DNA of 64,000 nt from an uncultured Acidobacteriaceae bacterium (GCA_964236325.1 CAXSEC010000001.1:53325-117324), one strand, 5' to 3'. Shown: positions 1-64,000, numbered from the stretch's first letter. Notes: generated by a model not told the origin, from the sequence alone. Made by a program: numbers and translations.

Positions 1-405
1 CGCAGACTGCTGCGCGCCACTACTCTTTCTTTCTGACTTGCTTTGCATTAAGCCTTGGCCTTTTCTTCCTGGATGAGATCGTGCCCTGCCGCTTTTCTTC
101 CTAAGCCGCGCGAACGCCGGCCGCAATGTGGCAGTCGGAGGAAGCTGAAGCTTTCGATCGCTTGAACTTATCCTGCGAGGTTTTGATCGCTTGCGTGGCT
201 TTGTGCACGCAGAGCGGGAGCGGACACGGCAAGGAGTATGGCCGCGATCGGCTTGATAGAGAGAAGGGTGAGAGGCACGTCGCTCACGATAGCCGGCAAT
301 CTTGAACATGCGATTTCATTTAGGTGAACTTCCATGAGCCGAGATACGCCGTGGCTCGACCGCTCTCCTTCATCGTCAGGAGGACAATCAAACATTGCGG
401 CTTCG

Positions 406-771
406 TTACGACTCGTTCGTCGCTGCGGGAAGACGCAGCTCTGCGGTGCAGCCCTGGGTGTCGGACCGGTTGCTGACGGTGAGGGAGCCTTTGTGGGCCG
501 CGGCGATCTGAGGGGCGAGCACGGGCCTGATATCGCTTCCGTTCGGCCTGGTTGTGTAGAAGGGCACGAAGAGGGGTTTGCCGGGTTGGTCAGGCCCGGC
601 CCGGTTGTCGAGGATCTGCAGGACGATCTCTTCGTTCGTGCTGTCGTTGGAGCGGAAGGTGACCTGCGGGGGGCGATTTACGCGGCGTCGGAAGAGGTGG
701 CCGCAACCACGGCGTTGCGGATGAGGGTGAAGGCGAATACGGGTGAAGGCATCGAGGTCATGCGTAGGCAT
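406..771 (-). pseudogene. Remnant of a histidine kinase HATPase_c domain
   Basis: LQILDNRAG..LFVPFYTTRPNGSDIRPVLAPQIAAAHKGSLTVSNR is a degraded form of D.G.G / FYTTK..GSGIGL...QI..AHGG. The G1/G2 glycines are lost and there is no H-box or sensor domain. Confidence 0.6.
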
Positions 772-935
772 GTTCGCGGGAGTGAATGTTGCCGCGCGTC
801 TGCTCTAAGCGCAGCGTTACTTCTGACAATGCGACAGACCGGGGCGAAACAAGCGGTGAAAGGTGCACCTCTCGTTGAGTGCCGATGCAGCGTAATAGGG
901 TTCGCTATCGGGACGACCCACTCATGCGCGCCACT

Positions 936-2576
936 CTACCGCAGGTTCAGCAGCTGGAACTCTCCGTCATAGCCCTCCATCTCCTCCTCCGCCTCCATGG
1001 GCTGTTGAGCTAAGGAGCGCACCGCCAAATGCAGTAGCATGGTCGACGCCACGATGGGGACCAGCAGCCAGAGTTGTCGCTCTACCCTGCCTTCCGCATA
1101 GGCGATCCCAAACAGGAATGGCGTCAACACTCCCAGGTACAGCGTCAGAAACAGAGCGAAGTTCGATCGGCCTGGCATTCTCGGCTGGATGAGCGGTGCT
1201 GATCGCGCATAGAAGAAACTATCTGTGAGAAACAATGCCAGGCACCCTCCACAGATAGCCTGCACCAGCAGCGCACGAGTGCTCCACCCCGCCGCAGTCA
1301 ACACCACCACACTGCTGAAGAGGAGACCCGCTGCCGCCAGAGTTGCCCATCGCTTTCCTGCCGCCGCCAGATCCCGGTCGTCAGAACCCGCGACCCGGAA
1401 CACCCACCGCGCCGCCAATGTCTCCGGAAACGCGAACGCCGTTCGCAGCCCTGCCACTATCCAAAAACACAATAGTGCAAATACCGCGTGCATCCCAAAG
1501 GTTGAGAGCGAAGGTGTAGCCGTCTCGGACCGCAGCACTACACCACACGCCAAAGCCAGCGCCAGACCCGTCCCGCCGTACATTGCCAAATAAACATGGT
1601 AGCGAGCGATGCGGCGGATCGTCTGCCCAATGAAGTAAAACATTGCTCTCTCCTGTGGAGTGCGTACCACCGCACAGACGCTGCGTGACAGTACCGCCAG
1701 TGGTGCTTTTCTCTGCCGCGCGTCGCCCTCCAGCGCCATGCGCCGCATCCGCGCCCATGCCCCCGGGTAGGTTGCCACTGCCAGCGTCAGCGCAACGGTT
1801 GTGCCCCACAACGCCCATGGGGTTAGCTCTTGTGAAAATGCCGGCCCTGCCGGCCCGTGCAGCAGCTTCTCATAGAGCCCCAGGAACCACAGCGGCGGAA
1901 GCCAGCGTGCTTGCCCAGGCTGCGCCAGCAGCACGTGCAGTGATTGCCCGTAACGGGCATACTGCACCACGACAAGCACCAGGCATCCCGTCACCAGCGT
2001 CTGCACTACCGCACTCACGATGCGGAACGGCCTGTCTCGGATGAGGCATCGCAGTGGGCCACCCGTAGTCACCAGCGCCGCAGAAAGAAAGACTCCGCCA
2101 AGCCCCACCGCTACCACGTGCGCCAGCAGTTGACGGAAGAACGTCCCCTTCGCGACCAACGAGTACATCAGGGAGCCGGGCAGGCTTGCGCCCGCCAGGA
2201 AGAAGGCCAGAAAGCAGCACAACGCACCCACTTTTGCGGTCATCACTCGCCCCTGTGCGAGCGGCAGGGGCGTCAGCACCAAGAAGTCTGCGCGATCCGG
2301 AAACAGCATCTCCCACTCAAACACCGTGACTACGCCCATCACGACAAATGTCAGCAGCACGAAGAAGTATTCATCGTCCCATCTGCCCGCCATATCTCGC
2401 CGCGGGTATTGGTTCTGCAGGAAAAACGCCAACACCAGCCCGGGCATGGCCACCATCGCAAGAGCGCGCACGATCGTCGTCATGGTGTCGCCCTCCACCT
2501 GCACCGTGTCGTTGTCGAAGAAGCGCCGGAAGAAGTGCACCATGAGTCGCTTAAGCGTCCCTCCGCCGTCACGCAT
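936..2576 (-). CDS. Polytopic membrane protein, putative ABC transporter permease
   Basis: 546 aa with many hydrophobic helices; overlaps the end of the upstream ABC ATPase ORF. Confidence 0.75.
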   Translation of the reverse strand: MRDGGGTLKRLMVHFFRRFFDNDTVQVEGDTMTTIVRALAMVAMPGLVLAFFLQNQYPRRDMAGRWDDEYFFVLLTFVVMGVVTVFEWEMLFPDRADFLVLTPLPLAQGRVMTAKVGALCCFLAFFLAGASLPGSLMYSLVAKGTFFRQLLAHVVAVGLGGVFLSAALVTTGGPLRCLIRDRPFRIVSAVVQTLVTGCLVLVVVQYARYGQSLHVLLAQPGQARWLPPLWFLGLYEKLLHGPAGPAFSQELTPWALWGTTVALTLAVATYPGAWARMRRMALEGDARQRKAPLAVLSRSVCAVVRTPQERAMFYFIGQTIRRIARYHVYLAMYGGTGLALALACGVVLRSETATPSLSTFGMHAVFALLCFWIVAGLRTAFAFPETLAARWVFRVAGSDDRDLAAAGKRWATLAAAGLLFSSVVVLTAAGWSTRALLVQAICGGCLALFLTDSFFYARSAPLIQPRMPGRSNFALFLTLYLGVLTPFLFGIAYAEGRVERQLWLLVPIVASTMLLHLAVRSLAQQPMEAEEEMEGYDGEFQLLNLR

Positions 2577-3350
2577 GGTGCACCTGCATGACCTGCACCA
2601 GCTCCTGTGCGAGCTGCTCTGTGTCTGTGTGCCGCACCAGCTGCGAGAACACCGCCTCCAGATTTGGCAGAGCCATCAGCTGCGTCAGCTCCTGCGGTTT
2701 GGCGTCGGCAACCACTCTGCCTTTGGACAAGATGATGACCCGCTGGCACACCCGTTCCACAACTTCCAGCACATGCGAGATGTACAGGATTGCCTTGCCT
2801 TCTCTTGCTAGCAGGACCAATAGATCTTCGAAGAGACGAGCCGAAACCGCATCCAGCCCGGACAGCGGCTCGTCAAAGACAATCAGCTTCGGATCGTGCA
2901 GCAGAGCAGCCGCAATTAGGACTCGCTGTTTCATTCCCTCGAGTACTCCGTCATCGGGGAGTATTGCGCGGCCTCCAGCGACAGAAGGTACAGCAATCCC
3001 CGCGCCTTGCGCTCGATCAATCCTTCCGCCAACCCGCGCAGCCTGCCGACCAGCTGCAGATACTCCATACCGGAGAGATGGGTGTAGACCTGCGCCTCCT
3101 CCGGCACATACCCCAGCTGTGCCCGGTAACGTGCGAGATCCTGGTGAATGTCCTGTCCGGCGAAGAGGACCTTGCCGCGAGTTGGCCGAATCATCCCGAT
3201 GACCATCTTCACCGTGGTCGATTTCCCGGAACCATTCGGCCCGAGGTAGCCGAGCACTTCGCCTGGCCTGAGGGTGAAGCTGACACCCTCGACAGCAGGT
3301 ATGCCGCGATAGACCTTTGCTACGGATTGCAGTTCCAACATTGCATTCAC
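2569..3350 (-). pseudogene. ABC transporter ATP-binding protein, frameshifted into two ORFs
   Basis: Walker A GPNGSGKST is in 2931-3350; MKQRVLIA...FDEP (Walker B) and the ISH H-loop are in 2569-2934. The break lies inside the signature YS(R/K)GMKQR, where TCG AGG GAA TGA lacks one base. Confidence 0.85.
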
Positions 3351-3353
3351 CCC

Positions 3354-3391
3354 CTATGTAGTGAACTAGTATGTGCTAGCATACTACATAG
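3354..3391. promoter_or_regulatory. Nested inverted repeats between divergent ABC ATPase and padR (putative operator / bidirectional promoter)
   Basis: CTATGTAGT (3354-3362) pairs with ACTACATAG (3383-3391); TAGTATG (3367-3373) pairs with CATACTA (3380-3386). Confidence 0.6.
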
Positions 3392-3393
3392 CA

Positions 3394-3699
3394 ATGGCTG
3401 CTCTCCGTCTTTCCCATAGCGCTGCTCTCATCCTCAGGGCGCTCCATCTCGGCTACCGCTTCGGACTCGAAGTGATGGAGGTCACTGGCCTGCCTAGTGG
3501 CACCGTTTACCCGGCACTACGCCGCCTCGAGCGCGATTCTCTCGTCGCTTCGAAGTGGGAGTCTGACGCCGAAGCCGCCGGTAAGCAGCGCCCCGCCCGC
3601 CGCTACTATGAGGTGACCGACGCAGGACGGCTCGCGGCCAAGACCGCTATGGAGCGTTACCCGCTCCTCGCACATCTGTCTCCGGAGCGGCCCGCATGA
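3394..3699 (+). CDS. PadR family transcriptional regulator
   Basis: GTVYPALRRLE...W...RPARRYYEVTDAG winged-helix motif; ATG at 3394 preferred as start. Confidence 0.9.
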   Translation: MAALRLSHSAALILRALHLGYRFGLEVMEVTGLPSGTVYPALRRLERDSLVASKWESDAEAAGKQRPARRYYEVTDAGRLAAKTAMERYPLLAHLSPERPA

Positions 3700-4538
3700 A
3701 CCTCACGGAAGGTCAGCAGACTAGACTCCTCATGCACGTAGCACGCATTGTGCCCGCTACAGACCGAGCCGAGTGGTCCCGCTTTTGGTACGCCGAGCTT
3801 TGGTGCCAACGGTATGCCGACCCGGTTCGGACCACCACCGATCTCCATGCCGGGCTCATTTGGGATGCGCTCTGGCTTCGCATGGAGCGTTGTCGCTGCA
3901 GCCTTCGTGGAACCGCCATGCTGTGTCTTGCCACGATTGCGATCGCCTGCATCCTGGCTCTCCTGCTCGCCACTTGCAGCGTCGGCAGTTGGGGAAGGTT
4001 CACCAGCCGCCTTGCCGAGGATTATGGCCGCTTTCTTCTGGCCAGTCCGCTCATTCTGCTCGTGACCTTTCTCACTGCTTCACGCCGCGCCGTCCACGCC
4101 AGCACCACGGTTAGACACGTTGTCTCGCGGTGTGGCTGGCTTCTTCGTGCCGGCTTCTTCATGGCGAAAAGCACTTTAATTTTCAGCCTCGCGTACCTGC
4201 TTGGCGTCGGACTGTGCGCGCCCTTCACGGGCGCATTCCCAAACACGGTCGCATTTCTACAGATCCCGCTGTACGTTGTGCTCTCTGTCCTTGCCCTTCG
4301 CTGGTCGTTTGAAGATCAGGAGCGACGCTGCAAGCACTGTCTTCGCCTTCTTAGGGCTCCGGCGCGTGTGGGACGGCCATCTCACAACCTGCTCGAATGG
4401 AGTGGCACGGCTCTGGTCTGTGTCCGTGGCCATGGCGTTCTGAGCATTCCTGAGCTTGAAACCAGTTGGCACCAAAGCAACGAGTGGACTCAGGCCATCG
4501 TCGAACCTTTCGCTTCCAGCAACGAACATCTGGCGTGA
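3696..4538 (+). CDS. Membrane protein with C-terminal Cys/His (putative Zn-binding) domain
   Basis: ATGA overlap with padR; about 4 TM helices; RCKHC...CVRGHG motif. Confidence 0.75.
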   Translation: MNLTEGQQTRLLMHVARIVPATDRAEWSRFWYAELWCQRYADPVRTTTDLHAGLIWDALWLRMERCRCSLRGTAMLCLATIAIACILALLLATCSVGSWGRFTSRLAEDYGRFLLASPLILLVTFLTASRRAVHASTTVRHVVSRCGWLLRAGFFMAKSTLIFSLAYLLGVGLCAPFTGAFPNTVAFLQIPLYVVLSVLALRWSFEDQERRCKHCLRLLRAPARVGRPSHNLLEWSGTALVCVRGHGVLSIPELETSWHQSNEWTQAIVEPFASSNEHLA

Positions 4539-4854
4539 TCCCGCAGCTATACCGAAGGTATTGTGGAAGGTATCTCTGGCTTCTAAAAAGGAGCGTAACA
4601 ATGAACAAGCGAAGACGGTACCTCATGGATCAGCAGCTTCTACGTCGCATTTGAGCCAATATGCGCTGCGGCATCTTCCTTTTTGCGTCTGCATTGCTTT
4701 CGCAGCCTTGCGGAGCTCAAACCGGTGATGCCACCGCGATCAGTGAAGAACAGCAGTTCACCTTGGCGGCGCTAGCGATAGCTCAAGCGAAGTCCTACTC
4801 TTCGACCTCGCCTGAAGCCATGTACCAACCGCACACGAGATAGAGAGGAATGTT

Positions 4855-5817
4855 ATGAACCCCATTGCCGGCCTGCACCACGTGACCGCTATCGCTTCCA
4901 ACCCGCAGCGTAATCTCGATTTCTACACAGAAGTGCTAGGACTTCGGTTCGTTAAGAAGACGGTCAACTTCGACGATCCGGGAACCTACCACTTCTACTT
5001 TGGCGACGACACCGGAGCGCCAGGTACGATCCTCACCTTCTTTCCCTGGCCACATGCCAAGAGGGGGACGATTGGTGTCGGTGAGGTTCTGGCGACAGCA
5101 TTTTCCATTCCCACCGCTTCTTTTGCTTACTGGACCGAGCGGCTCCGCTCGCTCAGCATCACCTTCCACGAGAGCGCGCGTTTCGGTGCTCAGGTGATCG
5201 GCTTGGCCGACCCGGACGGCATGCGCCTTGAGTTGATCGAGCAGGCAGAGACACACGCCGGCAAAGCTCCGCGCTATTCCGATGTGCCGTCAGCCTCGGC
5301 AATCCAGGGTTTTTATGGAGTTACGTTGCTAGAGCGGCGCGTGGAACCAACAGCCTCCCTGCTTGAAGTGATGAAGCTGAAGGAGTTGGCACGCGACGGG
5401 GCTTACGTCCGCTTTGCTCCGGCTGGCGATGCTCTGGGACGCTACGTGGATGTGCTGGTGGATGCGGAAGCGCAGCCCGGCAGACAGGGCGCGGGCAGCG
5501 TGCACCACATCGCATTCCGGAACGCGGATGACTCGGATCAGCGTGCCTGGCACGATACGCTCGCGCCGATGGTTGACGTGACTCCGGTGCAGGAACGCAC
5601 CTATTTCCGTTCAATTTACTTCCACGAACCCGGCGGCGTGCTGTTTGAGATGGCAACCGATACTCCCGGCTTCCTGATTGACGAACCGGTGGAAAGCCTC
5701 GGCGAAGCGCTTCGAATTCCTTCCTGGTACGAGCCGCAACGGCCCATGATCGAAGCCCGGCTGCTCCCGCTCACACTGCATAAGTTCTCGGCCAAGTTGC
5801 AAGAGGTTCGGCAGTGA
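4855..5817 (+). CDS. Ring-cleaving dioxygenase (VOC/glyoxalase fold, MhqO-like)
   Basis: GLHHVTA, KKTVNFDDPGTYHFYFGD, GSVHHIAFR, YFRSIYFHEPGGVLFEMATD; RBS GAGG upstream. Confidence 0.92.
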   Translation: MNPIAGLHHVTAIASNPQRNLDFYTEVLGLRFVKKTVNFDDPGTYHFYFGDDTGAPGTILTFFPWPHAKRGTIGVGEVLATAFSIPTASFAYWTERLRSLSITFHESARFGAQVIGLADPDGMRLELIEQAETHAGKAPRYSDVPSASAIQGFYGVTLLERRVEPTASLLEVMKLKELARDGAYVRFAPAGDALGRYVDVLVDAEAQPGRQGAGSVHHIAFRNADDSDQRAWHDTLAPMVDVTPVQERTYFRSIYFHEPGGVLFEMATDTPGFLIDEPVESLGEALRIPSWYEPQRPMIEARLLPLTLHKFSAKLQEVRQ

Positions 5818-6470
5818 CCAACGACCCGCATGGCGCACAACCCATCGTGAGCGCCGGAACACCTCTGGCCAATGCAGCAGGAGCGATCATCCTGCTGCAT
5901 GGCCGCGGTGGTTCGGCGCACGACATCCTTGGCCTGGGCGCGTCGCTTGCGCCGAATGGCATTGCCCTTCTGGCACCCGAGGCGGCTAGACACACCTGGT
6001 ATCCAAATTCCTTCCTTGCTCCCCGCGCACAGAACGAACCGTATCTCACATCAGCATTACAAAGGGTTGCGACTGTTGTGCAGGCTGTGATTGGTGCCGG
6101 CTTTGAATCCAGCCAGATCACCCTCTGCGGCTTCTCGCAAGGCGCATGTCTTGCCACTGAGTTCGTGGGCAGAAATCCAAGACGCTACGCGGGCCTGCTT
6201 GCCTTTACCGGGGGCCTCATCGGGCCACTTGACGAACTGCTCAACCTCGCCGGCGATCTGCAAGGTACGCCCGTTCTGCTGAGTTCCGGCGATCCAGACC
6301 CGCATGTTCCATGGTCACGTGTACAACAATCGGCAGAGCTGCTCACAAGCATCGGTGCAACGGTTACCACTCGTCGTTATGCTGGCCGTCCCCACACCGT
6401 CCTGCAGCAGGAAATCCAAGACGGACAGCTGCTTCTGCAGCATACGTTTGCGTCGCCTTCTGTTACCTGA
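5814..6470 (+). CDS. Phospholipase/carboxylesterase (alpha/beta hydrolase)
   Basis: LLHGRG, GFSQG nucleophile elbow, GDPDPHVP, catalytic His in RPHT; GTGA overlap with the dioxygenase. Confidence 0.9.
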   Translation: MTNDPHGAQPIVSAGTPLANAAGAIILLHGRGGSAHDILGLGASLAPNGIALLAPEAARHTWYPNSFLAPRAQNEPYLTSALQRVATVVQAVIGAGFESSQITLCGFSQGACLATEFVGRNPRRYAGLLAFTGGLIGPLDELLNLAGDLQGTPVLLSSGDPDPHVPWSRVQQSAELLTSIGATVTTRRYAGRPHTVLQQEIQDGQLLLQHTFASPSVT

Positions 6471-6813
6471 TTCCGATCCTTCTTCTGAGAACAACGGCAC
6501 CTGTACCCCCCGCAGCGCACCGAAGAACAGGCAACAGCAACAGCCTGCTTAGGAGCTCTGCTCCTGGCGCGCGCAAAGGCACCTTTATCTTCAGCGCTGC
6601 GCTTGCGCAGACCGCCTGCGGCGCCTCCGCTTCGCTCCGGGAGGGAACCCGGCTATTGCACTTGCCGCCCCGCTGGCGTGGGCCAGGGGCAAGGCGTGTC
6701 TGTGAGAACAACCACAGCCAAATCATTCCAAAGCCGAGGCCGGGACCATGAACATGACCGCGACCTAACTTTGCCGAAGACAACAAACTTTGCTGCGTTG
6801 CGGCAGGGATGAC

Positions 6814-6847
6814 AGCGCACCTGAGACGTGTCACTCTCAGATGCGCT
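6814..6847 (-). terminator. Stem-loop downstream of the S53 protease gene
   Basis: On the minus strand AGCGCATCTGAGA-N8-TCTCAGGTGCGCT forms a 13-bp stem with one G-U pair; the U-tract is weak. Confidence 0.45.
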
Positions 6848-6868
6848 CTCAGCTGACTGGCCGTGCGT

Positions 6869-9800
6869 TCAGGGCACGGTTGGAGCGGTGGCGGCGGATG
6901 GAAGCACCTGGACGTTGATTGGGCCACCTTCCGCCCGGGTCCAGTTATTGTCACCTTCGTAGAGCGCCGTGATCATGTGGCTTCCCACACCGAGGACAGG
7001 AGCGATGGTCACCAGGAGCGAGTCTCCGTTGCCGGTGTTGAGCGTCTGCGGTTGGCCGAGCGGCCGGGCTGCGGCTCCGTTCCAACTGTCGTAGAGCTGC
7101 ACAAGGCCCGTTGGAAGGGAGACTACGGCCGGCGACAAAGACGTCGACAGCAGTGCAGAGAGACTGACCTCCACGCCCTGGCGGACGACAGACTTGCGCG
7201 CCTGGAGCGCCAGGGCTGGCGTGGCTTTTGCGACCTGCACGGTGAGCAGCGGACTATTGCTTCCCGCGAAGTTGGGATCTCCATCGTAGGTGGCGTAGAA
7301 GGTTTGCGGGCCGGCGGTTGACCAGGGGATGAAGGTTGAGACATGGCCGCCAATCAGATTGAAGGGTGTCGTTGCGGAGCCGTTGATCATGTGAAGGGTG
7401 ACGGTGCCGGTGGGAAAGGAGGCGCTCTTCTTTACAGGGGAGACAGCCACGTTCACTTGCGTGCTCGCTCCCAGACTCGAGGTCAAGGAGCTCAACGTCA
7501 CCGCGATCGTGGTTGAGGCGGCTCCTGTGATTTCCGTGGTGAAGTGTTGGTAGCTCTCGAGGACGCCCTGCTGATAGTTGGCATCGCCAGCGTAGGCTGG
7601 AACGACGTTGTAGGATCCAGGTTGCGCACGGAAGGGGATGATTGCCGCGCCATTCGGGCCAACGGATCCAACGGCTAGCACAGCGCCGGTATCGTCGCGG
7701 GTGAGGGTGACGCGGCCGGTCGGCAGCGCGATGGGATCATAGGCGAAGTCCACGGAGGCGATGACGGTCGAGCCTGCCGGGGCCGTGCCTGCGCTGAGAC
7801 CGGCGGCGATGTTGACCAGACCCTGATCCACGATGAAGGGAAAGTTGCTGGTGCTTGGGGTAAAGCTGCTATCGCCGGTGTAACGAGCTGTGAGGTTGTG
7901 CTGACCGCGAGCCAGGTCACATGGCGTGTTGGGCCCGCAGGGAACATAGATCGCTCCGGTGTTATCAAGGGGGTAGGTGCCGAGGTGCTTCGCTCCTTCA
8001 AGCAACTCTATGTTGCCGGTGGCCGTGCCGGCACCGGAGGCGCTTGTCACCTGAACCTGAACGTAGAAAAGGTTGCCGAGTGCTGTTTCATCACCGGGCA
8101 GGTAGGGTCGCCGGCCAAGGATGATGAAGCGAGCAGGAATGAAGGTGCCGACGGTGAGCGAGTCTGCCTCGGGAGCGACCGTCAAAGTGACAGGTGCGGA
8201 TGTGCTGGCGTCGAAGTGGGCGTCGCCACCATAGGAGGCGAGCAGCTTGTATGTGCCGCCAGGAAGACTGTTGATTGACTGCTGGAAGGAGCCGGAGACA
8301 AGAGAGCCTGCAAAGACTGGGCCTGTTGGCGCGGAGCCCCGTTCGACCAGCAGCGCGATCTCTCCCGTAGGCGATCCCGCGCCGGCGGCCGGCGTGACGT
8401 GCGAGGCCACTGTGACCGCTGCGCCATGCACGAAGTGTGTCCGGGAGACGGACAATGTGGTGCTGGTCTCGGACGAGGGCAGCGAGCTCCAGGCCTTTAC
8501 AAGGTTCGCCGCGTTGACAGACCCCAGGCCTGAGGCCAGGTCATAGCCGGGGGTTGCGCTGTAGCCGCTCAGCAGACCGAAGAGCGTGCTTCCGGCAGCA
8601 GGAACGGTACAGTCCTGGTTTCCGAAGACGCAGCTGAGCGTGTTGGCGCCACCGGTAACGTCGTGGAACACGCACTCGTCGGGTCGTGATGGATCGGTGA
8701 GTGTGCTTGCATTGCAGGCTCCGCTGGTTCCCTGCTTCTGCGCGAGGTCATACAGCTTGTAGTCAGCCTGGCCCTGGAAGGTTCCGTTTTTCTCTTCGAC
8801 CAGCGCCATGATGCCAGCCATGGAGGGCGACGCGGCCGAGGTTCCGCCGACGACGGCGGCTTGTTCGAGCGTGAACGATCCGTCGGGGTTGGTGGTCCAC
8901 TGGCAGGAGCCGTTGAAACAGATCAGATAGCCATCGTGTGCGCCCGCGGCGGCCAAGGACACGTCCGGAAGATCGCGGACGCCGTCTTGTGGGACGCCAC
9001 GGCCTACCTGCCAAGCGGGCTTGGGATATCCACTCTGACATGCATAGAGGCCAATGCGAATGCCTGGCGTGCTGCCATCCGGATGCACGGAGCAGCTGCT
9101 TGCACCGCCGCCGCCGGCGTAGGTTCCTTCGCTGGTAGGACTGAAATAGCAGTTATCGAGCGAGATTGGAAGGCTGGGATTGCAGCTCTCGTTCCACACC
9201 GTCTCGGGAATGTAGCCCTTGGCTGTCGATTGATCACGAGCTGGCGCGACGGCCCAATACGTGTTCAGGTTGGTGTCGGCAAACTCCGTTCCGCCGACGG
9301 CGACGTTGTAGGGTGTGGAGGCGAGTGCATTAACGCCGAGCGGATAGGGGGTTGCAAGGTATGCGGAGGGCACGTCGCAGGAGCTCGATCCGGAATCGCC
9401 CGACGAGACCAGGACGGTGATGCCTTCGGCGGAGGCCTGCTGCCAGAGATCGTGGTAGAAGTCGATCTCGTTCTGGCTGAGGCCCTGTTCGCAGGTGCCA
9501 AAGCTGACGGACATGATCGGCGCCGTCACATGGTCGACGATGTAAGCGGATGCGATGTCCACGCCGTCGGTGTCGTCGGTGCTGGAGGCGATGACGTAGT
9601 GGATGGTTGCCTTGGGTGCCACGGCACCGGACCACTCCGTGTCCAGAATGGCTTCTTCCTCGTCTCCGGGAACCAGACCTGGGTTGCCGTTGACATAGAT
9701 TTTGCGCGGGTCATTGAAGGGCAGGCGGAACAGGGTGCGGAAAGCCTCCACATCGGAGAGGCTGATGTCTGAGCGACCAACGATGGCGATTGAGACGCCG

Positions 9801-10642
9801 GCACCATCCGTACCCGCGGTCAGCAGCGACGCTGTGTTGTAGATCCTGGAGAAGTCGCCGGGTGCGAGGAAGGTTTCCTCCGGTGCGCCAGGAGAGGTGA
9901 AGTTTGGGTGAGCCGTGAGGGCTGCATCCTGCGGATCTGTTGCTGGAGCTGCGCCCGCAGGCTGCTTCGCGGTCATGGAAGGGATGCGAGAGAGCTTGCC
10001 GTCCGCGGTGCGCGCCACCTTTGCTACAGGCGTGTGCTGCGGCGCCTTTTCGAAGCTGTTCAGGCTCACCAGGCCGGAGACCACGGGCGCGAACGCCGCG
10101 GGGATCGATACTTCTTTTGCGTTGGCGAAGTGGGTCGCGTTCGCCTTCCGGTAGCTGTGGATCTCGGTCTGGAAGGTCTGCTCAACCTGGGCGGCGGTAC
10201 CTGAGAAGCGGATCCATCGTTTGCCCGCCGAGACCTCCTCGATGGTGAAGCCGCTCGCGGCAAGCCACGCGGTGATCTTCTGCAGATCAGCGTCGCTTAC
10301 GCTGAAGCGATCGGCGAAGTCTTTGGCCGTCAACCAGTGCTGGTAGTTCAGCGAGTTCCGATCCTGAACATCGGCGAGAAAGGATTGAAGGGAGGCGGCC
10401 TGGTCGGCGCCGGGCGAAAGCCGGAGAAGGATGTCCTTCATTGCGCGGGAAGGAGAGACGCGGCCAAGATCCTCGGCGCCGCTAATCTGCGGCGGTACAC
10501 TGCCGTGAGCGGAGACTCGCGCATTGAGGTCGAGCGGCTGGCTAATGCGCGAGGCGGTCTGAGCCTGCGTGGCAACACCCACCAGGCAAACCGCGAGAGC
10601 GAGGATACGCAGGCGCAAAACCAGTACGTTACGAAACTTCAT
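6869..10642 (-). CDS. Secreted S53 (sedolisin) peptidase with pro-domain and C-terminal Ig-like repeats
   Basis: Signal peptide after RBS GGAG (start 10642); EAILD, SSGDSG, GGTSAASP, GYDLASGLGS motifs; repeated A.Y.GD.N units. Confidence 0.92.
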   Translation of the reverse strand: MKFRNVLVLRLRILALAVCLVGVATQAQTASRISQPLDLNARVSAHGSVPPQISGAEDLGRVSPSRAMKDILLRLSPGADQAASLQSFLADVQDRNSLNYQHWLTAKDFADRFSVSDADLQKITAWLAASGFTIEEVSAGKRWIRFSGTAAQVEQTFQTEIHSYRKANATHFANAKEVSIPAAFAPVVSGLVSLNSFEKAPQHTPVAKVARTADGKLSRIPSMTAKQPAGAAPATDPQDAALTAHPNFTSPGAPEETFLAPGDFSRIYNTASLLTAGTDGAGVSIAIVGRSDISLSDVEAFRTLFRLPFNDPRKIYVNGNPGLVPGDEEEAILDTEWSGAVAPKATIHYVIASSTDDTDGVDIASAYIVDHVTAPIMSVSFGTCEQGLSQNEIDFYHDLWQQASAEGITVLVSSGDSGSSSCDVPSAYLATPYPLGVNALASTPYNVAVGGTEFADTNLNTYWAVAPARDQSTAKGYIPETVWNESCNPSLPISLDNCYFSPTSEGTYAGGGGASSCSVHPDGSTPGIRIGLYACQSGYPKPAWQVGRGVPQDGVRDLPDVSLAAAGAHDGYLICFNGSCQWTTNPDGSFTLEQAAVVGGTSAASPSMAGIMALVEEKNGTFQGQADYKLYDLAQKQGTSGACNASTLTDPSRPDECVFHDVTGGANTLSCVFGNQDCTVPAAGSTLFGLLSGYSATPGYDLASGLGSVNAANLVKAWSSLPSSETSTTLSVSRTHFVHGAAVTVASHVTPAAGAGSPTGEIALLVERGSAPTGPVFAGSLVSGSFQQSINSLPGGTYKLLASYGGDAHFDASTSAPVTLTVAPEADSLTVGTFIPARFIILGRRPYLPGDETALGNLFYVQVQVTSASGAGTATGNIELLEGAKHLGTYPLDNTGAIYVPCGPNTPCDLARGQHNLTARYTGDSSFTPSTSNFPFIVDQGLVNIAAGLSAGTAPAGSTVIASVDFAYDPIALPTGRVTLTRDDTGAVLAVGSVGPNGAAIIPFRAQPGSYNVVPAYAGDANYQQGVLESYQHFTTEITGAASTTIAVTLSSLTSSLGASTQVNVAVSPVKKSASFPTGTVTLHMINGSATTPFNLIGGHVSTFIPWSTAGPQTFYATYDGDPNFAGSNSPLLTVQVAKATPALALQARKSVVRQGVEVSLSALLSTSLSPAVVSLPTGLVQLYDSWNGAAARPLGQPQTLNTGNGDSLLVTIAPVLGVGSHMITALYEGDNNWTRAEGGPINVQVLPSAATAPTVP

Positions 10643-11418
10643 TGTGTCTCCTGAGAACACGACGCGGAGTACGCGATCGACAGACGCGGGGAATGAAAGG
10701 CATGGCGGATAGCACTGATCTTGGGTGCTAGTCATCCATCGCTAAGCAAAACGACTGTGTTGGCGGTTTCGGCAACCAACACAGCCACTTTCGTTGAAAG
10801 AGAGGTTTGTGAGAAGTGTATCGACACAGGCGTGGGATGGACAGCAGAAAGTTGGCTCATCGGAGGGCTAGACATCCAGCACTCTGAAACGCCAGGTTGC
10901 ACCACGCTGAGTGGCTAGCACAGAGGCCAACAAACCTTTACCAAGGATTGCACTTGCAACCTGCGAATTTCCGGCCTGCAGGCGTAGAGAAGCCCCTGTA
11001 CCTGACGCTCACAGGTAGATGACGCCAATCAACTGCTTGTCTGCCGGGGGAAAGCCTCCCTCTGTCTTCAGAGCTGCGCCGGCGAAGAGCCCGGCTCTAC
11101 CCGCAGCTTCCAGGCCGCATTTTTCGCGCCTGCGGTCAGGATGCGAATACTGCCCCGCCCCAGCGTGGTATTGGCTGGTGCAATGTCTTCCGGGTTCGCT
11201 CCCGGCGCTCCCGGTCCAGCTCGCCCAGAGGGCGCTTGCGCACCGCTCCCGGCACCAGTCCGAGATCATCACGCCGCTCTTGGAACGTTGAAAGCCATCC
11301 CGCCACAGCCGTTTTCGTGCGGGTGCTTTCGTCATGCCGTACTTGTGCATGACGGCTATAGAGACTGCTAAAACCTGGCTGGAGTGCGTCCACGCGATAC
11401 GTCTGTCCAGAAGACGCG

Positions 11419-12831
11419 TCAGCAGATCTCCTCGAGTGATTTGCGTTCGGCGGCAACCCCCCAGATTGCCTGAGCGACGCCTGCACAGATCATGATCACG
11501 GCGCTCGCCATAAAGCCGTAAAAGATGGGTGTACGAGCGTTGCGGTTGAGCAGGGAGCCAAAGATCAGCGGGCCCAGCACTCCGCCCAGTAGCGTCCCGA
11601 TCGCGTAAAAAATCGCAATCGCGGAGGCACGGATCTGCTGCGGGAACAGCTCGCTGGTGGTGAGATATGCGGAGCCTGCAGCCGAGGCAGCGAAGAAGAA
11701 CGATACCGCCCACCAAGCGACCTGTGAGACGGCCGAAAGGTGGCCGTGCAGGAAGAGGAGGCTGGACGTGCCGAAGACTACCCCGGTGATGCAGAAGTTG
11801 AGCGCAATCATAGTACGGCGGCCGACGGAGTCGAAGAGGCGGCTAAGCAGGACGGGGCCGATGAAGTTCGTAAACGCGATGGGCAGGAAGAGCACTCCAG
11901 CATGGGCGGCGGAGATGCCGTAAAAGCGCAGCAGGATCAGCGTGCTCGAAAAGAAGACGGAGTTATAAAAGAAAGACTGTGCCATCGTAAGGGCGAGGCA
12001 GAGCAGCGCGCGGCCACGGTGGCGCGGACCCAAAAGCTGCGCGACGCGGGTAAAGAGGTTTCCGGTGCTGCGATGGACCTCGATGGTTCGTTTAACGGGC
12101 GGCTGTGGCCCGTGCTGTTTGGCGACGGCGCCTTCAATCTCCCCTACGATCGTCTCGGCTTCCTCGACGCGTCCGTGGGTCAACAGCCAACGCGGACTCT
12201 CCGGGATGTGTCGACGCAGGAACAAGATGCCGATCGCGATGGGCAAGCCGGACAGCATGGCGGCGCGCCAGCCAAGGCGCAAGCCGAAACCATGATCGGA
12301 CAAGAAGCCGACTGCCACGAGGGAACCAAGGATGACTCCGATCCAGAAGCTGGAGCCAATGATGAGGTTCGCGGCGCCGCGTACACGTGCGGGGATCAGC
12401 TCGTCAATGGCAGAGGTAATAGCCGTGTATTCGCCCCCGATCCCCGCGCCGGTGATCGTCCGGCAGAGAGCGAAGGTGGCCAGGTTCCAGGAAAACGCGG
12501 TGAGCGCCGTGGAACAGGCGTAAACCGCAAGCGTCCAGAAGAAAATGCTTTTGCGGCCGAAGCGGTCAGCCAGAAAGCCGAAGACGAGCGCACCAATAAC
12601 GGTGCCGGCGAGATAGCCGCTTGATGCGAAGCCGAGCTGGCGGTCAGTAAGGTTAAGCGTTGTGGCGGACTTGAGCGCGCCGGAGATCGAACCGCCGACG
12701 CCGCCTTCCAGACCGTCCAGCAGGAACGTGATGCCAAGCGCGAGCGCCCTACGCATGTGCCAGCGGCTCCAAGGCAAGCGGTCCAGGCGCAGGGGGAGGT
12801 TGGTTTGGAACGCCTCTTCGGTGCTCGGCAT
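11419..12831 (-). CDS. MFS transporter
   Basis: RLDRLPW, GFLADRFGRK, GIGGEY, PESPRWL, SELFP motifs; start at 12831 has RBS AGGAG. Confidence 0.9.
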   Translation of the reverse strand: MPSTEEAFQTNLPLRLDRLPWSRWHMRRALALGITFLLDGLEGGVGGSISGALKSATTLNLTDRQLGFASSGYLAGTVIGALVFGFLADRFGRKSIFFWTLAVYACSTALTAFSWNLATFALCRTITGAGIGGEYTAITSAIDELIPARVRGAANLIIGSSFWIGVILGSLVAVGFLSDHGFGLRLGWRAAMLSGLPIAIGILFLRRHIPESPRWLLTHGRVEEAETIVGEIEGAVAKQHGPQPPVKRTIEVHRSTGNLFTRVAQLLGPRHRGRALLCLALTMAQSFFYNSVFFSSTLILLRFYGISAAHAGVLFLPIAFTNFIGPVLLSRLFDSVGRRTMIALNFCITGVVFGTSSLLFLHGHLSAVSQVAWWAVSFFFAASAAGSAYLTTSELFPQQIRASAIAIFYAIGTLLGGVLGPLIFGSLLNRNARTPIFYGFMASAVIMICAGVAQAIWGVAAERKSLEEIC

Positions 12832-12931
12832 GCGTCGACTCCTGAGTTGCAGATGCTGGCGGTTCGAGACAGACAACTACGGCTGTTACAGCAGACTCGT
12901 ATAGGTGACAACAAAACAGAAGCGGGTGCCG

Positions 12932-13855
12932 TTACCGGATGAGTTGAGCCAAAGCGTGCAGGTCCCGTTCGGCGTGCGATTGGCGAGTGTATAGGTCGGC
13001 TTCGGCGTAGCGGCGGGCGACAGACTGGTTCATGGCCAGCGGCTGCGGGCCATAGGCCCGAGCAAAGCGACGGAGGACGTCGGTGGCGAGCTGCTCGGCC
13101 GTGTGGCGCAGGGCGAGCGCGCGAATCTGTGCGGCAGGGATGTCGGTCGGTGCTGCATCCATCTCATGCGCCGCCTGCGTCAGGAGCGATCGTAAGGCCC
13201 AGACGTTTGCATGCATGGCTCCAAGGTGGGCCAGCGTGTGAGGATCGTCGCGCTTGTTTGCCATGGCGGCGTCGAGGAGACCAGCGACGCCGCCCGCCCA
13301 GCACGCGGCGGGCCCGCAAGCGCCATGCCAGAAGCCGGGACGTGAGAGGTACCAACCGGGCTTACTGATAACGGAGGCGGCAGGGAGCACGGCTGAGTTC
13401 AGGGTCAGGCCACCGGTTTGCGTGTCGCGAAAGGCGTCGACCTGCCAGGTCGTCAGGTCGGCTTCGCAGTGTTCCCAGTTGGCGCGCAGGTCAAGGTCGA
13501 GCAAGAGCGGGTCCGCCCCGCCGGTGGTCATGAGTGCGCGGTCGACCAGGCCGATGCCGCTGCAGAACGCCTTTTGTCCGGAGATCGTGTAGCCGTTGGT
13601 TTCGGGGCTAAGCTGGAGCGCATGGCCGGGGATTTCCGACGCCCAGACAGCGTAAAGCGCATTCGGCGCAGGTTTGCGGCCGGCCTCAGCAAGGATTGCC
13701 ACTGCATCCCAATGCGCTTCGGCGAGCTTGGCCAGCGTAAGATCTTCACGAGCGACCTCAAACAGTCGCAGATGACGCGCGGCGGTCTGGCCGGCAGCAG
13801 GCAGCGGCAGGGTTTCGCGGACGATTTGCTGCAGGCGTTCGGCGAGGACGCTCAA
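12932..13855 (-). CDS. Short acyl-CoA dehydrogenase-like flavoprotein
   Basis: LAEAHWDA, SGQKAFCSG, FWHGA.G.AACWAGG, RQSHAERDL. The TTG start overlaps the GT stop (TTGA) and follows GGAGG. Confidence 0.8.
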   Translation of the reverse strand: MSVLAERLQQIVRETLPLPAAGQTAARHLRLFEVAREDLTLAKLAEAHWDAVAILAEAGRKPAPNALYAVWASEIPGHALQLSPETNGYTISGQKAFCSGIGLVDRALMTTGGADPLLLDLDLRANWEHCEADLTTWQVDAFRDTQTGGLTLNSAVLPAASVISKPGWYLSRPGFWHGACGPAACWAGGVAGLLDAAMANKRDDPHTLAHLGAMHANVWALRSLLTQAAHEMDAAPTDIPAAQIRALALRHTAEQLATDVLRRFARAYGPQPLAMNQSVARRYAEADLYTRQSHAERDLHALAQLIR

Positions 13856-14574
13856 GCGGGACCTCCGTTGTGCGCGGCCAGTGCGACGGCAAAGCCGTCC
13901 GGGGCACGTCCGACACGGCGTCCGCTGGTCAAGACCGACAGCCGTGTGTCCGCGGTTGCGCGGTGCCGGCCTGCTTTCAGCCGATTCCACAGGTCGTGGT
14001 CTTCCGCGATGCGCAACGAGCCCCAGCCACCCGCGGCAACATAAGCGTCCGCACGCACGCCCAGGTTGGCCCCGTGGACGTGGGGGTGGGTGCCGTCCGG
14101 GTGAAGGAGGTAGGACAGGCGGAAGCGCGTGGGAACTTCGGCGTCGTGTTCGGCAAAAGAGTCCACATCGATGATGCCGGCCACAGCGACGTACCCCTCC
14201 ACGGCGAGTGCGAGCTGGTCCACGAGCCACGTTTCAGGGACCTCGCAGTCCGCGTCCGTGTTGGCCAGCCAGCAGCGCTCTGCCGGGGCTGCGGCGCGGC
14301 TGAGGGCTGCTTCGGCAGCCAGCGCGCGCGCGGCTCCCACGCAGGCTGCGTCCGTTTCGATAACCAAGCCGGCTTGCCGGGTCATTGCGGAGGCGATGCG
14401 ATAGGTGTCGTCAACTGAGCTGTCCGCGACGACAACCAGGTCGAAGCTGACGTTTGAGGGAAGACGACGTTGCGCCGCAAGAACGGAGCGCAGGCAGCGT
14501 GCGAGCAAAAGCTCTTCGTTGCGTGCGGGGATCAAAACGGCAATGTGCCAGGCTGCATTGCTGAGCGGGTTCAT
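13852..14574 (-). CDS. Glycosyltransferase family 2
   Basis: LIPARNEE, NTDAD (DxD), GANLGVR, AED motifs. Confidence 0.9.
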   Translation of the reverse strand: MNPLSNAAWHIAVLIPARNEELLLARCLRSVLAAQRRLPSNVSFDLVVVADSSVDDTYRIASAMTRQAGLVIETDAACVGAARALAAEAALSRAAAPAERCWLANTDADCEVPETWLVDQLALAVEGYVAVAGIIDVDSFAEHDAEVPTRFRLSYLLHPDGTHPHVHGANLGVRADAYVAAGGWGSLRIAEDHDLWNRLKAGRHRATADTRLSVLTSGRRVGRAPDGFAVALAAHNGGPA

Positions 14575-15845
14575 CGGCGCACCAGGCGATCCAGGCGAAA
14601 GGTGGGGTGACGCTCGGAGTGATCGAGGGCTAACGACGGCAGGGCGAGCAGCGCCGCATGAACCTCATCGCCAGAGAGCGTGTGATCCTTCGAGTAGCCG
14701 AGCCAGTGGGCAGCGAGGACGGTCGTGCCGGGTCGGAGCGGCTCGATCATTGATTTGGCGAGTGCCATCCATTCGGCAAGCGGAAAGTAGTAGCCGATCT
14801 CGCTCAGAACCAGGAGGTCAGTCGTTGCGCTGGGCAGGACATCCGGCATGGAGGCGCACTCCACCGTGACGTGCGGCAGGCAAGCACAGCGCTCACGTGC
14901 CCGTGCGGCGGCGGTTGCAGAGAAATCGAGAGCATGGACGTGGTCGCATAGCAAGGCTAGCCGCTCCGTCAGCACGCCGACAGAACAGCCGGGCTCGAAC
15001 GCGCTGACATAGCGTTGATGCGCAAGCGCGCCAATGATGCAGTCATAGCGGAAGAGCTCTGAAGGCTTGGACGAAAAGCTCCAAGGATCGGCCTCTTTCT
15101 GGTACTTTGCTTCAAAAAAGGCCGGAGACGAGGTAAAGCTGGGAACGCTGCTGACGGGGATGTAAATCTCAAAGGCGCGTTCCGCCGGCTGAAGGAGACG
15201 AGCGGACAGGATTGGCTCGCCGTCTTCGTGGGACATCTGGGAAGTGTGCGCGGCAAGCGCGTACAGCTTCGTCGCGCGCTCGGCTTCGGTCAGCGGAAGC
15301 GCGGTCAGAGGTAAGCCGGCCAGCGTTTCAGGCGTCCCACGATGCCATGTCCAGAAGAGATAGTAGAAGAGTGGAACATTCGCCTGGGCAGCAATCCGCA
15401 GGGCGGCGCGTCCGGCAGCTTCGTGGTCGGGGTGAAAGTCATGCGGCCATGGCGCGATGATCTGCGTGCAGCCCTGTGCGACCAGGCGGAGCGCCGCGAC
15501 GAGCTCCTCCTCGTGCTCAGAGACGAAGCGATCCGGAATGCCAAGCCGCTCGATCATGGTCTCGTCAACACCAAGCCTTGTGAGCGCTTCGGTCTGCTCC
15601 GGCACGCGCAGGCGGTTGAGGTCGGGGGTGTCGGCGTAGGCGCCTTCGCCGTCCGTGATCGCCAACACCATGACCGGGACTCCGTGCGCTCGCAGACGAG
15701 CGATTAGACCGCCGGCACCTAGCGTCTCATCATCCGGATGGGGTGCGAGGACAATCGTCGGCACTAGCGGCGGTGGCCAGTGCGGGACGTCGCTAAGGCA
15801 AGAGAGCCAGTCGTCTTCGGCGGTGATCGGGATGATGGTAGGCAT
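14571..15845 (-). CDS. PIG-L/LmbE deacetylase fused to a NodS-like SAM methyltransferase
   Basis: APHPDDE and HPDH metal motifs; C-terminal DPW.F...FEPGCSVG (SAM motif I) and SEIGYYF. Confidence 0.9.
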   Translation of the reverse strand: MPTIIPITAEDDWLSCLSDVPHWPPPLVPTIVLAPHPDDETLGAGGLIARLRAHGVPVMVLAITDGEGAYADTPDLNRLRVPEQTEALTRLGVDETMIERLGIPDRFVSEHEEELVAALRLVAQGCTQIIAPWPHDFHPDHEAAGRAALRIAAQANVPLFYYLFWTWHRGTPETLAGLPLTALPLTEAERATKLYALAAHTSQMSHEDGEPILSARLLQPAERAFEIYIPVSSVPSFTSSPAFFEAKYQKEADPWSFSSKPSELFRYDCIIGALAHQRYVSAFEPGCSVGVLTERLALLCDHVHALDFSATAAARARERCACLPHVTVECASMPDVLPSATTDLLVLSEIGYYFPLAEWMALAKSMIEPLRPGTTVLAAHWLGYSKDHTLSGDEVHAALLALPSLALDHSERHPTFRLDRLVRR

Positions 15846-15866
15846 ACGTCAGTACTGGCGGGCGCT

Positions 15867-17339
15867 TCAGACGCGGGTTTCCTGCCACTTCCCTCTCAAA
15901 AAGAATGTACTGCTGAGTACCAGGGCAAGCGCCTGGGCGACAAGTATTGAGACGAAGACGCCGTTCAGCTTCAGTGGCGTGTGCGTGGAAAGAAACCAGG
16001 CCAGAGGAATCTCGATGACCCAGAAGCCAACGAGGTTGAGATACGTGGGCGTGACCGTGTCTCCCGCGCCGTTGAATGCTTGCAGGAAGACGGCTGCGAA
16101 AGCGAAGAAGAAGTTGCCATAACAGAAGACGCGCAAAGCCACCACTCCGGTTGGAATCACGGAGGGATCATGCGTAAAGAGGCCCACAAGCCTGGGAGCG
16201 AGCAGGATAAACAGCAGGCTCAGGCTTCCGAGAAAGCCGAAGCTGAGTACGCCGGTGCGCCAGACAGAGCTTCTTGCCCGTTCCGGCGCCTTGGCCCCGA
16301 GGCTCTGTCCAACCAGAGTCGCGGCCGCATTGTTAAGGCCGAAGGTAGGGAGAAGGATAAAACCCGACAGCCGAAATGCGATGGTGTATGCCGCAATAGC
16401 GACCGCTCCGAACAGACTGACAATACGAACAAGGGCAAGCCAACGGCCCTGCTCAAGAACGAATTGGAGGGCGCCGGCACCGGAGATTCTAAGATAGGAA
16501 AGCATCTCCTGGAGGTTGAGCCGCAGGTGCTTCGCTTGAATGTGGAGCCGCTCGTTGCCGCGGCCCAGCCGGTAGAACTGGTATAGCACAGCGCATCCTC
16601 GACCGATCAGCGTTGCCACGGCAGGGCCGGTGACGCCGAGCTTTGGGAATGGACCGACGCCGAAGACCAGCAGAGGATCCAGTACGAGATTGATAATGTT
16701 GGCGACCCAAAGCAGGCGCATGGCGATCGCGGCGTCGCCGGCCCCGCGGAATAGGGCGTTGGAGAGCGAGATCATGATGATGACGCCGCATGTGCCGAGT
16801 GCAATGTGCGCGTAGTTGGTGCCGATGGCGAGCACAGGCGAAGTGGCACCCATCAGGGTCAGCAGCTTGGGCGCGAGAAAGAAGAGCGGAACTCCAAGCG
16901 CGATGCTGACCATCAACCCCGCACCGAGCGCCTGTACGGCATCAGTTGCGGCCTTGTCATCGTCATCTTCGCCTATGCGCCGTGCGACCATGGCAGTCGC
17001 CGCCGTGCTTAGTCCGGAACTGATGGCGAACACTACCGTCAGTAATGACTCCGTCAGACCCACGGCCGCGATCGCGTCCGGCCCGAGCTTACTGACCCAG
17101 AAGAGGTCGGCAATGCCGAATACCGATTCGAGCGCCATCTCGAGCATCATGGGGATGGCCAACAGCGCGATCGCCTGGTTGAGGCTATACACCGCGTAAT
17201 CAATCTTTGCGCCAGCGAGGGACTTCTTGAATAGATCCCACATGGTAAAGCGCTGCTCTTTGACGGTAGTTGTCTCCTCCATGGCCCCAGATTCCATTAC
17301 CTCTTTAGTGGATAGGCATCTAGGTGGGGTTGTGTTCAC
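15867..17339 (-). CDS. MATE family efflux transporter
   Basis: LAIPMMLEM, ALFRGAGD, NLVLDPLL, GAVAIAAY, AFNGAGDT; the true start may be about 17297 or 17282. Confidence 0.9.
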   Translation of the reverse strand: MNTTPPRCLSTKEVMESGAMEETTTVKEQRFTMWDLFKKSLAGAKIDYAVYSLNQAIALLAIPMMLEMALESVFGIADLFWVSKLGPDAIAAVGLTESLLTVVFAISSGLSTAATAMVARRIGEDDDDKAATDAVQALGAGLMVSIALGVPLFFLAPKLLTLMGATSPVLAIGTNYAHIALGTCGVIIMISLSNALFRGAGDAAIAMRLLWVANIINLVLDPLLVFGVGPFPKLGVTGPAVATLIGRGCAVLYQFYRLGRGNERLHIQAKHLRLNLQEMLSYLRISGAGALQFVLEQGRWLALVRIVSLFGAVAIAAYTIAFRLSGFILLPTFGLNNAAATLVGQSLGAKAPERARSSVWRTGVLSFGFLGSLSLLFILLAPRLVGLFTHDPSVIPTGVVALRVFCYGNFFFAFAAVFLQAFNGAGDTVTPTYLNLVGFWVIEIPLAWFLSTHTPLKLNGVFVSILVAQALALVLSSTFFLRGKWQETRV

Positions 17340-17614
17340 AAAGTCTAGAGGATCAGCCGGTCAAACATTTGGCGGTTAACTTGGAGGTGGAGTAACGCGT
17401 TCGATCCGTGCGGCTCCTGTCTGATGATGCGTTCTAGACGCCGCGAGCTTGTTCGGGACAAGATCTACCTCTTGCCGACGAAGCAGCTGTCATTGTTGCT
17501 GGCGATGGAGCGACTTAGCAGGACGTATCGCAGCCGACTAGCTTGACCGCCCTCCTCGCGCCGGCGCAACGTTGTCGTCTTTCTCACCTCTGACAAGATC
17601 CAGGGCCTCGCCGG

Positions 17615-17940
17615 CCTTTCCTGTCGGTGTTCCCGCTGCTGAAAGCCATTGGCCTTCGTGCGGATAGGTTACATAGCTACACATTTTGCCCGCCTTCTCT
17701 AATGCCGCGGGTCTTCTTCCCGTGCATGATTAGCAGAGGCGTGTGAATGCGTAAGACGTCGGGCAGGATATGTGCTTTGCGATAGATTGCCAGCTTCTCC
17801 TCCGGTGTGCCGCCATCTTTGTCTCCCAACGGAGGGCTGAGTTGCGATTGGTGTACTGAAGAAAGAGGCGCGATCCACGACACCAAACATCTCAATCTCC
17901 GCGGCGAAGGTAGCTGGCAGCTTGGTCACAGCATTGGCCA
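17615..17940 (-). pseudogene. C-terminal fragment of an S9 prolyl-oligopeptidase family protein
   Basis: Read across frameshifts: VANAVTKLPATFAA.IEMFGVVDR / GGTPEEK..IY / TPLLIMHG-EEDP / ALEKAGK..YVTYPHEG-xGFQQREHR. Confidence 0.75.
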
Positions 17941-18985
17941 CCGACGGTCCAGCCTCCAGCGGTCGCATTGAGCAGCTTATTGTGCAGGCGAGGTTGCAGG
18001 TACAGCAGGTCTGCCTCGAGGTTAGTCGCGTGTCGAAGTCCGTCGGTCCGTAGGAGCCGGCACCAGTGGAGCCGCTGCTGAACTGGACAGGGTTGAAGAT
18101 GGTGCCGAACCGCGATGCCTTGCTCCAGGTGTAGCTCACCTGTCTTTGCAGGTTATGCACGAAGGCATGCTGCTCTATGACCGTGAGCCCGTTACAGTTG
18201 GAGTAGCCTGCGTCTGAGATTTGCGTCGCCGTGGAAAAGCGCGGATCCGGTGTGCTTGGCGGCAGCCCGGTAAAGCCGTTTGGATACAGTGTCGGATTTG
18301 AGACATAGGCATTGGCGGCTGCGTTCGTTAGTGGTCGTCATAGCCATGATTGCCTCTGTACGAGAAGGTGATAAAGTCGTGCCCCGTCAACGGCTGCTCT
18401 ACTTCCCCACTCCACTCCAGAACCTTAATGATGCGGAAGGTGTCCGGGTTGACGTAGAGCGTCGGTGTTGCGAAGGTTGTTCCACTAGGCACGGCGGCAC
18501 GAATCTGCGTCAGCGTTCCACCCTGTGCGAAGCCGGTCTGGAAGGCCTGGTTCGAGGCGATCGCGGCAGCCTGCGCACTGTCCGCGGCACTCGCAAGGCC
18601 TACCGTTCCTGTACTCGCGATAAGCGAAAACTTGTTGGGGACGTTGCCAAATACGTTCGCTGTGTTGCTTCCGGCGATGGTGTTCGCAAACAAGCCCACA
18701 CCTCCGCGGGTAACTGTTCGCCTTCGCGCAGCGGCGAGTAGGCAAAGCAAATCGTAGCTCCGTGCGATTCCTTCGAAACGCTTAAAGTTCTCGGCAAGCC
18801 AGTCTGGAGTGTCTGGTTGTAGGAGACAGAGAGGCCGGCCTGATATCCCGAGGCGAGAACGCTGTGTTTGCTCGGGAGTAGCAGTCTTCTTTGCAGGAAG
18901 AGTTGCCTTGCAGCTCAAAACGAACGCCGTAGGTTACATTCAGGTTCTTGCGCAGCTTCCACTCATTCTGTGCATAAAGGCGTCG
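17940..18985 (-). pseudogene. Internal fragment of a TonB-dependent receptor (Oar-like)
   Basis: Read across several frameshifts: YAQNEWKLRKNLNVTYGVRFE, FAYSP..TV.RGGVGLF, EWS.EVEQ, SY.GNHG, SYTWSKA, DFDTR, GGWTVGG. Confidence 0.8.
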
Positions 18986-19400
18986 ATCGTTCGCTTTCCA
19001 AGACGCACCTCGCTTTCAGCAAGGAAGGTCGCGATTGCATGATGGAGGTCGGCGGGCTGGACTTCGTCGTCTCCCTAGTCATCTGACCCGGTTTGATGGC
19101 AATTTAGGTTTCCTCGGGTAGGACCATGCCGAGCGACCCACCGTGGAGATGGTGGTCGCGCCTCTACTTGTCCGCCAAGGCCTCCTGAGCATCGTTTCCT
19201 ACCGGCTCATACACGCGACGGCCCTGCGTGCGGTACTGGAGATAGTAATGGGCTTCAGGGTGGTGAACGGCTTAGCCGCCTATAATGCCGGTGAGAGGCT
19301 TGAGGCGACCATCACGATGAAATACAACGGGTACGTAACGGTGCTTGCCGCTGGCGGGTCTTACGCGCAGTATAAGGATTGCGGTGTTAGCTCTGGACAT
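18986..19400 (-). pseudogene. N-terminal remnant of a tyrosine recombinase/integrase
   Basis: ATG 19400 reads MSRANTAILILRVR..RY.PVV..DGRLKP...HHPEAHYYLQY...GRRVYEPVGNDAQEA, then HAIATFLAE...KRTIDA. In-frame stops at 19274, 19166 and 19106; no catalytic domain. Confidence 0.65.
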
Positions 19401-19838
19401 GAGACCTCGCCTCTTCCGGGTTAGTACTTGCCCGATGGAGAAATCCCTGAACTTGGGTGGCGCGCGGATGACAAATCTCTTACACCGACAGTAAGTAAGC
19501 TTTTAGAATGAGTAGATGGAGAAGTGTCCCTACTTCACCACCATCATGTCTGGCCTTTGTGGCCAGCTTTCACCCAAACAGCTTATGCAGGTTTCTGGTT
19601 GGCGCGATGCTACTTCCTGGCAGCGATCTCGAGTACGACGCTGCTGCTTTAGGCTAGCTCATGACCCAGTTGGTTGGTGTGTAGGGATTACTGGCGAACT
19701 ATCGCTTCCACATCAGGCGCCGAGGTCAGCTAGATGGTTCGGTGGAGTTTCTCGAGTAGTTCCCTGCTTGAATCTAGCACTGCAGGATGGAAGTTCATCG
19801 CGTGCTTTACCTAGCGTCTAGCTTCATGAGGTTCCTTA

Positions 19839-20189
19839 ATGTTGATTCTGCAATCTGTCATGCTGCTCCTTGTTTTTCAACTTATTGGGGAGGCCGTGAG
19901 CAAAGTGGCGCACATTCCCGTTCCCGGGCCGGTTCTGGGAATGGTTCTGCTTGCGGCCTGGTACATTGTGCGCAAACGAGAGCCGGAGAGGCACGTCGAG
20001 GAGACTGCCAATGGGCTTTTAGGCTGGTTGGGGCTGCTTTTTGTGCCGGCGGGGGTTGGGATCGTAGCTAATCTGCAACTTCTACGAAGCGCGTGGATGG
20101 CGGTTTCTGTCTCCCTGATCGTATCCACTCTGGCGACTCTGGTCGTGACAGCGGCTGTCATGACTCGCATGAAGAGAGATAAAGCGTGA
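19839..20189 (+). CDS. CidA/LrgA family protein
   Basis: PVPGPVLGM and LLFVPAGVG motifs; 116 aa. Confidence 0.9.
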   Translation: MLILQSVMLLLVFQLIGEAVSKVAHIPVPGPVLGMVLLAAWYIVRKREPERHVEETANGLLGWLGLLFVPAGVGIVANLQLLRSAWMAVSVSLIVSTLATLVVTAAVMTRMKRDKA

Positions 20190-20914
20190 GCGTCTTCGGC
20201 CTGCCGATCCAGCTCTCGCCGGGAGTCGTTCCGCTGACTGCTCTGGTGCTTACGATGGGAGCGTATCTGCTGGGTCTGGCAATCCAGAAGAAAGTACGCC
20301 TCGCCATCGCGAATCCCGTGTTGATCGCAATCTTGATTATTGGTTTGACGCTCCGAGTTTTTCATCTGACGTACCAGAGTTATTTCTCTGGAGCGCAGTT
20401 CATCCACTTTCTTCTGGGCCCGGCAACTGTAGCTCTGGCGATTCCTTTGACTAAGTCGTTGGAGCACATGCGTCGAGGATTTGCGCCCATGGTGGTGGCG
20501 CTGCTCTCCGGATGCGTTGTCGGGATGACGAGCGGGTATGCGCTGGTACGCCTTATGGGAGGAAGCCAGGTGATCGCGCTGTCGATGATTCCGCACTCTC
20601 TCACGACCCCAATAGCCATTGGCGTGTCCGAGAATATAGGAGGCGTGCCGTCTCTTTCTGCCGTCCTCGCGATTGCCGGCGGCATCCTTGTGGCGATTGG
20701 TGTGGATGCGGTTCTTCGATTCATGAAGATTGAAGATCCGGCGGTGTGGGGATTAGCCGCGGGTGTTGCCGGCAGCGGCGTAGGGGCATCGCGGGTGATC
20801 CCGCAACACCCGCTCTCGGCCGCGTTTGCCGGGGTAGCGATAGGACTGAACGGTCTGGCTACGGCTGTGCTTGCCCCGCTCTTTACGGGGCTACTGAAAC
20901 ATCTTCATGCCTGA
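20186..20914 (+). CDS. LrgB/CidB family protein
   Basis: LLGPATVALAIPL and S.TTPIA motifs; GTGA overlap with the upstream gene. Confidence 0.9.
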   Translation: MSVFGLPIQLSPGVVPLTALVLTMGAYLLGLAIQKKVRLAIANPVLIAILIIGLTLRVFHLTYQSYFSGAQFIHFLLGPATVALAIPLTKSLEHMRRGFAPMVVALLSGCVVGMTSGYALVRLMGGSQVIALSMIPHSLTTPIAIGVSENIGGVPSLSAVLAIAGGILVAIGVDAVLRFMKIEDPAVWGLAAGVAGSGVGASRVIPQHPLSAAFAGVAIGLNGLATAVLAPLFTGLLKHLHA

Positions 20915-21093
20915 ACGCCAGTAATTCTTCGGTTCCATTTGGAGATGGATTGCGTTACCAGTCGTCTGGTGCTGACGCTCCAGGAGTTTTGCAGATACCG
21001 CAGGTTCGCTGGGATACGGCGGGATTGTGCGGGCCTGGCATCAACGCTGCAGCGTCAATGTCAAGACCCGCGTGGGTGTGGAATGCAGCTGAC

Positions 21094-24000
21094 CTAGAAG
21101 AGGATCTTCACGGCGAGCTGCGTGTTGTAGGGTTCCCCCGAGCCGATGCCGGGTGCGCCGTAGGCGACGCCGATGGTCGAGGTGCTGGTGCCGAACGAGG
21201 CACCGGAGCCGCTGTTGTTATTTGGGTTAGCCAGGTTGACCCGATTGAAGATGTTGAACATCTCTACGCGGAGCTGTGCGTGGACGCGCTCTTTGTACAG
21301 AGGAACGTTCTTGATGAGGGAGAGGTCGACGTCCTCAAAGCCGGGGCCGAAGACCTGGTTGCGTCTCAGATTGCCGTAGCTGCCGAGGGCGGGGACGGTG
21401 AAGCTGGTGGGGTTGAGGTACTGGGCATGGGAGTAGCCGACCACGGAGCGGTTGCTGTTGAGGGCCGGGCCGATGATTGAGGCACGATCCTGGTTTTCGC
21501 CGGTGCCGCTGTTGTCACCGCCGGAGAGGACGTTGATCGGTTCGCCGTCCTGGAGCTTAACGATGCTGCTGAGCTGCCAGCCATGGGTGAGAACTTCGGG
21601 ACCGCGGCCGAGACCGGGAATGTCGTAGTTGAGATAGGCGGAGAAGTGGTTGCGGATGTCGGTGCCGGCGTTACCCCAGTCTCCGCGTAGATTGAAGGAG
21701 TTCTGCGGATTGGTGTTGAAGCCGCTGGCGTCGTCGAGGTTGTGGCTCCAAGCGTAGGAGAACTGGCTGGTGAGGCCGTGCCACGCACTGCTGCGCATGG
21801 AGACCTGCAGCGCGTTGTAGCTGGAGGAGGCGGCGGAGGTCATCTGGTTGATGATGCCGAAGTTGGGGTACTTGCTGAAGTAGGGGCGCGACATTTGCTG
21901 GGGGGAGAAGACGGCACCTGGCGCGATCGCGGCCTGATCGAGCTGCACCCCTGGAACTACGGCGGACTGGTTGATGTCTTCGAGGACGAGATTGTGGCGG
22001 CTGCCTATGCTGACGTAGCCGACACTGAACAGCCAGGCGTGGCCGAAGCTCTGCTCCAGGTTGATGCCGAAGTTCTGAGCGTAGGGAGTCTTGAAGTTGC
22101 GATCGACCGAGTAGACGGAGACCACGTTGCTGCCGGTGGGCTGGCCTGCGGCGGCGGTGAAGATGGGCGTGGCCTGGTTGTAGGTCCAGATGGGGGTTGG
22201 GGCGGCTGAGGAGTTGGTCTGGACGATGGCTTCATTGGGCTCGGTGCCGGCAGGATTGTTATTGACGCCGCTGGCGCCGCCATTGGGGATGCCGAGGTTG
22301 CCAAAGAAGGCCTGACCGGCGGGCTGGTCAAAGTAGAGGCCGTAGTTGCCGCGAATGACGGTGTTGACGCCGGCCTGGTAGGAGAAGCCGAAGCGGGGCG
22401 AGAGGTTGATCTTGTTGCTGTTGTAGTCGTAGTTCGGACTGCTGCCGCCGGCGCCGGTGACGACCAGACCGCCGTTGTTGGGATCGAAGATGGAGGTGTT
22501 GGCGGGGTTGGTGTAGAAGGGCTGCTGGTAGTCATAGCGCAGGCCGAGGTTGACGTTGAGCTTGGGGCTGAGCTGCCAGGAGTCCTGGACGAAGCCGGAG
22601 CCGGTGTGGGTGTAGATGAAGCGTTCCTGGGTGCCGAGAGTGATGGAGGACTGATAGGCGTAGCCCGCCAGGTAGTCGGCCAGGTTCAGGACGTTTGAAT
22701 CGGTCACCGAGCTGTCGTTCTGCCAACGGCCAAGGACGCCGCCGGTGCCGTAGTTGAAGCTGCCGCGGCCGCCAAAGTTGTAGTAGAGATCGATGTACGC
22801 GCGGCGGTACTCGAGGCCCAAACGGAGCTGATGCTTGCCGACGGTCCAGGAGATGGAGTCGGAGATGTGGCCGGTGATGTCGTTGCGGCCGGAGGTGGGG
22901 GTGGGACCGATGGAGTCAAAGCCATTGATAACGATGTTGGGAGAGCCAGAGAGTGAGGAACCGGTGTTGAGGCCTGCGAGGGCGAGCGGGTTCTGGGTGT
23001 GGTTCAGGTCGGCAAAGCCCTGGGTAAAGTAGCTGACGCCAGCGGCAACCTGGTTGGTCAGGTTGGGGCGGAGGCTGTAGTTCCAGACCACATCGTAGTT
23101 CGAGATATGCGAGGGGACGACCTGGAAGTACTCCGGCAGGAAGGAGCCGCCGGGCGCCTGCGCATAACCCTGGCCTAAGTAGTAGCGGCCTGAGAGGTGA
23201 CTCTTGTCGCTGAAGTTGTGATCGAGTTTGGCAACCACGTTGTGGCTGTAGCCGCTTTCCGGAGAGCTGGCGGAGTAGTTGAGCGGCGTGCCCGGGAGGT
23301 TGGCGATGAGGGCTGGCTGCCAGAGCGTGCTGAGGATCTGCTGGGAGACCTGACTGGGTGCGACGTTGTACCTCTGAAGCTCGGCGAGAGCGAGGGCCTC
23401 GTAGGCGGGTGACGGCTCGGTGGTGGTGTTGACCGCGCCGATGAGGAATTTCTGCTCCTCGTAGCAGAGGAACAGGAAGGTGTGGTCCTTCCAGATGGGG
23501 CCGCCGAGGGATCCGCCGAAGTTCTCGTTGCGTAGCGGCGAGCTACCGGTGCCGGGGGTCAGGAAGGGAGAGGCGACAGCGAGCGCTTCGTTTCGGTTGA
23601 AGTAGTACGCGGTGCCATGGATCTGGTTGGTACCGGATTTGGTGGTGATGTTGAGGTTGCCGCCGGGGCTGCGGCCGGATTCCGCGTTGCCGGTGGTCTG
23701 CAGCGAGTACTCCTCGAGGGCGTCGATGGGATAGACGACACCGGCTATACCGGAGATGCCGCCCTGGTTGACGGCGTCGATCTGAAGGTAGAGGTCGTTG
23801 TTGTCCGTGCCGTCGATGGTGTAGTTGAGCTGGTCGCCGCGCATGCCGTTGACCGAGCCAGAGTTGTTGTAGCCGGCGAAGTTCGCCGAGGTGCCGAGAA
23901 GCTGCGTAAAATCGCGGCCGTTGAGCGGCGTATTTTGAAGCGCCGTGCCGGAGAGGGTGGTGGTCTGCGCGATCGTGGTGGTATCGAGCGAAAGAGCATC

Positions 24001-24375
24001 AGCAGCAACTTCTACCGTGGCGGACTCCTGCGCGATCGCGAGCTTCACGGGCAACGTAAAGACCTTGCCTGCCAGCAGCTGCACGTTGCTGACTGCGGTG
24101 GTGGGAAAGCCACTTGCTTCAACCTTGATGGTGTAGGTGCCAGCCTGAAGATCATTAAAGGCAAACTCACCCGCGCCCGAGGAGATGACGGTCTGCGACG
24201 TGGAGGTTGCAGCTTCGGTGGCAGTCACTCTGGCACCGGCCACGACCGCGCCTGAGGGATCGGTGATTGCCCCATTGATGTTTCCACGGAAGGTCTGCGC
24301 GAACGTTGGCACAACGACGAGCAGTAAAAGAACAAGCAAGAGAAAGGTCCGCATGCCACCTTTGTTTCTTTGCAT
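21094..24375 (-). CDS. TonB-dependent receptor with carboxypeptidase-regulatory-like N-terminal domain
   Basis: Signal peptide, G.ITDPSGAVV, PLNGRDF, TKSGTN..HG, SPRFGFSY, C-terminal KILF; start at 24375 has RBS GAGGAG. Confidence 0.93.
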   Translation of the reverse strand: MQRNKGGMRTFLLLVLLLLVVVPTFAQTFRGNINGAITDPSGAVVAGARVTATEAATSTSQTVISSGAGEFAFNDLQAGTYTIKVEASGFPTTAVSNVQLLAGKVFTLPVKLAIAQESATVEVAADALSLDTTTIAQTTTLSGTALQNTPLNGRDFTQLLGTSANFAGYNNSGSVNGMRGDQLNYTIDGTDNNDLYLQIDAVNQGGISGIAGVVYPIDALEEYSLQTTGNAESGRSPGGNLNITTKSGTNQIHGTAYYFNRNEALAVASPFLTPGTGSSPLRNENFGGSLGGPIWKDHTFLFLCYEEQKFLIGAVNTTTEPSPAYEALALAELQRYNVAPSQVSQQILSTLWQPALIANLPGTPLNYSASSPESGYSHNVVAKLDHNFSDKSHLSGRYYLGQGYAQAPGGSFLPEYFQVVPSHISNYDVVWNYSLRPNLTNQVAAGVSYFTQGFADLNHTQNPLALAGLNTGSSLSGSPNIVINGFDSIGPTPTSGRNDITGHISDSISWTVGKHQLRLGLEYRRAYIDLYYNFGGRGSFNYGTGGVLGRWQNDSSVTDSNVLNLADYLAGYAYQSSITLGTQERFIYTHTGSGFVQDSWQLSPKLNVNLGLRYDYQQPFYTNPANTSIFDPNNGGLVVTGAGGSSPNYDYNSNKINLSPRFGFSYQAGVNTVIRGNYGLYFDQPAGQAFFGNLGIPNGGASGVNNNPAGTEPNEAIVQTNSSAAPTPIWTYNQATPIFTAAAGQPTGSNVVSVYSVDRNFKTPYAQNFGINLEQSFGHAWLFSVGYVSIGSRHNLVLEDINQSAVVPGVQLDQAAIAPGAVFSPQQMSRPYFSKYPNFGIINQMTSAASSSYNALQVSMRSSAWHGLTSQFSYAWSHNLDDASGFNTNPQNSFNLRGDWGNAGTDIRNHFSAYLNYDIPGLGRGPEVLTHGWQLSSIVKLQDGEPINVLSGGDNSGTGENQDRASIIGPALNSNRSVVGYSHAQYLNPTSFTVPALGSYGNLRRNQVFGPGFEDVDLSLIKNVPLYKERVHAQLRVEMFNIFNRVNLANPNNNSGSGASFGTSTSTIGVAYGAPGIGSGEPYNTQLAVKILF

Positions 24376-24783
24376 GAAATGTCTCCTCACAGATGCATCA
24401 AGTGGCCGGACCAGAGATCGTTGTGACAGGCGCTGGTAGGCGATGGTGGTTGTCCGGGTACAGGCAAACCTGTGGGCTGGGACGAGCCCCTTCAGGCAGG
24501 TCGATACGTCGGAGACGTATGCGTTCCTGAGACTTCAGGCACAGAACATCGCCAAAAAAGGGGCAAGAGGGCTAAGTTCCACCGGGATCGGCGGAAGAAC
24601 AAAAGCGCAAGTTTTTGAAGTAGAGCGTGGATTGGCCAAATCCTAACACAGACTTCGCCATGGTCTGTCGGAGATGAGGTAGCGCAGCGCCAGACTCTAG
24701 AGAGTCGCTCAACGCTTCAACTGCGGTCGAGAAAAGAGCCCTGCGGAGGTTGCGGGCGCGACCTTGCGCCGGCGCTGGAGCGG

Positions 24784-25437
24784 CTAATCAAAGGTGACTT
24801 GCTGCTCAATCGCGATGCGGACCAACTGCGACCGGCTACGCACGCCGGTGTGTTCAAAGAGACGCTGCAAGGTTGCTTTGACGACGCTTTCGCTGATGTC
24901 CAGACGATGGCTGATCTCTTTGTTGGTGAGACCTTCGAGAACACAGCGAAGCACGGAGCGCTCCCGCGATGAGAGATCGTGGAAGCCGCGCTGCGCGCTG
25001 CGTGCAACCGGCGCTCTAAGGAGGGAGAGTGCGGCCGCGGACGAGATCCACTGTTCTCCGCGTGCCGATCTTTGGATGGCGAGGAGGAGCTCTGCGATGG
25101 GCTCGGTCTTGAGGAAGAGGCCGAGCTTGAGGGTGTGCACGACATACTGGGTCTCGATCGCAGGCATGCCGGCTGTGACCATGAGCAGTTGCGCCTTGGG
25201 GTAGGCGGCCGCGATGGTCTCGCAGAGGGCGAGGCCGGAGGCGGGTGTGCCGCCCGCAGCGGGGAGATCGTAGTCGATCAAGGCGACATCGAAGGCCAGA
25301 CCTGCGGCGAGGTCGCGCAGCGCGGGTTCGGCGGCCCCGTACTCTCCCGCGACATGCAAGGCCGGCTCGCCGTTCAGCAGGCGGCACAGGCTTTCGCGGA
25401 AGAGGGTGTGATCGTCGACGATGAGGATTCTGGTCAT
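24784..25437 (-). CDS. NarL/LuxR family response regulator
   Basis: IVDDH, phospho-acceptor Asp in LIDYD, HTH LSSRE..VL...EGLTNKEI. Confidence 0.92.
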   Translation of the reverse strand: MTRILIVDDHTLFRESLCRLLNGEPALHVAGEYGAAEPALRDLAAGLAFDVALIDYDLPAAGGTPASGLALCETIAAAYPKAQLLMVTAGMPAIETQYVVHTLKLGLFLKTEPIAELLLAIQRSARGEQWISSAAALSLLRAPVARSAQRGFHDLSSRERSVLRCVLEGLTNKEISHRLDISESVVKATLQRLFEHTGVRSRSQLVRIAIEQQVTFD

Positions 25438-25462
25438 GAGCGCGGGTTGGAGAGGAGATGGT

Positions 25463-26857
25463 CTAGACGGCGGCTGCGGCGGTCAGGGAGAGCACAAACG
25501 CGGCTCCTATCGGGGATGGAAGGTAGCGGAGATCACCCTGGAAGCTGAGCATCATGGCGCGTGAGAGATAGAGGCCGAAGCCACCCTTTGCGCCGTCGGA
25601 GCCGAAGGGATTGAAGAGCAGACCGGGATGTTGGATGCCGGGACCGTTGTCGCGCACGGTCACTTCGACGCCGAAGGAGGTGTGCTCGGCATGCAGGCTG
25701 ACCTCTGCCTCGGCAGTGTGGGCGAGAGCGGACTCGGCGTTGCGGAGGAGGTTCAGGATGACCTGCAGCAGACTTTGCGGATCCGCCCAGACGGACGGAA
25801 GGTTGTCTGCGATGTGCCAGTCGAGCGCGATGGAGGCTTCTCGAACGGAGGCCGAGACGATGATGTAGAGCTCGCGGAAGAAGGAGTCAAGCTCGAGCTG
25901 GGTGGATCGGCGCTTGACGCGCGAGAGCTCGACGGCAGACATGCTGCCCAGGGTTGAGGTGAGCTTCTGGAGGGCGATGAAGTCATCGGACGCAAGCAGC
26001 GCGGGTGACTTGGTGGAGAGATTGGTCTGGACGACGGAGATGGCTGCGCACAGGTTGCGGATCTCATGCGCCAGGGCGCCGACGGCGAGGCGGGAGCCGG
26101 CGAGGACCTGCTCCATATGACCTTCTTCGCGGAGACGTATGTCTGCAGAGGCATCGACGATCATGGCGGTGAGACGGCCGCCGCGCGACGTCTTGTAGGA
26201 GGAGAACCAGACATCGGCGAAGAACGGATCGCCGCCGGAGCGGAAGCCTTGGCACTGCATCATGGTCTTGACCTGTTGCCAGCCCTCTTTCCTGATCTGA
26301 ACGCGCGCCAGCGAGGGGATGAAGACAGCCATGGATTGACCGATGAGGGAGGCGGGCGTGAGGGCATCGCCGGTGAAGAGACTTTCGGCGGAGGTGTTGG
26401 CCTCGAGGATGCGGCCTTCCGGGTCCGAGGTGACGATGGCGAGAGACGAGGTGGTGAGGACGAGACGAAGTTGTTCTTCGGCGCCGCGCCTGGCTTCCAT
26501 CTCGTCGACGAGCCGCGCGAGGTGGATCTGTTCGGAGCGATGCCGGGAGACGAACTCAGCCACGTAGAAACCAGCAGAGGTGTAGGCCAGCAGATAGAGC
26601 GTGTCGCGCGGGACACCCTGGCGAACGTTCCATGGGAAGGCGTCGGCGAACTCGGCGATGAGGGTGCAGACGATGCCGAGCGCGATGACGCCCCAGCGAG
26701 GAAGCACGGTACTCAGGAGGACGACGGGAACGATGTAGAGCAAGGCGAGCGGCACGGCTTCGTCGAGGTTGAGATCGGCCCAGGCGATGAGCAGCAGGAG
26801 CGCAAATCCGAGCGGGATGATGGTGGATCGACGGCGCAGAAGGGGCGGGACCTGCAT
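25463..26857 (-). CDS. Membrane sensor histidine kinase with PAS domain
   Basis: N-terminal TM helices, PAS, H-box LAHEIRN, NLLRNA, DNGPG, GFGL. Confidence 0.9.
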   Translation of the reverse strand: MQVPPLLRRRSTIIPLGFALLLLIAWADLNLDEAVPLALLYIVPVVLLSTVLPRWGVIALGIVCTLIAEFADAFPWNVRQGVPRDTLYLLAYTSAGFYVAEFVSRHRSEQIHLARLVDEMEARRGAEEQLRLVLTTSSLAIVTSDPEGRILEANTSAESLFTGDALTPASLIGQSMAVFIPSLARVQIRKEGWQQVKTMMQCQGFRSGGDPFFADVWFSSYKTSRGGRLTAMIVDASADIRLREEGHMEQVLAGSRLAVGALAHEIRNLCAAISVVQTNLSTKSPALLASDDFIALQKLTSTLGSMSAVELSRVKRRSTQLELDSFFRELYIIVSASVREASIALDWHIADNLPSVWADPQSLLQVILNLLRNAESALAHTAEAEVSLHAEHTSFGVEVTVRDNGPGIQHPGLLFNPFGSDGAKGGFGLYLSRAMMLSFQGDLRYLPSPIGAAFVLSLTAAAAV

Positions 26858-27027
26858 GGTTTCTCCAGTATGGCTTTCCGCGCGGGAGTGGAGGAGGACA
26901 TGGCTGAAAGATATTGCCCGGATATCGAAAGATATGGCGGCGGTCTGCTTCTGCGGGGCTCCTGTCGGCTAGGATTGATGCATGACCCTGGTATCGAGCT
27001 CGCCCAAGACTTTGAAGGTAGAAGCCT

Positions 27028-28248
27028 GTGTTGCGATGTGATGGAGCGGCCTTTTCAGGCCTCGATTGGCGAAGCGAGACGCGGAGGTTGGGACGGCGTG
27101 CAGATGGCTGCTCGGTCGTGATCTGCCTTTCTTTGCTGCTGATTCTTCTCCTTAGCGGGTGCCGAAGCAAGACGGAGAACCAGGAAGGGAAAGAGGCGCC
27201 ACCTGCCGAGCCCACGGTACTTTCAGGCGGCAACGACAACATGCTCCATGTCGGGAACGATCTTCATTTCGCGCTGGTGGCGCCGTCCATGCAACAAGTC
27301 ACGAACAGCTTGAACGTGACGGGGACGGTGTCCCCTGACGTGTCGCGCGAGATCCCGGTTTTGTCGATCGCGAACGGCAGAGTGGTGGCGCTGCATGCGG
27401 GTCTGGGAGATGTGGTTCGTCGCGGACAGCTCATTATGGACGTGCAATCACCGGACGTGGCGACGGCCTTTGGAACCTACCTGAAGGCTGTGGCCGATGA
27501 GCACCTGACCCTGGTGGTGTTGAATCGCGACAAGCTGCTCTTCAGCAAGGGGGCGATTGCGCAGAGCCAGGTGGAGATTGCCCAGAATGCGGAGGACGAT
27601 GCAGTGGCGGCGCTGAAGGCAGCCGAGCAGCAGCTGACCATCCTTGGGGTGGACAAGAACCACCCGAGCGACACGGTGCATGTCTATGCTCCCTCCTCCG
27701 GGGTAATTATTGCGCAGAATACGACGGCGGCCGGAGCGGCGGGAATTACGTTTGCGGGGTCGAATGGCTCGTTTACGATTGCGGATCTGTCGCACGTGTG
27801 GGTGATCTGCGACGTGTATGAGAACGATCTTGCCCAGGTGCACCTGCGCGAGCACGCGCAGATCCGTCTCAATGCGTATCCGGATAAGGTGCGCGTCGGC
27901 ACCATCTCCGATGTTGGCGCTGTGCTGGATCCGACGATTCGAACAGGGAAGGTGCGCATTCAGGTGCCGAATCCTGACGGACTTCTGCGCATCGGCATGT
28001 TCGCGACGGCAACCTTTACGGGCACGCAGTCGCAGTCGGTGGTCACGGTTCCGGGAACCGCGCTGCTGCACCTGCACGACACTGCGTTTGTCTTTGAGCC
28101 CGCGTCGGACAAGGGAGATTATCGTCGGGTTCAGGTGAAAGCGGGACGAACGCTCGACGGGAATGCAGTCGAGGTTCAGACGGGATTGAGCGCCGGCCAG
28201 CAGGTGGTGGCGAACGCGCTTGAGCTGCAGAACGCGGTGGCCCAGTAG
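27028..28248 (+). CDS. RND efflux periplasmic adaptor subunit (CzcB-like lipoprotein)
   Basis: Lipobox LSGC, GDVV.RGQ, IADLSHVWV, LRIGMFA; the exact start is uncertain and probably downstream of 27028. Confidence 0.88.
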   Translation: MLRCDGAAFSGLDWRSETRRLGRRADGCSVVICLSLLLILLLSGCRSKTENQEGKEAPPAEPTVLSGGNDNMLHVGNDLHFALVAPSMQQVTNSLNVTGTVSPDVSREIPVLSIANGRVVALHAGLGDVVRRGQLIMDVQSPDVATAFGTYLKAVADEHLTLVVLNRDKLLFSKGAIAQSQVEIAQNAEDDAVAALKAAEQQLTILGVDKNHPSDTVHVYAPSSGVIIAQNTTAAGAAGITFAGSNGSFTIADLSHVWVICDVYENDLAQVHLREHAQIRLNAYPDKVRVGTISDVGAVLDPTIRTGKVRIQVPNPDGLLRIGMFATATFTGTQSQSVVTVPGTALLHLHDTAFVFEPASDKGDYRRVQVKAGRTLDGNAVEVQTGLSAGQQVVANALELQNAVAQ

Positions 28249-31200
28249 TGATCCGAAAGATTGTTGATTTCGCGCTGGACAACCGCTTCATCATTCTGGT
28301 GGTCGCGATCCTGTTGTTTGGCTGGGGTGGCATCTCCTTTCACAATCTTCCGGTGGAGGCGTATCCGGACGTCGCGAACAACTACGTTAACGTGATCACG
28401 CAATGGCCTGGGCGCGCGGCCGAAGAGGTAGAGCAGCAGGTCACCATCCCGCTAGAGATTGCGATGGCGGGCATACCGCACATGCAACATCTGCGGTCGA
28501 CATCACTGGCCGGCCTGTCGAGCGTCACCATGATCTTTGATGACGAGAGCGTGAACGACTGGAACCGCGAGAAGGTGCTGGAGCGGCTCTCGCAGGTGAC
28601 CCTGCCGGCGAACCTGCAGCCACAGATTGGCACGGACTGGAGCCCGGTCGGGCAGATCTACTGGTACACGCTCGAAAGCTCAAACCCGAAGTACGACACG
28701 ATGGCGCTGAAGAGCCTGGAGGACTGGACGCTTGAGAAGAGCTTCCGCTCGGTGCCCGGCGTTGTTGATGTCTCGAGCTTTGGCGGACCGACGCGGGAGT
28801 ACCAGGTCATCCTCGATCCAGCGAAGCTGGTGTCCTACGGGCTGTCGGTGGCCCAGGTGAAGCAGCAGGTGGCGGCGAACAATGTGAATGCGGGCGGCAG
28901 CTTTATCGAGCAGGGATCGCAGCAGATCAACGTGCGCGAGGTGGGTCTGTTTACCAGCACCGCCGACATTGGCAACACCATGCTCAAGACGCAGAACGGA
29001 ACCGCTCTCAAGCTGTCGGAGATTGCGACGATCCAGCAGGGCCCCAAGATCCGTCTCGGCCAAATAGGCAAGGCCATCCGGCGCGCTGACGGCAAGTTCG
29101 TAGACAACAGCGACGCGGTGGAAGGGATTGTTCTTCTGCAGAAGGGGCAAGACTCGGACGTAACGCTGGAGGGCATCCACGCGAAGGTGAAGGAGCTGAA
29201 TGAGCGGGTGCTGCCGCAGGGTGTGCGTGTGGTGCCGTTTCTGGATCGTTCGGATCTGCTGCATCTCACGACGCATACGGTGCTGCACAACCTGACCGAG
29301 GGCATCGTCCTGGTTGTCGTCATTCTGTTCATCTTCCTGGGGAACCTTCGCGGTGCGCTGATCGTTGCCCTGACGATTCCCTTCTCGCTGCTGTTTGCCT
29401 CGATCTGTCTTGATCTCCGCCATATCCCTGCGAACCTGCTGTCCCTTGGAGCGCTGGACTTTGGCATGGTGGTGGATGGCGCGGTGGTGATGGTCGAGAA
29501 TATTGTTCGTCATCTGAGCCACGGGCGCCGCAAGGATATGACGACGCGCGAGCAGATCCGGCAGGCGGCGCACGAGGTGCAGCGGCCGGTCTTCTACGCG
29601 ATCGGCATCATTATTACGGCATACCTGCCGATCTTTACGCTGCAGTCGGTTGAAGGCCGGCTGTTCAAGCCGATGAGCTGGACGGTCGCATTTGCGCTTC
29701 TGGGCGCACTTATCTTTTCCATGCTTCTGGCGCCAGTGCTGGCCAGCTTTCTCTTCCGCAACGGCACGACGGAGTGGGAAAACCCACTGCTGCGCTGGCT
29801 TACCAATCGCTATCGCCACGCGCTAAAGTGGGCGATTGAGCATCGGCTGGTGACGGTCGGCATTGCCTCAGCCGCCCTGGTAGGCGCAATTATTCTGGTG
29901 ACGAGCGGGATCATTGGTTCAGAGTTTCTACCGCATTTGGATGAAGGGGCGATCTGGGTACGAGGCACGCTTGCTCCCTCGACCGGGCCGACGGAGAGTC
30001 TTGAAGTCGCTAACGCCGCACGCGTGAGCATCCTGCGGTTTCCCGAGGTCAAGCAGGTTGTGAGTCAGATCGGGCGGCCAGACGACGGGACGGATACGAC
30101 AGGCTTCTTCAACACAGAGTACTTCGTTGATCTAAAGCCCAAGGCGGAGTGGCGTGCTGTATTTGGCGAGAACAAAGATGAGCTGATTGGCGCGATCAAC
30201 CGGGAGCTCAGCAAGATGCCTGGGGTCATCTGGAATTTTTCGCAGCCGATCTCAGACAACGTTGAAGAGGCCGTCAGCGGCGTGAAGGGAGAGCTGGTGG
30301 TGAAGCTCTATGGCACCGACCTGAAGACTCTGGAGGAACGCGGCGACGAGATCGTTCACATCATGAGCAACATCCGCGGCGTGCATGATCTCGGCCTGTT
30401 CCGCGTGATTGGCCAACCGAACCTGAACTTCATTGTCGACCGCGCGGCAGCGGCGCGCTTCGGCATCAATGTCGCCGATATTCAGGACGCGATTGAATCG
30501 GCCGTGGGCGGCAGTGCCGTCTCGCAGGTGCTGGACGGCGAGGCGCGCTACGATGTGACGGTCCGCTACAGCCCTGCATTCCGCGCCACGCCTGAGGCGA
30601 TCTCTGACATTCGGCTGCTTTCACCCTCCGGGGAGCGCGTGTCGCTCGCCCAGTTGACCAAGCTTGAGACCGCTGATGGCGCGGAACAGATCAGCCGCGA
30701 GAATGGCATTCGCTATGTGGCGGTCAAGTACTCCGTGCGGGATCGCGATCTCGGCTCCACTGTTGAAGAGGCGATCAGTAAGGTGTCGAAGCAGGTGGCG
30801 CTGCCGCCGGGTTACAAGATCGACTGGGCGGGAGAGTACGAGAGCCAGAAACGATCCACGCGGCGGTTGCTGATCGTGCTTCCGATCACGCTGATGATTA
30901 TCTTTGTGATTCTCTACAGCATGTTTGGCTCGTTCAAGTGGGCCATGCTGATCCTGGCGAATCTGGCGATGGCTCCTATTGGCGGCCTGCTGGCTCTTCT
31001 GCTGACAGGCACCCATCTCTCGGTCTCTTCCGGCGTGGGTTTTCTTGCTCTGTTCGGGGTCTCGGTGCAGACCGGCATCATTATGCTCGAGTACATCAAC
31101 CAGATGCGTGTGGGCGGCCGGTCGATTGAGGACGCCGCGATTGAGGGTGCCGTGCTTCGTCTGCGGCCCATCATGATGACGATGCTAGTGGCTACGTTGG

Positions 31201-31385
31201 GCCTGCTGCCGGCGGCGCTCTCGCATGGCATTGGCTCCGATTCACAGCGGCCGTTTGCCATCGTGATTGTTGGCGGCCTCATCGGCGCGCTGCTGATCAG
31301 TATCTTTCTCCTTCCAACCCTTTACGTTTGGATCGCTCGAGACACGGATGTTCTTCCCGTGCCGGACATGGAGCTGGACAGCTAA
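28248..31385 (+). CDS. CusA/CzcA family heavy-metal efflux RND permease
   Basis: LPVEAYPDV, SLGALDFGMVVDGAVVMVEN, EGRLFKPM, RLRPIMMT; 1045 aa. Confidence 0.95.
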   Translation: MIRKIVDFALDNRFIILVVAILLFGWGGISFHNLPVEAYPDVANNYVNVITQWPGRAAEEVEQQVTIPLEIAMAGIPHMQHLRSTSLAGLSSVTMIFDDESVNDWNREKVLERLSQVTLPANLQPQIGTDWSPVGQIYWYTLESSNPKYDTMALKSLEDWTLEKSFRSVPGVVDVSSFGGPTREYQVILDPAKLVSYGLSVAQVKQQVAANNVNAGGSFIEQGSQQINVREVGLFTSTADIGNTMLKTQNGTALKLSEIATIQQGPKIRLGQIGKAIRRADGKFVDNSDAVEGIVLLQKGQDSDVTLEGIHAKVKELNERVLPQGVRVVPFLDRSDLLHLTTHTVLHNLTEGIVLVVVILFIFLGNLRGALIVALTIPFSLLFASICLDLRHIPANLLSLGALDFGMVVDGAVVMVENIVRHLSHGRRKDMTTREQIRQAAHEVQRPVFYAIGIIITAYLPIFTLQSVEGRLFKPMSWTVAFALLGALIFSMLLAPVLASFLFRNGTTEWENPLLRWLTNRYRHALKWAIEHRLVTVGIASAALVGAIILVTSGIIGSEFLPHLDEGAIWVRGTLAPSTGPTESLEVANAARVSILRFPEVKQVVSQIGRPDDGTDTTGFFNTEYFVDLKPKAEWRAVFGENKDELIGAINRELSKMPGVIWNFSQPISDNVEEAVSGVKGELVVKLYGTDLKTLEERGDEIVHIMSNIRGVHDLGLFRVIGQPNLNFIVDRAAAARFGINVADIQDAIESAVGGSAVSQVLDGEARYDVTVRYSPAFRATPEAISDIRLLSPSGERVSLAQLTKLETADGAEQISRENGIRYVAVKYSVRDRDLGSTVEEAISKVSKQVALPPGYKIDWAGEYESQKRSTRRLLIVLPITLMIIFVILYSMFGSFKWAMLILANLAMAPIGGLLALLLTGTHLSVSSGVGFLALFGVSVQTGIIMLEYINQMRVGGRSIEDAAIEGAVLRLRPIMMTMLVATLGLLPAALSHGIGSDSQRPFAIVIVGGLIGALLISIFLLPTLYVWIARDTDVLPVPDMELDS

Positions 31386-32809
31386 TGCGGCTACCTAAAC
31401 TATCTGCGGCTACATCGGCCTTGCTGCTCCTGATGGGCTCGAGCTCACCGATGAGCTTCGCGCAGGCGGCGAGTCCGGCCTCGCCGAATGGCGCTCCCAC
31501 GCAGGGTCTGTCAAATGGGCAAGCTGGTGTTGGCGGCCCCGCGAGTCCGGCGGTCGATACTCCCGCAAACGCGCAAGGCAGCTATCCGCTTGCGGACCAA
31601 CCGATTGCCGACCCGCGTCGCCGACCTGCATCCCGGCCAGGAGCCTTCACGCTGCAGCAGGTGGTGCAGATCGCGCGCGAGCACAATCCGACACTGCTGG
31701 CGGCGGCGGCGAGTCTGCGCGGCACGCGCGCCCAAGAGATTCAGGCAGGCGTACGGGCCAACCCGAATCTTGGCGTGGCGGCGACCAATGTTACCCTGTC
31801 GGCTCAGAACCCCTCCAGTCCGTATCAATACGCGACCCAGGTCTCTCGCTTGTTTGAGCGGGGCCAAAAGCGGAGATATCGTCTTGAGGATGCAAGGGCA
31901 ACGACCACGCAGACGGCCGAGCAGCTCGAGGACACAACACGGCAGACGATCCTGCTGGTGAAGCAGTCGTTCAGCAAGATGTTGATCTCGAAGGCTGCAC
32001 TGGAGCTCGCCAACGCAAATCTGAAGGACTACCGGCACGAGATTGATGTCGCCAACGAACGCTATAAGGCCGGCGACATCGGGTTGCTTGACTTCAAGCG
32101 ACTGGATCTCCAGCTGGGCGGGTTTGAATCTGACCAGGCAAACGCTGAGATCAATCTGCTACAGGCTTCTGACCAGTTGCAGACGCTGATGGGCGTTCCG
32201 GCGCCGGTCAGCGACTTCGACGTTGCTGGTGATATTGTTCCTCCCCCGGTGACAATCCCGGAGAGCGAGTTGACGCGGGTAGCGCTATTGGGACGGCCGG
32301 ATTATCTGGCCGCTCGCACGGCGGTAGTGGTTGCGGAGGCAGCGTCCAGGCTGGCTATCGCGAATGGAACCGCAGATCCTACGCTTGAGGGCGAATATGA
32401 TCGCTCGGGCACCTACAATTCAGCCGGTTTCAACATCAACGTACCGCTGCGGATCTTTGATCGGAACCAGGGCAACAAGCAGACGGCTGAGTATCAGGTG
32501 AGCTCGGCTCGCCTGTCAGAGACCGCCGCGCGGAATCAAGTGGTCTCTGACGTAGATCAGGCGTATGTGGGGTATACCCGCGCTCGCGCTCTGTCCGATC
32601 GTTTTGGAAATCATTATCTGGATGAGAGTACGGATGTGCTTTCGATCGCGCGCTTTGCCTTTGAGCACGGAGGCCTGGCTTTGATCGACTATCTCGACGC
32701 CTTGAGAGACTCCCGATCGTCGACGTCCGATGCGCTCAATGCATATCTGCAGACATGGATGGCCATCCATCAACTGAGCGCTTCAAGCACCCTCGAAGTG
32801 ACACCGTAA
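31385..32809 (+). CDS. TolC/CzcC family outer membrane efflux protein
   Basis: TAATG coupling to the RND gene; signal peptide; VPLRIFDRNQG and G....IDYLDA motifs. Confidence 0.9.
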   Translation: MRLPKLSAATSALLLLMGSSSPMSFAQAASPASPNGAPTQGLSNGQAGVGGPASPAVDTPANAQGSYPLADQPIADPRRRPASRPGAFTLQQVVQIAREHNPTLLAAAASLRGTRAQEIQAGVRANPNLGVAATNVTLSAQNPSSPYQYATQVSRLFERGQKRRYRLEDARATTTQTAEQLEDTTRQTILLVKQSFSKMLISKAALELANANLKDYRHEIDVANERYKAGDIGLLDFKRLDLQLGGFESDQANAEINLLQASDQLQTLMGVPAPVSDFDVAGDIVPPPVTIPESELTRVALLGRPDYLAARTAVVVAEAASRLAIANGTADPTLEGEYDRSGTYNSAGFNINVPLRIFDRNQGNKQTAEYQVSSARLSETAARNQVVSDVDQAYVGYTRARALSDRFGNHYLDESTDVLSIARFAFEHGGLALIDYLDALRDSRSSTSDALNAYLQTWMAIHQLSASSTLEVTP

Positions 32810-34374
32810 CTTTCGAGTGCAGGTCGCTCTTGAGAAGCTTTGCGGGACGGCGCTTGATGCAGTTTGAAGGCTTCAGGCCGGTTGTTCTCTTTCGTCAACT
32901 GTCTCTTTGACCCTCGCGACAGGGTTGGTTCTCGGTCGCTTATGGGCAGGCTGAAGCTGAAGACGGAGCCATGATCCACCTGGCTGGTGACGGTCAAAGA
33001 TCCATGGTGAGCGTCGATGATGGCTCGGCTGATCGCCAAACCCATGCCGGTTCCGGAGGTGTGGTTGCGCTGGGTCTGCGATCGATAGAGACGGTCGAAG
33101 ATGAGGCCCTGCTCCTCTGGCGAGATGCCAATACCGCGGTCGGCCACACTAGTCACGATGAAGCCATCTTTCTCTTCCGCTGAGAGGAAGATCGGGGAGC
33201 CCGCACCGGAGTACTTTGCTGCATTCTCCAGCAGATTGCAGATCACCTTGGCGATCATGATCCTATCCGCAACCACCTTTCGCGAGATTGGCAGGGTGAT
33301 GGTGAGCGGATGCGTAGCAGTCACCCAGGCACAGCTCTCTCGCGCCTCGGCGACGATGTCCTTCAGGTCATCGGGGGCAAAGGACATATGGACCTCCTGC
33401 GATTCGATCTGGGCCATCTCCGTGGCGCGGCTTACCAGTTGATTGAGTCGGTCTGCTTCTTCGTTAATGATGATGAGCAGCTCGTGGCGAGCTTCCGGCA
33501 GGATGTCGTTCATCTCAAGCAGCGTGCCGGTTGCGCCTTTGATGGAGGTCAAGGGGGTGCGCAGCTCGTGGGTGATGGAATCAAGAATGAGCGTGCGGAG
33601 ACTCTCGCTTCGCTTCGTCGCCTCACTGCGGGCCACGTCTTCAAGAGCTTGCGCACGATCGAGAGCGATGGATGTGAGGCCGCTGATGGCCTCGAGCGTA
33701 TCGTTCGAGAGGCGGACGCCTGTGAGTCGCAGCAAACCACGCGGACGCACGCCGACGCGTAGTGGAGCGTGAACATCTCCGTGTGGCAGCACCTCTGGCG
33801 CCACCAGCGAGAGAGCGAGTTGGCGGAGGTGCGGCAGTTCCACCGATGTGGCGCGCCGAACGCCCGCCTGATACAGCCTGTCGCCTTCGAGGAGGTACAG
33901 CGTCGAACTCTCCGCGTGAACCGCCACATTGATGAGCGTGGGCAGGGCGTTGACCAGCTCGGCCACGTTCTGTGTCTGCAGCAGCTCTCGGCTGAGTGTG
34001 AAGAGGATCTGCAGCTCACGCTGCCCGATGCGTGCCTGGTCTGCTTCGTCTCGCGCTTTTTGTGACAGTCGACTGCCCACCACACTGGTCGCCAGAAAAG
34101 CAAAGAGGGCGAGCCAGTTTTGCGGATCAGCAACGGTGAAGGAGCCTAGCGGCGGAAGAAAGTAGAAGTTGTAACACGCTGCCGAAGCCACTGCCGCGGC
34201 GACGGCGTACCGTAGACTAAACCGGGCCGCCACCAGAAGCACGAAGAGCACCAGAGTCAGGGCGACGGTGGTTGTATTAACATGCAGCCAGCGCCGGTAC
34301 AGCAGCACGATCCCGGCGAGCGCGCCGAAGGTTGTGAGCCAACGGGCTGTTATCACTGCATGACGCGAGTTCAT
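32770..34374 (-). CDS. kdpD: KdpD C-terminal half: 4-TM sensor, GAF-like region and histidine kinase
   Basis: NFYFLPPLGSFTVADP, ITHELRTPLTSI, NLLENAAKYS, DRGIG, GTGMGL. Lacks the KdpD and Usp domains and has a long C-terminal tail. Confidence 0.88.
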   Translation of the reverse strand: MNSRHAVITARWLTTFGALAGIVLLYRRWLHVNTTTVALTLVLFVLLVAARFSLRYAVAAAVASAACYNFYFLPPLGSFTVADPQNWLALFAFLATSVVGSRLSQKARDEADQARIGQRELQILFTLSRELLQTQNVAELVNALPTLINVAVHAESSTLYLLEGDRLYQAGVRRATSVELPHLRQLALSLVAPEVLPHGDVHAPLRVGVRPRGLLRLTGVRLSNDTLEAISGLTSIALDRAQALEDVARSEATKRSESLRTLILDSITHELRTPLTSIKGATGTLLEMNDILPEARHELLIIINEEADRLNQLVSRATEMAQIESQEVHMSFAPDDLKDIVAEARESCAWVTATHPLTITLPISRKVVADRIMIAKVICNLLENAAKYSGAGSPIFLSAEEKDGFIVTSVADRGIGISPEEQGLIFDRLYRSQTQRNHTSGTGMGLAISRAIIDAHHGSLTVTSQVDHGSVFSFSLPISDREPTLSRGSKRQLTKENNRPEAFKLHQAPSRKASQERPALESYGVTSRVLEALS

Positions 34375-34389
34375 GGAGCCATTCTAAGC

Positions 34390-35547
34390 TTGTCGCAACG
34401 AGAGCCAACCCCGCGCAAGAGTCCTGAAGACTGGTTGAAGACCAGCACGGATGAGGTCAGTGCGTCTGAGAAGGAGCGAGGCCGATTTAAGATCTTTCTC
34501 GGCTACGCGCCTGGTGTGGGCAAGACCTTCAGCATGCTAAGCGAGGGCATCCGCCGACGCGGACGCGGTGAGGATGTAGCGATCGGCATTGTGGAAACGC
34601 ATGGGCGCACCGGCACGGCGGAGCTGGCGCGCCAGCTGGAGCACATCGCGCAGCGCGAGGTGGAATACAAGGGCACGCTGTTTGCGGAGATGGATGTGGA
34701 CGCCATTCTGGCCCGTGCCCCGCAGGTCGCGCTGGTGGACGAACTGGCGCACACCAACATTGAAGGCAGCCGCTTTCGCAAGCGCTACGAGGACGTTCTT
34801 ATGCTGCTGGAGGCGCGCATCGATGTGCTGAGCACGATTAACATTCAGCACGTGGAAAGCCTGACGCCCAGGGTACAGGCGCTGACGGGTGTCACGATCC
34901 GAGAGCAGGTGCCGGACTGGGTACTGGACCGTGCGGATGAGATCGTAATCAGCGACGTTACGCCCGAGGCGCTGGTGACGCGGATGCGGCGCGGCGACAT
35001 CTACCCGGCCGAGCGTGTGGAGCGCTCGTTGACCAACTTCTTTCGCCGTGGAAATTTGATCGTACTGCGAGAGATGGCACTGCAACGCGTGACGCGAGCC
35101 GTGGATCGCACGCTTGACGAATACGTGAAGCGTAAGAACCTGGGACCGCATTGGGCCGTGGCAGAGAAGGTTGCGGTGTGCATCAGCTCAGGCACACAGG
35201 CGCGTGATCTGATTGCGCGCGGTGCGCGGCTCGCGGAGGCTCTTGACGCCGAGTTCTTTGTGCTGCATGTCGCGGACAAGCGCGATGTGAACGACGATCG
35301 CCGGCGTACGCTTGAGAGCAGCCTGGCGTTTGCGACGCATCTGGGCGCGGTGATCGTTAATCTGCCGGGCGGGGACACGCCGCGCACGACGGCGAGTTTC
35401 ATCTGCGAGCATCGCATCACGCAGGCGATCGTTGGACGATCGGCGACGCACGGTCTTCGATCCTACCTTTACTATCTTTCGTTGCAGAAGTTCATGTCGG
35501 CCGCTCCGCATGTTGATCTGCACATCGTCACGCAGGAGGGACATTGA
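34390..35547 (+). CDS. kdpD: KdpD N-terminal half: KdpD domain plus Usp domain
   Basis: GRFKIFLGYAPGVGKT, VETHGR, LVDELAHTN, NIQHVESL, NFFRRGNL..LREMAL; no TM or kinase domain; TTG start inferred. Confidence 0.9.
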   Translation: MSQREPTPRKSPEDWLKTSTDEVSASEKERGRFKIFLGYAPGVGKTFSMLSEGIRRRGRGEDVAIGIVETHGRTGTAELARQLEHIAQREVEYKGTLFAEMDVDAILARAPQVALVDELAHTNIEGSRFRKRYEDVLMLLEARIDVLSTINIQHVESLTPRVQALTGVTIREQVPDWVLDRADEIVISDVTPEALVTRMRRGDIYPAERVERSLTNFFRRGNLIVLREMALQRVTRAVDRTLDEYVKRKNLGPHWAVAEKVAVCISSGTQARDLIARGARLAEALDAEFFVLHVADKRDVNDDRRRTLESSLAFATHLGAVIVNLPGGDTPRTTASFICEHRITQAIVGRSATHGLRSYLYYLSLQKFMSAAPHVDLHIVTQEGH

Positions 35548-36248
35548 AGCGCGTTCTTGTGGTCGATGATGAGCGCCAGATCACGCGTATGCTGCGCACA
35601 TCGCTCCAGGCCGCCGGCTATGTCGTCGAGGTTGCGGGCAACGGGATGGAGGCCTTTGAGAAGTTCGAGGCATCACGACCTGACCTGGTGATTACGGACC
35701 TGGTGATGCCCGAGATGAACGGGCTTGATCTCACGCGGGCGATCCGGCGGCTAGCAGAGACACCGATCATCGTGCTGAGCGTGCGGGACGCCGACGCCAT
35801 GAAGGTGACGGCGCTCGACGATGGTGCGGACGACTACCTGACCAAGCCCTTCAGCATGCCGGAATTGCTGGCACGTGTGCGCTCTCACCTGCGCAAGACG
35901 CCAGCGATCAGTCCGATGTCGCCTCTCGTAGCTATCGGTGACTTTGTAATCGATACGGATGCGCACATGGTTGCGGTCACTGGAGTGACGGTGCACCTGA
36001 CGCCGAAGGAGTTTGATCTGCTGGTGTTGTTTGCGCGCAATCCTGAGCGGGCGCTGACGCATAAGGTGCTCCTACGCGGCGTGTGGGGGCGGGCCGGAGA
36101 GGACCAGCCAGACTATCTGCGTGTGCTGGTCGCGCAGCTCCGGAAGAAGGTGGAGGGTGGGTCGATCCCGCGGTATATTGTGAGCGAACCATGGGTGGGG
36201 TATCGCTTTCACCCGGCAGGGGATGGCGCCAAACTTACGGCTTCTTAA
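35544..36248 (+). CDS. kdpE: KdpE response regulator (OmpR family)
   Basis: ALDDGADDYLTKPF, HLTPKEF, YLRV.VAQLRKK, EPWVGYRF; located in the kdp locus. Confidence 0.92.
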   Translation: MKRVLVVDDERQITRMLRTSLQAAGYVVEVAGNGMEAFEKFEASRPDLVITDLVMPEMNGLDLTRAIRRLAETPIIVLSVRDADAMKVTALDDGADDYLTKPFSMPELLARVRSHLRKTPAISPMSPLVAIGDFVIDTDAHMVAVTGVTVHLTPKEFDLLVLFARNPERALTHKVLLRGVWGRAGEDQPDYLRVLVAQLRKKVEGGSIPRYIVSEPWVGYRFHPAGDGAKLTAS

Positions 36249-36273
36249 CGGGCTCTCTACGGACTTCATACGG
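36234..36273 (+). promoter_or_regulatory. Four 11-bp-phased direct repeats, putative KdpE binding array
   Basis: CTTACGG, TTAACGG, TCTACGG and CATACGG, with ACGG at 36237, 36248, 36259 and 36270, upstream of the kdp operon. Confidence 0.65.
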
Positions 36274-36397
36274 GCCTAGCTTCTGTAATAGATGAAGCCG
36301 AGGTGTGTGGTTTGCGCGCCGCCTCCGACCTGGTGCAGGGCGTACTTATTTCATCGCCGCGCCTCCTGTTAGCCCGCGCTCGTACCTGGAGTCTCTA

Positions 36398-36493
36398 ATG
36401 GACCTTATCTCGCTTGTGATCGTTGCTCTTCTGTTCGGCTTGAGTCTCGCGTACGCGCGTGGCTGTGACCGCCTGAAGGGAGATCGTCCATGA
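36398..36493 (+). CDS. 31-aa single-TM peptide preceding kdpF
   Basis: MDLISLVIVALLFGLSLAYARGCDRLKGDRP; RBS GGAG; ATGA overlap with kdpF. Confidence 0.7.
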   Translation: MDLISLVIVALLFGLSLAYARGCDRLKGDRP

Positions 36494-36576
36494 TCCTCAA
36501 CGCCGTGCTGCTGGTGCTGTCCGCGCTCCTGATGATCTATCTCGTTTATGCCCTGTTGCGGCCGGAGAAATTCTAA
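36490..36576 (+). CDS. kdpF: K+-transporting ATPase subunit F
   Basis: MILNAVLLVLSALLMIYLVYALLRPEKF carries the YL.YALLRPE.F signature; absent from the supplied ORF track. Confidence 0.92.
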   Translation: MILNAVLLVLSALLMIYLVYALLRPEKF

Positions 36577-36580
36577 CGTC

Positions 36581-38344
36581 ATGACTCTGAACGGTTGGCT
36601 GCAGATCATTTCTTTTATGGCAGTGGTGCTGCTGCTCGCAAGACCTATGGGAACGTACATGACGGCGGTGTTTGAACGCCGCAGAACGTTTCTTGATTCT
36701 GTGTTGGTACCGTGCGAACGTCTGCTGTATCGCATGACGGCTATTAATGCTGCGGAGGAGATGCGCTGGACGGAGTACGCCGTAGCGATGCTCGTCTTTA
36801 GCGCGTCCACGCTGTTACTCACCTACGGGATCGAGCGTCTGCAACGCTTCCTGCCGCTCAATCCGCAACACCTGCCCGGTGTTGAAGCCGCACTTGCACT
36901 CAACACCGCGATCTCGTTTACCACAAACACGAACTGGCAGTCTTATGTGCCCGAATCGACCATGAGCTACCTGACCCAAATGCTGGGGTTGGTGACGCAT
37001 AACTTCTGGTCGGCGGCAGTGGGTCTGGCGCTTGCTATCGCGTTCGTGCGCGGCATTGCGCGTCGCGAGATGAAGACCCTGGGAAATTTCTGGGTTGACC
37101 TGACGCGTGGCACGCTGTGGGTGCTGCTGCCTCTCTCCATCGTCTTTGCGCTGGCGCTGGTGTCACAGGGTGTGGTGCAGAACCTGCGACCGTACGACAT
37201 GGTCAAGCTGCTTGAGCCACAGGCGGTCACGGGCGCGGATGGCAAGCCTGCAACGATCACGACGCAGACGATCGCGCAGGGGCCGGTGGCCTCACAGGAG
37301 GCCATCAAGATGCTTGGGACCAACGGGGGCGGCTTCTTCAACACAAACAGCGCTCATCCGTTTGAAAATCCTACGCCGCTCAGCAACTTCCTGCAGATGC
37401 TGTCGATCTTCCTTATTCCCGCGGGGCTGTGTATCACGCTGGGACAGATGGTGAAGTCTCCCAAGCATGGCTGGGCGGTGCTTGCGGCCATGGTCGTGTT
37501 GTGGTTTGCGGGAACGCTGACCACCTACTGGGCGGAGTCGCACGCCACGTCTGCGCTGCACAATGCGAACACCCAAGTGTCACCACTACAAGCCGGCGGC
37601 AACATGGAAGGAAAAGAGGTTCGGTTCGGGATCGCCAACTCCGCTCTGTTTGCGACGGTGACGACGGATGCGAGTTGCGGCGCGGTCAATGGAATGCTGG
37701 ACAGCTTTACACCGCTTGGCGGCATGGTGCCGATGATCAACATCCTGCTGGGGGAGGTTGTCTTTGGCGGGGTGGGCGCGGGGCTGTACGGGATGCTCAT
37801 CTTCGTTGTGATGGCGGTTTTTATTGCAGGCCTCATGGTTGGGCGGACGCCGGAGTACCTGGGCAAGAAGATTGAAGCGTTTGATGTGCAGATGGCGATG
37901 CTGTATCTACTGATCTTCCCGTTGATCATTCTTGGCTTCGCGGCGGTGACGGTGCTGATGCCAAATCTGGGGCTAAGCAGCCTGGCTAACCACGGACCGC
38001 ATGGGCTTAGCGAGATCCTCTACGCGTACACCTCGGCAACCGGCAACAACGGTTCGGCCTTCTCCGGTCTTAACGCGAACACTCACTGGTACAACTACTC
38101 GCTTGCGATCGCCATGTTCAGCGGCCGCTTCCTGATGATCATCCCAATGCTTGCCATCGCGGGCAACCTCGCCGGCAAGAAGATAGCCCCGGCCACAGCT
38201 GGCACCTTTCCGGTGACGACGCCATTGTTTACCGCGCTGCTGACAGGCGTGATTGTCGTTGTGGGCGCGCTGACCTTCTTCCCTGTGCTTGCGCTGGGGC
38301 CGGTGCTGGAGCACCTGCTGATGCGTGCCGGCCAACTCTTCTAA
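36581..38344 (+). CDS. kdpA: K+-transporting ATPase subunit A
   Basis: [33 protein letters not shown]. Confidence 0.97.
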
Positions 38345-38363
38345 GCAAAGGAAAGAGATTTTC

Positions 38364-40406
38364 ATGTCTATGCAAGCGAAGAAACGCTCGCTGTTCGATC
38401 GGAAGATTATGCGGCGCGCCTCGGTCGACGCGCTCGCGAAGCTCAATCCTCGCGTGATGATGAAAAACCCCGTCATGTTTGTGGTGGAGCTGGGCAGCGT
38501 CTTAACGACGACACTGCTCTTGCTAAGCCTGATCACGCATACGGGGCATACACGCTTCAACCTGCAGATCACGCTTTGGCTCTGGTTCACGGTTTTATTC
38601 GCCAACTTTGCCGAGGCGATGGCGGAGGGTCGGGGCAAGGCGCAGGCCGATGCGCTACGGCTGGCGAAGTCAGAGACTACAGCCTACCGCGTGGATAAGG
38701 CAGGCAGCACAGAAGAGATCCCAAGTTCGCAGCTGCGAGTGGGTGACGTGGTTCGAGTTGTCGCAGGCCAGATGGTACCCGGCGATGGAGAGGTCATCGA
38801 GGGGGTGGCTTCCGTCGATGAATCCGCCATTACTGGCGAGTCCGCACCGGTAATCCGCGAAGCCGGCGGCGATCGGTCGGCGGTGACCGGTGGAACCCGT
38901 GTGCTCTCCGATGTTCTTTCCATACGAATCACATCGAACCCTGGCGAGACGTTCCTTGATCGTATGATCGCGCTGGTTGAGGGAGCAGAGCGCCAGAAGA
39001 CACCGAACGAGATCGCGCTGAACATTCTGCTTGCCGGTCTGACCATCATCTTCCTGCTGGCGGTCGTGACCCTGCAGCCGTTTGCTATCTATTCTGGCGC
39101 GCCGCAGACCGTCTTCGTGCTCATCTCGCTGCTGGTGTGCCTGATTCCTACAACGATCGGCGGTCTGCTCTCGGCCATTGGCATTGCAGGGATGGACCGG
39201 CTGGTGCAGCACAATGTGCTCGCAACCAGCGGGCGTGCGGTTGAGGCTGCAGGAGACGTCAACACTCTTCTGCTTGATAAGACGGGCACCATCACGATCG
39301 GGAACCGCCAGGCCACGGAGTTTGTTCCGGCGCCTGGCGTTACGGGAGCAGAACTGGCGGATGCTTCGCAGCTTTCCTCCCTGTCGGACGAGACGCCCGA
39401 AGGACGCAGCATCGTGATCCTTGCCAAGGAGCAGTACAACCTGCGTGGGCGTGAGCTTGGGCAAATGAACGCGGAGTTCATTCCCTTCTCAGCCAACACA
39501 CGCATGAGCGGCATTGAGGTGGATGGCCGCACTATCCGCAAGGGCGCGGTGGATGCGATTGCGAACTATCTGCAACAGCATGGCAGCCCAATGCCCCCTG
39601 AGGTTCGATCCGCGGTGGAAGACATTGCGCGCAAGGGTGGCACGCCGCTCGTGGTGGCCGAGAACGGCCGCGCCATGGGGGTTATCTACCTCAAGGACAT
39701 CGTCAAGGGCGGCATGAAGGAGCGCTTCGAGCAGCTGCGAGCGATGGGTATCCGGACCGTCATGATCACGGGTGACAATCCGCTTACCGCCGCGGCGATC
39801 GCGCGTGAGGCTGGGGTTGACGACTTTCTTGCTGAAGCAAAACCCAAGGACAAGATGGACCTGATCAAGCGCGAGCAGGCCGAGGGCAAGCTGGTTGCCA
39901 TGACCGGAGATGGGACCAACGACGCGCCGGCTCTGGCCCAGGCAGACGTCGGCGTCGCGATGAACAGCGGCACGCAGGCGGCAAAAGAAGCAGGCAACAT
40001 GGTTGACCTTGACTCGAACCCGACCAAGCTCATCGAGATCGTCGCCATCGGCAAGCAGCTGCTGATGACGCGCGGCGCACTGACCACGTTCTCGATCTCG
40101 AACGATGTGGCGAAGTACTTCGCCATCATTCCCGCCATGTTTGCCGGAGTCTTTCCTGTGTTGAACGCGCTGAACATTATGCACCTGCATAATGCGGAGT
40201 CAGCGGTTCTATCCGCGGTCATCTTCAACGCGCTCATCATCGTTGCGCTCATCCCGCTGGCTCTCCGTGGTGTTGGCTACCGGCCCATGTCGGCCGCTTC
40301 CCTGCTGCGCCGCAACCTTCTGGTTTATGGACTAGGGGGCGTTATCGTTCCCTTCATCGGCATTAAGCTGCTGGATATGCTGATCGTCACCTTGCACCTC
40401 GCGTAA
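38364..40406 (+). CDS. kdpB: K+-transporting ATPase subunit B
   Basis: [26 protein letters not shown]. Confidence 0.97.
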
Positions 40407-40421
40407 GTGTTGGAGAGATCC

Positions 40422-40979
40422 TTGAAAGTCGTTCGCATTGCTTGCCTGTACACGTTCATCACGGCGATCCTGCTCGGCATTGTGTATCCCCTCGCCATCA
40501 CCGGGATCGCTCAGCTCACGATGCGGGAGAAGGCGAATGGGCAGCTGCTCACGCGTAACGGTCAGCCCGTCGGCTCAACGATCATTGGTCAGCCATTTAC
40601 CGGGCGTGGCTTCTTCCACAGCCGGCCTTCCAATGCTGGCACGGGGTACGACGCTTCGTCCTCCTCCGGCTCCAACTACGGGCCCACGAGCAAGGCACTG
40701 GTCGACCGAGTCGCGGCCAGCATCAAGGCGGAGACAAATGGCACCGCCGTTCCGGTGGATCTAGTAACTGCCTCAGCCTCAGGTCTCGACCCCGACATCA
40801 CGCCGGCAGCGGCGCTGTATCAAGTTGCCCGTGTTGCCGAGGAGCGCAAGATGGATCCGGAGCTCCTGCGGCATCTGGTTGCCGAACGGACGGTGGGACG
40901 GCAATTTGGACTGTTGGGTGAGGCTCGGGTGAACGTGCTTCAACTGAATCTTGCGCTAGCGTCTGCAGCAGCCAGGTAG
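40422..40979 (+). CDS. kdpC: K+-transporting ATPase subunit C
   Basis: ANG.L, FHSRPS, VTASASGLDPDI, VNVLQLNLAL; TTG start after GGAGAG. Confidence 0.95.
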   Translation: MKVVRIACLYTFITAILLGIVYPLAITGIAQLTMREKANGQLLTRNGQPVGSTIIGQPFTGRGFFHSRPSNAGTGYDASSSSGSNYGPTSKALVDRVAASIKAETNGTAVPVDLVTASASGLDPDITPAAALYQVARVAEERKMDPELLRHLVAERTVGRQFGLLGEARVNVLQLNLALASAAAR

Positions 40980-41333
40980 GCGGACTTTTGTCTTGCTTCC
41001 GCGTGAGTTAGGAAGCAGGCGAAGCGAGTGGCTGGTTCATACTTGTGGTGCGACGGCCCGCTGGATCTGCCATGGCACATGACGCGTGCATGTTGCATCG
41101 CGCGGAAGCGGGTGCGTTACTTACGGCCGTGTGCACGGCGCGAAGACCTGCGGGCAGAAGCAGAAGGACCACTCCGCTAGGCAGCCTGAACGATTTACGG
41201 CAACCACCGCACTTTTAACCGCCTTGTGACACATGCGCCACCATCTGAAGGCAAGCTCGAAAAGCACCCATCTTTTATCTCACCGTTCTTGTACCCGATC
41301 GAAGACTCGATCCTCAGCCTCCGGAGAAGAACC

Positions 41334-43382
41334 ATGATGCTTTCTACAAGAGGAAAAGCCAGTTGCGCCTCCCTCGCAGTCGCCGCCGTACTCGCTCAGC
41401 CGTTTGCCGCGCCTGCCCAGCAGGCAAGCACGGGGCATGAGGCAGCCAAGATCGACACCAACCAGGTCACGCTCGCTCCGCCGTCAAGCGCTGCTGTCTC
41501 GAAGCGCATGGTTCGCGTGGAAGACGCTCCCAACCTCACGCACGAACAGAAGCTCCTGCTGCTCCAGAAGAAGATCAAGTACGTCTTCGTCCTCTTCCAG
41601 GAAAACCGCTCCTTTGACTTCTACTTCGGCAGCTATCCTGGCGCCAACAACCTCTATTCGCAGTCTGCGGCGAACACCCCCGGCTTCATCCAGCCCTTCG
41701 TCAACACCAAGGGCCAGCTGACGACGATTCGCCCGTTTAAGATTCCGGCCTCGGTCACGGACGTGAATGGGAAGACTGTTCCTCTGTATCCGGCCGATAC
41801 CGCTTCGGTCAACCACAGCCATGTCCCGATGGACACGAAGCTCGATTTCGACAAACGGTATGTCGCGCACAACGATCGTTACTCGCTTGTCGAAGAAGGC
41901 GTCACGCTGGATAGCACAGGCAAGCCAACCAGCACACCCTCGCTTGAGCGCGAGCAGTTTGGCGAGTTGGTCATGTCCCACGTCGACTGCGACACGGTTC
42001 CCTTTCTGTGGAACTACGCGGATCGCTTCACCCTCTTCGACAACTTCTTCGATACTGTGATCGGACCCTCTACACCGAACGCCATCGCCATGATCGCTGG
42101 CCAGTCCGGCATGACGCAGTGGGTGAAGCATCCCGGTTTAGGCGCCAACTACACCACCACCAACGCGGCGCTTCCTGTCGTTGGCGACCCGCAGCCCTTC
42201 TGGGGATCTGCGCTTGATGTCTTTACGCCACCCTCTGAGAAGCAGCCGGTCGATAATCCCGGCGGCGTCTCCGCGAATCCCGCCTCGAATCTGACCTTTG
42301 CCACGTTGCCGCTCTCCTTTATGGGCCGCGACATCAACAACATCACGCAAGACGATCAGAATCCTGCCTTCGATCTTGAAGATGTTCAGGAAGACATCAA
42401 ACGCATTGCCGGCGATGATAACAAGGCCGTCAACTGGGCCTGGTTCCAGGAAGGCTACGACCACGAGCCTACGGATCCAACAGCTGCCGCTTCCAACACC
42501 GACTACATTGCGCACCACAACGCGCCACAATATTTTGGCTACGTTGCCAATAACCCCACCGAGACCAAGGCGCACCTGCGGGGTCTGGGTGACTTCTTCA
42601 CTACCATCAAGGCGAAGGAGCTACCGAGCGCTGGCGGCGTCTTCTATCTCCGCGGCGGCTACGGCAACCTCGATGGCCTGGTTCCGCAGGATCCTGACGT
42701 TGCTACCCGCGCCGACTTCAAGGGCAACGACGATCACCCCGCATACTCCGACGCGCAGATCTCTGAAGCCCTGCTCGCCGATGAGATCAATGCCATTGCC
42801 GCCAGCCCGTATTGGCCGGAGAGTGCCATCATCATCACCTACGATGAGACCGACGGCCTCTACGATCACACGACGCCGCAGATCCGTTCCTTTGACGCGC
42901 TCGGCCATGCACTCGATCAGGGTCCGCGCATTCCTGCCATCGTCATTTCGCCTTATGGCGTGGTGCACGCTGTCTCGCATGAACGGACGGAACACAGCTC
43001 AGTGATCAAGTTCATCGATGAGCTGTTCAAGCTGACGCCGCTGGCCGACTTGCCCGATGAAGCCTCGGCCCGCACGCAGGGCGAGAAGCTCTTCGGTCAG
43101 CCGAACCTTGGGCCCGCCGATGATAAGGTTCCAGGTGTCGGGGATCTCTTCACGGCCTTCGACAATGGGCGCCTCACCGGCAAGGAAGAGGTTCTTCCCG
43201 CCGAGTACGCGATGATCCCGCAGACGCTGGTCACCTCGCTGCCGCATCTGGGGGGAGCCGGCTGCCGCATCCTGCAGATCCAGCCGGATGACTTCACCCT
43301 CACCAACCCCGTTCCCGCCGACTTCAACCCACGGCCGGACATCAACCCGGGTGTTCCTACTTCGGGAACCTGGAAGTACTAA
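41334..43382 (+). CDS. Secreted phosphoesterase (AcpA acid phosphatase / phospholipase C family)
   Basis: QENRSFDFYFG, GPSTPN, ITYDE.DGLYDH, GPRIP; signal peptide. Confidence 0.88.
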   Translation: MMLSTRGKASCASLAVAAVLAQPFAAPAQQASTGHEAAKIDTNQVTLAPPSSAAVSKRMVRVEDAPNLTHEQKLLLLQKKIKYVFVLFQENRSFDFYFGSYPGANNLYSQSAANTPGFIQPFVNTKGQLTTIRPFKIPASVTDVNGKTVPLYPADTASVNHSHVPMDTKLDFDKRYVAHNDRYSLVEEGVTLDSTGKPTSTPSLEREQFGELVMSHVDCDTVPFLWNYADRFTLFDNFFDTVIGPSTPNAIAMIAGQSGMTQWVKHPGLGANYTTTNAALPVVGDPQPFWGSALDVFTPPSEKQPVDNPGGVSANPASNLTFATLPLSFMGRDINNITQDDQNPAFDLEDVQEDIKRIAGDDNKAVNWAWFQEGYDHEPTDPTAAASNTDYIAHHNAPQYFGYVANNPTETKAHLRGLGDFFTTIKAKELPSAGGVFYLRGGYGNLDGLVPQDPDVATRADFKGNDDHPAYSDAQISEALLADEINAIAASPYWPESAIIITYDETDGLYDHTTPQIRSFDALGHALDQGPRIPAIVISPYGVVHAVSHERTEHSSVIKFIDELFKLTPLADLPDEASARTQGEKLFGQPNLGPADDKVPGVGDLFTAFDNGRLTGKEEVLPAEYAMIPQTLVTSLPHLGGAGCRILQIQPDDFTLTNPVPADFNPRPDINPGVPTSGTWKY

Positions 43383-43400
43383 GTCAATTGCGGCACGCGA

Positions 43401-43432
43401 TCGGAGACCGGGTCTTCAGTCCCGGTCTCCGA
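43401..43432 (+). terminator. Stem-loop after the phosphoesterase gene
   Basis: TCGGAGACCGGG-N8-CCCGGTCTCCGA, a perfect 12-bp stem. Confidence 0.55.
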
Positions 43433-43453
43433 CGCATTTAGGGATGCTTTTCT

Positions 43454-44482
43454 ATGCGGATCTTTAGGCCACGTTTCGGCCTCGCAGCACTGCTGTTTGC
43501 TCTCTCTCTGCTTTCACCTGCGGCCGGCGCGCAGAGCACGCTTGCCAAGGTGAAGTCGGCTGGTCGGCTGACCTGCGGGATCGTTCGCGAGGAGCCTGAG
43601 TACTCCAATCTGGATGCGCATGGCAATCGTGCGCTCTTCGACGTTGATCTCTGTAAGGCAATCGCGATCACCAGTCTTGGTCCCGGAGCACGCTTTGACG
43701 TGACAGCATTTCCCGATGAGATCGCAGCACTGCAGGCGTTGAAGAACGGCACTGTCGATGCGATTGCCAGCGCCACTCCTTCCCTGACTAGTATGTCGAG
43801 CTTAGGGTTGCGCTTTGGTCGCACGATGCTCTTCGACTACCAGGGCCTCATGATTAACACTGCGATGGGTGTTCGGACGGCCGCCGATCTGGCGGGCAAG
43901 AAGATCTGCTATCTCACCGAGACAGAGATCGAGCTGAATCTGGTCCACGCCATGAAGCAGCGCCAGATTGCGTTCATCCCCTTCCCTTTTCAGGAGGAGG
44001 GCGAGATGGAGGCGGCGTTTCTCACGAACAACTGCGCTGCCATCTCAGCCGACGTGACGCAACTTGCTTACGAGCGGATTGCCTTTCGAGCCAAGGGCCT
44101 CGACTACGAGATACTGCCGGACGTGCTCGAAAAGGATCCTCTGGCCTCGGTCACACGCAACGCGGATCCGCAATGGTCTTTGCTGGTGAATTCGGTGGGT
44201 GAGGTGCTTGTGCAAGCAGAGGAGTCGAAGATCACCTCGGCGAATGTGGATGCGATGGCGTCTGGCTCTGATCTGCAGGTGCGCCGGCTGCTGGGAAGCA
44301 GTCCCGGTATCGGCAAAGCGCTGGACCTTGATGACGGATGGGCGCGGCGGGCGATTAAGGGAGTCGGAAACTACGGCGAGATCTTCAATCGCGACCTGGG
44401 TCCTGCCACACCGATGCGTCTGGCGCGGGGTCCGAACCGGCTCTGGACCGACAATGGCCTGCTGATCGCCGCACCACTCTAG
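43454..44482 (+). CDS. Amino-acid ABC substrate-binding protein (AapJ/BztA-like)
   Basis: STL.KVK..G.L.CG, FDVDLCKAIA, GVGNYGEIFNRDLG, RG.N.LW...GL..AAP. Confidence 0.85.
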   Translation: MRIFRPRFGLAALLFALSLLSPAAGAQSTLAKVKSAGRLTCGIVREEPEYSNLDAHGNRALFDVDLCKAIAITSLGPGARFDVTAFPDEIAALQALKNGTVDAIASATPSLTSMSSLGLRFGRTMLFDYQGLMINTAMGVRTAADLAGKKICYLTETEIELNLVHAMKQRQIAFIPFPFQEEGEMEAAFLTNNCAAISADVTQLAYERIAFRAKGLDYEILPDVLEKDPLASVTRNADPQWSLLVNSVGEVLVQAEESKITSANVDAMASGSDLQVRRLLGSSPGIGKALDLDDGWARRAIKGVGNYGEIFNRDLGPATPMRLARGPNRLWTDNGLLIAAPL

Positions 44483-44626
44483 ACTTGTTGCCGATGGCAT
44501 GGAGCGGCGAGGCAAGATGATCTAAGTGGGAGATAATGGCAGGGTGTCCCAGTCAGGGCAGGTTCGTCATGCCGCCGGGACGGTCCTGCCACTCAACCTT
44601 TAGAAATGTAATCGGAGTCTGCCGCA

Positions 44627-46273
44627 ATGAGTTCAGCAAACACCACCATGGAATCGACGAGCGCTGCCTGGTCTGCCCTGGCAGAGCACTTCAAGGCCGT
44701 TGAAGGACGCACACTGCGGGAGATGTTCGCTGAGGATCCGTCGCGCGCCGAACGGTACTCGCTCGAAGCTGCGGGTCTCTTTCTCGACTACTCCAAGAAC
44801 CGCTTGAGCGATGAGACGCTGCGTCTTCTGCTGGCGCTGGTTGAGCAATCAGGTCTGCGCTCCAAGATCGACGCCATGTTTCGCGGCGACAAGATCAACA
44901 TCACGGAGGATCGCTCGGTCCTTCACGTGGCGCTGCGAGCGCCGAAGACGGAGTCCATCGTTGTAGACGGTGTCGACGTAGTTCCTGAGGTGCATGCCGT
45001 TCTGGACAAGATGAGCGGTTTTGCCGACCGGGTGCGATCCGGTGCGTGGAAGGGCTTCACCGGAAAGCCGATCAAGACGGTGGTGAATATAGGCATCGGT
45101 GGGTCCGATCTGGGGCCGGTGATGGCGTATGAGGCTCTGCGCTTCTACAGCCAGCGATCACTCGACTTTCGTTTTGTTTCGAACGTGGATAGCACCGATG
45201 TTGTGGAAGCGACGAGAGATCTTGAGCCCGAGACGACGCTGTTTCTGGTGGCCTCAAAGACCTTTACGACGCTTGAGACGATGACTAACGCCCGCTCGGC
45301 GCGCGCCTGGCTGCTCGAAAGTGCGAACGGGCTGAAGGATGAAAAAGCGGTCGCAAACCACTTCGTTGCGATCTCAACCAACACCAAGGAGGTGCAGGCG
45401 TTCGGGATTGATGCGGAGAATATGTTCGGTTTCTGGGACTGGGTTGGCGGCCGATACTCGATGGACTCTGCCATCGGACTTTCGACCATGATTGCCGTTG
45501 GGCCAGAGAACTTCCGAAAGATGCTGGCCGGGTTTCATGCCATGGATGAACACTTCCGCACGGCCTCGTTCGAGAAGAATCTGCCGGTCGTGATGGCGAT
45601 GCTGAGCATCTGGTACAACGACTTCTTTGGCGCGCAGACCGTAGCTGTGCTGCCCTACGAGCAGTACCTGAAGCGCTTTCCTGCGTATCTGCAGCAGCTG
45701 ACGATGGAATCAAACGGCAAGCATGTGACACTTGCGGGAACTGCCGTAACGCATGAAACGAGTGCGATTTACTGGGGGGAGTCGGGAACGAATGGACAGC
45801 ACAGCTTCTATCAGCTGATCCATCAGGGAACGCGCTTGATCCCGGTGGATTTCATTGCTTTTTACCAGTCGCTCAACCCGTTGGGGAAGCACCATGACAT
45901 TCTGATCGCGAATGTGTTTGCCCAGGCAGAGGCACTTGCGTTTGGCAAGACAGCCGATCAGGTGAAAGCTGAAGGAACAGCTGACTGGCTGGTGCCGCAC
46001 CGCGTCTTTGAAGGCAATCGGCCCTCAAATGTTCTCCTGGCAAAGGAGCTTACGCCCGAGGTGCTGGGCACTCTCATCGCGCTTTACGAACACATTGTCT
46101 TTGTACAAGGCGTCGTCTGGCAGATCGACTCGTTCGATCAATGGGGAGTTGAACTCGGCAAGGTTCTGGCGAACCGCATCATTCCAGAGCTGGAAGGTGA
46201 CGGCGAACTGAAGCATGACAGCTCGACCGATGGCCTGATCGAGCGCTACAGAAAAGAACGGGCGGTCGTGTAG
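44627..46273 (+). CDS. pgi: Glucose-6-phosphate isomerase
   Basis: [44 protein letters not shown]. Confidence 0.98.
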
Positions 46274-46323
46274 CAGGAGTCGCGAAGGAGGCCGGCGTTT
46301 CGCACGCGGAACGCCCGATTACC

Positions 46324-49300
46324 TCAACGATTCGGGACTGAGCTTGTCTTCGCCGCGTAGGAAGGGGCTCTTCCGTGAGCAGCCCGTGGCTGCGCGCGAG
46401 CAGCCACCTTTTCGGACCCGGTCGGCTCACCCGCGGTGGCGAGAAGCTCTGGCAGCCAGCGGGTTGCCAGCGGCGCCACAGTGCTCCGGGAGAGAAAGGC
46501 ATAGCCTCGGCGTTGCGCTGCCTGGGTAAAGTCAGCGCTGGCAAGAGCGTTCTGAGAACTCTGTTGATGGGCAACGCCGCGAAGATACGCCGCGTCGGGG
46601 AACTGGTCGCGTTCCTGCTCCACCTTAGACAAGGCCGCGAGTGCCTGCATTGGCTGCTGGGTCGCGAGTGCCTGCGCTGCATAAACCAGGGGGAGGAAAA
46701 GCTGCGTGCTGGTGGAGTGCGGAGACGCCCCTTCGAGAAGATGCGCCTCTGCACCCGCAGAGCCGTTTGTGTTCGGCGTCGAACAGAGGCTTGTAGCGAC
46801 TGCGAGATGGTAGGCCGCGGTATGGCCATATGGGAGCGGGTCCGCTTCACGAACGAGCGCAGGCACATCGGCGCAGCGGTTCGCCAGGGCGCGATCAAAG
46901 GCTGCCTGAGCCAGCATCATTGCCGCCGCACTTGTTGTGTCCGCCCGGCTTTCAGCCTGCTTAACTCCAACACGCCAGGCCAACGTGGCGGCGTCAAATT
47001 GGCCGCTATCGTCAAGCGCGAGTGCGTGATTGAAGAGTGCGTGCAGATCGTCTGAGCGGGACGGCGGTGCGGCGGGGTCTCCTTTGAGGTAGTATGCGAC
47101 GTCAGCGTCGCAATCACAGAACAGACCGAGGTCATGCGCCTTGCGGTCGAGAGCCAAGGCCTCTTGATACCGATCGAGGCCGATCAGAGCGAGGGCGGCC
47201 TCCGAGTACGCCGAGGCGCTCAGGGGGTAGAGCCGATAGGCCTGTTGCGCTGTAAGTAGCGCCTCCGTCATGTGGCCCTGCCGACGCATGACCTGCGCCA
47301 TGGCAATTAGAGCCAACTCATCCTGCGGTCTGGTATTCAGGAGTTGACGAGCGAGCGTGGCGGCGCGAAGCGGGTCCTCATCGCTCAGCATCGCCGCCGT
47401 GACCTGCGCCAGACCTGCAATGCGCGGTCCAGTGCGGCTGGAGGAGGCGAGCGCCTGTGCGGCAAACCGCGCGGCCGGAACCTCTGCGCCGGCGCGTGCA
47501 TAAAGCTCGGCGAGGCGAAGCTGAGCGAGCGTGAAGTCCGGAGCAAGTGTGACAGCCTGCTGGTAAAGAGCGGTCGCCTGAGACCTTTCACCTTCGGTGA
47601 AGGCAGCCTCCGCCTGTGCGAACAGGTTCAGCGCCGCCAGGTTTGAGGTAGCTTGCAGGCGAAGCGGTGTGGGGGACTTCGACTTGTCAGATGGAGAGAT
47701 CTCGCCGACCCGCGCACGAAGCGCCACGCTGAGCCGAGTGATGGCATCCAGAAGATCGCTCCGCTGCGAGGCGTGTTCTGCAATGCTCCCCAGGCGGTCG
47801 TTTGAAGTGACGTCAATCACATCAATGCGGATGTTGAAGCCATCCTCCGCCCGGGAGAGCTCCCCGTAGAGGTAAGCTCGTGCACCAAGACGCTGCGCGG
47901 CGACGTGTGGGCTCACTGTCCCGGGTGCGGCATGGTCTGTCAGAGCCACCTGCTTCTGGCCTGCAAGCAGTGTCGACAGGGCAAGCCAACGAACGCGCAC
48001 GGGCTGCGCCAACTCGATCTGGAGACCTTCGGCGACCACGTTGTCCAGCGTGGCATCTCCGGTGCGGTTGATGATAGGCGTCAGCAGTACCGTGTCGCTG
48101 GGTGCAAGTACGATCTGTCGGAAGCTTCCGGATCGTTGCAGGTAAATGCCAAGACCGAGGAGTATGAGAGCCAGGGTACCCGCACTGATGATCCAGGTGC
48201 GGAGCCTGGTGGTTGCCGGGAGAGCAGGCGGCTTGGTCGGGGATGCGGTCTCAGATCGTCCCGTTGATGCCGCTCGATGGCTGGCGGAGGAACCTCTTAC
48301 TGCAGTGCTGGAAACAGCACTTGGGGTCCTCGACGATGACGAACGCGATGGTCGCTCGTCGACGCCGGGATCCTCTCCAGACAGAGGGCGGGGGACGAGG
48401 GGGTACGTTGAGCCCGCAGCGTCAATCGATAGCGGCGCGGGAAACTTATCGGAAGAAGTCTTTGCCTCAGTAGGCGCCACGCGGTCGGCCTGCTGCAAAA
48501 AGGACACCGCATCCTGGCCAATGGCCTTGGAGGCCGGGTGAGTTGTACTCCCCGTGGGGGGCCTTTCCCTAGCGTCGGAGGCCGACGGATGAGGCCACAC
48601 GGCGGGCTCATCCTCTGCTTCATCAAACGAGGCTGTACGACCGGACCAAGCTTCTTCGCCAGACGATGGGGTAGTTTGAGCAGCGTCATGGTCTGGCACT
48701 ATGGGCGCCGAGTTGCTGGAGATGGAGATGTTGCGGGGGCGGCTTTCTGGTGTTGGCATGCGCCTTGGGCGGATGACGCTGTCCTGCTCGAACCACTCAG
48801 ACGATGGCGTGCGCGCTTCAGGAGTCGGTTCAGGTTCCTCCCGCACGCTGCTGTCCTTTGATTTTAATCTTCTGGGCTGCCGCGCCACCGGATCTGCCGA
48901 TGGGACAAGCGGCACCTCGGACCGGGGAAGTTTCCGCAGCCACTCCCCGTCGTCCCGGGTTGCCAGTTTCTGCAGGGCTTCCCGTACCTCGCGAGCTGCT
49001 TGAAACCGATCGGATCGAGGTTTTGCGAGAAGACGCATAATGAGGCGTTCGAGCTCGCGGGGAATGGCCACGTTCCAGGTCCGGATGGGATCGGGGGCCT
49101 GCGTTAGCAGGGCTTGGAAGGTGAGCGCCGTGGTCGCCCCACGAAAGGGCGTCTGCCGGGTTGCCATCTCGTACATCACGATGCCGAGCGAGAACAGATC
49201 GGATCGCGTATCCAGAGATTCACCGCGTGCCTGCTCAGGCGACATATAGGCAAGCGTGCCCACGGTGGATCCGACCGATGTGAGCTCGAGCGCCCGGGAA

Positions 49301-49827
49301 TCTCGTCCGCTTCGAAGAGCCATCGAGACCTTGGCAAGGCCGAAATCGAGAACTTTCACCTGTCTATCGTGCTCGGATCGTCCCTGGAGAAAGATGTTGG
49401 CGGGCTTAATGTCGCGGTGCACGATACCTTTTGCGTGGGCCGCCGAGAGAGCGTCGGCTATTTCCGCGCCGAATCGGACGATCTCTTCGGAGGAGCAGGC
49501 ACCCTGGAGAATGCGGTCCTTGAGAGTGATTCCATCAAGGATCTCCATGACAAGGAACGGTTCCCCGTCCTGCTCTCCCATATCAAAGATGGTGCAGATG
49601 TGTGGATGGTTTAGGGCAGAGGCCGCGCGTGCCTCAAGCAGGAATCGTTGCCGCATGCCGGGCGCTTGAAACTCATCATGCAGCAGTTTGACTGCGACGT
49701 GACGGTGAAGACGATCGTCCCAGGCGCGAAAGACGACCCCCATGCCGCCACCGCCCAGTTTGCCCAGGATCTCATACGGCCCGAACTTGTGCCCTATCTC
49801 GGGAAGCATGAAGACCTCTCCATTCAT
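46324..49827 (-). CDS. Hanks-type Ser/Thr protein kinase with TM segment and TPR-like extracytoplasmic domain
   Basis: LGGGGMG, VAVK, HRDIKPAN, DFG, YMSPEQ; long S/P-rich linker, one TM helix, helical repeats. Confidence 0.92.
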   Translation of the reverse strand: MNGEVFMLPEIGHKFGPYEILGKLGGGGMGVVFRAWDDRLHRHVAVKLLHDEFQAPGMRQRFLLEARAASALNHPHICTIFDMGEQDGEPFLVMEILDGITLKDRILQGACSSEEIVRFGAEIADALSAAHAKGIVHRDIKPANIFLQGRSEHDRQVKVLDFGLAKVSMALRSGRDSRALELTSVGSTVGTLAYMSPEQARGESLDTRSDLFSLGIVMYEMATRQTPFRGATTALTFQALLTQAPDPIRTWNVAIPRELERLIMRLLAKPRSDRFQAAREVREALQKLATRDDGEWLRKLPRSEVPLVPSADPVARQPRRLKSKDSSVREEPEPTPEARTPSSEWFEQDSVIRPRRMPTPESRPRNISISSNSAPIVPDHDAAQTTPSSGEEAWSGRTASFDEAEDEPAVWPHPSASDARERPPTGSTTHPASKAIGQDAVSFLQQADRVAPTEAKTSSDKFPAPLSIDAAGSTYPLVPRPLSGEDPGVDERPSRSSSSRTPSAVSSTAVRGSSASHRAASTGRSETASPTKPPALPATTRLRTWIISAGTLALILLGLGIYLQRSGSFRQIVLAPSDTVLLTPIINRTGDATLDNVVAEGLQIELAQPVRVRWLALSTLLAGQKQVALTDHAAPGTVSPHVAAQRLGARAYLYGELSRAEDGFNIRIDVIDVTSNDRLGSIAEHASQRSDLLDAITRLSVALRARVGEISPSDKSKSPTPLRLQATSNLAALNLFAQAEAAFTEGERSQATALYQQAVTLAPDFTLAQLRLAELYARAGAEVPAARFAAQALASSSRTGPRIAGLAQVTAAMLSDEDPLRAATLARQLLNTRPQDELALIAMAQVMRRQGHMTEALLTAQQAYRLYPLSASAYSEAALALIGLDRYQEALALDRKAHDLGLFCDCDADVAYYLKGDPAAPPSRSDDLHALFNHALALDDSGQFDAATLAWRVGVKQAESRADTTSAAAMMLAQAAFDRALANRCADVPALVREADPLPYGHTAAYHLAVATSLCSTPNTNGSAGAEAHLLEGASPHSTSTQLFLPLVYAAQALATQQPMQALAALSKVEQERDQFPDAAYLRGVAHQQSSQNALASADFTQAAQRRGYAFLSRSTVAPLATRWLPELLATAGEPTGSEKVAARAQPRAAHGRAPSYAAKTSSVPNR

Positions 49828-50071
49828 TAGCCGTGGGTGTAGCTCCTGGGTCGCTATGCCGGGCTAGCGAGCAGAAATGAGGATACTGCGGATGGTCTGC
49901 TTTACCTGTTGATCTAAGGTCAGGGGGCGACACGAAGGTACTCTTTTCTGGTCAGCGAGCGGCATTGGCAGGCCTCTTGCTCGCGTGGTTTGAACGAGGA
50001 AATTATAAGATACGAAGGCCCGATGAGAGAGGTTATGACGGAGCCAGCAGGTCGGCCTCCGCGCTTCGAGG

Positions 50072-50080
50072 ATGCTATAC
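50072..50080 (+). promoter_or_regulatory. Extended -10 promoter element for tRNA-Leu/secG
   Basis: TG-C-TATACT about 50 nt upstream of the tRNA. Confidence 0.5.
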
Positions 50081-50129
50081 TCAACCTCGGATTGGCCGTC
50101 TCGCCTGTGTCGCATCGCGCCGGGTGCAA

Positions 50130-50214
50130 GCGGAGGTGGCGAAATTGGCAGACGCACTAGCTTGAGGTGCTAGCGCCGCAAGGCATAGGGGTTCAAGTCC
50201 CCTCCTCCGCACCA
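50130..50214 (+). tRNA. tRNA-Leu (GAG)
   Basis: Acceptor stem GCGGAGG/CCTCCGC, anticodon arm CTAGC-TTGAGGT-GCTAG, long variable arm, GTTCAAGTC T-loop, encoded CCA. Confidence 0.97.
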
Positions 50215-50364
50215 ATCCAACTCATCTGTTACTTCCTGGAGCGCCTTCAGCAGAGCTTCATCTATCGTTGGTATCACATCATCTTCATTGTTCTAAGTGT
50301 CGAAATCATCGGAGCTTGATTTGAACTTCGGTGAGCATGTAAGTGCGGGAAGGACTGTTGCGCC

Positions 50365-50664
50365 ATGATCACGATCCTTGTTGTAGTCCACGTTATCGTT
50401 TGTCTATTCCTGATCGGCGTGGTGCTCCTCCAGCAGGGGAAATCAGCGGACCTGGCGGCAGCATTTGGCGGACAGGGATCGCAGACGGCGTTTGGGCCAC
50501 GTGGCGCGGCCAACCTGCTTACAAAGCTGACAACATGGTCTGCCATTCTCTTCATGCTGGTATCCATCGCGTTGACCATCCTTCTGGCGAGGAACTCTGG
50601 GAGCGATCATTCGGTTCTCTCTGGAACGTCAACGACGAAGCAGACGGTACCTGCCAAGAAGTAA
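50365..50664 (+). CDS. secG: Preprotein translocase subunit SecG
   Basis: VLLQQGK.ADL..AFGG.GSQT.FG.RG..NLLTKLT. Confidence 0.96.
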
Positions 50665-50736
50665 CGGCATTCCGGAGAAAAGATGAGGCAGGACCTCCGG
50701 GTCCGTCTTTGGTATGTCCGCCGCGAGGGGAGACGC

Positions 50737-51369
50737 ATGATTCACGAAGTTCTCCCGGTCGGGGTTCTGGGGTGTAACTGCTCGATTCTGGGCGACGAGC
50801 AAAGCCGTAAAGCACTCGTGATTGATCCAGGTGCGGAGATCCCCGCGATCCTTGCCCGTGTTGCCCATCATGGATTGCAGGTGCAGCAGATCCTTGTGAC
50901 GCACGCGCACATCGACCACATCGCAGGCGCACTGTCCCTGCAGCGGCTGACGGGAGCGCCCATCTCGTACAACCAGGACGATCTTCCGCTGGTTGCGATG
51001 ATGGACCTCCAGGCCACCTGGATTGGGGCACCCACACCGGAGGTACATGCCCCGGATGAGAGCCTCGCTGATGGTAGTACCTTCCGCGCTGGTGGACTCT
51101 CCGGCATTGTCCTGCATACTCCCGGTCACACGCCGGGCAGTCTCTGTCTCTACCTTCCAGAAGAATCTCTTCTACTCGCCGGCGACACGCTTTTTAGAGG
51201 AAGTATCGGCAGGACGGATCTCCCAGGTGGTGATGCGTCCACGTTGCTGCGTTCCATCTACACCAGCCTGAAACCACTTCCCGAGGGGACCCGTGTCATC
51301 CCAGGCCACGGGCCTGAAACGACGATTGGACGAGAGGTCGCGGTCAATCCTTATCTCCAAGGCATGTAA
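50737..51369 (+). CDS. MBL-fold metallo-hydrolase (glyoxalase II-like)
   Basis: THAHIDH, TPGHTPG, GDTLF.GSIGRTD, PGHG. Confidence 0.92.
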   Translation: MIHEVLPVGVLGCNCSILGDEQSRKALVIDPGAEIPAILARVAHHGLQVQQILVTHAHIDHIAGALSLQRLTGAPISYNQDDLPLVAMMDLQATWIGAPTPEVHAPDESLADGSTFRAGGLSGIVLHTPGHTPGSLCLYLPEESLLLAGDTLFRGSIGRTDLPGGDASTLLRSIYTSLKPLPEGTRVIPGHGPETTIGREVAVNPYLQGM

Positions 51370-51375
51370 ATCACT

Positions 51376-52551
51376 TCAGGAGCGGGATAGAAGACCCGAG
51401 ATTCTGTCGATTGCCTCCTGCATTGTCTCGGTTGGAACGATAAGGCTGAGGACGACCCGATTCATGCTTTCGAGACCGTAGAAGTGTGCAGGATGAGTCA
51501 CAATCGCCAAACGCAGCAGGCTCTCAAAGGCCGTCTCGCCGTCGAAGAGTCTGGGTAGCCGCAGAATCGCACTCCACCCTGCGTCGACGTCAAAGATGTC
51601 GAGTGGGGCTGCCCGCAAAAGTTGGACATTCTGGTTGATCCGGTCCCGGATCCTCTGTTGTAGGACGGGAGCCTGCCTAAGCCAGTGCGGGACGGCAAGC
51701 TGGGAGGGAGTGGATACGGACAGGAAGGTGTCGGCAATCAGTTCAAGCCGTAGGAGCGCCTCTTCTCGTTCCTTCTCGGGTCCGACTGCGAGCAACCATC
51801 CCACCTTCATCTGCGGGAGTGCTGCAATCTTGCTCATGCCACTCAGGATGAACATAAGCGGAGGTGACTGATCTGCGGCGAAGCTATCTATGTTGCTGGT
51901 TCGAGTGTGCGGGTAGTCGAGAAAGACCTCGTCAACGACAAGAGCAAGACCGTACCGCCGGCAAAGCTCAAAGAGCAGCGCGCGTTCCACGCCGGACGTG
52001 AGATGGCCCGTTGGGTTGTTCGGATGAACCACGATAATGGCACGCGTTCGAGAGTTGATCTTTCGTTTCAACTCAGCTACATCGATCGTCCAGCCATAGT
52101 CGTAGAACAGCGGGTAAGAGCGAAGTGTGACGTCGGAGAGGTCTGCCAGATACTGAAAGAGCGGATAACTGGGTTGTGCAATCAGAACTTCATCCCCCAC
52201 ATCGCAGAGCAGACGGAAGAGATGGCTGTAGGCCTCGCTGGTGCTCGCGGTGAGAATCAGGTGTTCGGGAGAGATCCTTGCGTGATGCTCGGCATAGTAG
52301 TCTGCGATCGCTTCGCGTGCTGGCAGAAGGCCCCGCGGATCCGGCCTGTAGCGAAGAGCCTCCGGGTTCGAAAGAGGCGCGAGTACCTCTGCGGTATCGA
52401 GATGGAGCCCGCAATCCGTTGGGTTTGATGACGTGAGGTCTAAGCGCGGCATGTCAGCCGGCCCATGCGGCGCCTGTTGCAGCTCGCTCTCCGAGCGATC
52501 CCATGCAGTGCGGAGGGAGAAGCGGAAATGCGCCGGCGGGTCCCAAGTCAT
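51376..52551 (-). CDS. PLP-dependent aminotransferase class I/II
   Basis: HPNNPTG, DEVF, SGMSK (PLP Lys). Confidence 0.9.
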   Translation of the reverse strand: MTWDPPAHFRFSLRTAWDRSESELQQAPHGPADMPRLDLTSSNPTDCGLHLDTAEVLAPLSNPEALRYRPDPRGLLPAREAIADYYAEHHARISPEHLILTASTSEAYSHLFRLLCDVGDEVLIAQPSYPLFQYLADLSDVTLRSYPLFYDYGWTIDVAELKRKINSRTRAIIVVHPNNPTGHLTSGVERALLFELCRRYGLALVVDEVFLDYPHTRTSNIDSFAADQSPPLMFILSGMSKIAALPQMKVGWLLAVGPEKEREEALLRLELIADTFLSVSTPSQLAVPHWLRQAPVLQQRIRDRINQNVQLLRAAPLDIFDVDAGWSAILRLPRLFDGETAFESLLRLAIVTHPAHFYGLESMNRVVLSLIVPTETMQEAIDRISGLLSRS

Positions 52552-52610
52552 GTTCTTTATCGTATCGACATTGGCAAAGAGTCTAAGTGCAGGACCTAGA
52601 ATAGCGGCTG

Positions 52611-53282
52611 ATGAACGACTCCAACAACACGCCCCGAGCAACGGCCTCTCCAACAACAGTCGCGATTGATGCCATCCTGTTTGACTATGGACAGGTGCTA
52701 TCGAAAGGACCAAATCCAGCAGCGTGGGAGCGGATGTGCACGATCCTGCGGGCTACCCCGGAGATCTTTCAGGATGCTTACTGGGCGCCTCGACACGAGT
52801 ATGACCGCGGAACGCTCAGCGGTACCGCTTACTGGCAGGCGGTTGCTCGCAGTGTGGGACATCCTGAGCTGACGGAAGCAGAGCTGACGGCCTTGTATGC
52901 GGCAGATGTGGCGTTGTGGACGGATCTGAACGATCCCATGGTGGCGTGGGCGCGGGAGCTTCATCGGCGCGGCGTTCGGACGGGGATTCTGTCAAATATC
53001 GGGGACCGCATGGAGGCAGGAATACGGGAGAGCTTCGACTGGATCGGCTCCTTTAATCACTGCACGTGGTCTCACCGTTTGCGTTTGGCCAAACCCGAGC
53101 TTGCGATCTACCTGCATGCAGCTAAGGGCCTCAAAGCTGACCCGTCGAGGATCCTGTTCATTGATGATCGCGAGGACAACATCGCGGGCGCGCAAAGGGC
53201 AGGAATGATTGCCATTCGCTACACGGATCATGACAGCTTCGTTGCGGCGATGGAGCAAATGGGGCTGTCCGAGCTGTTATGA
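52611..53282 (+). CDS. HAD family phosphatase
   Basis: LFDYGQVL, ILSN, AKPE..IY, FIDD. Confidence 0.9.
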   Translation: MNDSNNTPRATASPTTVAIDAILFDYGQVLSKGPNPAAWERMCTILRATPEIFQDAYWAPRHEYDRGTLSGTAYWQAVARSVGHPELTEAELTALYAADVALWTDLNDPMVAWARELHRRGVRTGILSNIGDRMEAGIRESFDWIGSFNHCTWSHRLRLAKPELAIYLHAAKGLKADPSRILFIDDREDNIAGAQRAGMIAIRYTDHDSFVAAMEQMGLSELL

Positions 53283-54452
53283 CCGAGACGCCTGAGAGGG
53301 CGATGCGGAGTGAGTCACGGGGATCGCAACCTGTTCAACGATCTCAATGCCAAATCCTTGAAGAGCTGGAACATGAGTGGGAGTGTTGGTTAACAAACGG
53401 ATCTTGCAGATGCCCAGATCAGAGAGGATCTGGCCGCCTAGACCAACCTGACGCAGGGTCCGTTCGCGCCGATCCTCACGGTCGCGCGCCTCACGGTGAA
53501 GGATGATGCGATTCGGTTGCACTGACGCATCGATGCCAAAACCTTTCGCTCCGTTATGAAGGTAGATGAGGGCGCCGCGACCGGCCTCGGCGATCATCCG
53601 CAACGAGGCGTCGACGACGGCGCGGCAGTCGCAAAGAGTCGTTCCAAACACATCGCCGGCAAGGCAGTGTGTATGCACGCGCACCAGCACGATGTCAGCC
53701 GGCGACTTTTCGCGAGCAGCGCTTACGTCTCCGTACACCAGTGCGACGTGAGACTGGCCACCCTCCACCTCGCTCTCGTACGCGATCATACGAAAGTCGC
53801 CGTACGCGGTTGGAAGCAGCGACTCTGCCACCCGGCGGATGTAGCGCTCGTGCTGAAGCCGGTAACGGATCAGATCAGCAACTGTGACCATCTTTAGCTC
53901 GTGATGTTCACAGAACTTGATCAGATCCGGGACGCGCGCCATGCTGCCATCCTCATTCATAATCTCGCAGATGACGCCGGCAGAAATCAGACCTCCCATC
54001 CGCGCCAGATCGACAGAGGCTTCGGTCTGTCCGGCACGCACCAGCACGCCTCCGCGTCGCGCCCGCAGAGGGAAGATGTGGCCTGGCCGAGCCAGATCGA
54101 ACGCGGTTGAGGATGGATCGATGGCGACTCGGATGGTTCTCGCTCGATCCCCCGCGGAGATGCCGGTGGTCACGCCTTCCCGCGCCTCGATCGTCTCAGT
54201 GAACGCAGTTCCGAAGCGCGAGGTGTTGTCCTGCGTCATGGGCCCCAAATGTAGGTAGTCTGCCCGCTCTTCGGTCAGCGTCAGGCAGATCAGCCCTCGC
54301 CCAAACGTGGCCATGAAGTTAATCGCTTCGGGGGTAACGAACTCGGCAGCGAGCGTGAGGTCGCCTTCGTTTTCGCGATCCTCATCATCAACGACGACGA
54401 CCATGCGGCCCGCCGCCATGTCCGCAATTGCATCCTTTACGTCAGCAAACAT
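53277..54452 (-). CDS. ribB: DHBP synthase fused to a degenerate GTP cyclohydrolase II domain
   Basis: [29 protein letters not shown]; C-terminal RVH..C..GD.F....CDC, but the QEGRGIGL..K..AY segment is missing. Confidence 0.92.
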
Positions 54453-54528
54453 GCTTGCTTCCTCTCGGACATTGGTGCGGTCGCGTGGATCGTGTCCCTA
54501 CCATGACGAGACAGAGCGGACGAAGTGG

Positions 54529-54756
54529 TTAGAGGGTTGACTCGATCTCAAAGCCCCATGCTTCCAGCAGCGCCTCGGGGATGTACTTGGAGTTTTTATT
54601 TCGTCGAGCCCACTCGCGGAGGCGGGTTGACCGAACGTACTGATCCGGAGTCAGCTTGTACTCTTTCACGACCTGCTCGAACGATGTGATGGTGGGGACC
54701 ACCGGGCCAATTGGCTCCGGCTTGCCCCAGTTTGGATTTCCACGGCGTTTTGCCAT
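54529..54756 (-). CDS. Small hypothetical protein
   Basis: 75 aa [13 protein letters not shown]...[11 protein letters not shown]; RBS AAGGA; natural-looking composition. Confidence 0.75.
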
Positions 54757-54959
54757 TGATATGTATTCCTTGGAGAGCGCACGTACTGCCGATTGGGTGA
54801 AATGTGCAATCGATCGGCTCCAATCATTCTAGTGTGCGACGGTTCGCGCCGCAACCGGAGACAGGCAGAGCCGAGGCGAACAGACCGAGAAGACAACAGC
54901 ATCAGAAATGGTGCAGTTCTCCCCCAGCCAGTATGCGAAGATTGACGTGGCTCCTCGTT

Positions 54960-57326
54960 ATGAATCTCACTTCCCTGCTTTCTGAACGCTTCGGTTTCTC
55001 GGCCTTTCGTCCCAATCAGGAGGCGGTGTGCGAGGCTGCAGCCAAGGGGAAGGATGTGCTGCTCGTGATGCCGACCGGTGCGGGGAAGAGCCTCTGCTAT
55101 CAGCTTCCGGCCCTGGCTCGAGGAGGCACGGCGCTCGTGGTCAGCCCGCTCATCGCTCTGATGGATGATCAAGCGGCGAAGCTGTCCAAAGCAGGTCTGG
55201 CAGTCGCCCGCATCCACTCCGGACTCTCCCGTGAGGACTCGCGACAGGCATGCCGCGACTACCTGGATGGACGGCTGCACTTCCTGTTTATCGCTCCCGA
55301 GCGGATGCGGGTTCCCGGCTTTCCGGAGATGCTGGCGCGTCGCAAGCCAAGCCTGATCGCGATTGATGAAGCGCATTGCATCTCGGCCTGGGGACACGAC
55401 TTTCGGCCCGACTATCGGACGCTCGGCGACTATCTGCCAGCTCTCCGACCTGCGCCGATCGTGGCGCTCACCGCCACAGCAACGCCAACGGTGCAGCGCG
55501 ACATTGTGGCGCAGCTTGGCCTGGCGGGTCCTTCGCTCTTCATCCACGGCTTCCGGCGCGACAACCTGGGCATTGAGGTTCTAGAGATGCCAAAGCCTCG
55601 GCGGACGGCCTTCATCAAGGAGTTCCTGCAGCGGCCAGGATCTCGGCCCGCCATTGTGTACTCTCCTTCGCGAAAGGCGGCAGGGGAGATCGCCGGTGTG
55701 CTTGGAGGCCGGGCGGCGGCGTACCATGCGGGTCTCGATGGCACCACACGAGAGCGGGTACAGCGTCATTTTCTCGCCGGTGAGCTTGATGTCGTCGTGG
55801 CCACCATCGCGTTCGGTATGGGCATCGATAAGGCTGATGTTCGCACCGTGATCCATGCCGCCCTGCCAGCATCGGTGGAGTCGTTCTATCAGGAGATCGG
55901 CCGCGCGGGTAGAGATGGTCTTCCATCGCGCACCGTGTTGCTGCATTCGTTCGCAGACCGGAAGATGCATGACTTCTTCCTGGAGCGTGACTACCCGGCG
56001 TCAGCAGAGTTAGACCGGCTCTCTTCGTTGCTGACGCAGGAGTTTCAAGAGGCGGGCAGTTTGGCGCGCCGTCTGAAGCTGGACGTTGACAGCATCCTGC
56101 GATCGGCCGAGAAGCTGGCCAGCCAGGGCGCGGCGGCGATCGATATGGACGACAGGATCCGGTCGACAGGAGCCACGGGGTGGCGCTCCGGCTATGACGC
56201 CCAGATCGCCTTTCGTCGTGCACAAATCGACCGCATAGCTGCGTTTGCCGAAGGTCAGGGATGCCGGATGACGGCTCTCGTGCGCCACTTCGGTGACACG
56301 GAAGACGGCTCGAAACCATGCGGCCGGTGCGATGTCTGTGCTCCGGGCCATGCATCGGCGCAGCCTTTCCGCGAGGCAAACCCGCAGGAACAGAAGATCC
56401 TGCGCTCAATCCTGCGCGAGCTGGGAGGCAATGGGCGATCGACCGGGAAGCTCTTTGCTGAGGTCGCATCCAACCTCGATCGCAAGGTCTTTGATGGCTT
56501 GCTCGACGGGCTGGCGCGTGCCGGGTTTCTTACGCTCACGCCGGATACGTTCCTCACGGCTGACGGCCGGCAGGTCAGCTACAAAAAGGCCGCCTTGACC
56601 CACGAGGGCCGCCATGTCGAAGCAGGCGATCTGCCGGTCCTGGTGCGAGCGGAGGCTGAGCAAGATGCCAGCGGCAGATCGGCGAAGAGCCGAAGCCGCC
56701 AGCGTGGTCCCGAAGCATCAGAACAGCCGCTCTCCGCAGAGCAGACACTGGTTGCAGATCGCCTTCGAGCATGGCGAACGCTTGAGGCCGCCAAAACCGG
56801 CAAGCCAGCCTTTCTCGTCTTGACCGACAAGACGCTGATCGCACTGGCAGGCACTTCCCCATCGACACTAGCGTCGATGGGGAAGGTGGCGGGAATCGGT
56901 CCAGACAAGCTCGAGCGCTATGGTGCTGACATCCTGCGGGTCATTCAGGGAGAGGCGGTATCGCTGCCGGTGAGCCTTGTGGCGAATCCTTCGGGCGGCT
57001 TCCCGCGCGCCGCGGACGCCAGCACCCGCGTGTCTCTGCCGATGCTGGACATGACCCGAGAGCAAGCGCCCCGCGAGCAGGCGCCCAAAGTTGAGCCTTC
57101 GCTTACCGCCGAGCAGCAGGCGCTTGAGTCGCGCCTGCGCACATGGCGGCAAATGGCGTCCGAGAAGCTAGGTATGCCGCAGTTCTTTGTGCTTGGCTCA
57201 ACGTCCCTGCGGGATCTCGCGATCATCCAACCTCAATCCACCCAGCAGTTGCACAGCATCAAGGGACTTTCAGTCGAGAAGATTGAGCGCTTCGGGGTCG
57301 AGATCCTCGAGCTCTGTCGAGGCTAG
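54960..57326 (+). CDS. recQ: RecQ family DNA helicase with two HRDC domains
   Basis: MPTGAGKSLCYQ, DEAHCIS.WGHDFRP, TATA, QEIGRAGRDG, Zn motif CR...CGRCDVC, two HRDC-like repeats. Confidence 0.93.
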   Translation: MNLTSLLSERFGFSAFRPNQEAVCEAAAKGKDVLLVMPTGAGKSLCYQLPALARGGTALVVSPLIALMDDQAAKLSKAGLAVARIHSGLSREDSRQACRDYLDGRLHFLFIAPERMRVPGFPEMLARRKPSLIAIDEAHCISAWGHDFRPDYRTLGDYLPALRPAPIVALTATATPTVQRDIVAQLGLAGPSLFIHGFRRDNLGIEVLEMPKPRRTAFIKEFLQRPGSRPAIVYSPSRKAAGEIAGVLGGRAAAYHAGLDGTTRERVQRHFLAGELDVVVATIAFGMGIDKADVRTVIHAALPASVESFYQEIGRAGRDGLPSRTVLLHSFADRKMHDFFLERDYPASAELDRLSSLLTQEFQEAGSLARRLKLDVDSILRSAEKLASQGAAAIDMDDRIRSTGATGWRSGYDAQIAFRRAQIDRIAAFAEGQGCRMTALVRHFGDTEDGSKPCGRCDVCAPGHASAQPFREANPQEQKILRSILRELGGNGRSTGKLFAEVASNLDRKVFDGLLDGLARAGFLTLTPDTFLTADGRQVSYKKAALTHEGRHVEAGDLPVLVRAEAEQDASGRSAKSRSRQRGPEASEQPLSAEQTLVADRLRAWRTLEAAKTGKPAFLVLTDKTLIALAGTSPSTLASMGKVAGIGPDKLERYGADILRVIQGEAVSLPVSLVANPSGGFPRAADASTRVSLPMLDMTREQAPREQAPKVEPSLTAEQQALESRLRTWRQMASEKLGMPQFFVLGSTSLRDLAIIQPQSTQQLHSIKGLSVEKIERFGVEILELCRG

Positions 57327-57372
57327 GAAACGTTCAGCTGGTGTTCAGCCCGTTCATCAGGTAGGTGGTCAA

Positions 57373-57825
57373 GTGGAACAATCCGTCGATGAGCTCTCTG
57401 GCCACTGCTTCGGATGCGGTCCGAAGAACCCGGAAGGTCTGCACCTCTCGTTCAAGATCGATAGCGATGCCCATACAGCCTCCGCGACCGTGGTGCTCGA
57501 CGAGCGGTACCAGGGCGCACCGGGTTACGTGCACGGCGGGATCATTGCGACGCTGCTTGATGAAGCAATGAGCAAGCTGAATCGACCGCTGGGAGTTCTG
57601 GCAATGACGCGGCAGATGGACGTCTCCTATCTGCGGCCCGTTCCCATCAGGACAGAGTTACAGATCACAGCCCGCTTCATCCGCCGCGACGGAAGAAAGC
57701 TGTTCCATGAGGCGGAACTCCTCGGGCGTGACGGCGAGGTGCTCTCGCGTTGCGCAGGCCTGTGGATCGTCATTGACCCAAGCCTTCTAAGGCTTCCTCC
57801 GAACGACTTGATCGAGCCAGCTTGA
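57373..57825 (+). CDS. PaaI family thioesterase
   Basis: CFGCG..NP.GL and HGGIIATLLDEAM. Confidence 0.88.
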   Translation: MEQSVDELSGHCFGCGPKNPEGLHLSFKIDSDAHTASATVVLDERYQGAPGYVHGGIIATLLDEAMSKLNRPLGVLAMTRQMDVSYLRPVPIRTELQITARFIRRDGRKLFHEAELLGRDGEVLSRCAGLWIVIDPSLLRLPPNDLIEPA

Positions 57826-58019
57826 CGCGTGATCGCGTAGATTGTCGGCCGCAATGAAGTGCACCAAATCTTCTCTCTGAGATTGAAGTAGCCGGACGGC
57901 GGTAGATCGAGTCGCGGTGGATGGAACTGCTACCATAAGCCTGTGACAGCCAGTGCGCAAAGCGCGCTCGTGTCAGCGCAAGAGGCCATGTTGGCGATGC
58001 GCATGAGGAGAGTCGAACC

Positions 58020-58952
58020 ATGGCAGAGCACACGAGCAACGGCACCTTTCAGTCAACCAGCCTTCGCCTCAAGACCGGGCTCGCGGAGATGCTTAAGGGC
58101 GGCGTCATCATGGATGTCGTCGACGTGTTTCAGGCGCGCATCGCGGAGCGGGCCGGCGCCACTGCGGTGATGGCTCTCGAGCGCGTTCCAGCGCAGATTC
58201 GGGCACAGGGCGGCGTTGCGCGCATGTCGCATCCGCGGATGATCCGGGAGATCATCGACACGGTCTCCATTCCGGTGATGGCCAAGGCGCGTATCGGCCA
58301 CTTTGCTGAGGCGCAGATCTTGCAGGAGCTCGGAGTTGACTTCATAGACGAAAGTGAAGTTCTGACGCCCGCCGACGAGGTCTACCACATTGACAAGCAC
58401 GCCTTCCGGACCCCCTTCGTGTGTGGAGCGCGAGACCTGGGAGAAGCCCTGCGCCGCATCGCCGAAGGCGCCGCCATGATCCGGACCAAGGGAGAGGCCG
58501 GAACCGGTGACGTTGTTCATGCGGTGCGCCACATGCGCCAGATTGTGAAAGACATTCGCGCCCTGACAGTTCTCGGCGACGAGGAGCTGTTCAACGCTGC
58601 CAAAGAGCTGCGAGCGCCCTATGAACTAGTACGCATGGTGGCAAAGAGCGGCAAGCTGCCGGTTCCGAACTTCTCGGCCGGCGGAATCGCCACCCCTGCC
58701 GATGCCGCTCTTGTTCGTCAGCTCGGGGCAGAAGCGGTCTTCGTGGGCTCCGGCATCTTTATGAGCGACAGCTACACGTTTGCGGAGCCGGAAGAAGCTG
58801 AGATCCGAGCACGAGCCATCGTGCGTGCCAGCACTCACTTCGACAACCCGAAGATCCTGGCAGAATGCAGTGAAGAGTGTCAGGGAGCGATGAAGGGCTT
58901 AGCGGCCGCAGCCATCGACGAGAAGGAACTTCTGCAGACCCGCGGCTGGTAG
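58020..58952 (+). CDS. pdxS: PLP synthase subunit PdxS
   Basis: [39 protein letters not shown]. Confidence 0.98.
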
Positions 58953-59022
58953 GTAGACTGGACCCTCTTGATGAGGCGCGGAGACCTAGCTCCTCACGTT
59001 ATCTCCGCGCCTGGCTTTCGAC

Positions 59023-59631
59023 ATGAACACTCCTCCGCTAACGATCGGCATCCTGGCACTTCAAGGTGCGTACGATGTTCACGCAGCTATGGTGCAGCGA
59101 CTTGGGGCTAACGCCGTTCTGGTCCGACGCCCGGAGCAGCTGGCGAGCCTGGATGGTTTGATTCTTCCTGGAGGAGAGTCGACAACCTTCCTGAAACACC
59201 TGGAGCGGGACGGCTTTTTCGATGCGCTTGCAAGCTTCGTAGAGACCCGACCAACCTTCGGCACCTGTGCCGGCTGCATTCTCCTAGCGAAAGACGTCAA
59301 CAACCCTCCGCAGCGGTCCTTTGGCGTCTTCGACATCGCGGTAGAACGAAACGCCTACGGTCGGCAGATTGACTCCACCATCGAGGCGCTTGCCACAACC
59401 CTCCCTGGCGACGCGTTTGAAGCTGTCTTTATCCGCGCACCCCGCATCGAGCGCGTCGGGCCTCAGGTCGAGATTCTTGCTCGCAGAGATGGCTTCCCTG
59501 TTTTGGTCCAAGAGCGGCACCTGCTCGCCGCAACGTTTCATCCGGAACTCTCTACAGATGACAGGATTCATCAGCATTTTCTGAATCTCGTTGGACGATA
59601 CCGAGGCCAGGCGGGATTTCGCAGACCTTGA
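59023..59631 (+). CDS. pdxT: PLP synthase glutaminase subunit PdxT
   Basis: LALQG, PGGEST, FGTCAG, RNAYGRQ, FIRAP, FHPE. Confidence 0.97.
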   Translation: MNTPPLTIGILALQGAYDVHAAMVQRLGANAVLVRRPEQLASLDGLILPGGESTTFLKHLERDGFFDALASFVETRPTFGTCAGCILLAKDVNNPPQRSFGVFDIAVERNAYGRQIDSTIEALATTLPGDAFEAVFIRAPRIERVGPQVEILARRDGFPVLVQERHLLAATFHPELSTDDRIHQHFLNLVGRYRGQAGFRRP

Positions 59632-59726
59632 CCCAGGAAGCGTGATCCCACCAGAAAAGCTGCCTTAGACTTTCAATCGATCGCGGGAACGCCGCCGTAA
59701 GCTGCTGCCACAAGACGCAGCGACGT

Positions 59727-60521
59727 ATGCTTAAAGCTGTGATCAGTCCTCACTCTGTACCCGCCGCACTCACGTCCGCAGGGTCGCAGGAGTTCTGGCG
59801 GCTGCCGGTCAACGGAAGTGCGCACGGCATCCTGATGGATCGTCACCTGCTGCTGAATCTGTGGATCATTCTTGGGCTTGCCGCTGTGGCGCATCTGCTT
59901 CTGCTCGTTGGTCTGGGTCTACGAAGGCAGCGGCAAGAGGAGGACAACACTCCAGAGCGCACTCTGCGGCTGGAATACATCCCGGTCGCGGCACTCACAC
60001 TTCTATTTATCTGCCTGACATGGCGGGCGGAGCAGCTATGGGCGCTGAGCCGGTACACCGGAGCCGAGCCGACCGCCCTGCAGGTCGACATCGAGGGCAT
60101 GCAGTTTGCGTGGTACTTTCGCTACGCGGGATCGGATCAGACCTTCGGCCGCGTTGATCCGGCTTTGGTCGACCCAGGTGCAGGGAATCCAATGGGTCTG
60201 GATGCGAACGACGTGCATGGTCGGGACGATGTCGTCACCTCGGAACTTGTCTTGCCGCAAGGACGCGAGGTCGACCTCCGGCTTCGTGCGCTTGATGTGA
60301 TTCATGGCTTTGCCATTCCTGAAATGCGCCTTAAACAGAACGCGGTGCCTGGCCAAACCATCCATCTGCACTTCACCCCGGTGCGGCCGGGAACCTACGC
60401 AATTCTCTGTACGCAGCTATGCGGTCTGGGTCACTATCGAATGAACGCCAACCTGCGCGTGCTTTCACCGGTTGACTTTGAGCGATGGATCGAAGGACGG
60501 GAGAGGCGAAACACGACATGA
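59727..60521 (+). CDS. coxB: Heme-copper oxidase subunit II (CuA)
   Basis: QFAWYFRY, DVIHGF, CTQLCGLGHYRM. Confidence 0.92.
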   Translation: MLKAVISPHSVPAALTSAGSQEFWRLPVNGSAHGILMDRHLLLNLWIILGLAAVAHLLLLVGLGLRRQRQEEDNTPERTLRLEYIPVAALTLLFICLTWRAEQLWALSRYTGAEPTALQVDIEGMQFAWYFRYAGSDQTFGRVDPALVDPGAGNPMGLDANDVHGRDDVVTSELVLPQGREVDLRLRALDVIHGFAIPEMRLKQNAVPGQTIHLHFTPVRPGTYAILCTQLCGLGHYRMNANLRVLSPVDFERWIEGRERRNTT

Positions 60522-62329
60522 GTCGATCCCCAAACCTGAGTCCCCTGACACAGCCCCGCGGGGCTGAAGTCGCTCCGCCTGCTCAGAGGCATGCATGGCT
60601 GCGACGTCAGGTGTTGACGACCGATCACCGAGCCATTGGTCGTCTGTACCTCATCCTCGCCCTGCTAAGCGTCGGTATCGGAACAGTCCTCTCGCTCCTT
60701 ATGCGGCTGCACCTGACTTGGCCGGAGCGGATTGTGCCGTTCCATGGTCCGATCCTTCCTGAGGACTACCTGGCACTCGTCACCATCCACGGCACGCTGA
60801 TGCTGTTCTTTGTGCTCACTACGGCTCCCCAATCCGGGTTCGGGAACATTGTTCTGCCGGCGCAGATCGGCGCTCGCCGCATGGCCTTTCCCCTCGTCAA
60901 CGCTCTGGCGTTCTGGGTGATCGTCCTCGCTCTGCTTACCCTGCTGAGTGCGATGTTTGTTCCCGGCGGAAACGCAATCTCCGGCTGGACCGCCTATCCG
61001 CCTCTGTCGGCGGTTCCGAGTGCAGGGCCGGGTCAGGGAATGGGGATGGACCTGTGGCTTGCAAGTATTGCCCTGTTTGCCGTGGGATCGACGATGAGCG
61101 CAACGAACACCCTCGTCACCGTCGTGCAGATGCGCTGTGCCGGGATGACTTGGGGACGTCTCCCGTTGACCGTGTGGGGCTGGATCACCGCCGCCATGCT
61201 CTCGATTCTGGCCTTCTCCGTGCTACTCGCTGCACTGCTGCTTCTCTTCTGTGATCGTCATCTTGGCTCCGGCTTCTACTTGCCTGTGGGCGATCTGGTC
61301 AATGGGTCACTGCGCGTCCAGTCCGCCCATAACGGGTCGCCGCTCCTCTGGCTTCACCTGTTCTGGTTCTTTGGCCACCCAGAGGTCTACATCGCCATCC
61401 TGCCGGGAATGGGTCTGACGTCGATGATCCTTGCGAACTTCTGCCGGAGGCGAGTCTTTGCCTATCGAACGATGATCGTAACCACCTTGCTGATCGGGTT
61501 CCTCGGCATCATGGTCTGGGGTCACCACATGTTTGTTGCGGGCCTCAATCCATTCGCAGGCACAGCCTTCTCGGTCTCGACCATCGCCATCGCCATCCCG
61601 TCCGCAGCCAAGGTGCTCTCCTGGCTCGCGACGATCTGGCGATCCCGGCCCCGCTACACCACGGCCTTTCTCTTCGCGCTCGGCTTTGTGTCTTTGTTTA
61701 TCACCGGTGGGCTCACTGGACCCATCCTCGCCCAGCCCATCCTTGATCAGTACCTGCACAACACCTTCTTTGTGGTCGCGCACTTCCACCTCATTATGGC
61801 GATGGCTGGCATCTTCGGTCTGTTTGCGGCGACCTACTACTGGTTCCCTTTGCTTGCCGGTCGAACCTTGCACGAGGGCCTGGGTCGAATCCACTTCTGG
61901 GGTTCCATGGCGGGTGCCTACGCCACCTTCCTGCCCATGCACCTGACCGGCCTTATGGGGGAACCGCGCCACTATGCTCAAATAAGCGGCATTCCCAACG
62001 CAGCGGGTGATCTGCTCGCGCACAGCATCGCGATCAACCGCGAGATTAGCTGGGCGGCCTTCTTCCTTGCGGGTGTGCAGCTGGTCTTCCTGGTCAACCT
62101 GCTCCGAACGCTGATGCACCGGCCCAGCGCGCCGCTCAATCCGTGGGACGCGACCACCCTCGAGTGGTGTCCCCTGCTTGCGACCGACGAGACAGGTCCG
62201 CTAATCACCGTCTACCGAGGGCCCTCGCAGTACGCCCATCAACAGGGACAGGACGTCGCGTTACCGCAGTGGATTTCTCCTGAAATGCCGGCGCTTGGGA
62301 CGAGTCGACTCGGGGCATCAAAGGAGTAA
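60518..62329 (+). CDS. coxA: Heme-copper oxidase subunit I (A1-type motif)
   Basis: HGTLMLFF, GWTAYPPLS, WFFGHPEVYI, WGHHM, VAHFH. Confidence 0.95.
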   Translation: MSRSPNLSPLTQPRGAEVAPPAQRHAWLRRQVLTTDHRAIGRLYLILALLSVGIGTVLSLLMRLHLTWPERIVPFHGPILPEDYLALVTIHGTLMLFFVLTTAPQSGFGNIVLPAQIGARRMAFPLVNALAFWVIVLALLTLLSAMFVPGGNAISGWTAYPPLSAVPSAGPGQGMGMDLWLASIALFAVGSTMSATNTLVTVVQMRCAGMTWGRLPLTVWGWITAAMLSILAFSVLLAALLLLFCDRHLGSGFYLPVGDLVNGSLRVQSAHNGSPLLWLHLFWFFGHPEVYIAILPGMGLTSMILANFCRRRVFAYRTMIVTTLLIGFLGIMVWGHHMFVAGLNPFAGTAFSVSTIAIAIPSAAKVLSWLATIWRSRPRYTTAFLFALGFVSLFITGGLTGPILAQPILDQYLHNTFFVVAHFHLIMAMAGIFGLFAATYYWFPLLAGRTLHEGLGRIHFWGSMAGAYATFLPMHLTGLMGEPRHYAQISGIPNAAGDLLAHSIAINREISWAAFFLAGVQLVFLVNLLRTLMHRPSAPLNPWDATTLEWCPLLATDETGPLITVYRGPSQYAHQQGQDVALPQWISPEMPALGTSRLGASKE

Positions 62330-62364
62330 GCTGAAACGACACGCTCGCGCGCGAGGCCCTTCTG

Positions 62365-63135
62365 ATGCCAGCCACATTTACTCCCACAAAGCCTGATCTA
62401 GATAAAAGCCGCATTCATGATCACGATAATGGAGCGGGGCGACGTCCGCCGACAGACAAGCGGACGGGTGGCGGGGGTGAAGGCGATAACTGGCACAGCC
62501 GGCCACAAGGAAGGCGCGGGCCGCGAGAGCGTCTGGGCCGCTACCGCATGGGTCTCTTCTTCGCTTTGGCAGGCGACCTGATGTTCTTCATCGCGATTGT
62601 CAGCGTATTCTTTGTGGCCCGGACCACGGGTCACTTCGACGCCTACAACCGGTACATCAACGAGTGGCTTCCAACGGCCATCCCTCCTATCCTGTGGATC
62701 AACACCGCGGTTCTGCTGCTCTCCTCCGTCAGCATGGAGATTGCTCGGCGCCGCATGTTTCATGAGCCTGACGTGATGGAAGAGTGGTTCGGACTCGGCA
62801 GACCCATCTCCCGCCGAACGGCTCCCTGGGTAGCGGCAACCCTGGTACTCGGACTGCTGTTTCTGGCTGGTCAAGCACTCGCCTGGAAACAATTAGCCCT
62901 GCAACATGTCTTCTTCGTCTCGAACCCGAGCAGCCACTTCTTCTACCTAATCACCTATACGCATGCGATCCACCTCTTCCTTGGGATTGGCGGCCTCATG
63001 GTGGCCCTGTGGGGTCTCTACGCCTCGCGCCAACTGGAGACACGGCAGATCCTGGTTGATTGTTCCGCCTGGTACTGGCACTCGATGGGCGTCTTCTGGA
63101 TCTTCCTGTTTCTGCTACTCGCCTACTTCCAATGA
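62365..63135 (+). CDS. coxC: Heme-copper oxidase subunit III
   Basis: INTAVLLLSS, FL.GQ, FY..T..HA.H, YWH.M...W. Confidence 0.9.
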   Translation: MPATFTPTKPDLDKSRIHDHDNGAGRRPPTDKRTGGGGEGDNWHSRPQGRRGPRERLGRYRMGLFFALAGDLMFFIAIVSVFFVARTTGHFDAYNRYINEWLPTAIPPILWINTAVLLLSSVSMEIARRRMFHEPDVMEEWFGLGRPISRRTAPWVAATLVLGLLFLAGQALAWKQLALQHVFFVSNPSSHFFYLITYTHAIHLFLGIGGLMVALWGLYASRQLETRQILVDCSAWYWHSMGVFWIFLFLLLAYFQ

Positions 63136-63362
63136 GCGCTCGCAGGCAGGGCTGGTGGCTCCGCGCCATCGCTGTGCTGTTCTTCCTTGCAGGAAATCAT
63201 GGCAATGTAGCCGAGGCGCAAGGTTGCGCCCAATGCCGGGACAATACGGCTGCGACACCGCAGGTCACGCAACACGCATATCGAAGTGCCATTCTGCTCT
63301 TGGGCGGGGTCGCCCTTGCCCTCGGCTCGGTGGTAATCATCATCGGCCGCCGTTTCGACTAG
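63132..63362 (+). CDS. Small membrane-anchored CxxC protein
   Basis: ATGA overlap with subunit III; signal-like N-terminus, AQGCAQCRD, C-terminal TM helix. Confidence 0.7.
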   Translation: MSARRQGWWLRAIAVLFFLAGNHGNVAEAQGCAQCRDNTAATPQVTQHAYRSAILLLGGVALALGSVVIIIGRRFD

Positions 63363-63385
63363 CGCTCACTCGTCTGTAGGGCTAC

Positions 63386-64000
63386 CTAACGCCGCTTGAC
63401 GGCCTTCTTCACGACTGCCTTCTTCGTTGGTACTGGCGGAACTGGCTTCTTCTTCGAGACTGCCTTCGCAGGCGTCTTCTTCGCCAGGATCACCTTCGCG
63501 GGAGCCGCCTTCTGCTTCAATGGCGCTGGCTTCTTCGCAGGACTCGCCGGACTGACAGGGCGCTGCTTGGTGTGCTTGGCAGCGGCCTTGCTTGCCGACT
63601 TCTTCCCAGTCCGCCCTAGAAGCGACTCAGCGACCTTCCTGGGCTTCTCCGGCACCTTGTTCGCGGGCTTCTCGAGCACCTTCTTTGTGAAAGGGGCCGG
63701 GGCCTTGGTGACTGTTTTCACCGGCGACTTTGCGACCGCTGTAGAGGCTGCAACCTTCTTCGAGGCGTCCTTTGAGGGTACGGGTGCAGCTTTAGGTACA
63801 GGCTGGACGGCTGCAGGAGGGCGCGTTGGCGGGGCTTTCTCCGCAGCTACTGGTTCGGCCTCAGCTGTGATAGCAGGAGAAGCCTCTTCTGCAGCCGCAA
63901 GCGTCTTTTCTTCAGGCTCCTCAATCACCGCTGCTTTCTTCTTGGACTTCCCGGCTTTGACCTCTTTGCGAGGGGTCCTCGGTCGGCGAAGCGAGACGGG
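63386..64000 (-). CDS. 3' part of a gene with a Lys/Ala/Pro-rich (histone-like) C-terminal tail, truncated by the window edge
   Basis: Frame is open to 64000; repeated PAKK/KKA motifs. Confidence 0.65.
   Translation of the reverse strand, partial: PVSLRRPRTPRKEVKAGKSKKKAAVIEEPEEKTLAAAEEASPAITAEAEPVAAEKAPPTRPPAAVQPVPKAAPVPSKDASKKVAASTAVAKSPVKTVTKAPAPFTKKVLEKPANKVPEKPRKVAESLLGRTGKKSASKAAAKHTKQRPVSPASPAKKPAPLKQKAAPAKVILAKKTPAKAVSKKKPVPPVPTKKAVVKKAVKRR

Follow-up and report, generated by a model that had tools for sequence, protein, structure and literature searches.

A widespread four-domain enzyme cassette, likely for a soluble, stress-induced N-methylated amino-sugar conjugate, at an acidobacterial locus

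Introduction

What do three overlapping enzyme genes make when they lie between two transporter genes in an acidobacterial genome, and do the transporters belong with them? The locus is part of a 64,000-nt stretch of DNA, referred to here as the window. It was originally predicted to be a five-gene system that attaches GlcNAc to an acceptor, de-N-acetylates and N-methylates it, and then oxidizes it with a flavoprotein. In rhizobia, Nod factors are tailored by the GT2 enzyme NodC, the deacetylase NodB, the N-methyltransferase NodS and the acyltransferase NodA. Mycothiol (MshA/MshB/MshC/MshD) and bacillithiol (BshA/BshB/BshC), which serve in stress protection, are made by joining GlcNAc to a small acceptor, followed by de-N-acetylation by a PIG-L-family enzyme. 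Enzymes of the KijD3 type, encoded in antibiotic clusters, act on TDP-sugars at primary amines. Our analysis shows that the three overlapping enzyme genes are one form of a widespread four-domain cassette, whose product is likely a soluble, stress-induced N-methylated amino-sugar conjugate.

Anatomy of the locus

ORF calling placed five ORFs in 11419..17339, all on the minus strand (Table 1). The MATE stop (15867) and the ATG of the PIG-L::methyltransferase gene (15845) are separated by a gap of 21 nt; that gene overlaps the GT2 gene by ATGA (14574-14571); the GT2 and ACAD-fold genes overlap by TTGA (13855-13852), so that the latter starts with TTG; and 100 nt lie between the stop of the ACAD-fold gene (12932) and the ATG of the MFS gene (12831). 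The co-directional order and all four junctions of the original prediction were therefore exact by ORF check. Its MATE start at GTG 17339 fared less well: the downstream ATG at 17282 is the most likely start, because two close relatives also have an ATG there. Pfam matches for the five proteins were MatE, PIG-L plus NodS, Glycos_transf_2, Acyl-CoA_dh_1 (barely at the cut-off) and Sugar_tr/MFS_1.

Table 1. Features of the locus, in window coordinates
Feature	Position	Strand	Remarks
MFS transporter, sugar/metabolite porter type	11419..12831	-	accessory; Pfam Sugar_tr/MFS_1
ACAD-fold flavoprotein, 307 aa, N-terminally shortened, TTG start	12932..13855	-	core cassette
Small GT2 glycosyltransferase, 240 aa	13852..14574	-	core cassette
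PIG-L/LmbE zinc de-N-acetylase (~aa 1-230) :: NodS-like SAM methyltransferase (~aa 235-424)	14571..15845	-	core cassette
One-mismatch copy GCGTCTGA of the GCATCNNA motif	15867..15874	-	overlaps MATE stop codon
MATE transporter	15867..17282	-	accessory; Pfam MatE

The conserved unit and the transporters

A scan for related loci with one pattern returned the best 80 of at least 558 matches and is biased towards close relatives. Nine of 134 loci were dropped before counting (eight repeats of a region already included and one second half of a split gene), leaving 125, to which several genomes contribute two or three loci, so that kin are not independent; the set at no time included L011, an unrelated ACAD locus, or the short loci L001-L005. 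PIG-L, NodS-like methyltransferase, small GT2 and ACAD-fold domains occur together in 100 of the 125 loci, which come from Acidobacteriota, Actinomycetota and Pseudomonadota; Rhodococcus erythropolis (L116) is one of the natural carriers. Since all four are found together in 46/58 acidobacterial and 54/67 other loci, the grouping is not due to chance, and the neighbourhood comparison bears out the suggestion that this enzyme set recurs across phyla. Gene order is shuffled, with at least four orders plus varied fusions. The conserved unit is thus the four enzyme domains, without transporters.

Within the host genus, 31 of 200 genomes carry the cassette. The host genome has a second, distant copy with an ACAD::methyltransferase fusion, a form of 584-623 aa, and one genome (G499) has three copies. 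No longer ACAD fusions were found between 644 and 2000 aa, which is weak evidence as this size range leaves out the 584-623-aa proteins. The deacetylase-methyltransferase fusion singled out in the original prediction is present in the window, in L032, L033 and L075, and in five actinobacterial loci, but it is lineage-specific, occurring in 2/41 acidobacterial loci in one comparison. Some genomes seem to be missing cassette enzymes. No cassette-type PIG-L was found in 5/5 genomes whose locus has no PIG-L gene, these five giving only distant matches (at most 80 bits versus 280 for the host genome's own); no methyltransferase was found in 3/5 genomes whose locus lacks it, and 3/5 genomes tested had no cassette GT2. 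These genomes may represent incomplete assemblies or decaying loci.

In the original prediction, both transporters were parts of the system, and some data are consistent with their being dedicated pathway components in the host lineage. The full MATE-core-MFS order is present in L032, L033, L041 and L042, with transporter identities of 74-94%; G206 has a rearranged locus in which the MATE, MFS and GT2 genes are still next to one another; four MATE matches reach 74% or more, and each of them is linked to the cassette; and the eight loci with linked transporters all belong to a single clade of 23 rows in a quick tree. Nonetheless, this five-gene reading is quite unlikely. A MATE gene lies beside the cassette in 6/58 acidobacterial and 0/67 other loci, and both transporters flank the core in 4/58 acidobacterial loci plus the rearranged G206 locus, and in 0/67 others, so they are missing from most acidobacterial loci and from all non-acidobacterial ones. 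Fourteen transporter-free acidobacterial loci share the transporter-linked clade in the same quick tree, and L042 keeps both transporters without a methyltransferase in the locus. The transporters also occur without the cassette: 13/22 genus genomes with a MATE homologue have no cassette ACAD match, and of eight genus MFS homologues with at least 72% identity, four are beside the cassette and four, equally close, are elsewhere. Moreover, behind the MATE gene the enzyme genes still have an upstream motif of their own. The MATE and MFS genes are add-ons of one acidobacterial subclade; the expectation of co-conservation held inside that subclade and failed beyond it, and because it is confined there, the loss of co-conservation named as a refutation has partly come about. 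The copy in the window is not special, its fusion and transporters being local variations.

Properties of the four enzyme domains

The catalytic motifs of the PIG-L, methyltransferase and GT2 domains, as read from alignments, are invariant. The PIG-L domain (Pfam 6.6e-23, 82 bits versus a cut-off of 28) has the HxDD...H zinc triad, the general-base Asp and the HPDH motif of its family. H36, D38, D39, R80, D105 and H141 are invariant in 80/80 alignment rows, and H138 and D140 are conserved in 79/80. Thus, the zinc ligands are conserved together with an Arg/Asp pair, R80/D105, which we take to be the counterparts of the sugar-binding Arg/Asp of MshB. The best profile matches to solved structures are diacetylchitobiose deacetylases, TT1542, BshB and MshB. 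For the methyltransferase domain (Pfam NodS, 5e-11), the profile matched PDB 4isc at 3e-56 and NodS (3ofj) at 6e-28, making NodS the nearest named enzyme (1e-13 for the next), with DPW and ExxYY motifs in common; the domain scores 51 bits against a cut-off of 300 for the NCBIfam NodS equivalog. In line with the original proposal, profile searches identify GlcNAc de-N-acetylases and NodS as the nearest characterised relatives, with active-site motifs intact. The GT2 (PF00535, 3.5e-14, 53.5 bits versus a cut-off of 23.3) has a GT-A fold, a DxD motif and a catalytic-side ED motif; D107-x-D109, E191-D192, T216, R219 and R223 are invariant in 80 rows. Its structure model (pLDDT 94.6) contains no membrane helix and matches GT-A folds at Z ~20, although the fold search is generic, with near-tied top matches that use different donors.

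The ACAD-fold protein, as aligned here, lacks both dehydrogenase glutamates and is likely an FMN-dependent monooxygenase. Its model (pLDDT 97.6) matches the three-domain ACAD fold (best rmsd 2.7 over 300 residues), with true dehydrogenases and monooxygenases tied at Z 27-28.5. Foldseek ranked 5z8t first, and the profile matched 5gj7/5z8t, titled flavin-containing monooxygenase, at 2e-15 and TdsC at 2e-12; other near matches by profile or Foldseek were DszC, the MsuC-type 6u76, XiaF and HsaA, with a weak match to SfnB (27 versus 431). As reference positions for the catalytic Glu of canonical acyl-CoA dehydrogenases, we assume the IYEG motif of MCAD and helix G of LCAD/IVD, located by profile alignments and, for column 293, by ungapped extension past the alignment end; Glu is found at neither. 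Column 178 is Gly in 111/114 sequences, and Glu is not among the five commonest residues of column 293 (His 35, Ser 30, Cys 22, Thr 4, Gln 4). An ACAD fold without the dehydrogenase Glu, combined with DszC-like flavin-side motifs, fits a Group D flavin monooxygenase. The fold (Z 27-28) and the missing Glu are shared with DszC/TdsC, SfnB/MsuC, KijD3, ORF36 and DnmZ, and the KxFCSG and W-x3-M-x2-T motifs with TdsC. However, identity to known ACAD-fold monooxygenases is 13-20%, the N-terminus is ~30-65 residues shorter, and ExHxD and RQxH motifs are specific to the family. The inferred position of the DszC catalytic His is occupied by Gln292 (112/114), with His294 (108/114) two residues on, while E46 and D50 are invariant and have no known counterpart. 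A partner flavin reductase was not found among 40 neighbour proteins scanned.

A stress-related context

The motif GCATCNNA precedes acidobacterial copies of the cassette and also stress genes in the host genome. In 27 of 31 dereplicated acidobacterial loci, GCATC is found no more than 80 nt upstream of the PIG-L gene, whereas shuffling gave a mean of 4.1 loci and a maximum of 11. A perfect GCATCTGA is present at the same place, the MATE stop, in L032 and L033, and L041 and L042 have GCATCGA(A/G) between the MATE and PIG-L genes. There is no perfect minus-strand copy of GCATCNNA in 11419-17500 of the window, and its one-mismatch copy GCGTCTGA is likely left over from a stress promoter element that belonged to the cassette itself. 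The region upstream of GCATC showed no conserved -35 element, and a scan for sigma-70 promoters and terminators gave nothing above chance.

Neighbouring genes among the 125 loci include long catalase (21), TopIB (12), DUF7218 (12), otsA (5) and LigD genes, and the small stress proteins DUF2171, DUF7218 and DUF2383 recur beside the cassette. At least one of 11 chosen stress markers lies within ~10 kb in 53/125 loci and none in 72/125; the copy in the window has no stress-gene neighbours. In the accessible part of one study, transcripts of the Acinetobacter baumannii operon ACICU_02432-02435 fall 31- to 62-fold together with otsAB (PMC5660220). One A. baumannii locus has all four cassette orthologues in the order of that operon. 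Transcription of the cassette is therefore likely part of a general-stress/desiccation regulon, and the GCATCNNA motif offers a handle on such a regulon in Acidobacteria. This general-stress context was not part of the earlier reading of the locus. A SigF-dependent GT2, MSMEG_1097, described in PMC4694148, was dropped as a candidate member since its place in the cassette could not be established.

A proposed pathway and its alternatives

We put at about 0.5 the probability that the cassette, induced by stress, attaches GlcNAc to an acceptor and then de-N-acetylates, N-methylates and flavin-oxidizes the conjugate. The GT2 would take GlcNAc from a nucleotide sugar and pass it to a small acceptor in the cytoplasm, the PIG-L domain would remove the N-acetyl group, and the NodS-like domain would use SAM to N-methylate the freed amine. 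The ACAD-fold protein, acting with reduced FMN and O2 rather than as an acyl-CoA dehydrogenase, may then oxidize the N-methyl amino sugar. The sequence of steps, like the identity of the sugar donor, the acceptor and the product, is inferred. The fusions follow the proposed order, joining deacetylase to methyltransferase (PIG-L::MTase) and methyltransferase to flavoprotein (ACAD::MTase). Genomes in which the PIG-L, methyltransferase or GT2 was not found would not be expected from a strictly linear four-step route. In the host lineage, the MATE protein could export a cationic product and the MFS protein move a sugar-like substrate, although most carriers have neither. A far more specific and improbable version is that the cassette supplies the general stress response of bacteria with an undescribed protectant. 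A new family of ACAD-fold monooxygenases would N-oxygenate the secondary amine of an N-methyl-glucosaminide, giving a hydroxylamine or nitrone. This sugar-borne radical scavenger would complement catalase and trehalose when soil bacteria and Acinetobacter dry out, and in Acidobacteria an undescribed GCATCNNA promoter element would switch on its synthesis.

The flavoprotein might instead be the first enzyme to act and, like DszC, SfnB and HsaA, oxygenate a small molecule that contains sulfur or is aromatic, giving an acceptor that is then glycosylated, deacetylated and methylated for conjugation or detoxification. Enzymes that oxygenate sulfur or hydroxylate aromatic compounds are indeed among its nearest matches (TdsC/DszC, MsuC-type 6u76, XiaF, HsaA and, weakly, SfnB); GT2 and ACAD-fold genes are adjacent in many loci; the best NCBIfam matches of the GT2, both far below cut-off, are MftF and an arsenosugar glycosyltransferase; and a MATE transporter would suit conjugate export. 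Nevertheless, we regard this order as unlikely: the one clear flavoprotein fusion in the host genome is with the methyltransferase, not the GT2, the GT2::ACAD fusions among representatives (P0155, P0221, P0261) look like frameshift joins and were set aside, and the invariant acidic E46 and D50 would better fit a cationic amine.

Two further proposals concern the acceptor. Trehalose, or another alpha-glucan-derived sugar, could be converted in part to a modified compatible solute: in Comamonas endophytica the four genes are enclosed by otsA and otsB, the junctions being a 4-nt overlap and a gap of 4 nt, in Legionella lytica otsB and a GH65 gene are directly upstream, in Acinetobacter johnsonii otsAB is two genes away, and in L079 otsA lies 15 nt before the GT2 gene. 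This is a distinctly improbable explanation, as otsA is within ~10 kb of only 5/125 loci and 0/58 acidobacterial ones, as compared to 21 for catalase; with so few loci, and fewer than for catalase, shared regulation explains the otsA link as well. Alternatively, the cassette could attach N-methylglucosamine to a macromolecule, for instance a stress protein or a lipid or glycan of the envelope, yielding no free metabolite. GT-A matches include the protein and polymer glycosyltransferases TarS, SunS and GmaR, and the recurring small stress proteins are conceivable targets, but the helix-free GT2 model, the lack of any single substrate gene conserved beside the cassette, and the occurrence in both monoderm and diderm hosts, with differing envelopes, make this very unlikely.

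Relation to known systems

The proposed conjugate pathway resembles Nod-factor tailoring in its sequence of GT2, de-N-acetylation and N-methylation by a NodS-type enzyme. It differs in that its GT2 is a 240-aa soluble domain whereas NodC is a membrane chitin-oligomer synthase, its deacetylase is of the PIG-L rather than the NodB type, a flavoprotein takes the place of NodA, and its hosts are not symbionts; when the five proteins were scanned with Pfam and NCBIfam, no membrane-bound processive NodC, NodB-type deacetylase or NodA was found. Mycothiol and bacillithiol synthesis would have in common with it the attachment of GlcNAc to a small acceptor and de-N-acetylation by a PIG-L-family enzyme. 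BshB and MshB are among the PIG-L profile matches, but the PIG-L scores far below the NCBIfam cut-offs for BshB1 (56 versus 182), BshB2 (55 versus 195) and MshB (28 versus 224), the cassette has a GT2 rather than a GT4, it adds a methyltransferase and a flavoprotein, and no cysteine ligase (MshC/BshC) was found among the 40 neighbour proteins scanned. If the pathway is correct, it would yield a new small molecule beside the stress protectants trehalose, mycothiol and bacillithiol, and a new reaction type for the ACAD fold. The cassette is small, its product is likely soluble, and a direct test needs three proteins.

No cassette product or characterised pathway for the orthologs was found in the paper texts searched, in line with the orphan status originally claimed. 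The available parts of PMC12029717 and PMC7660261 concern other genes. The closest described counterpart is the Acinetobacter operon beside blsA (ACICU_02432-02435, with the PDB 4isc methyltransferase), which appears in gene-context figures or an expression table, with no reaction or product given in the accessible parts of three papers (PMC9020721, PMC6240043, PMC5660220). Expression of this four-enzyme set, which is kept in three phyla, changes together with that of trehalose genes in A. baumannii (PMC5660220), and the papers searched assign it no product. The four genes of this operon are orthologous to the cassette; unlike the copy in the window, it has separate PIG-L and methyltransferase genes, a different order and no MATE gene.

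Distribution of the four-domain core

The five-gene cluster in the window is a local variant of a widespread cassette. Searches for the ACAD-like gene gave matches in 31 of 200 genus genomes and 16 of 300 family genomes, and also in plasmid records from Acinetobacter, Streptomyces, Cupriavidus, Comamonas and others. Removal of 9 repeats from 134 loci, each of at most about 20 kb, left 125 (58 acidobacterial and 67 other), which were scored with profiles made for this analysis; the relatives compared were the best 80 of 558, a set skewed to close relatives, and kin are not independent. By profile scoring, PIG-L deacetylase, NodS-like methyltransferase (MTase), GT2 and ACAD-like domains occur together in 46/58 acidobacterial and 54/67 other loci, and the remainder includes truncated and frameshifted loci. 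The original prediction that this enzyme set recurs in other phyla is thus borne out, and the literature searched held no product assignment, again as predicted.

Comparison of gene neighborhoods across phyla, proposed as a check, showed that the core is kept while gene order varies. Acidobacteria and Legionella lytica have PIG-L, MTase, GT2, ACAD; Streptomyces, Pseudomonas and Acinetobacter have ACAD, PIG-L, MTase, GT2; and many mycobacteria and rhodococci have GT2, ACAD, PIG-L, MTase. Fusion of PIG-L to MTase occurs only sporadically (2/41 acidobacterial loci in one set; 1 further acidobacterial and 5 actinobacterial in the 125-locus set). On a quick tree, the ACAD-like protein of the L. lytica plasmid locus groups with acidobacterial sequences on a long branch, and the locus shares their gene order, hinting at transfer of the cassette between phyla. 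Decayed or frameshifted copies in several Acidobacteriaceae (L051 in genome G448, L022, L026, L060) indicate that the cassette is often gained and lost. Two Pseudomonas loci (L137:12990-13847 and L139:13107-13865) carry a second cassette-type PIG-L gene directly after GT2.

Genes of the window

ORF coordinates agree with the predicted five same-strand genes, separated from MATE to MFS by a 21-nt gap, an ATGA overlap, a TTGA overlap and a 100-nt gap. Their predicted families also held, and none of the cassette enzymes reached a named-equivalog cut-off in the Pfam and NCBIfam scan. Among the matches listed, the closest named homologues come from Acidobacteriaceae; G+C content of the region is like that of the remainder of the window. 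The flanking genes are an S53 peptidase, a TonB-dependent receptor fragment and lrgAB. The receptor fragment is probably a decayed gene; the short frame adjoining it had no Pfam match. Elsewhere, the sensor of a Kdp potassium system (32770-40406) is split in two pieces, followed by the response regulator and kdpAB, and five ORFs of 204-546 aa (334-4538 and 43454-44482) had no Pfam match at 1e-6.

Features of the window discussed in the text
Feature	Position	Strand	Assignment
MATE transporter	17282-15867	minus	Pfam/NCBIfam family confirmed
PIG-L::NodS-like fusion, 424 aa	15845-14571	minus	Pfam/NCBIfam family confirmed
GT2, 240 aa	14574-13852	minus	Pfam/NCBIfam family confirmed
ACAD-like protein, 307 aa	13855-12932	minus	Pfam/NCBIfam family confirmed
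MFS transporter	12831-11419	minus	Pfam/NCBIfam family confirmed
TonB-dependent receptor fragment and adjoining short frame, upstream of MATE	18328-18918 and 17699-18160	minus	Fragment: Pfam OMP_b-brl_4, 7.6e-10; short frame: no Pfam match
KdpD N-terminal gene	34282-35547	plus	Kdp system
DUF4118 histidine kinase gene	32770-34374	minus (opposite to KdpD piece)	Kdp system

Transporters

A window-type MATE gene lies beside the core in 6/58 acidobacterial loci and a window-type MFS gene (at least 74% identity) in 4/58; neither does so in the 67 others. Other MFS genes near the core are distant paralogues (two) or broken (one, in L051), and in one relative (G206) MATE, MFS and GT2 form a group about 8.5 kb away from ACAD and PIG-L. 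On the quick tree, the eight ACADs with linked transporters all belong to one 23-row clade, which also includes 14 acidobacterial loci without transporters. The original prediction made the transporters part of the cluster; they are co-conserved within one acidobacterial clade but absent from all 67 other loci. MATE and MFS are accessory, and their link to the core is real but local and patchy, and most carriers do without them. That they are dedicated pathway parts in the window's lineage is improbable: although the four closest MATE homologues in the genus are all cassette-linked, 13 of 22 genus genomes with a MATE homologue are without a cassette ACAD match, and 4 of 8 MFS homologues at 72% or above do not adjoin a cassette.

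Enzyme domains and proposed pathway

In the PIG-L alignment, the zinc ligands and general base are invariant, as are an Arg and an Asp matching the sugar-binding pair of MshB. Among solved structures, the closest are those of diacetylchitobiose deacetylases, TT1542, LnmX, BshB and MshB. An MTase orthologue is PDB 4isc, titled just "Methyltransferase"; NodS is the second profile match (6e-28), far ahead of other methyltransferases. For the ACAD-like protein, a confident model has the ACAD fold, beginning 30-65 residues into the matched chains, and E46, D50, R172 and W186 are invariant across 114 rows. Dehydrogenases and monooxygenases tie in the structure search. The likelier identity is an FMN-dependent monooxygenase: Glu is absent at both dehydrogenase positions of the alignment, the loop bearing the FAD-binding Arg in acyl-CoA dehydrogenases is shortened in the profile alignment, and the profile favors 5gj7/5z8t and TdsC/DszC.

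The favored pathway, with a probability of about 0.5, would transfer GlcNAc to a small acceptor, de-N-acetylate the glycoconjugate and N-methylate the amino sugar; flavin-dependent oxygenation would come last, yielding a stress-associated metabolite. Nod factors and mycothiol share the logic of GlcNAc transfer, deacetylation and modification, but the cassette is a member of neither system. There is a smaller chance that it makes a new class of protective metabolite. The domain fusions agree with the proposed step order, and oxygenation of the acceptor by the flavoprotein before the other steps is doubtful. A strict four-step line is disfavored by absent enzymes: cassette-type PIG-L was not found in 5/5 genomes whose locus is without it, MTase not in 3/5 whose locus is without MTase, and GT2 not in 3/5 tested. 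Genome incompleteness, decay or replacement by other PIG-L enzymes could explain these missing genes.

The rivals considered, including dedicated transporters, are not all mutually exclusive. A trehalose-type acceptor is unlikely; on a Comamonas endophytica plasmid (L009:6535-11503) the whole cassette has otsA on one side and otsB on the other, with tight junctions, but otsA is near the cassette in only 5/125 loci. A macromolecular target is quite improbable. GT2 has a confident GT-A model with invariant DxD, ED and TSxR motifs and no membrane helix; fold matches did not indicate its donor.

Stress context and upstream motif

Recurrent neighbors are short-chain dehydrogenase, zinc dehydrogenase, long catalase (21 loci), topoisomerase IB, DUF7218, LigD, DUF892, DUF2383 and otsA. 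At least one of 11 self-chosen stress markers occurs in 53/125 loci and none in 72/125, as raw counts. In one study, A. baumannii operon ACICU_02432-02435 is down 31- to 62-fold together with otsAB in colistin-dependent mutants (PMC5660220). This operon was equated with the cassette by annotation and gene order, and all four orthologues were verified in another A. baumannii record. Passages of two other papers name cassette genes as blsA neighbors and no more (PMC9020721, PMC6240043).

Within 80 nt upstream of PIG-L, GCATC occurs in 27 of the 31 acidobacterial loci that dereplication left from 39; the opposite strand gave 2, a stretch lying farther away 5, and shuffles averaged 4.1 (maximum 11). 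The 5-mer was picked post hoc, with a margin over the next of 27 vs 13. The eighth motif position is A in 25/26. In the source genome, GCATCNNA lies upstream of 130/1934 genes with intergenic upstream DNA (antisense, 28); 19 hand-picked downstream genes include Mn catalase, DUF892, topoisomerase IB, DUF2171, DUF3606, YidB and 4-alpha-glucanotransferase. It is under-represented across the whole window (16 observed vs 44 expected). No -35 element is visible with it. GCATCNNA is likely the -10 element of an acidobacterial stress sigma factor; a literature search did not turn up a description of it. MATE-flanked relatives retain the motif between MATE and PIG-L, which suggests that the enzyme genes have their own promoter behind MATE; the window copy there has one mismatch.

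A second, distant cassette copy lies in the same genome (contig C2, about 62330-66140; L061:7332-11143), where the ACAD-like::NodS-like fusion faces PIG-L, which has diverged, and GT2 (485 aa); a GH63/MGH1-like glycosidase gene adjoins. The motif precedes the glycosidase gene as well as the fusion gene, and the ExH and RQ motifs of the ACAD-like protein are kept even in this copy.
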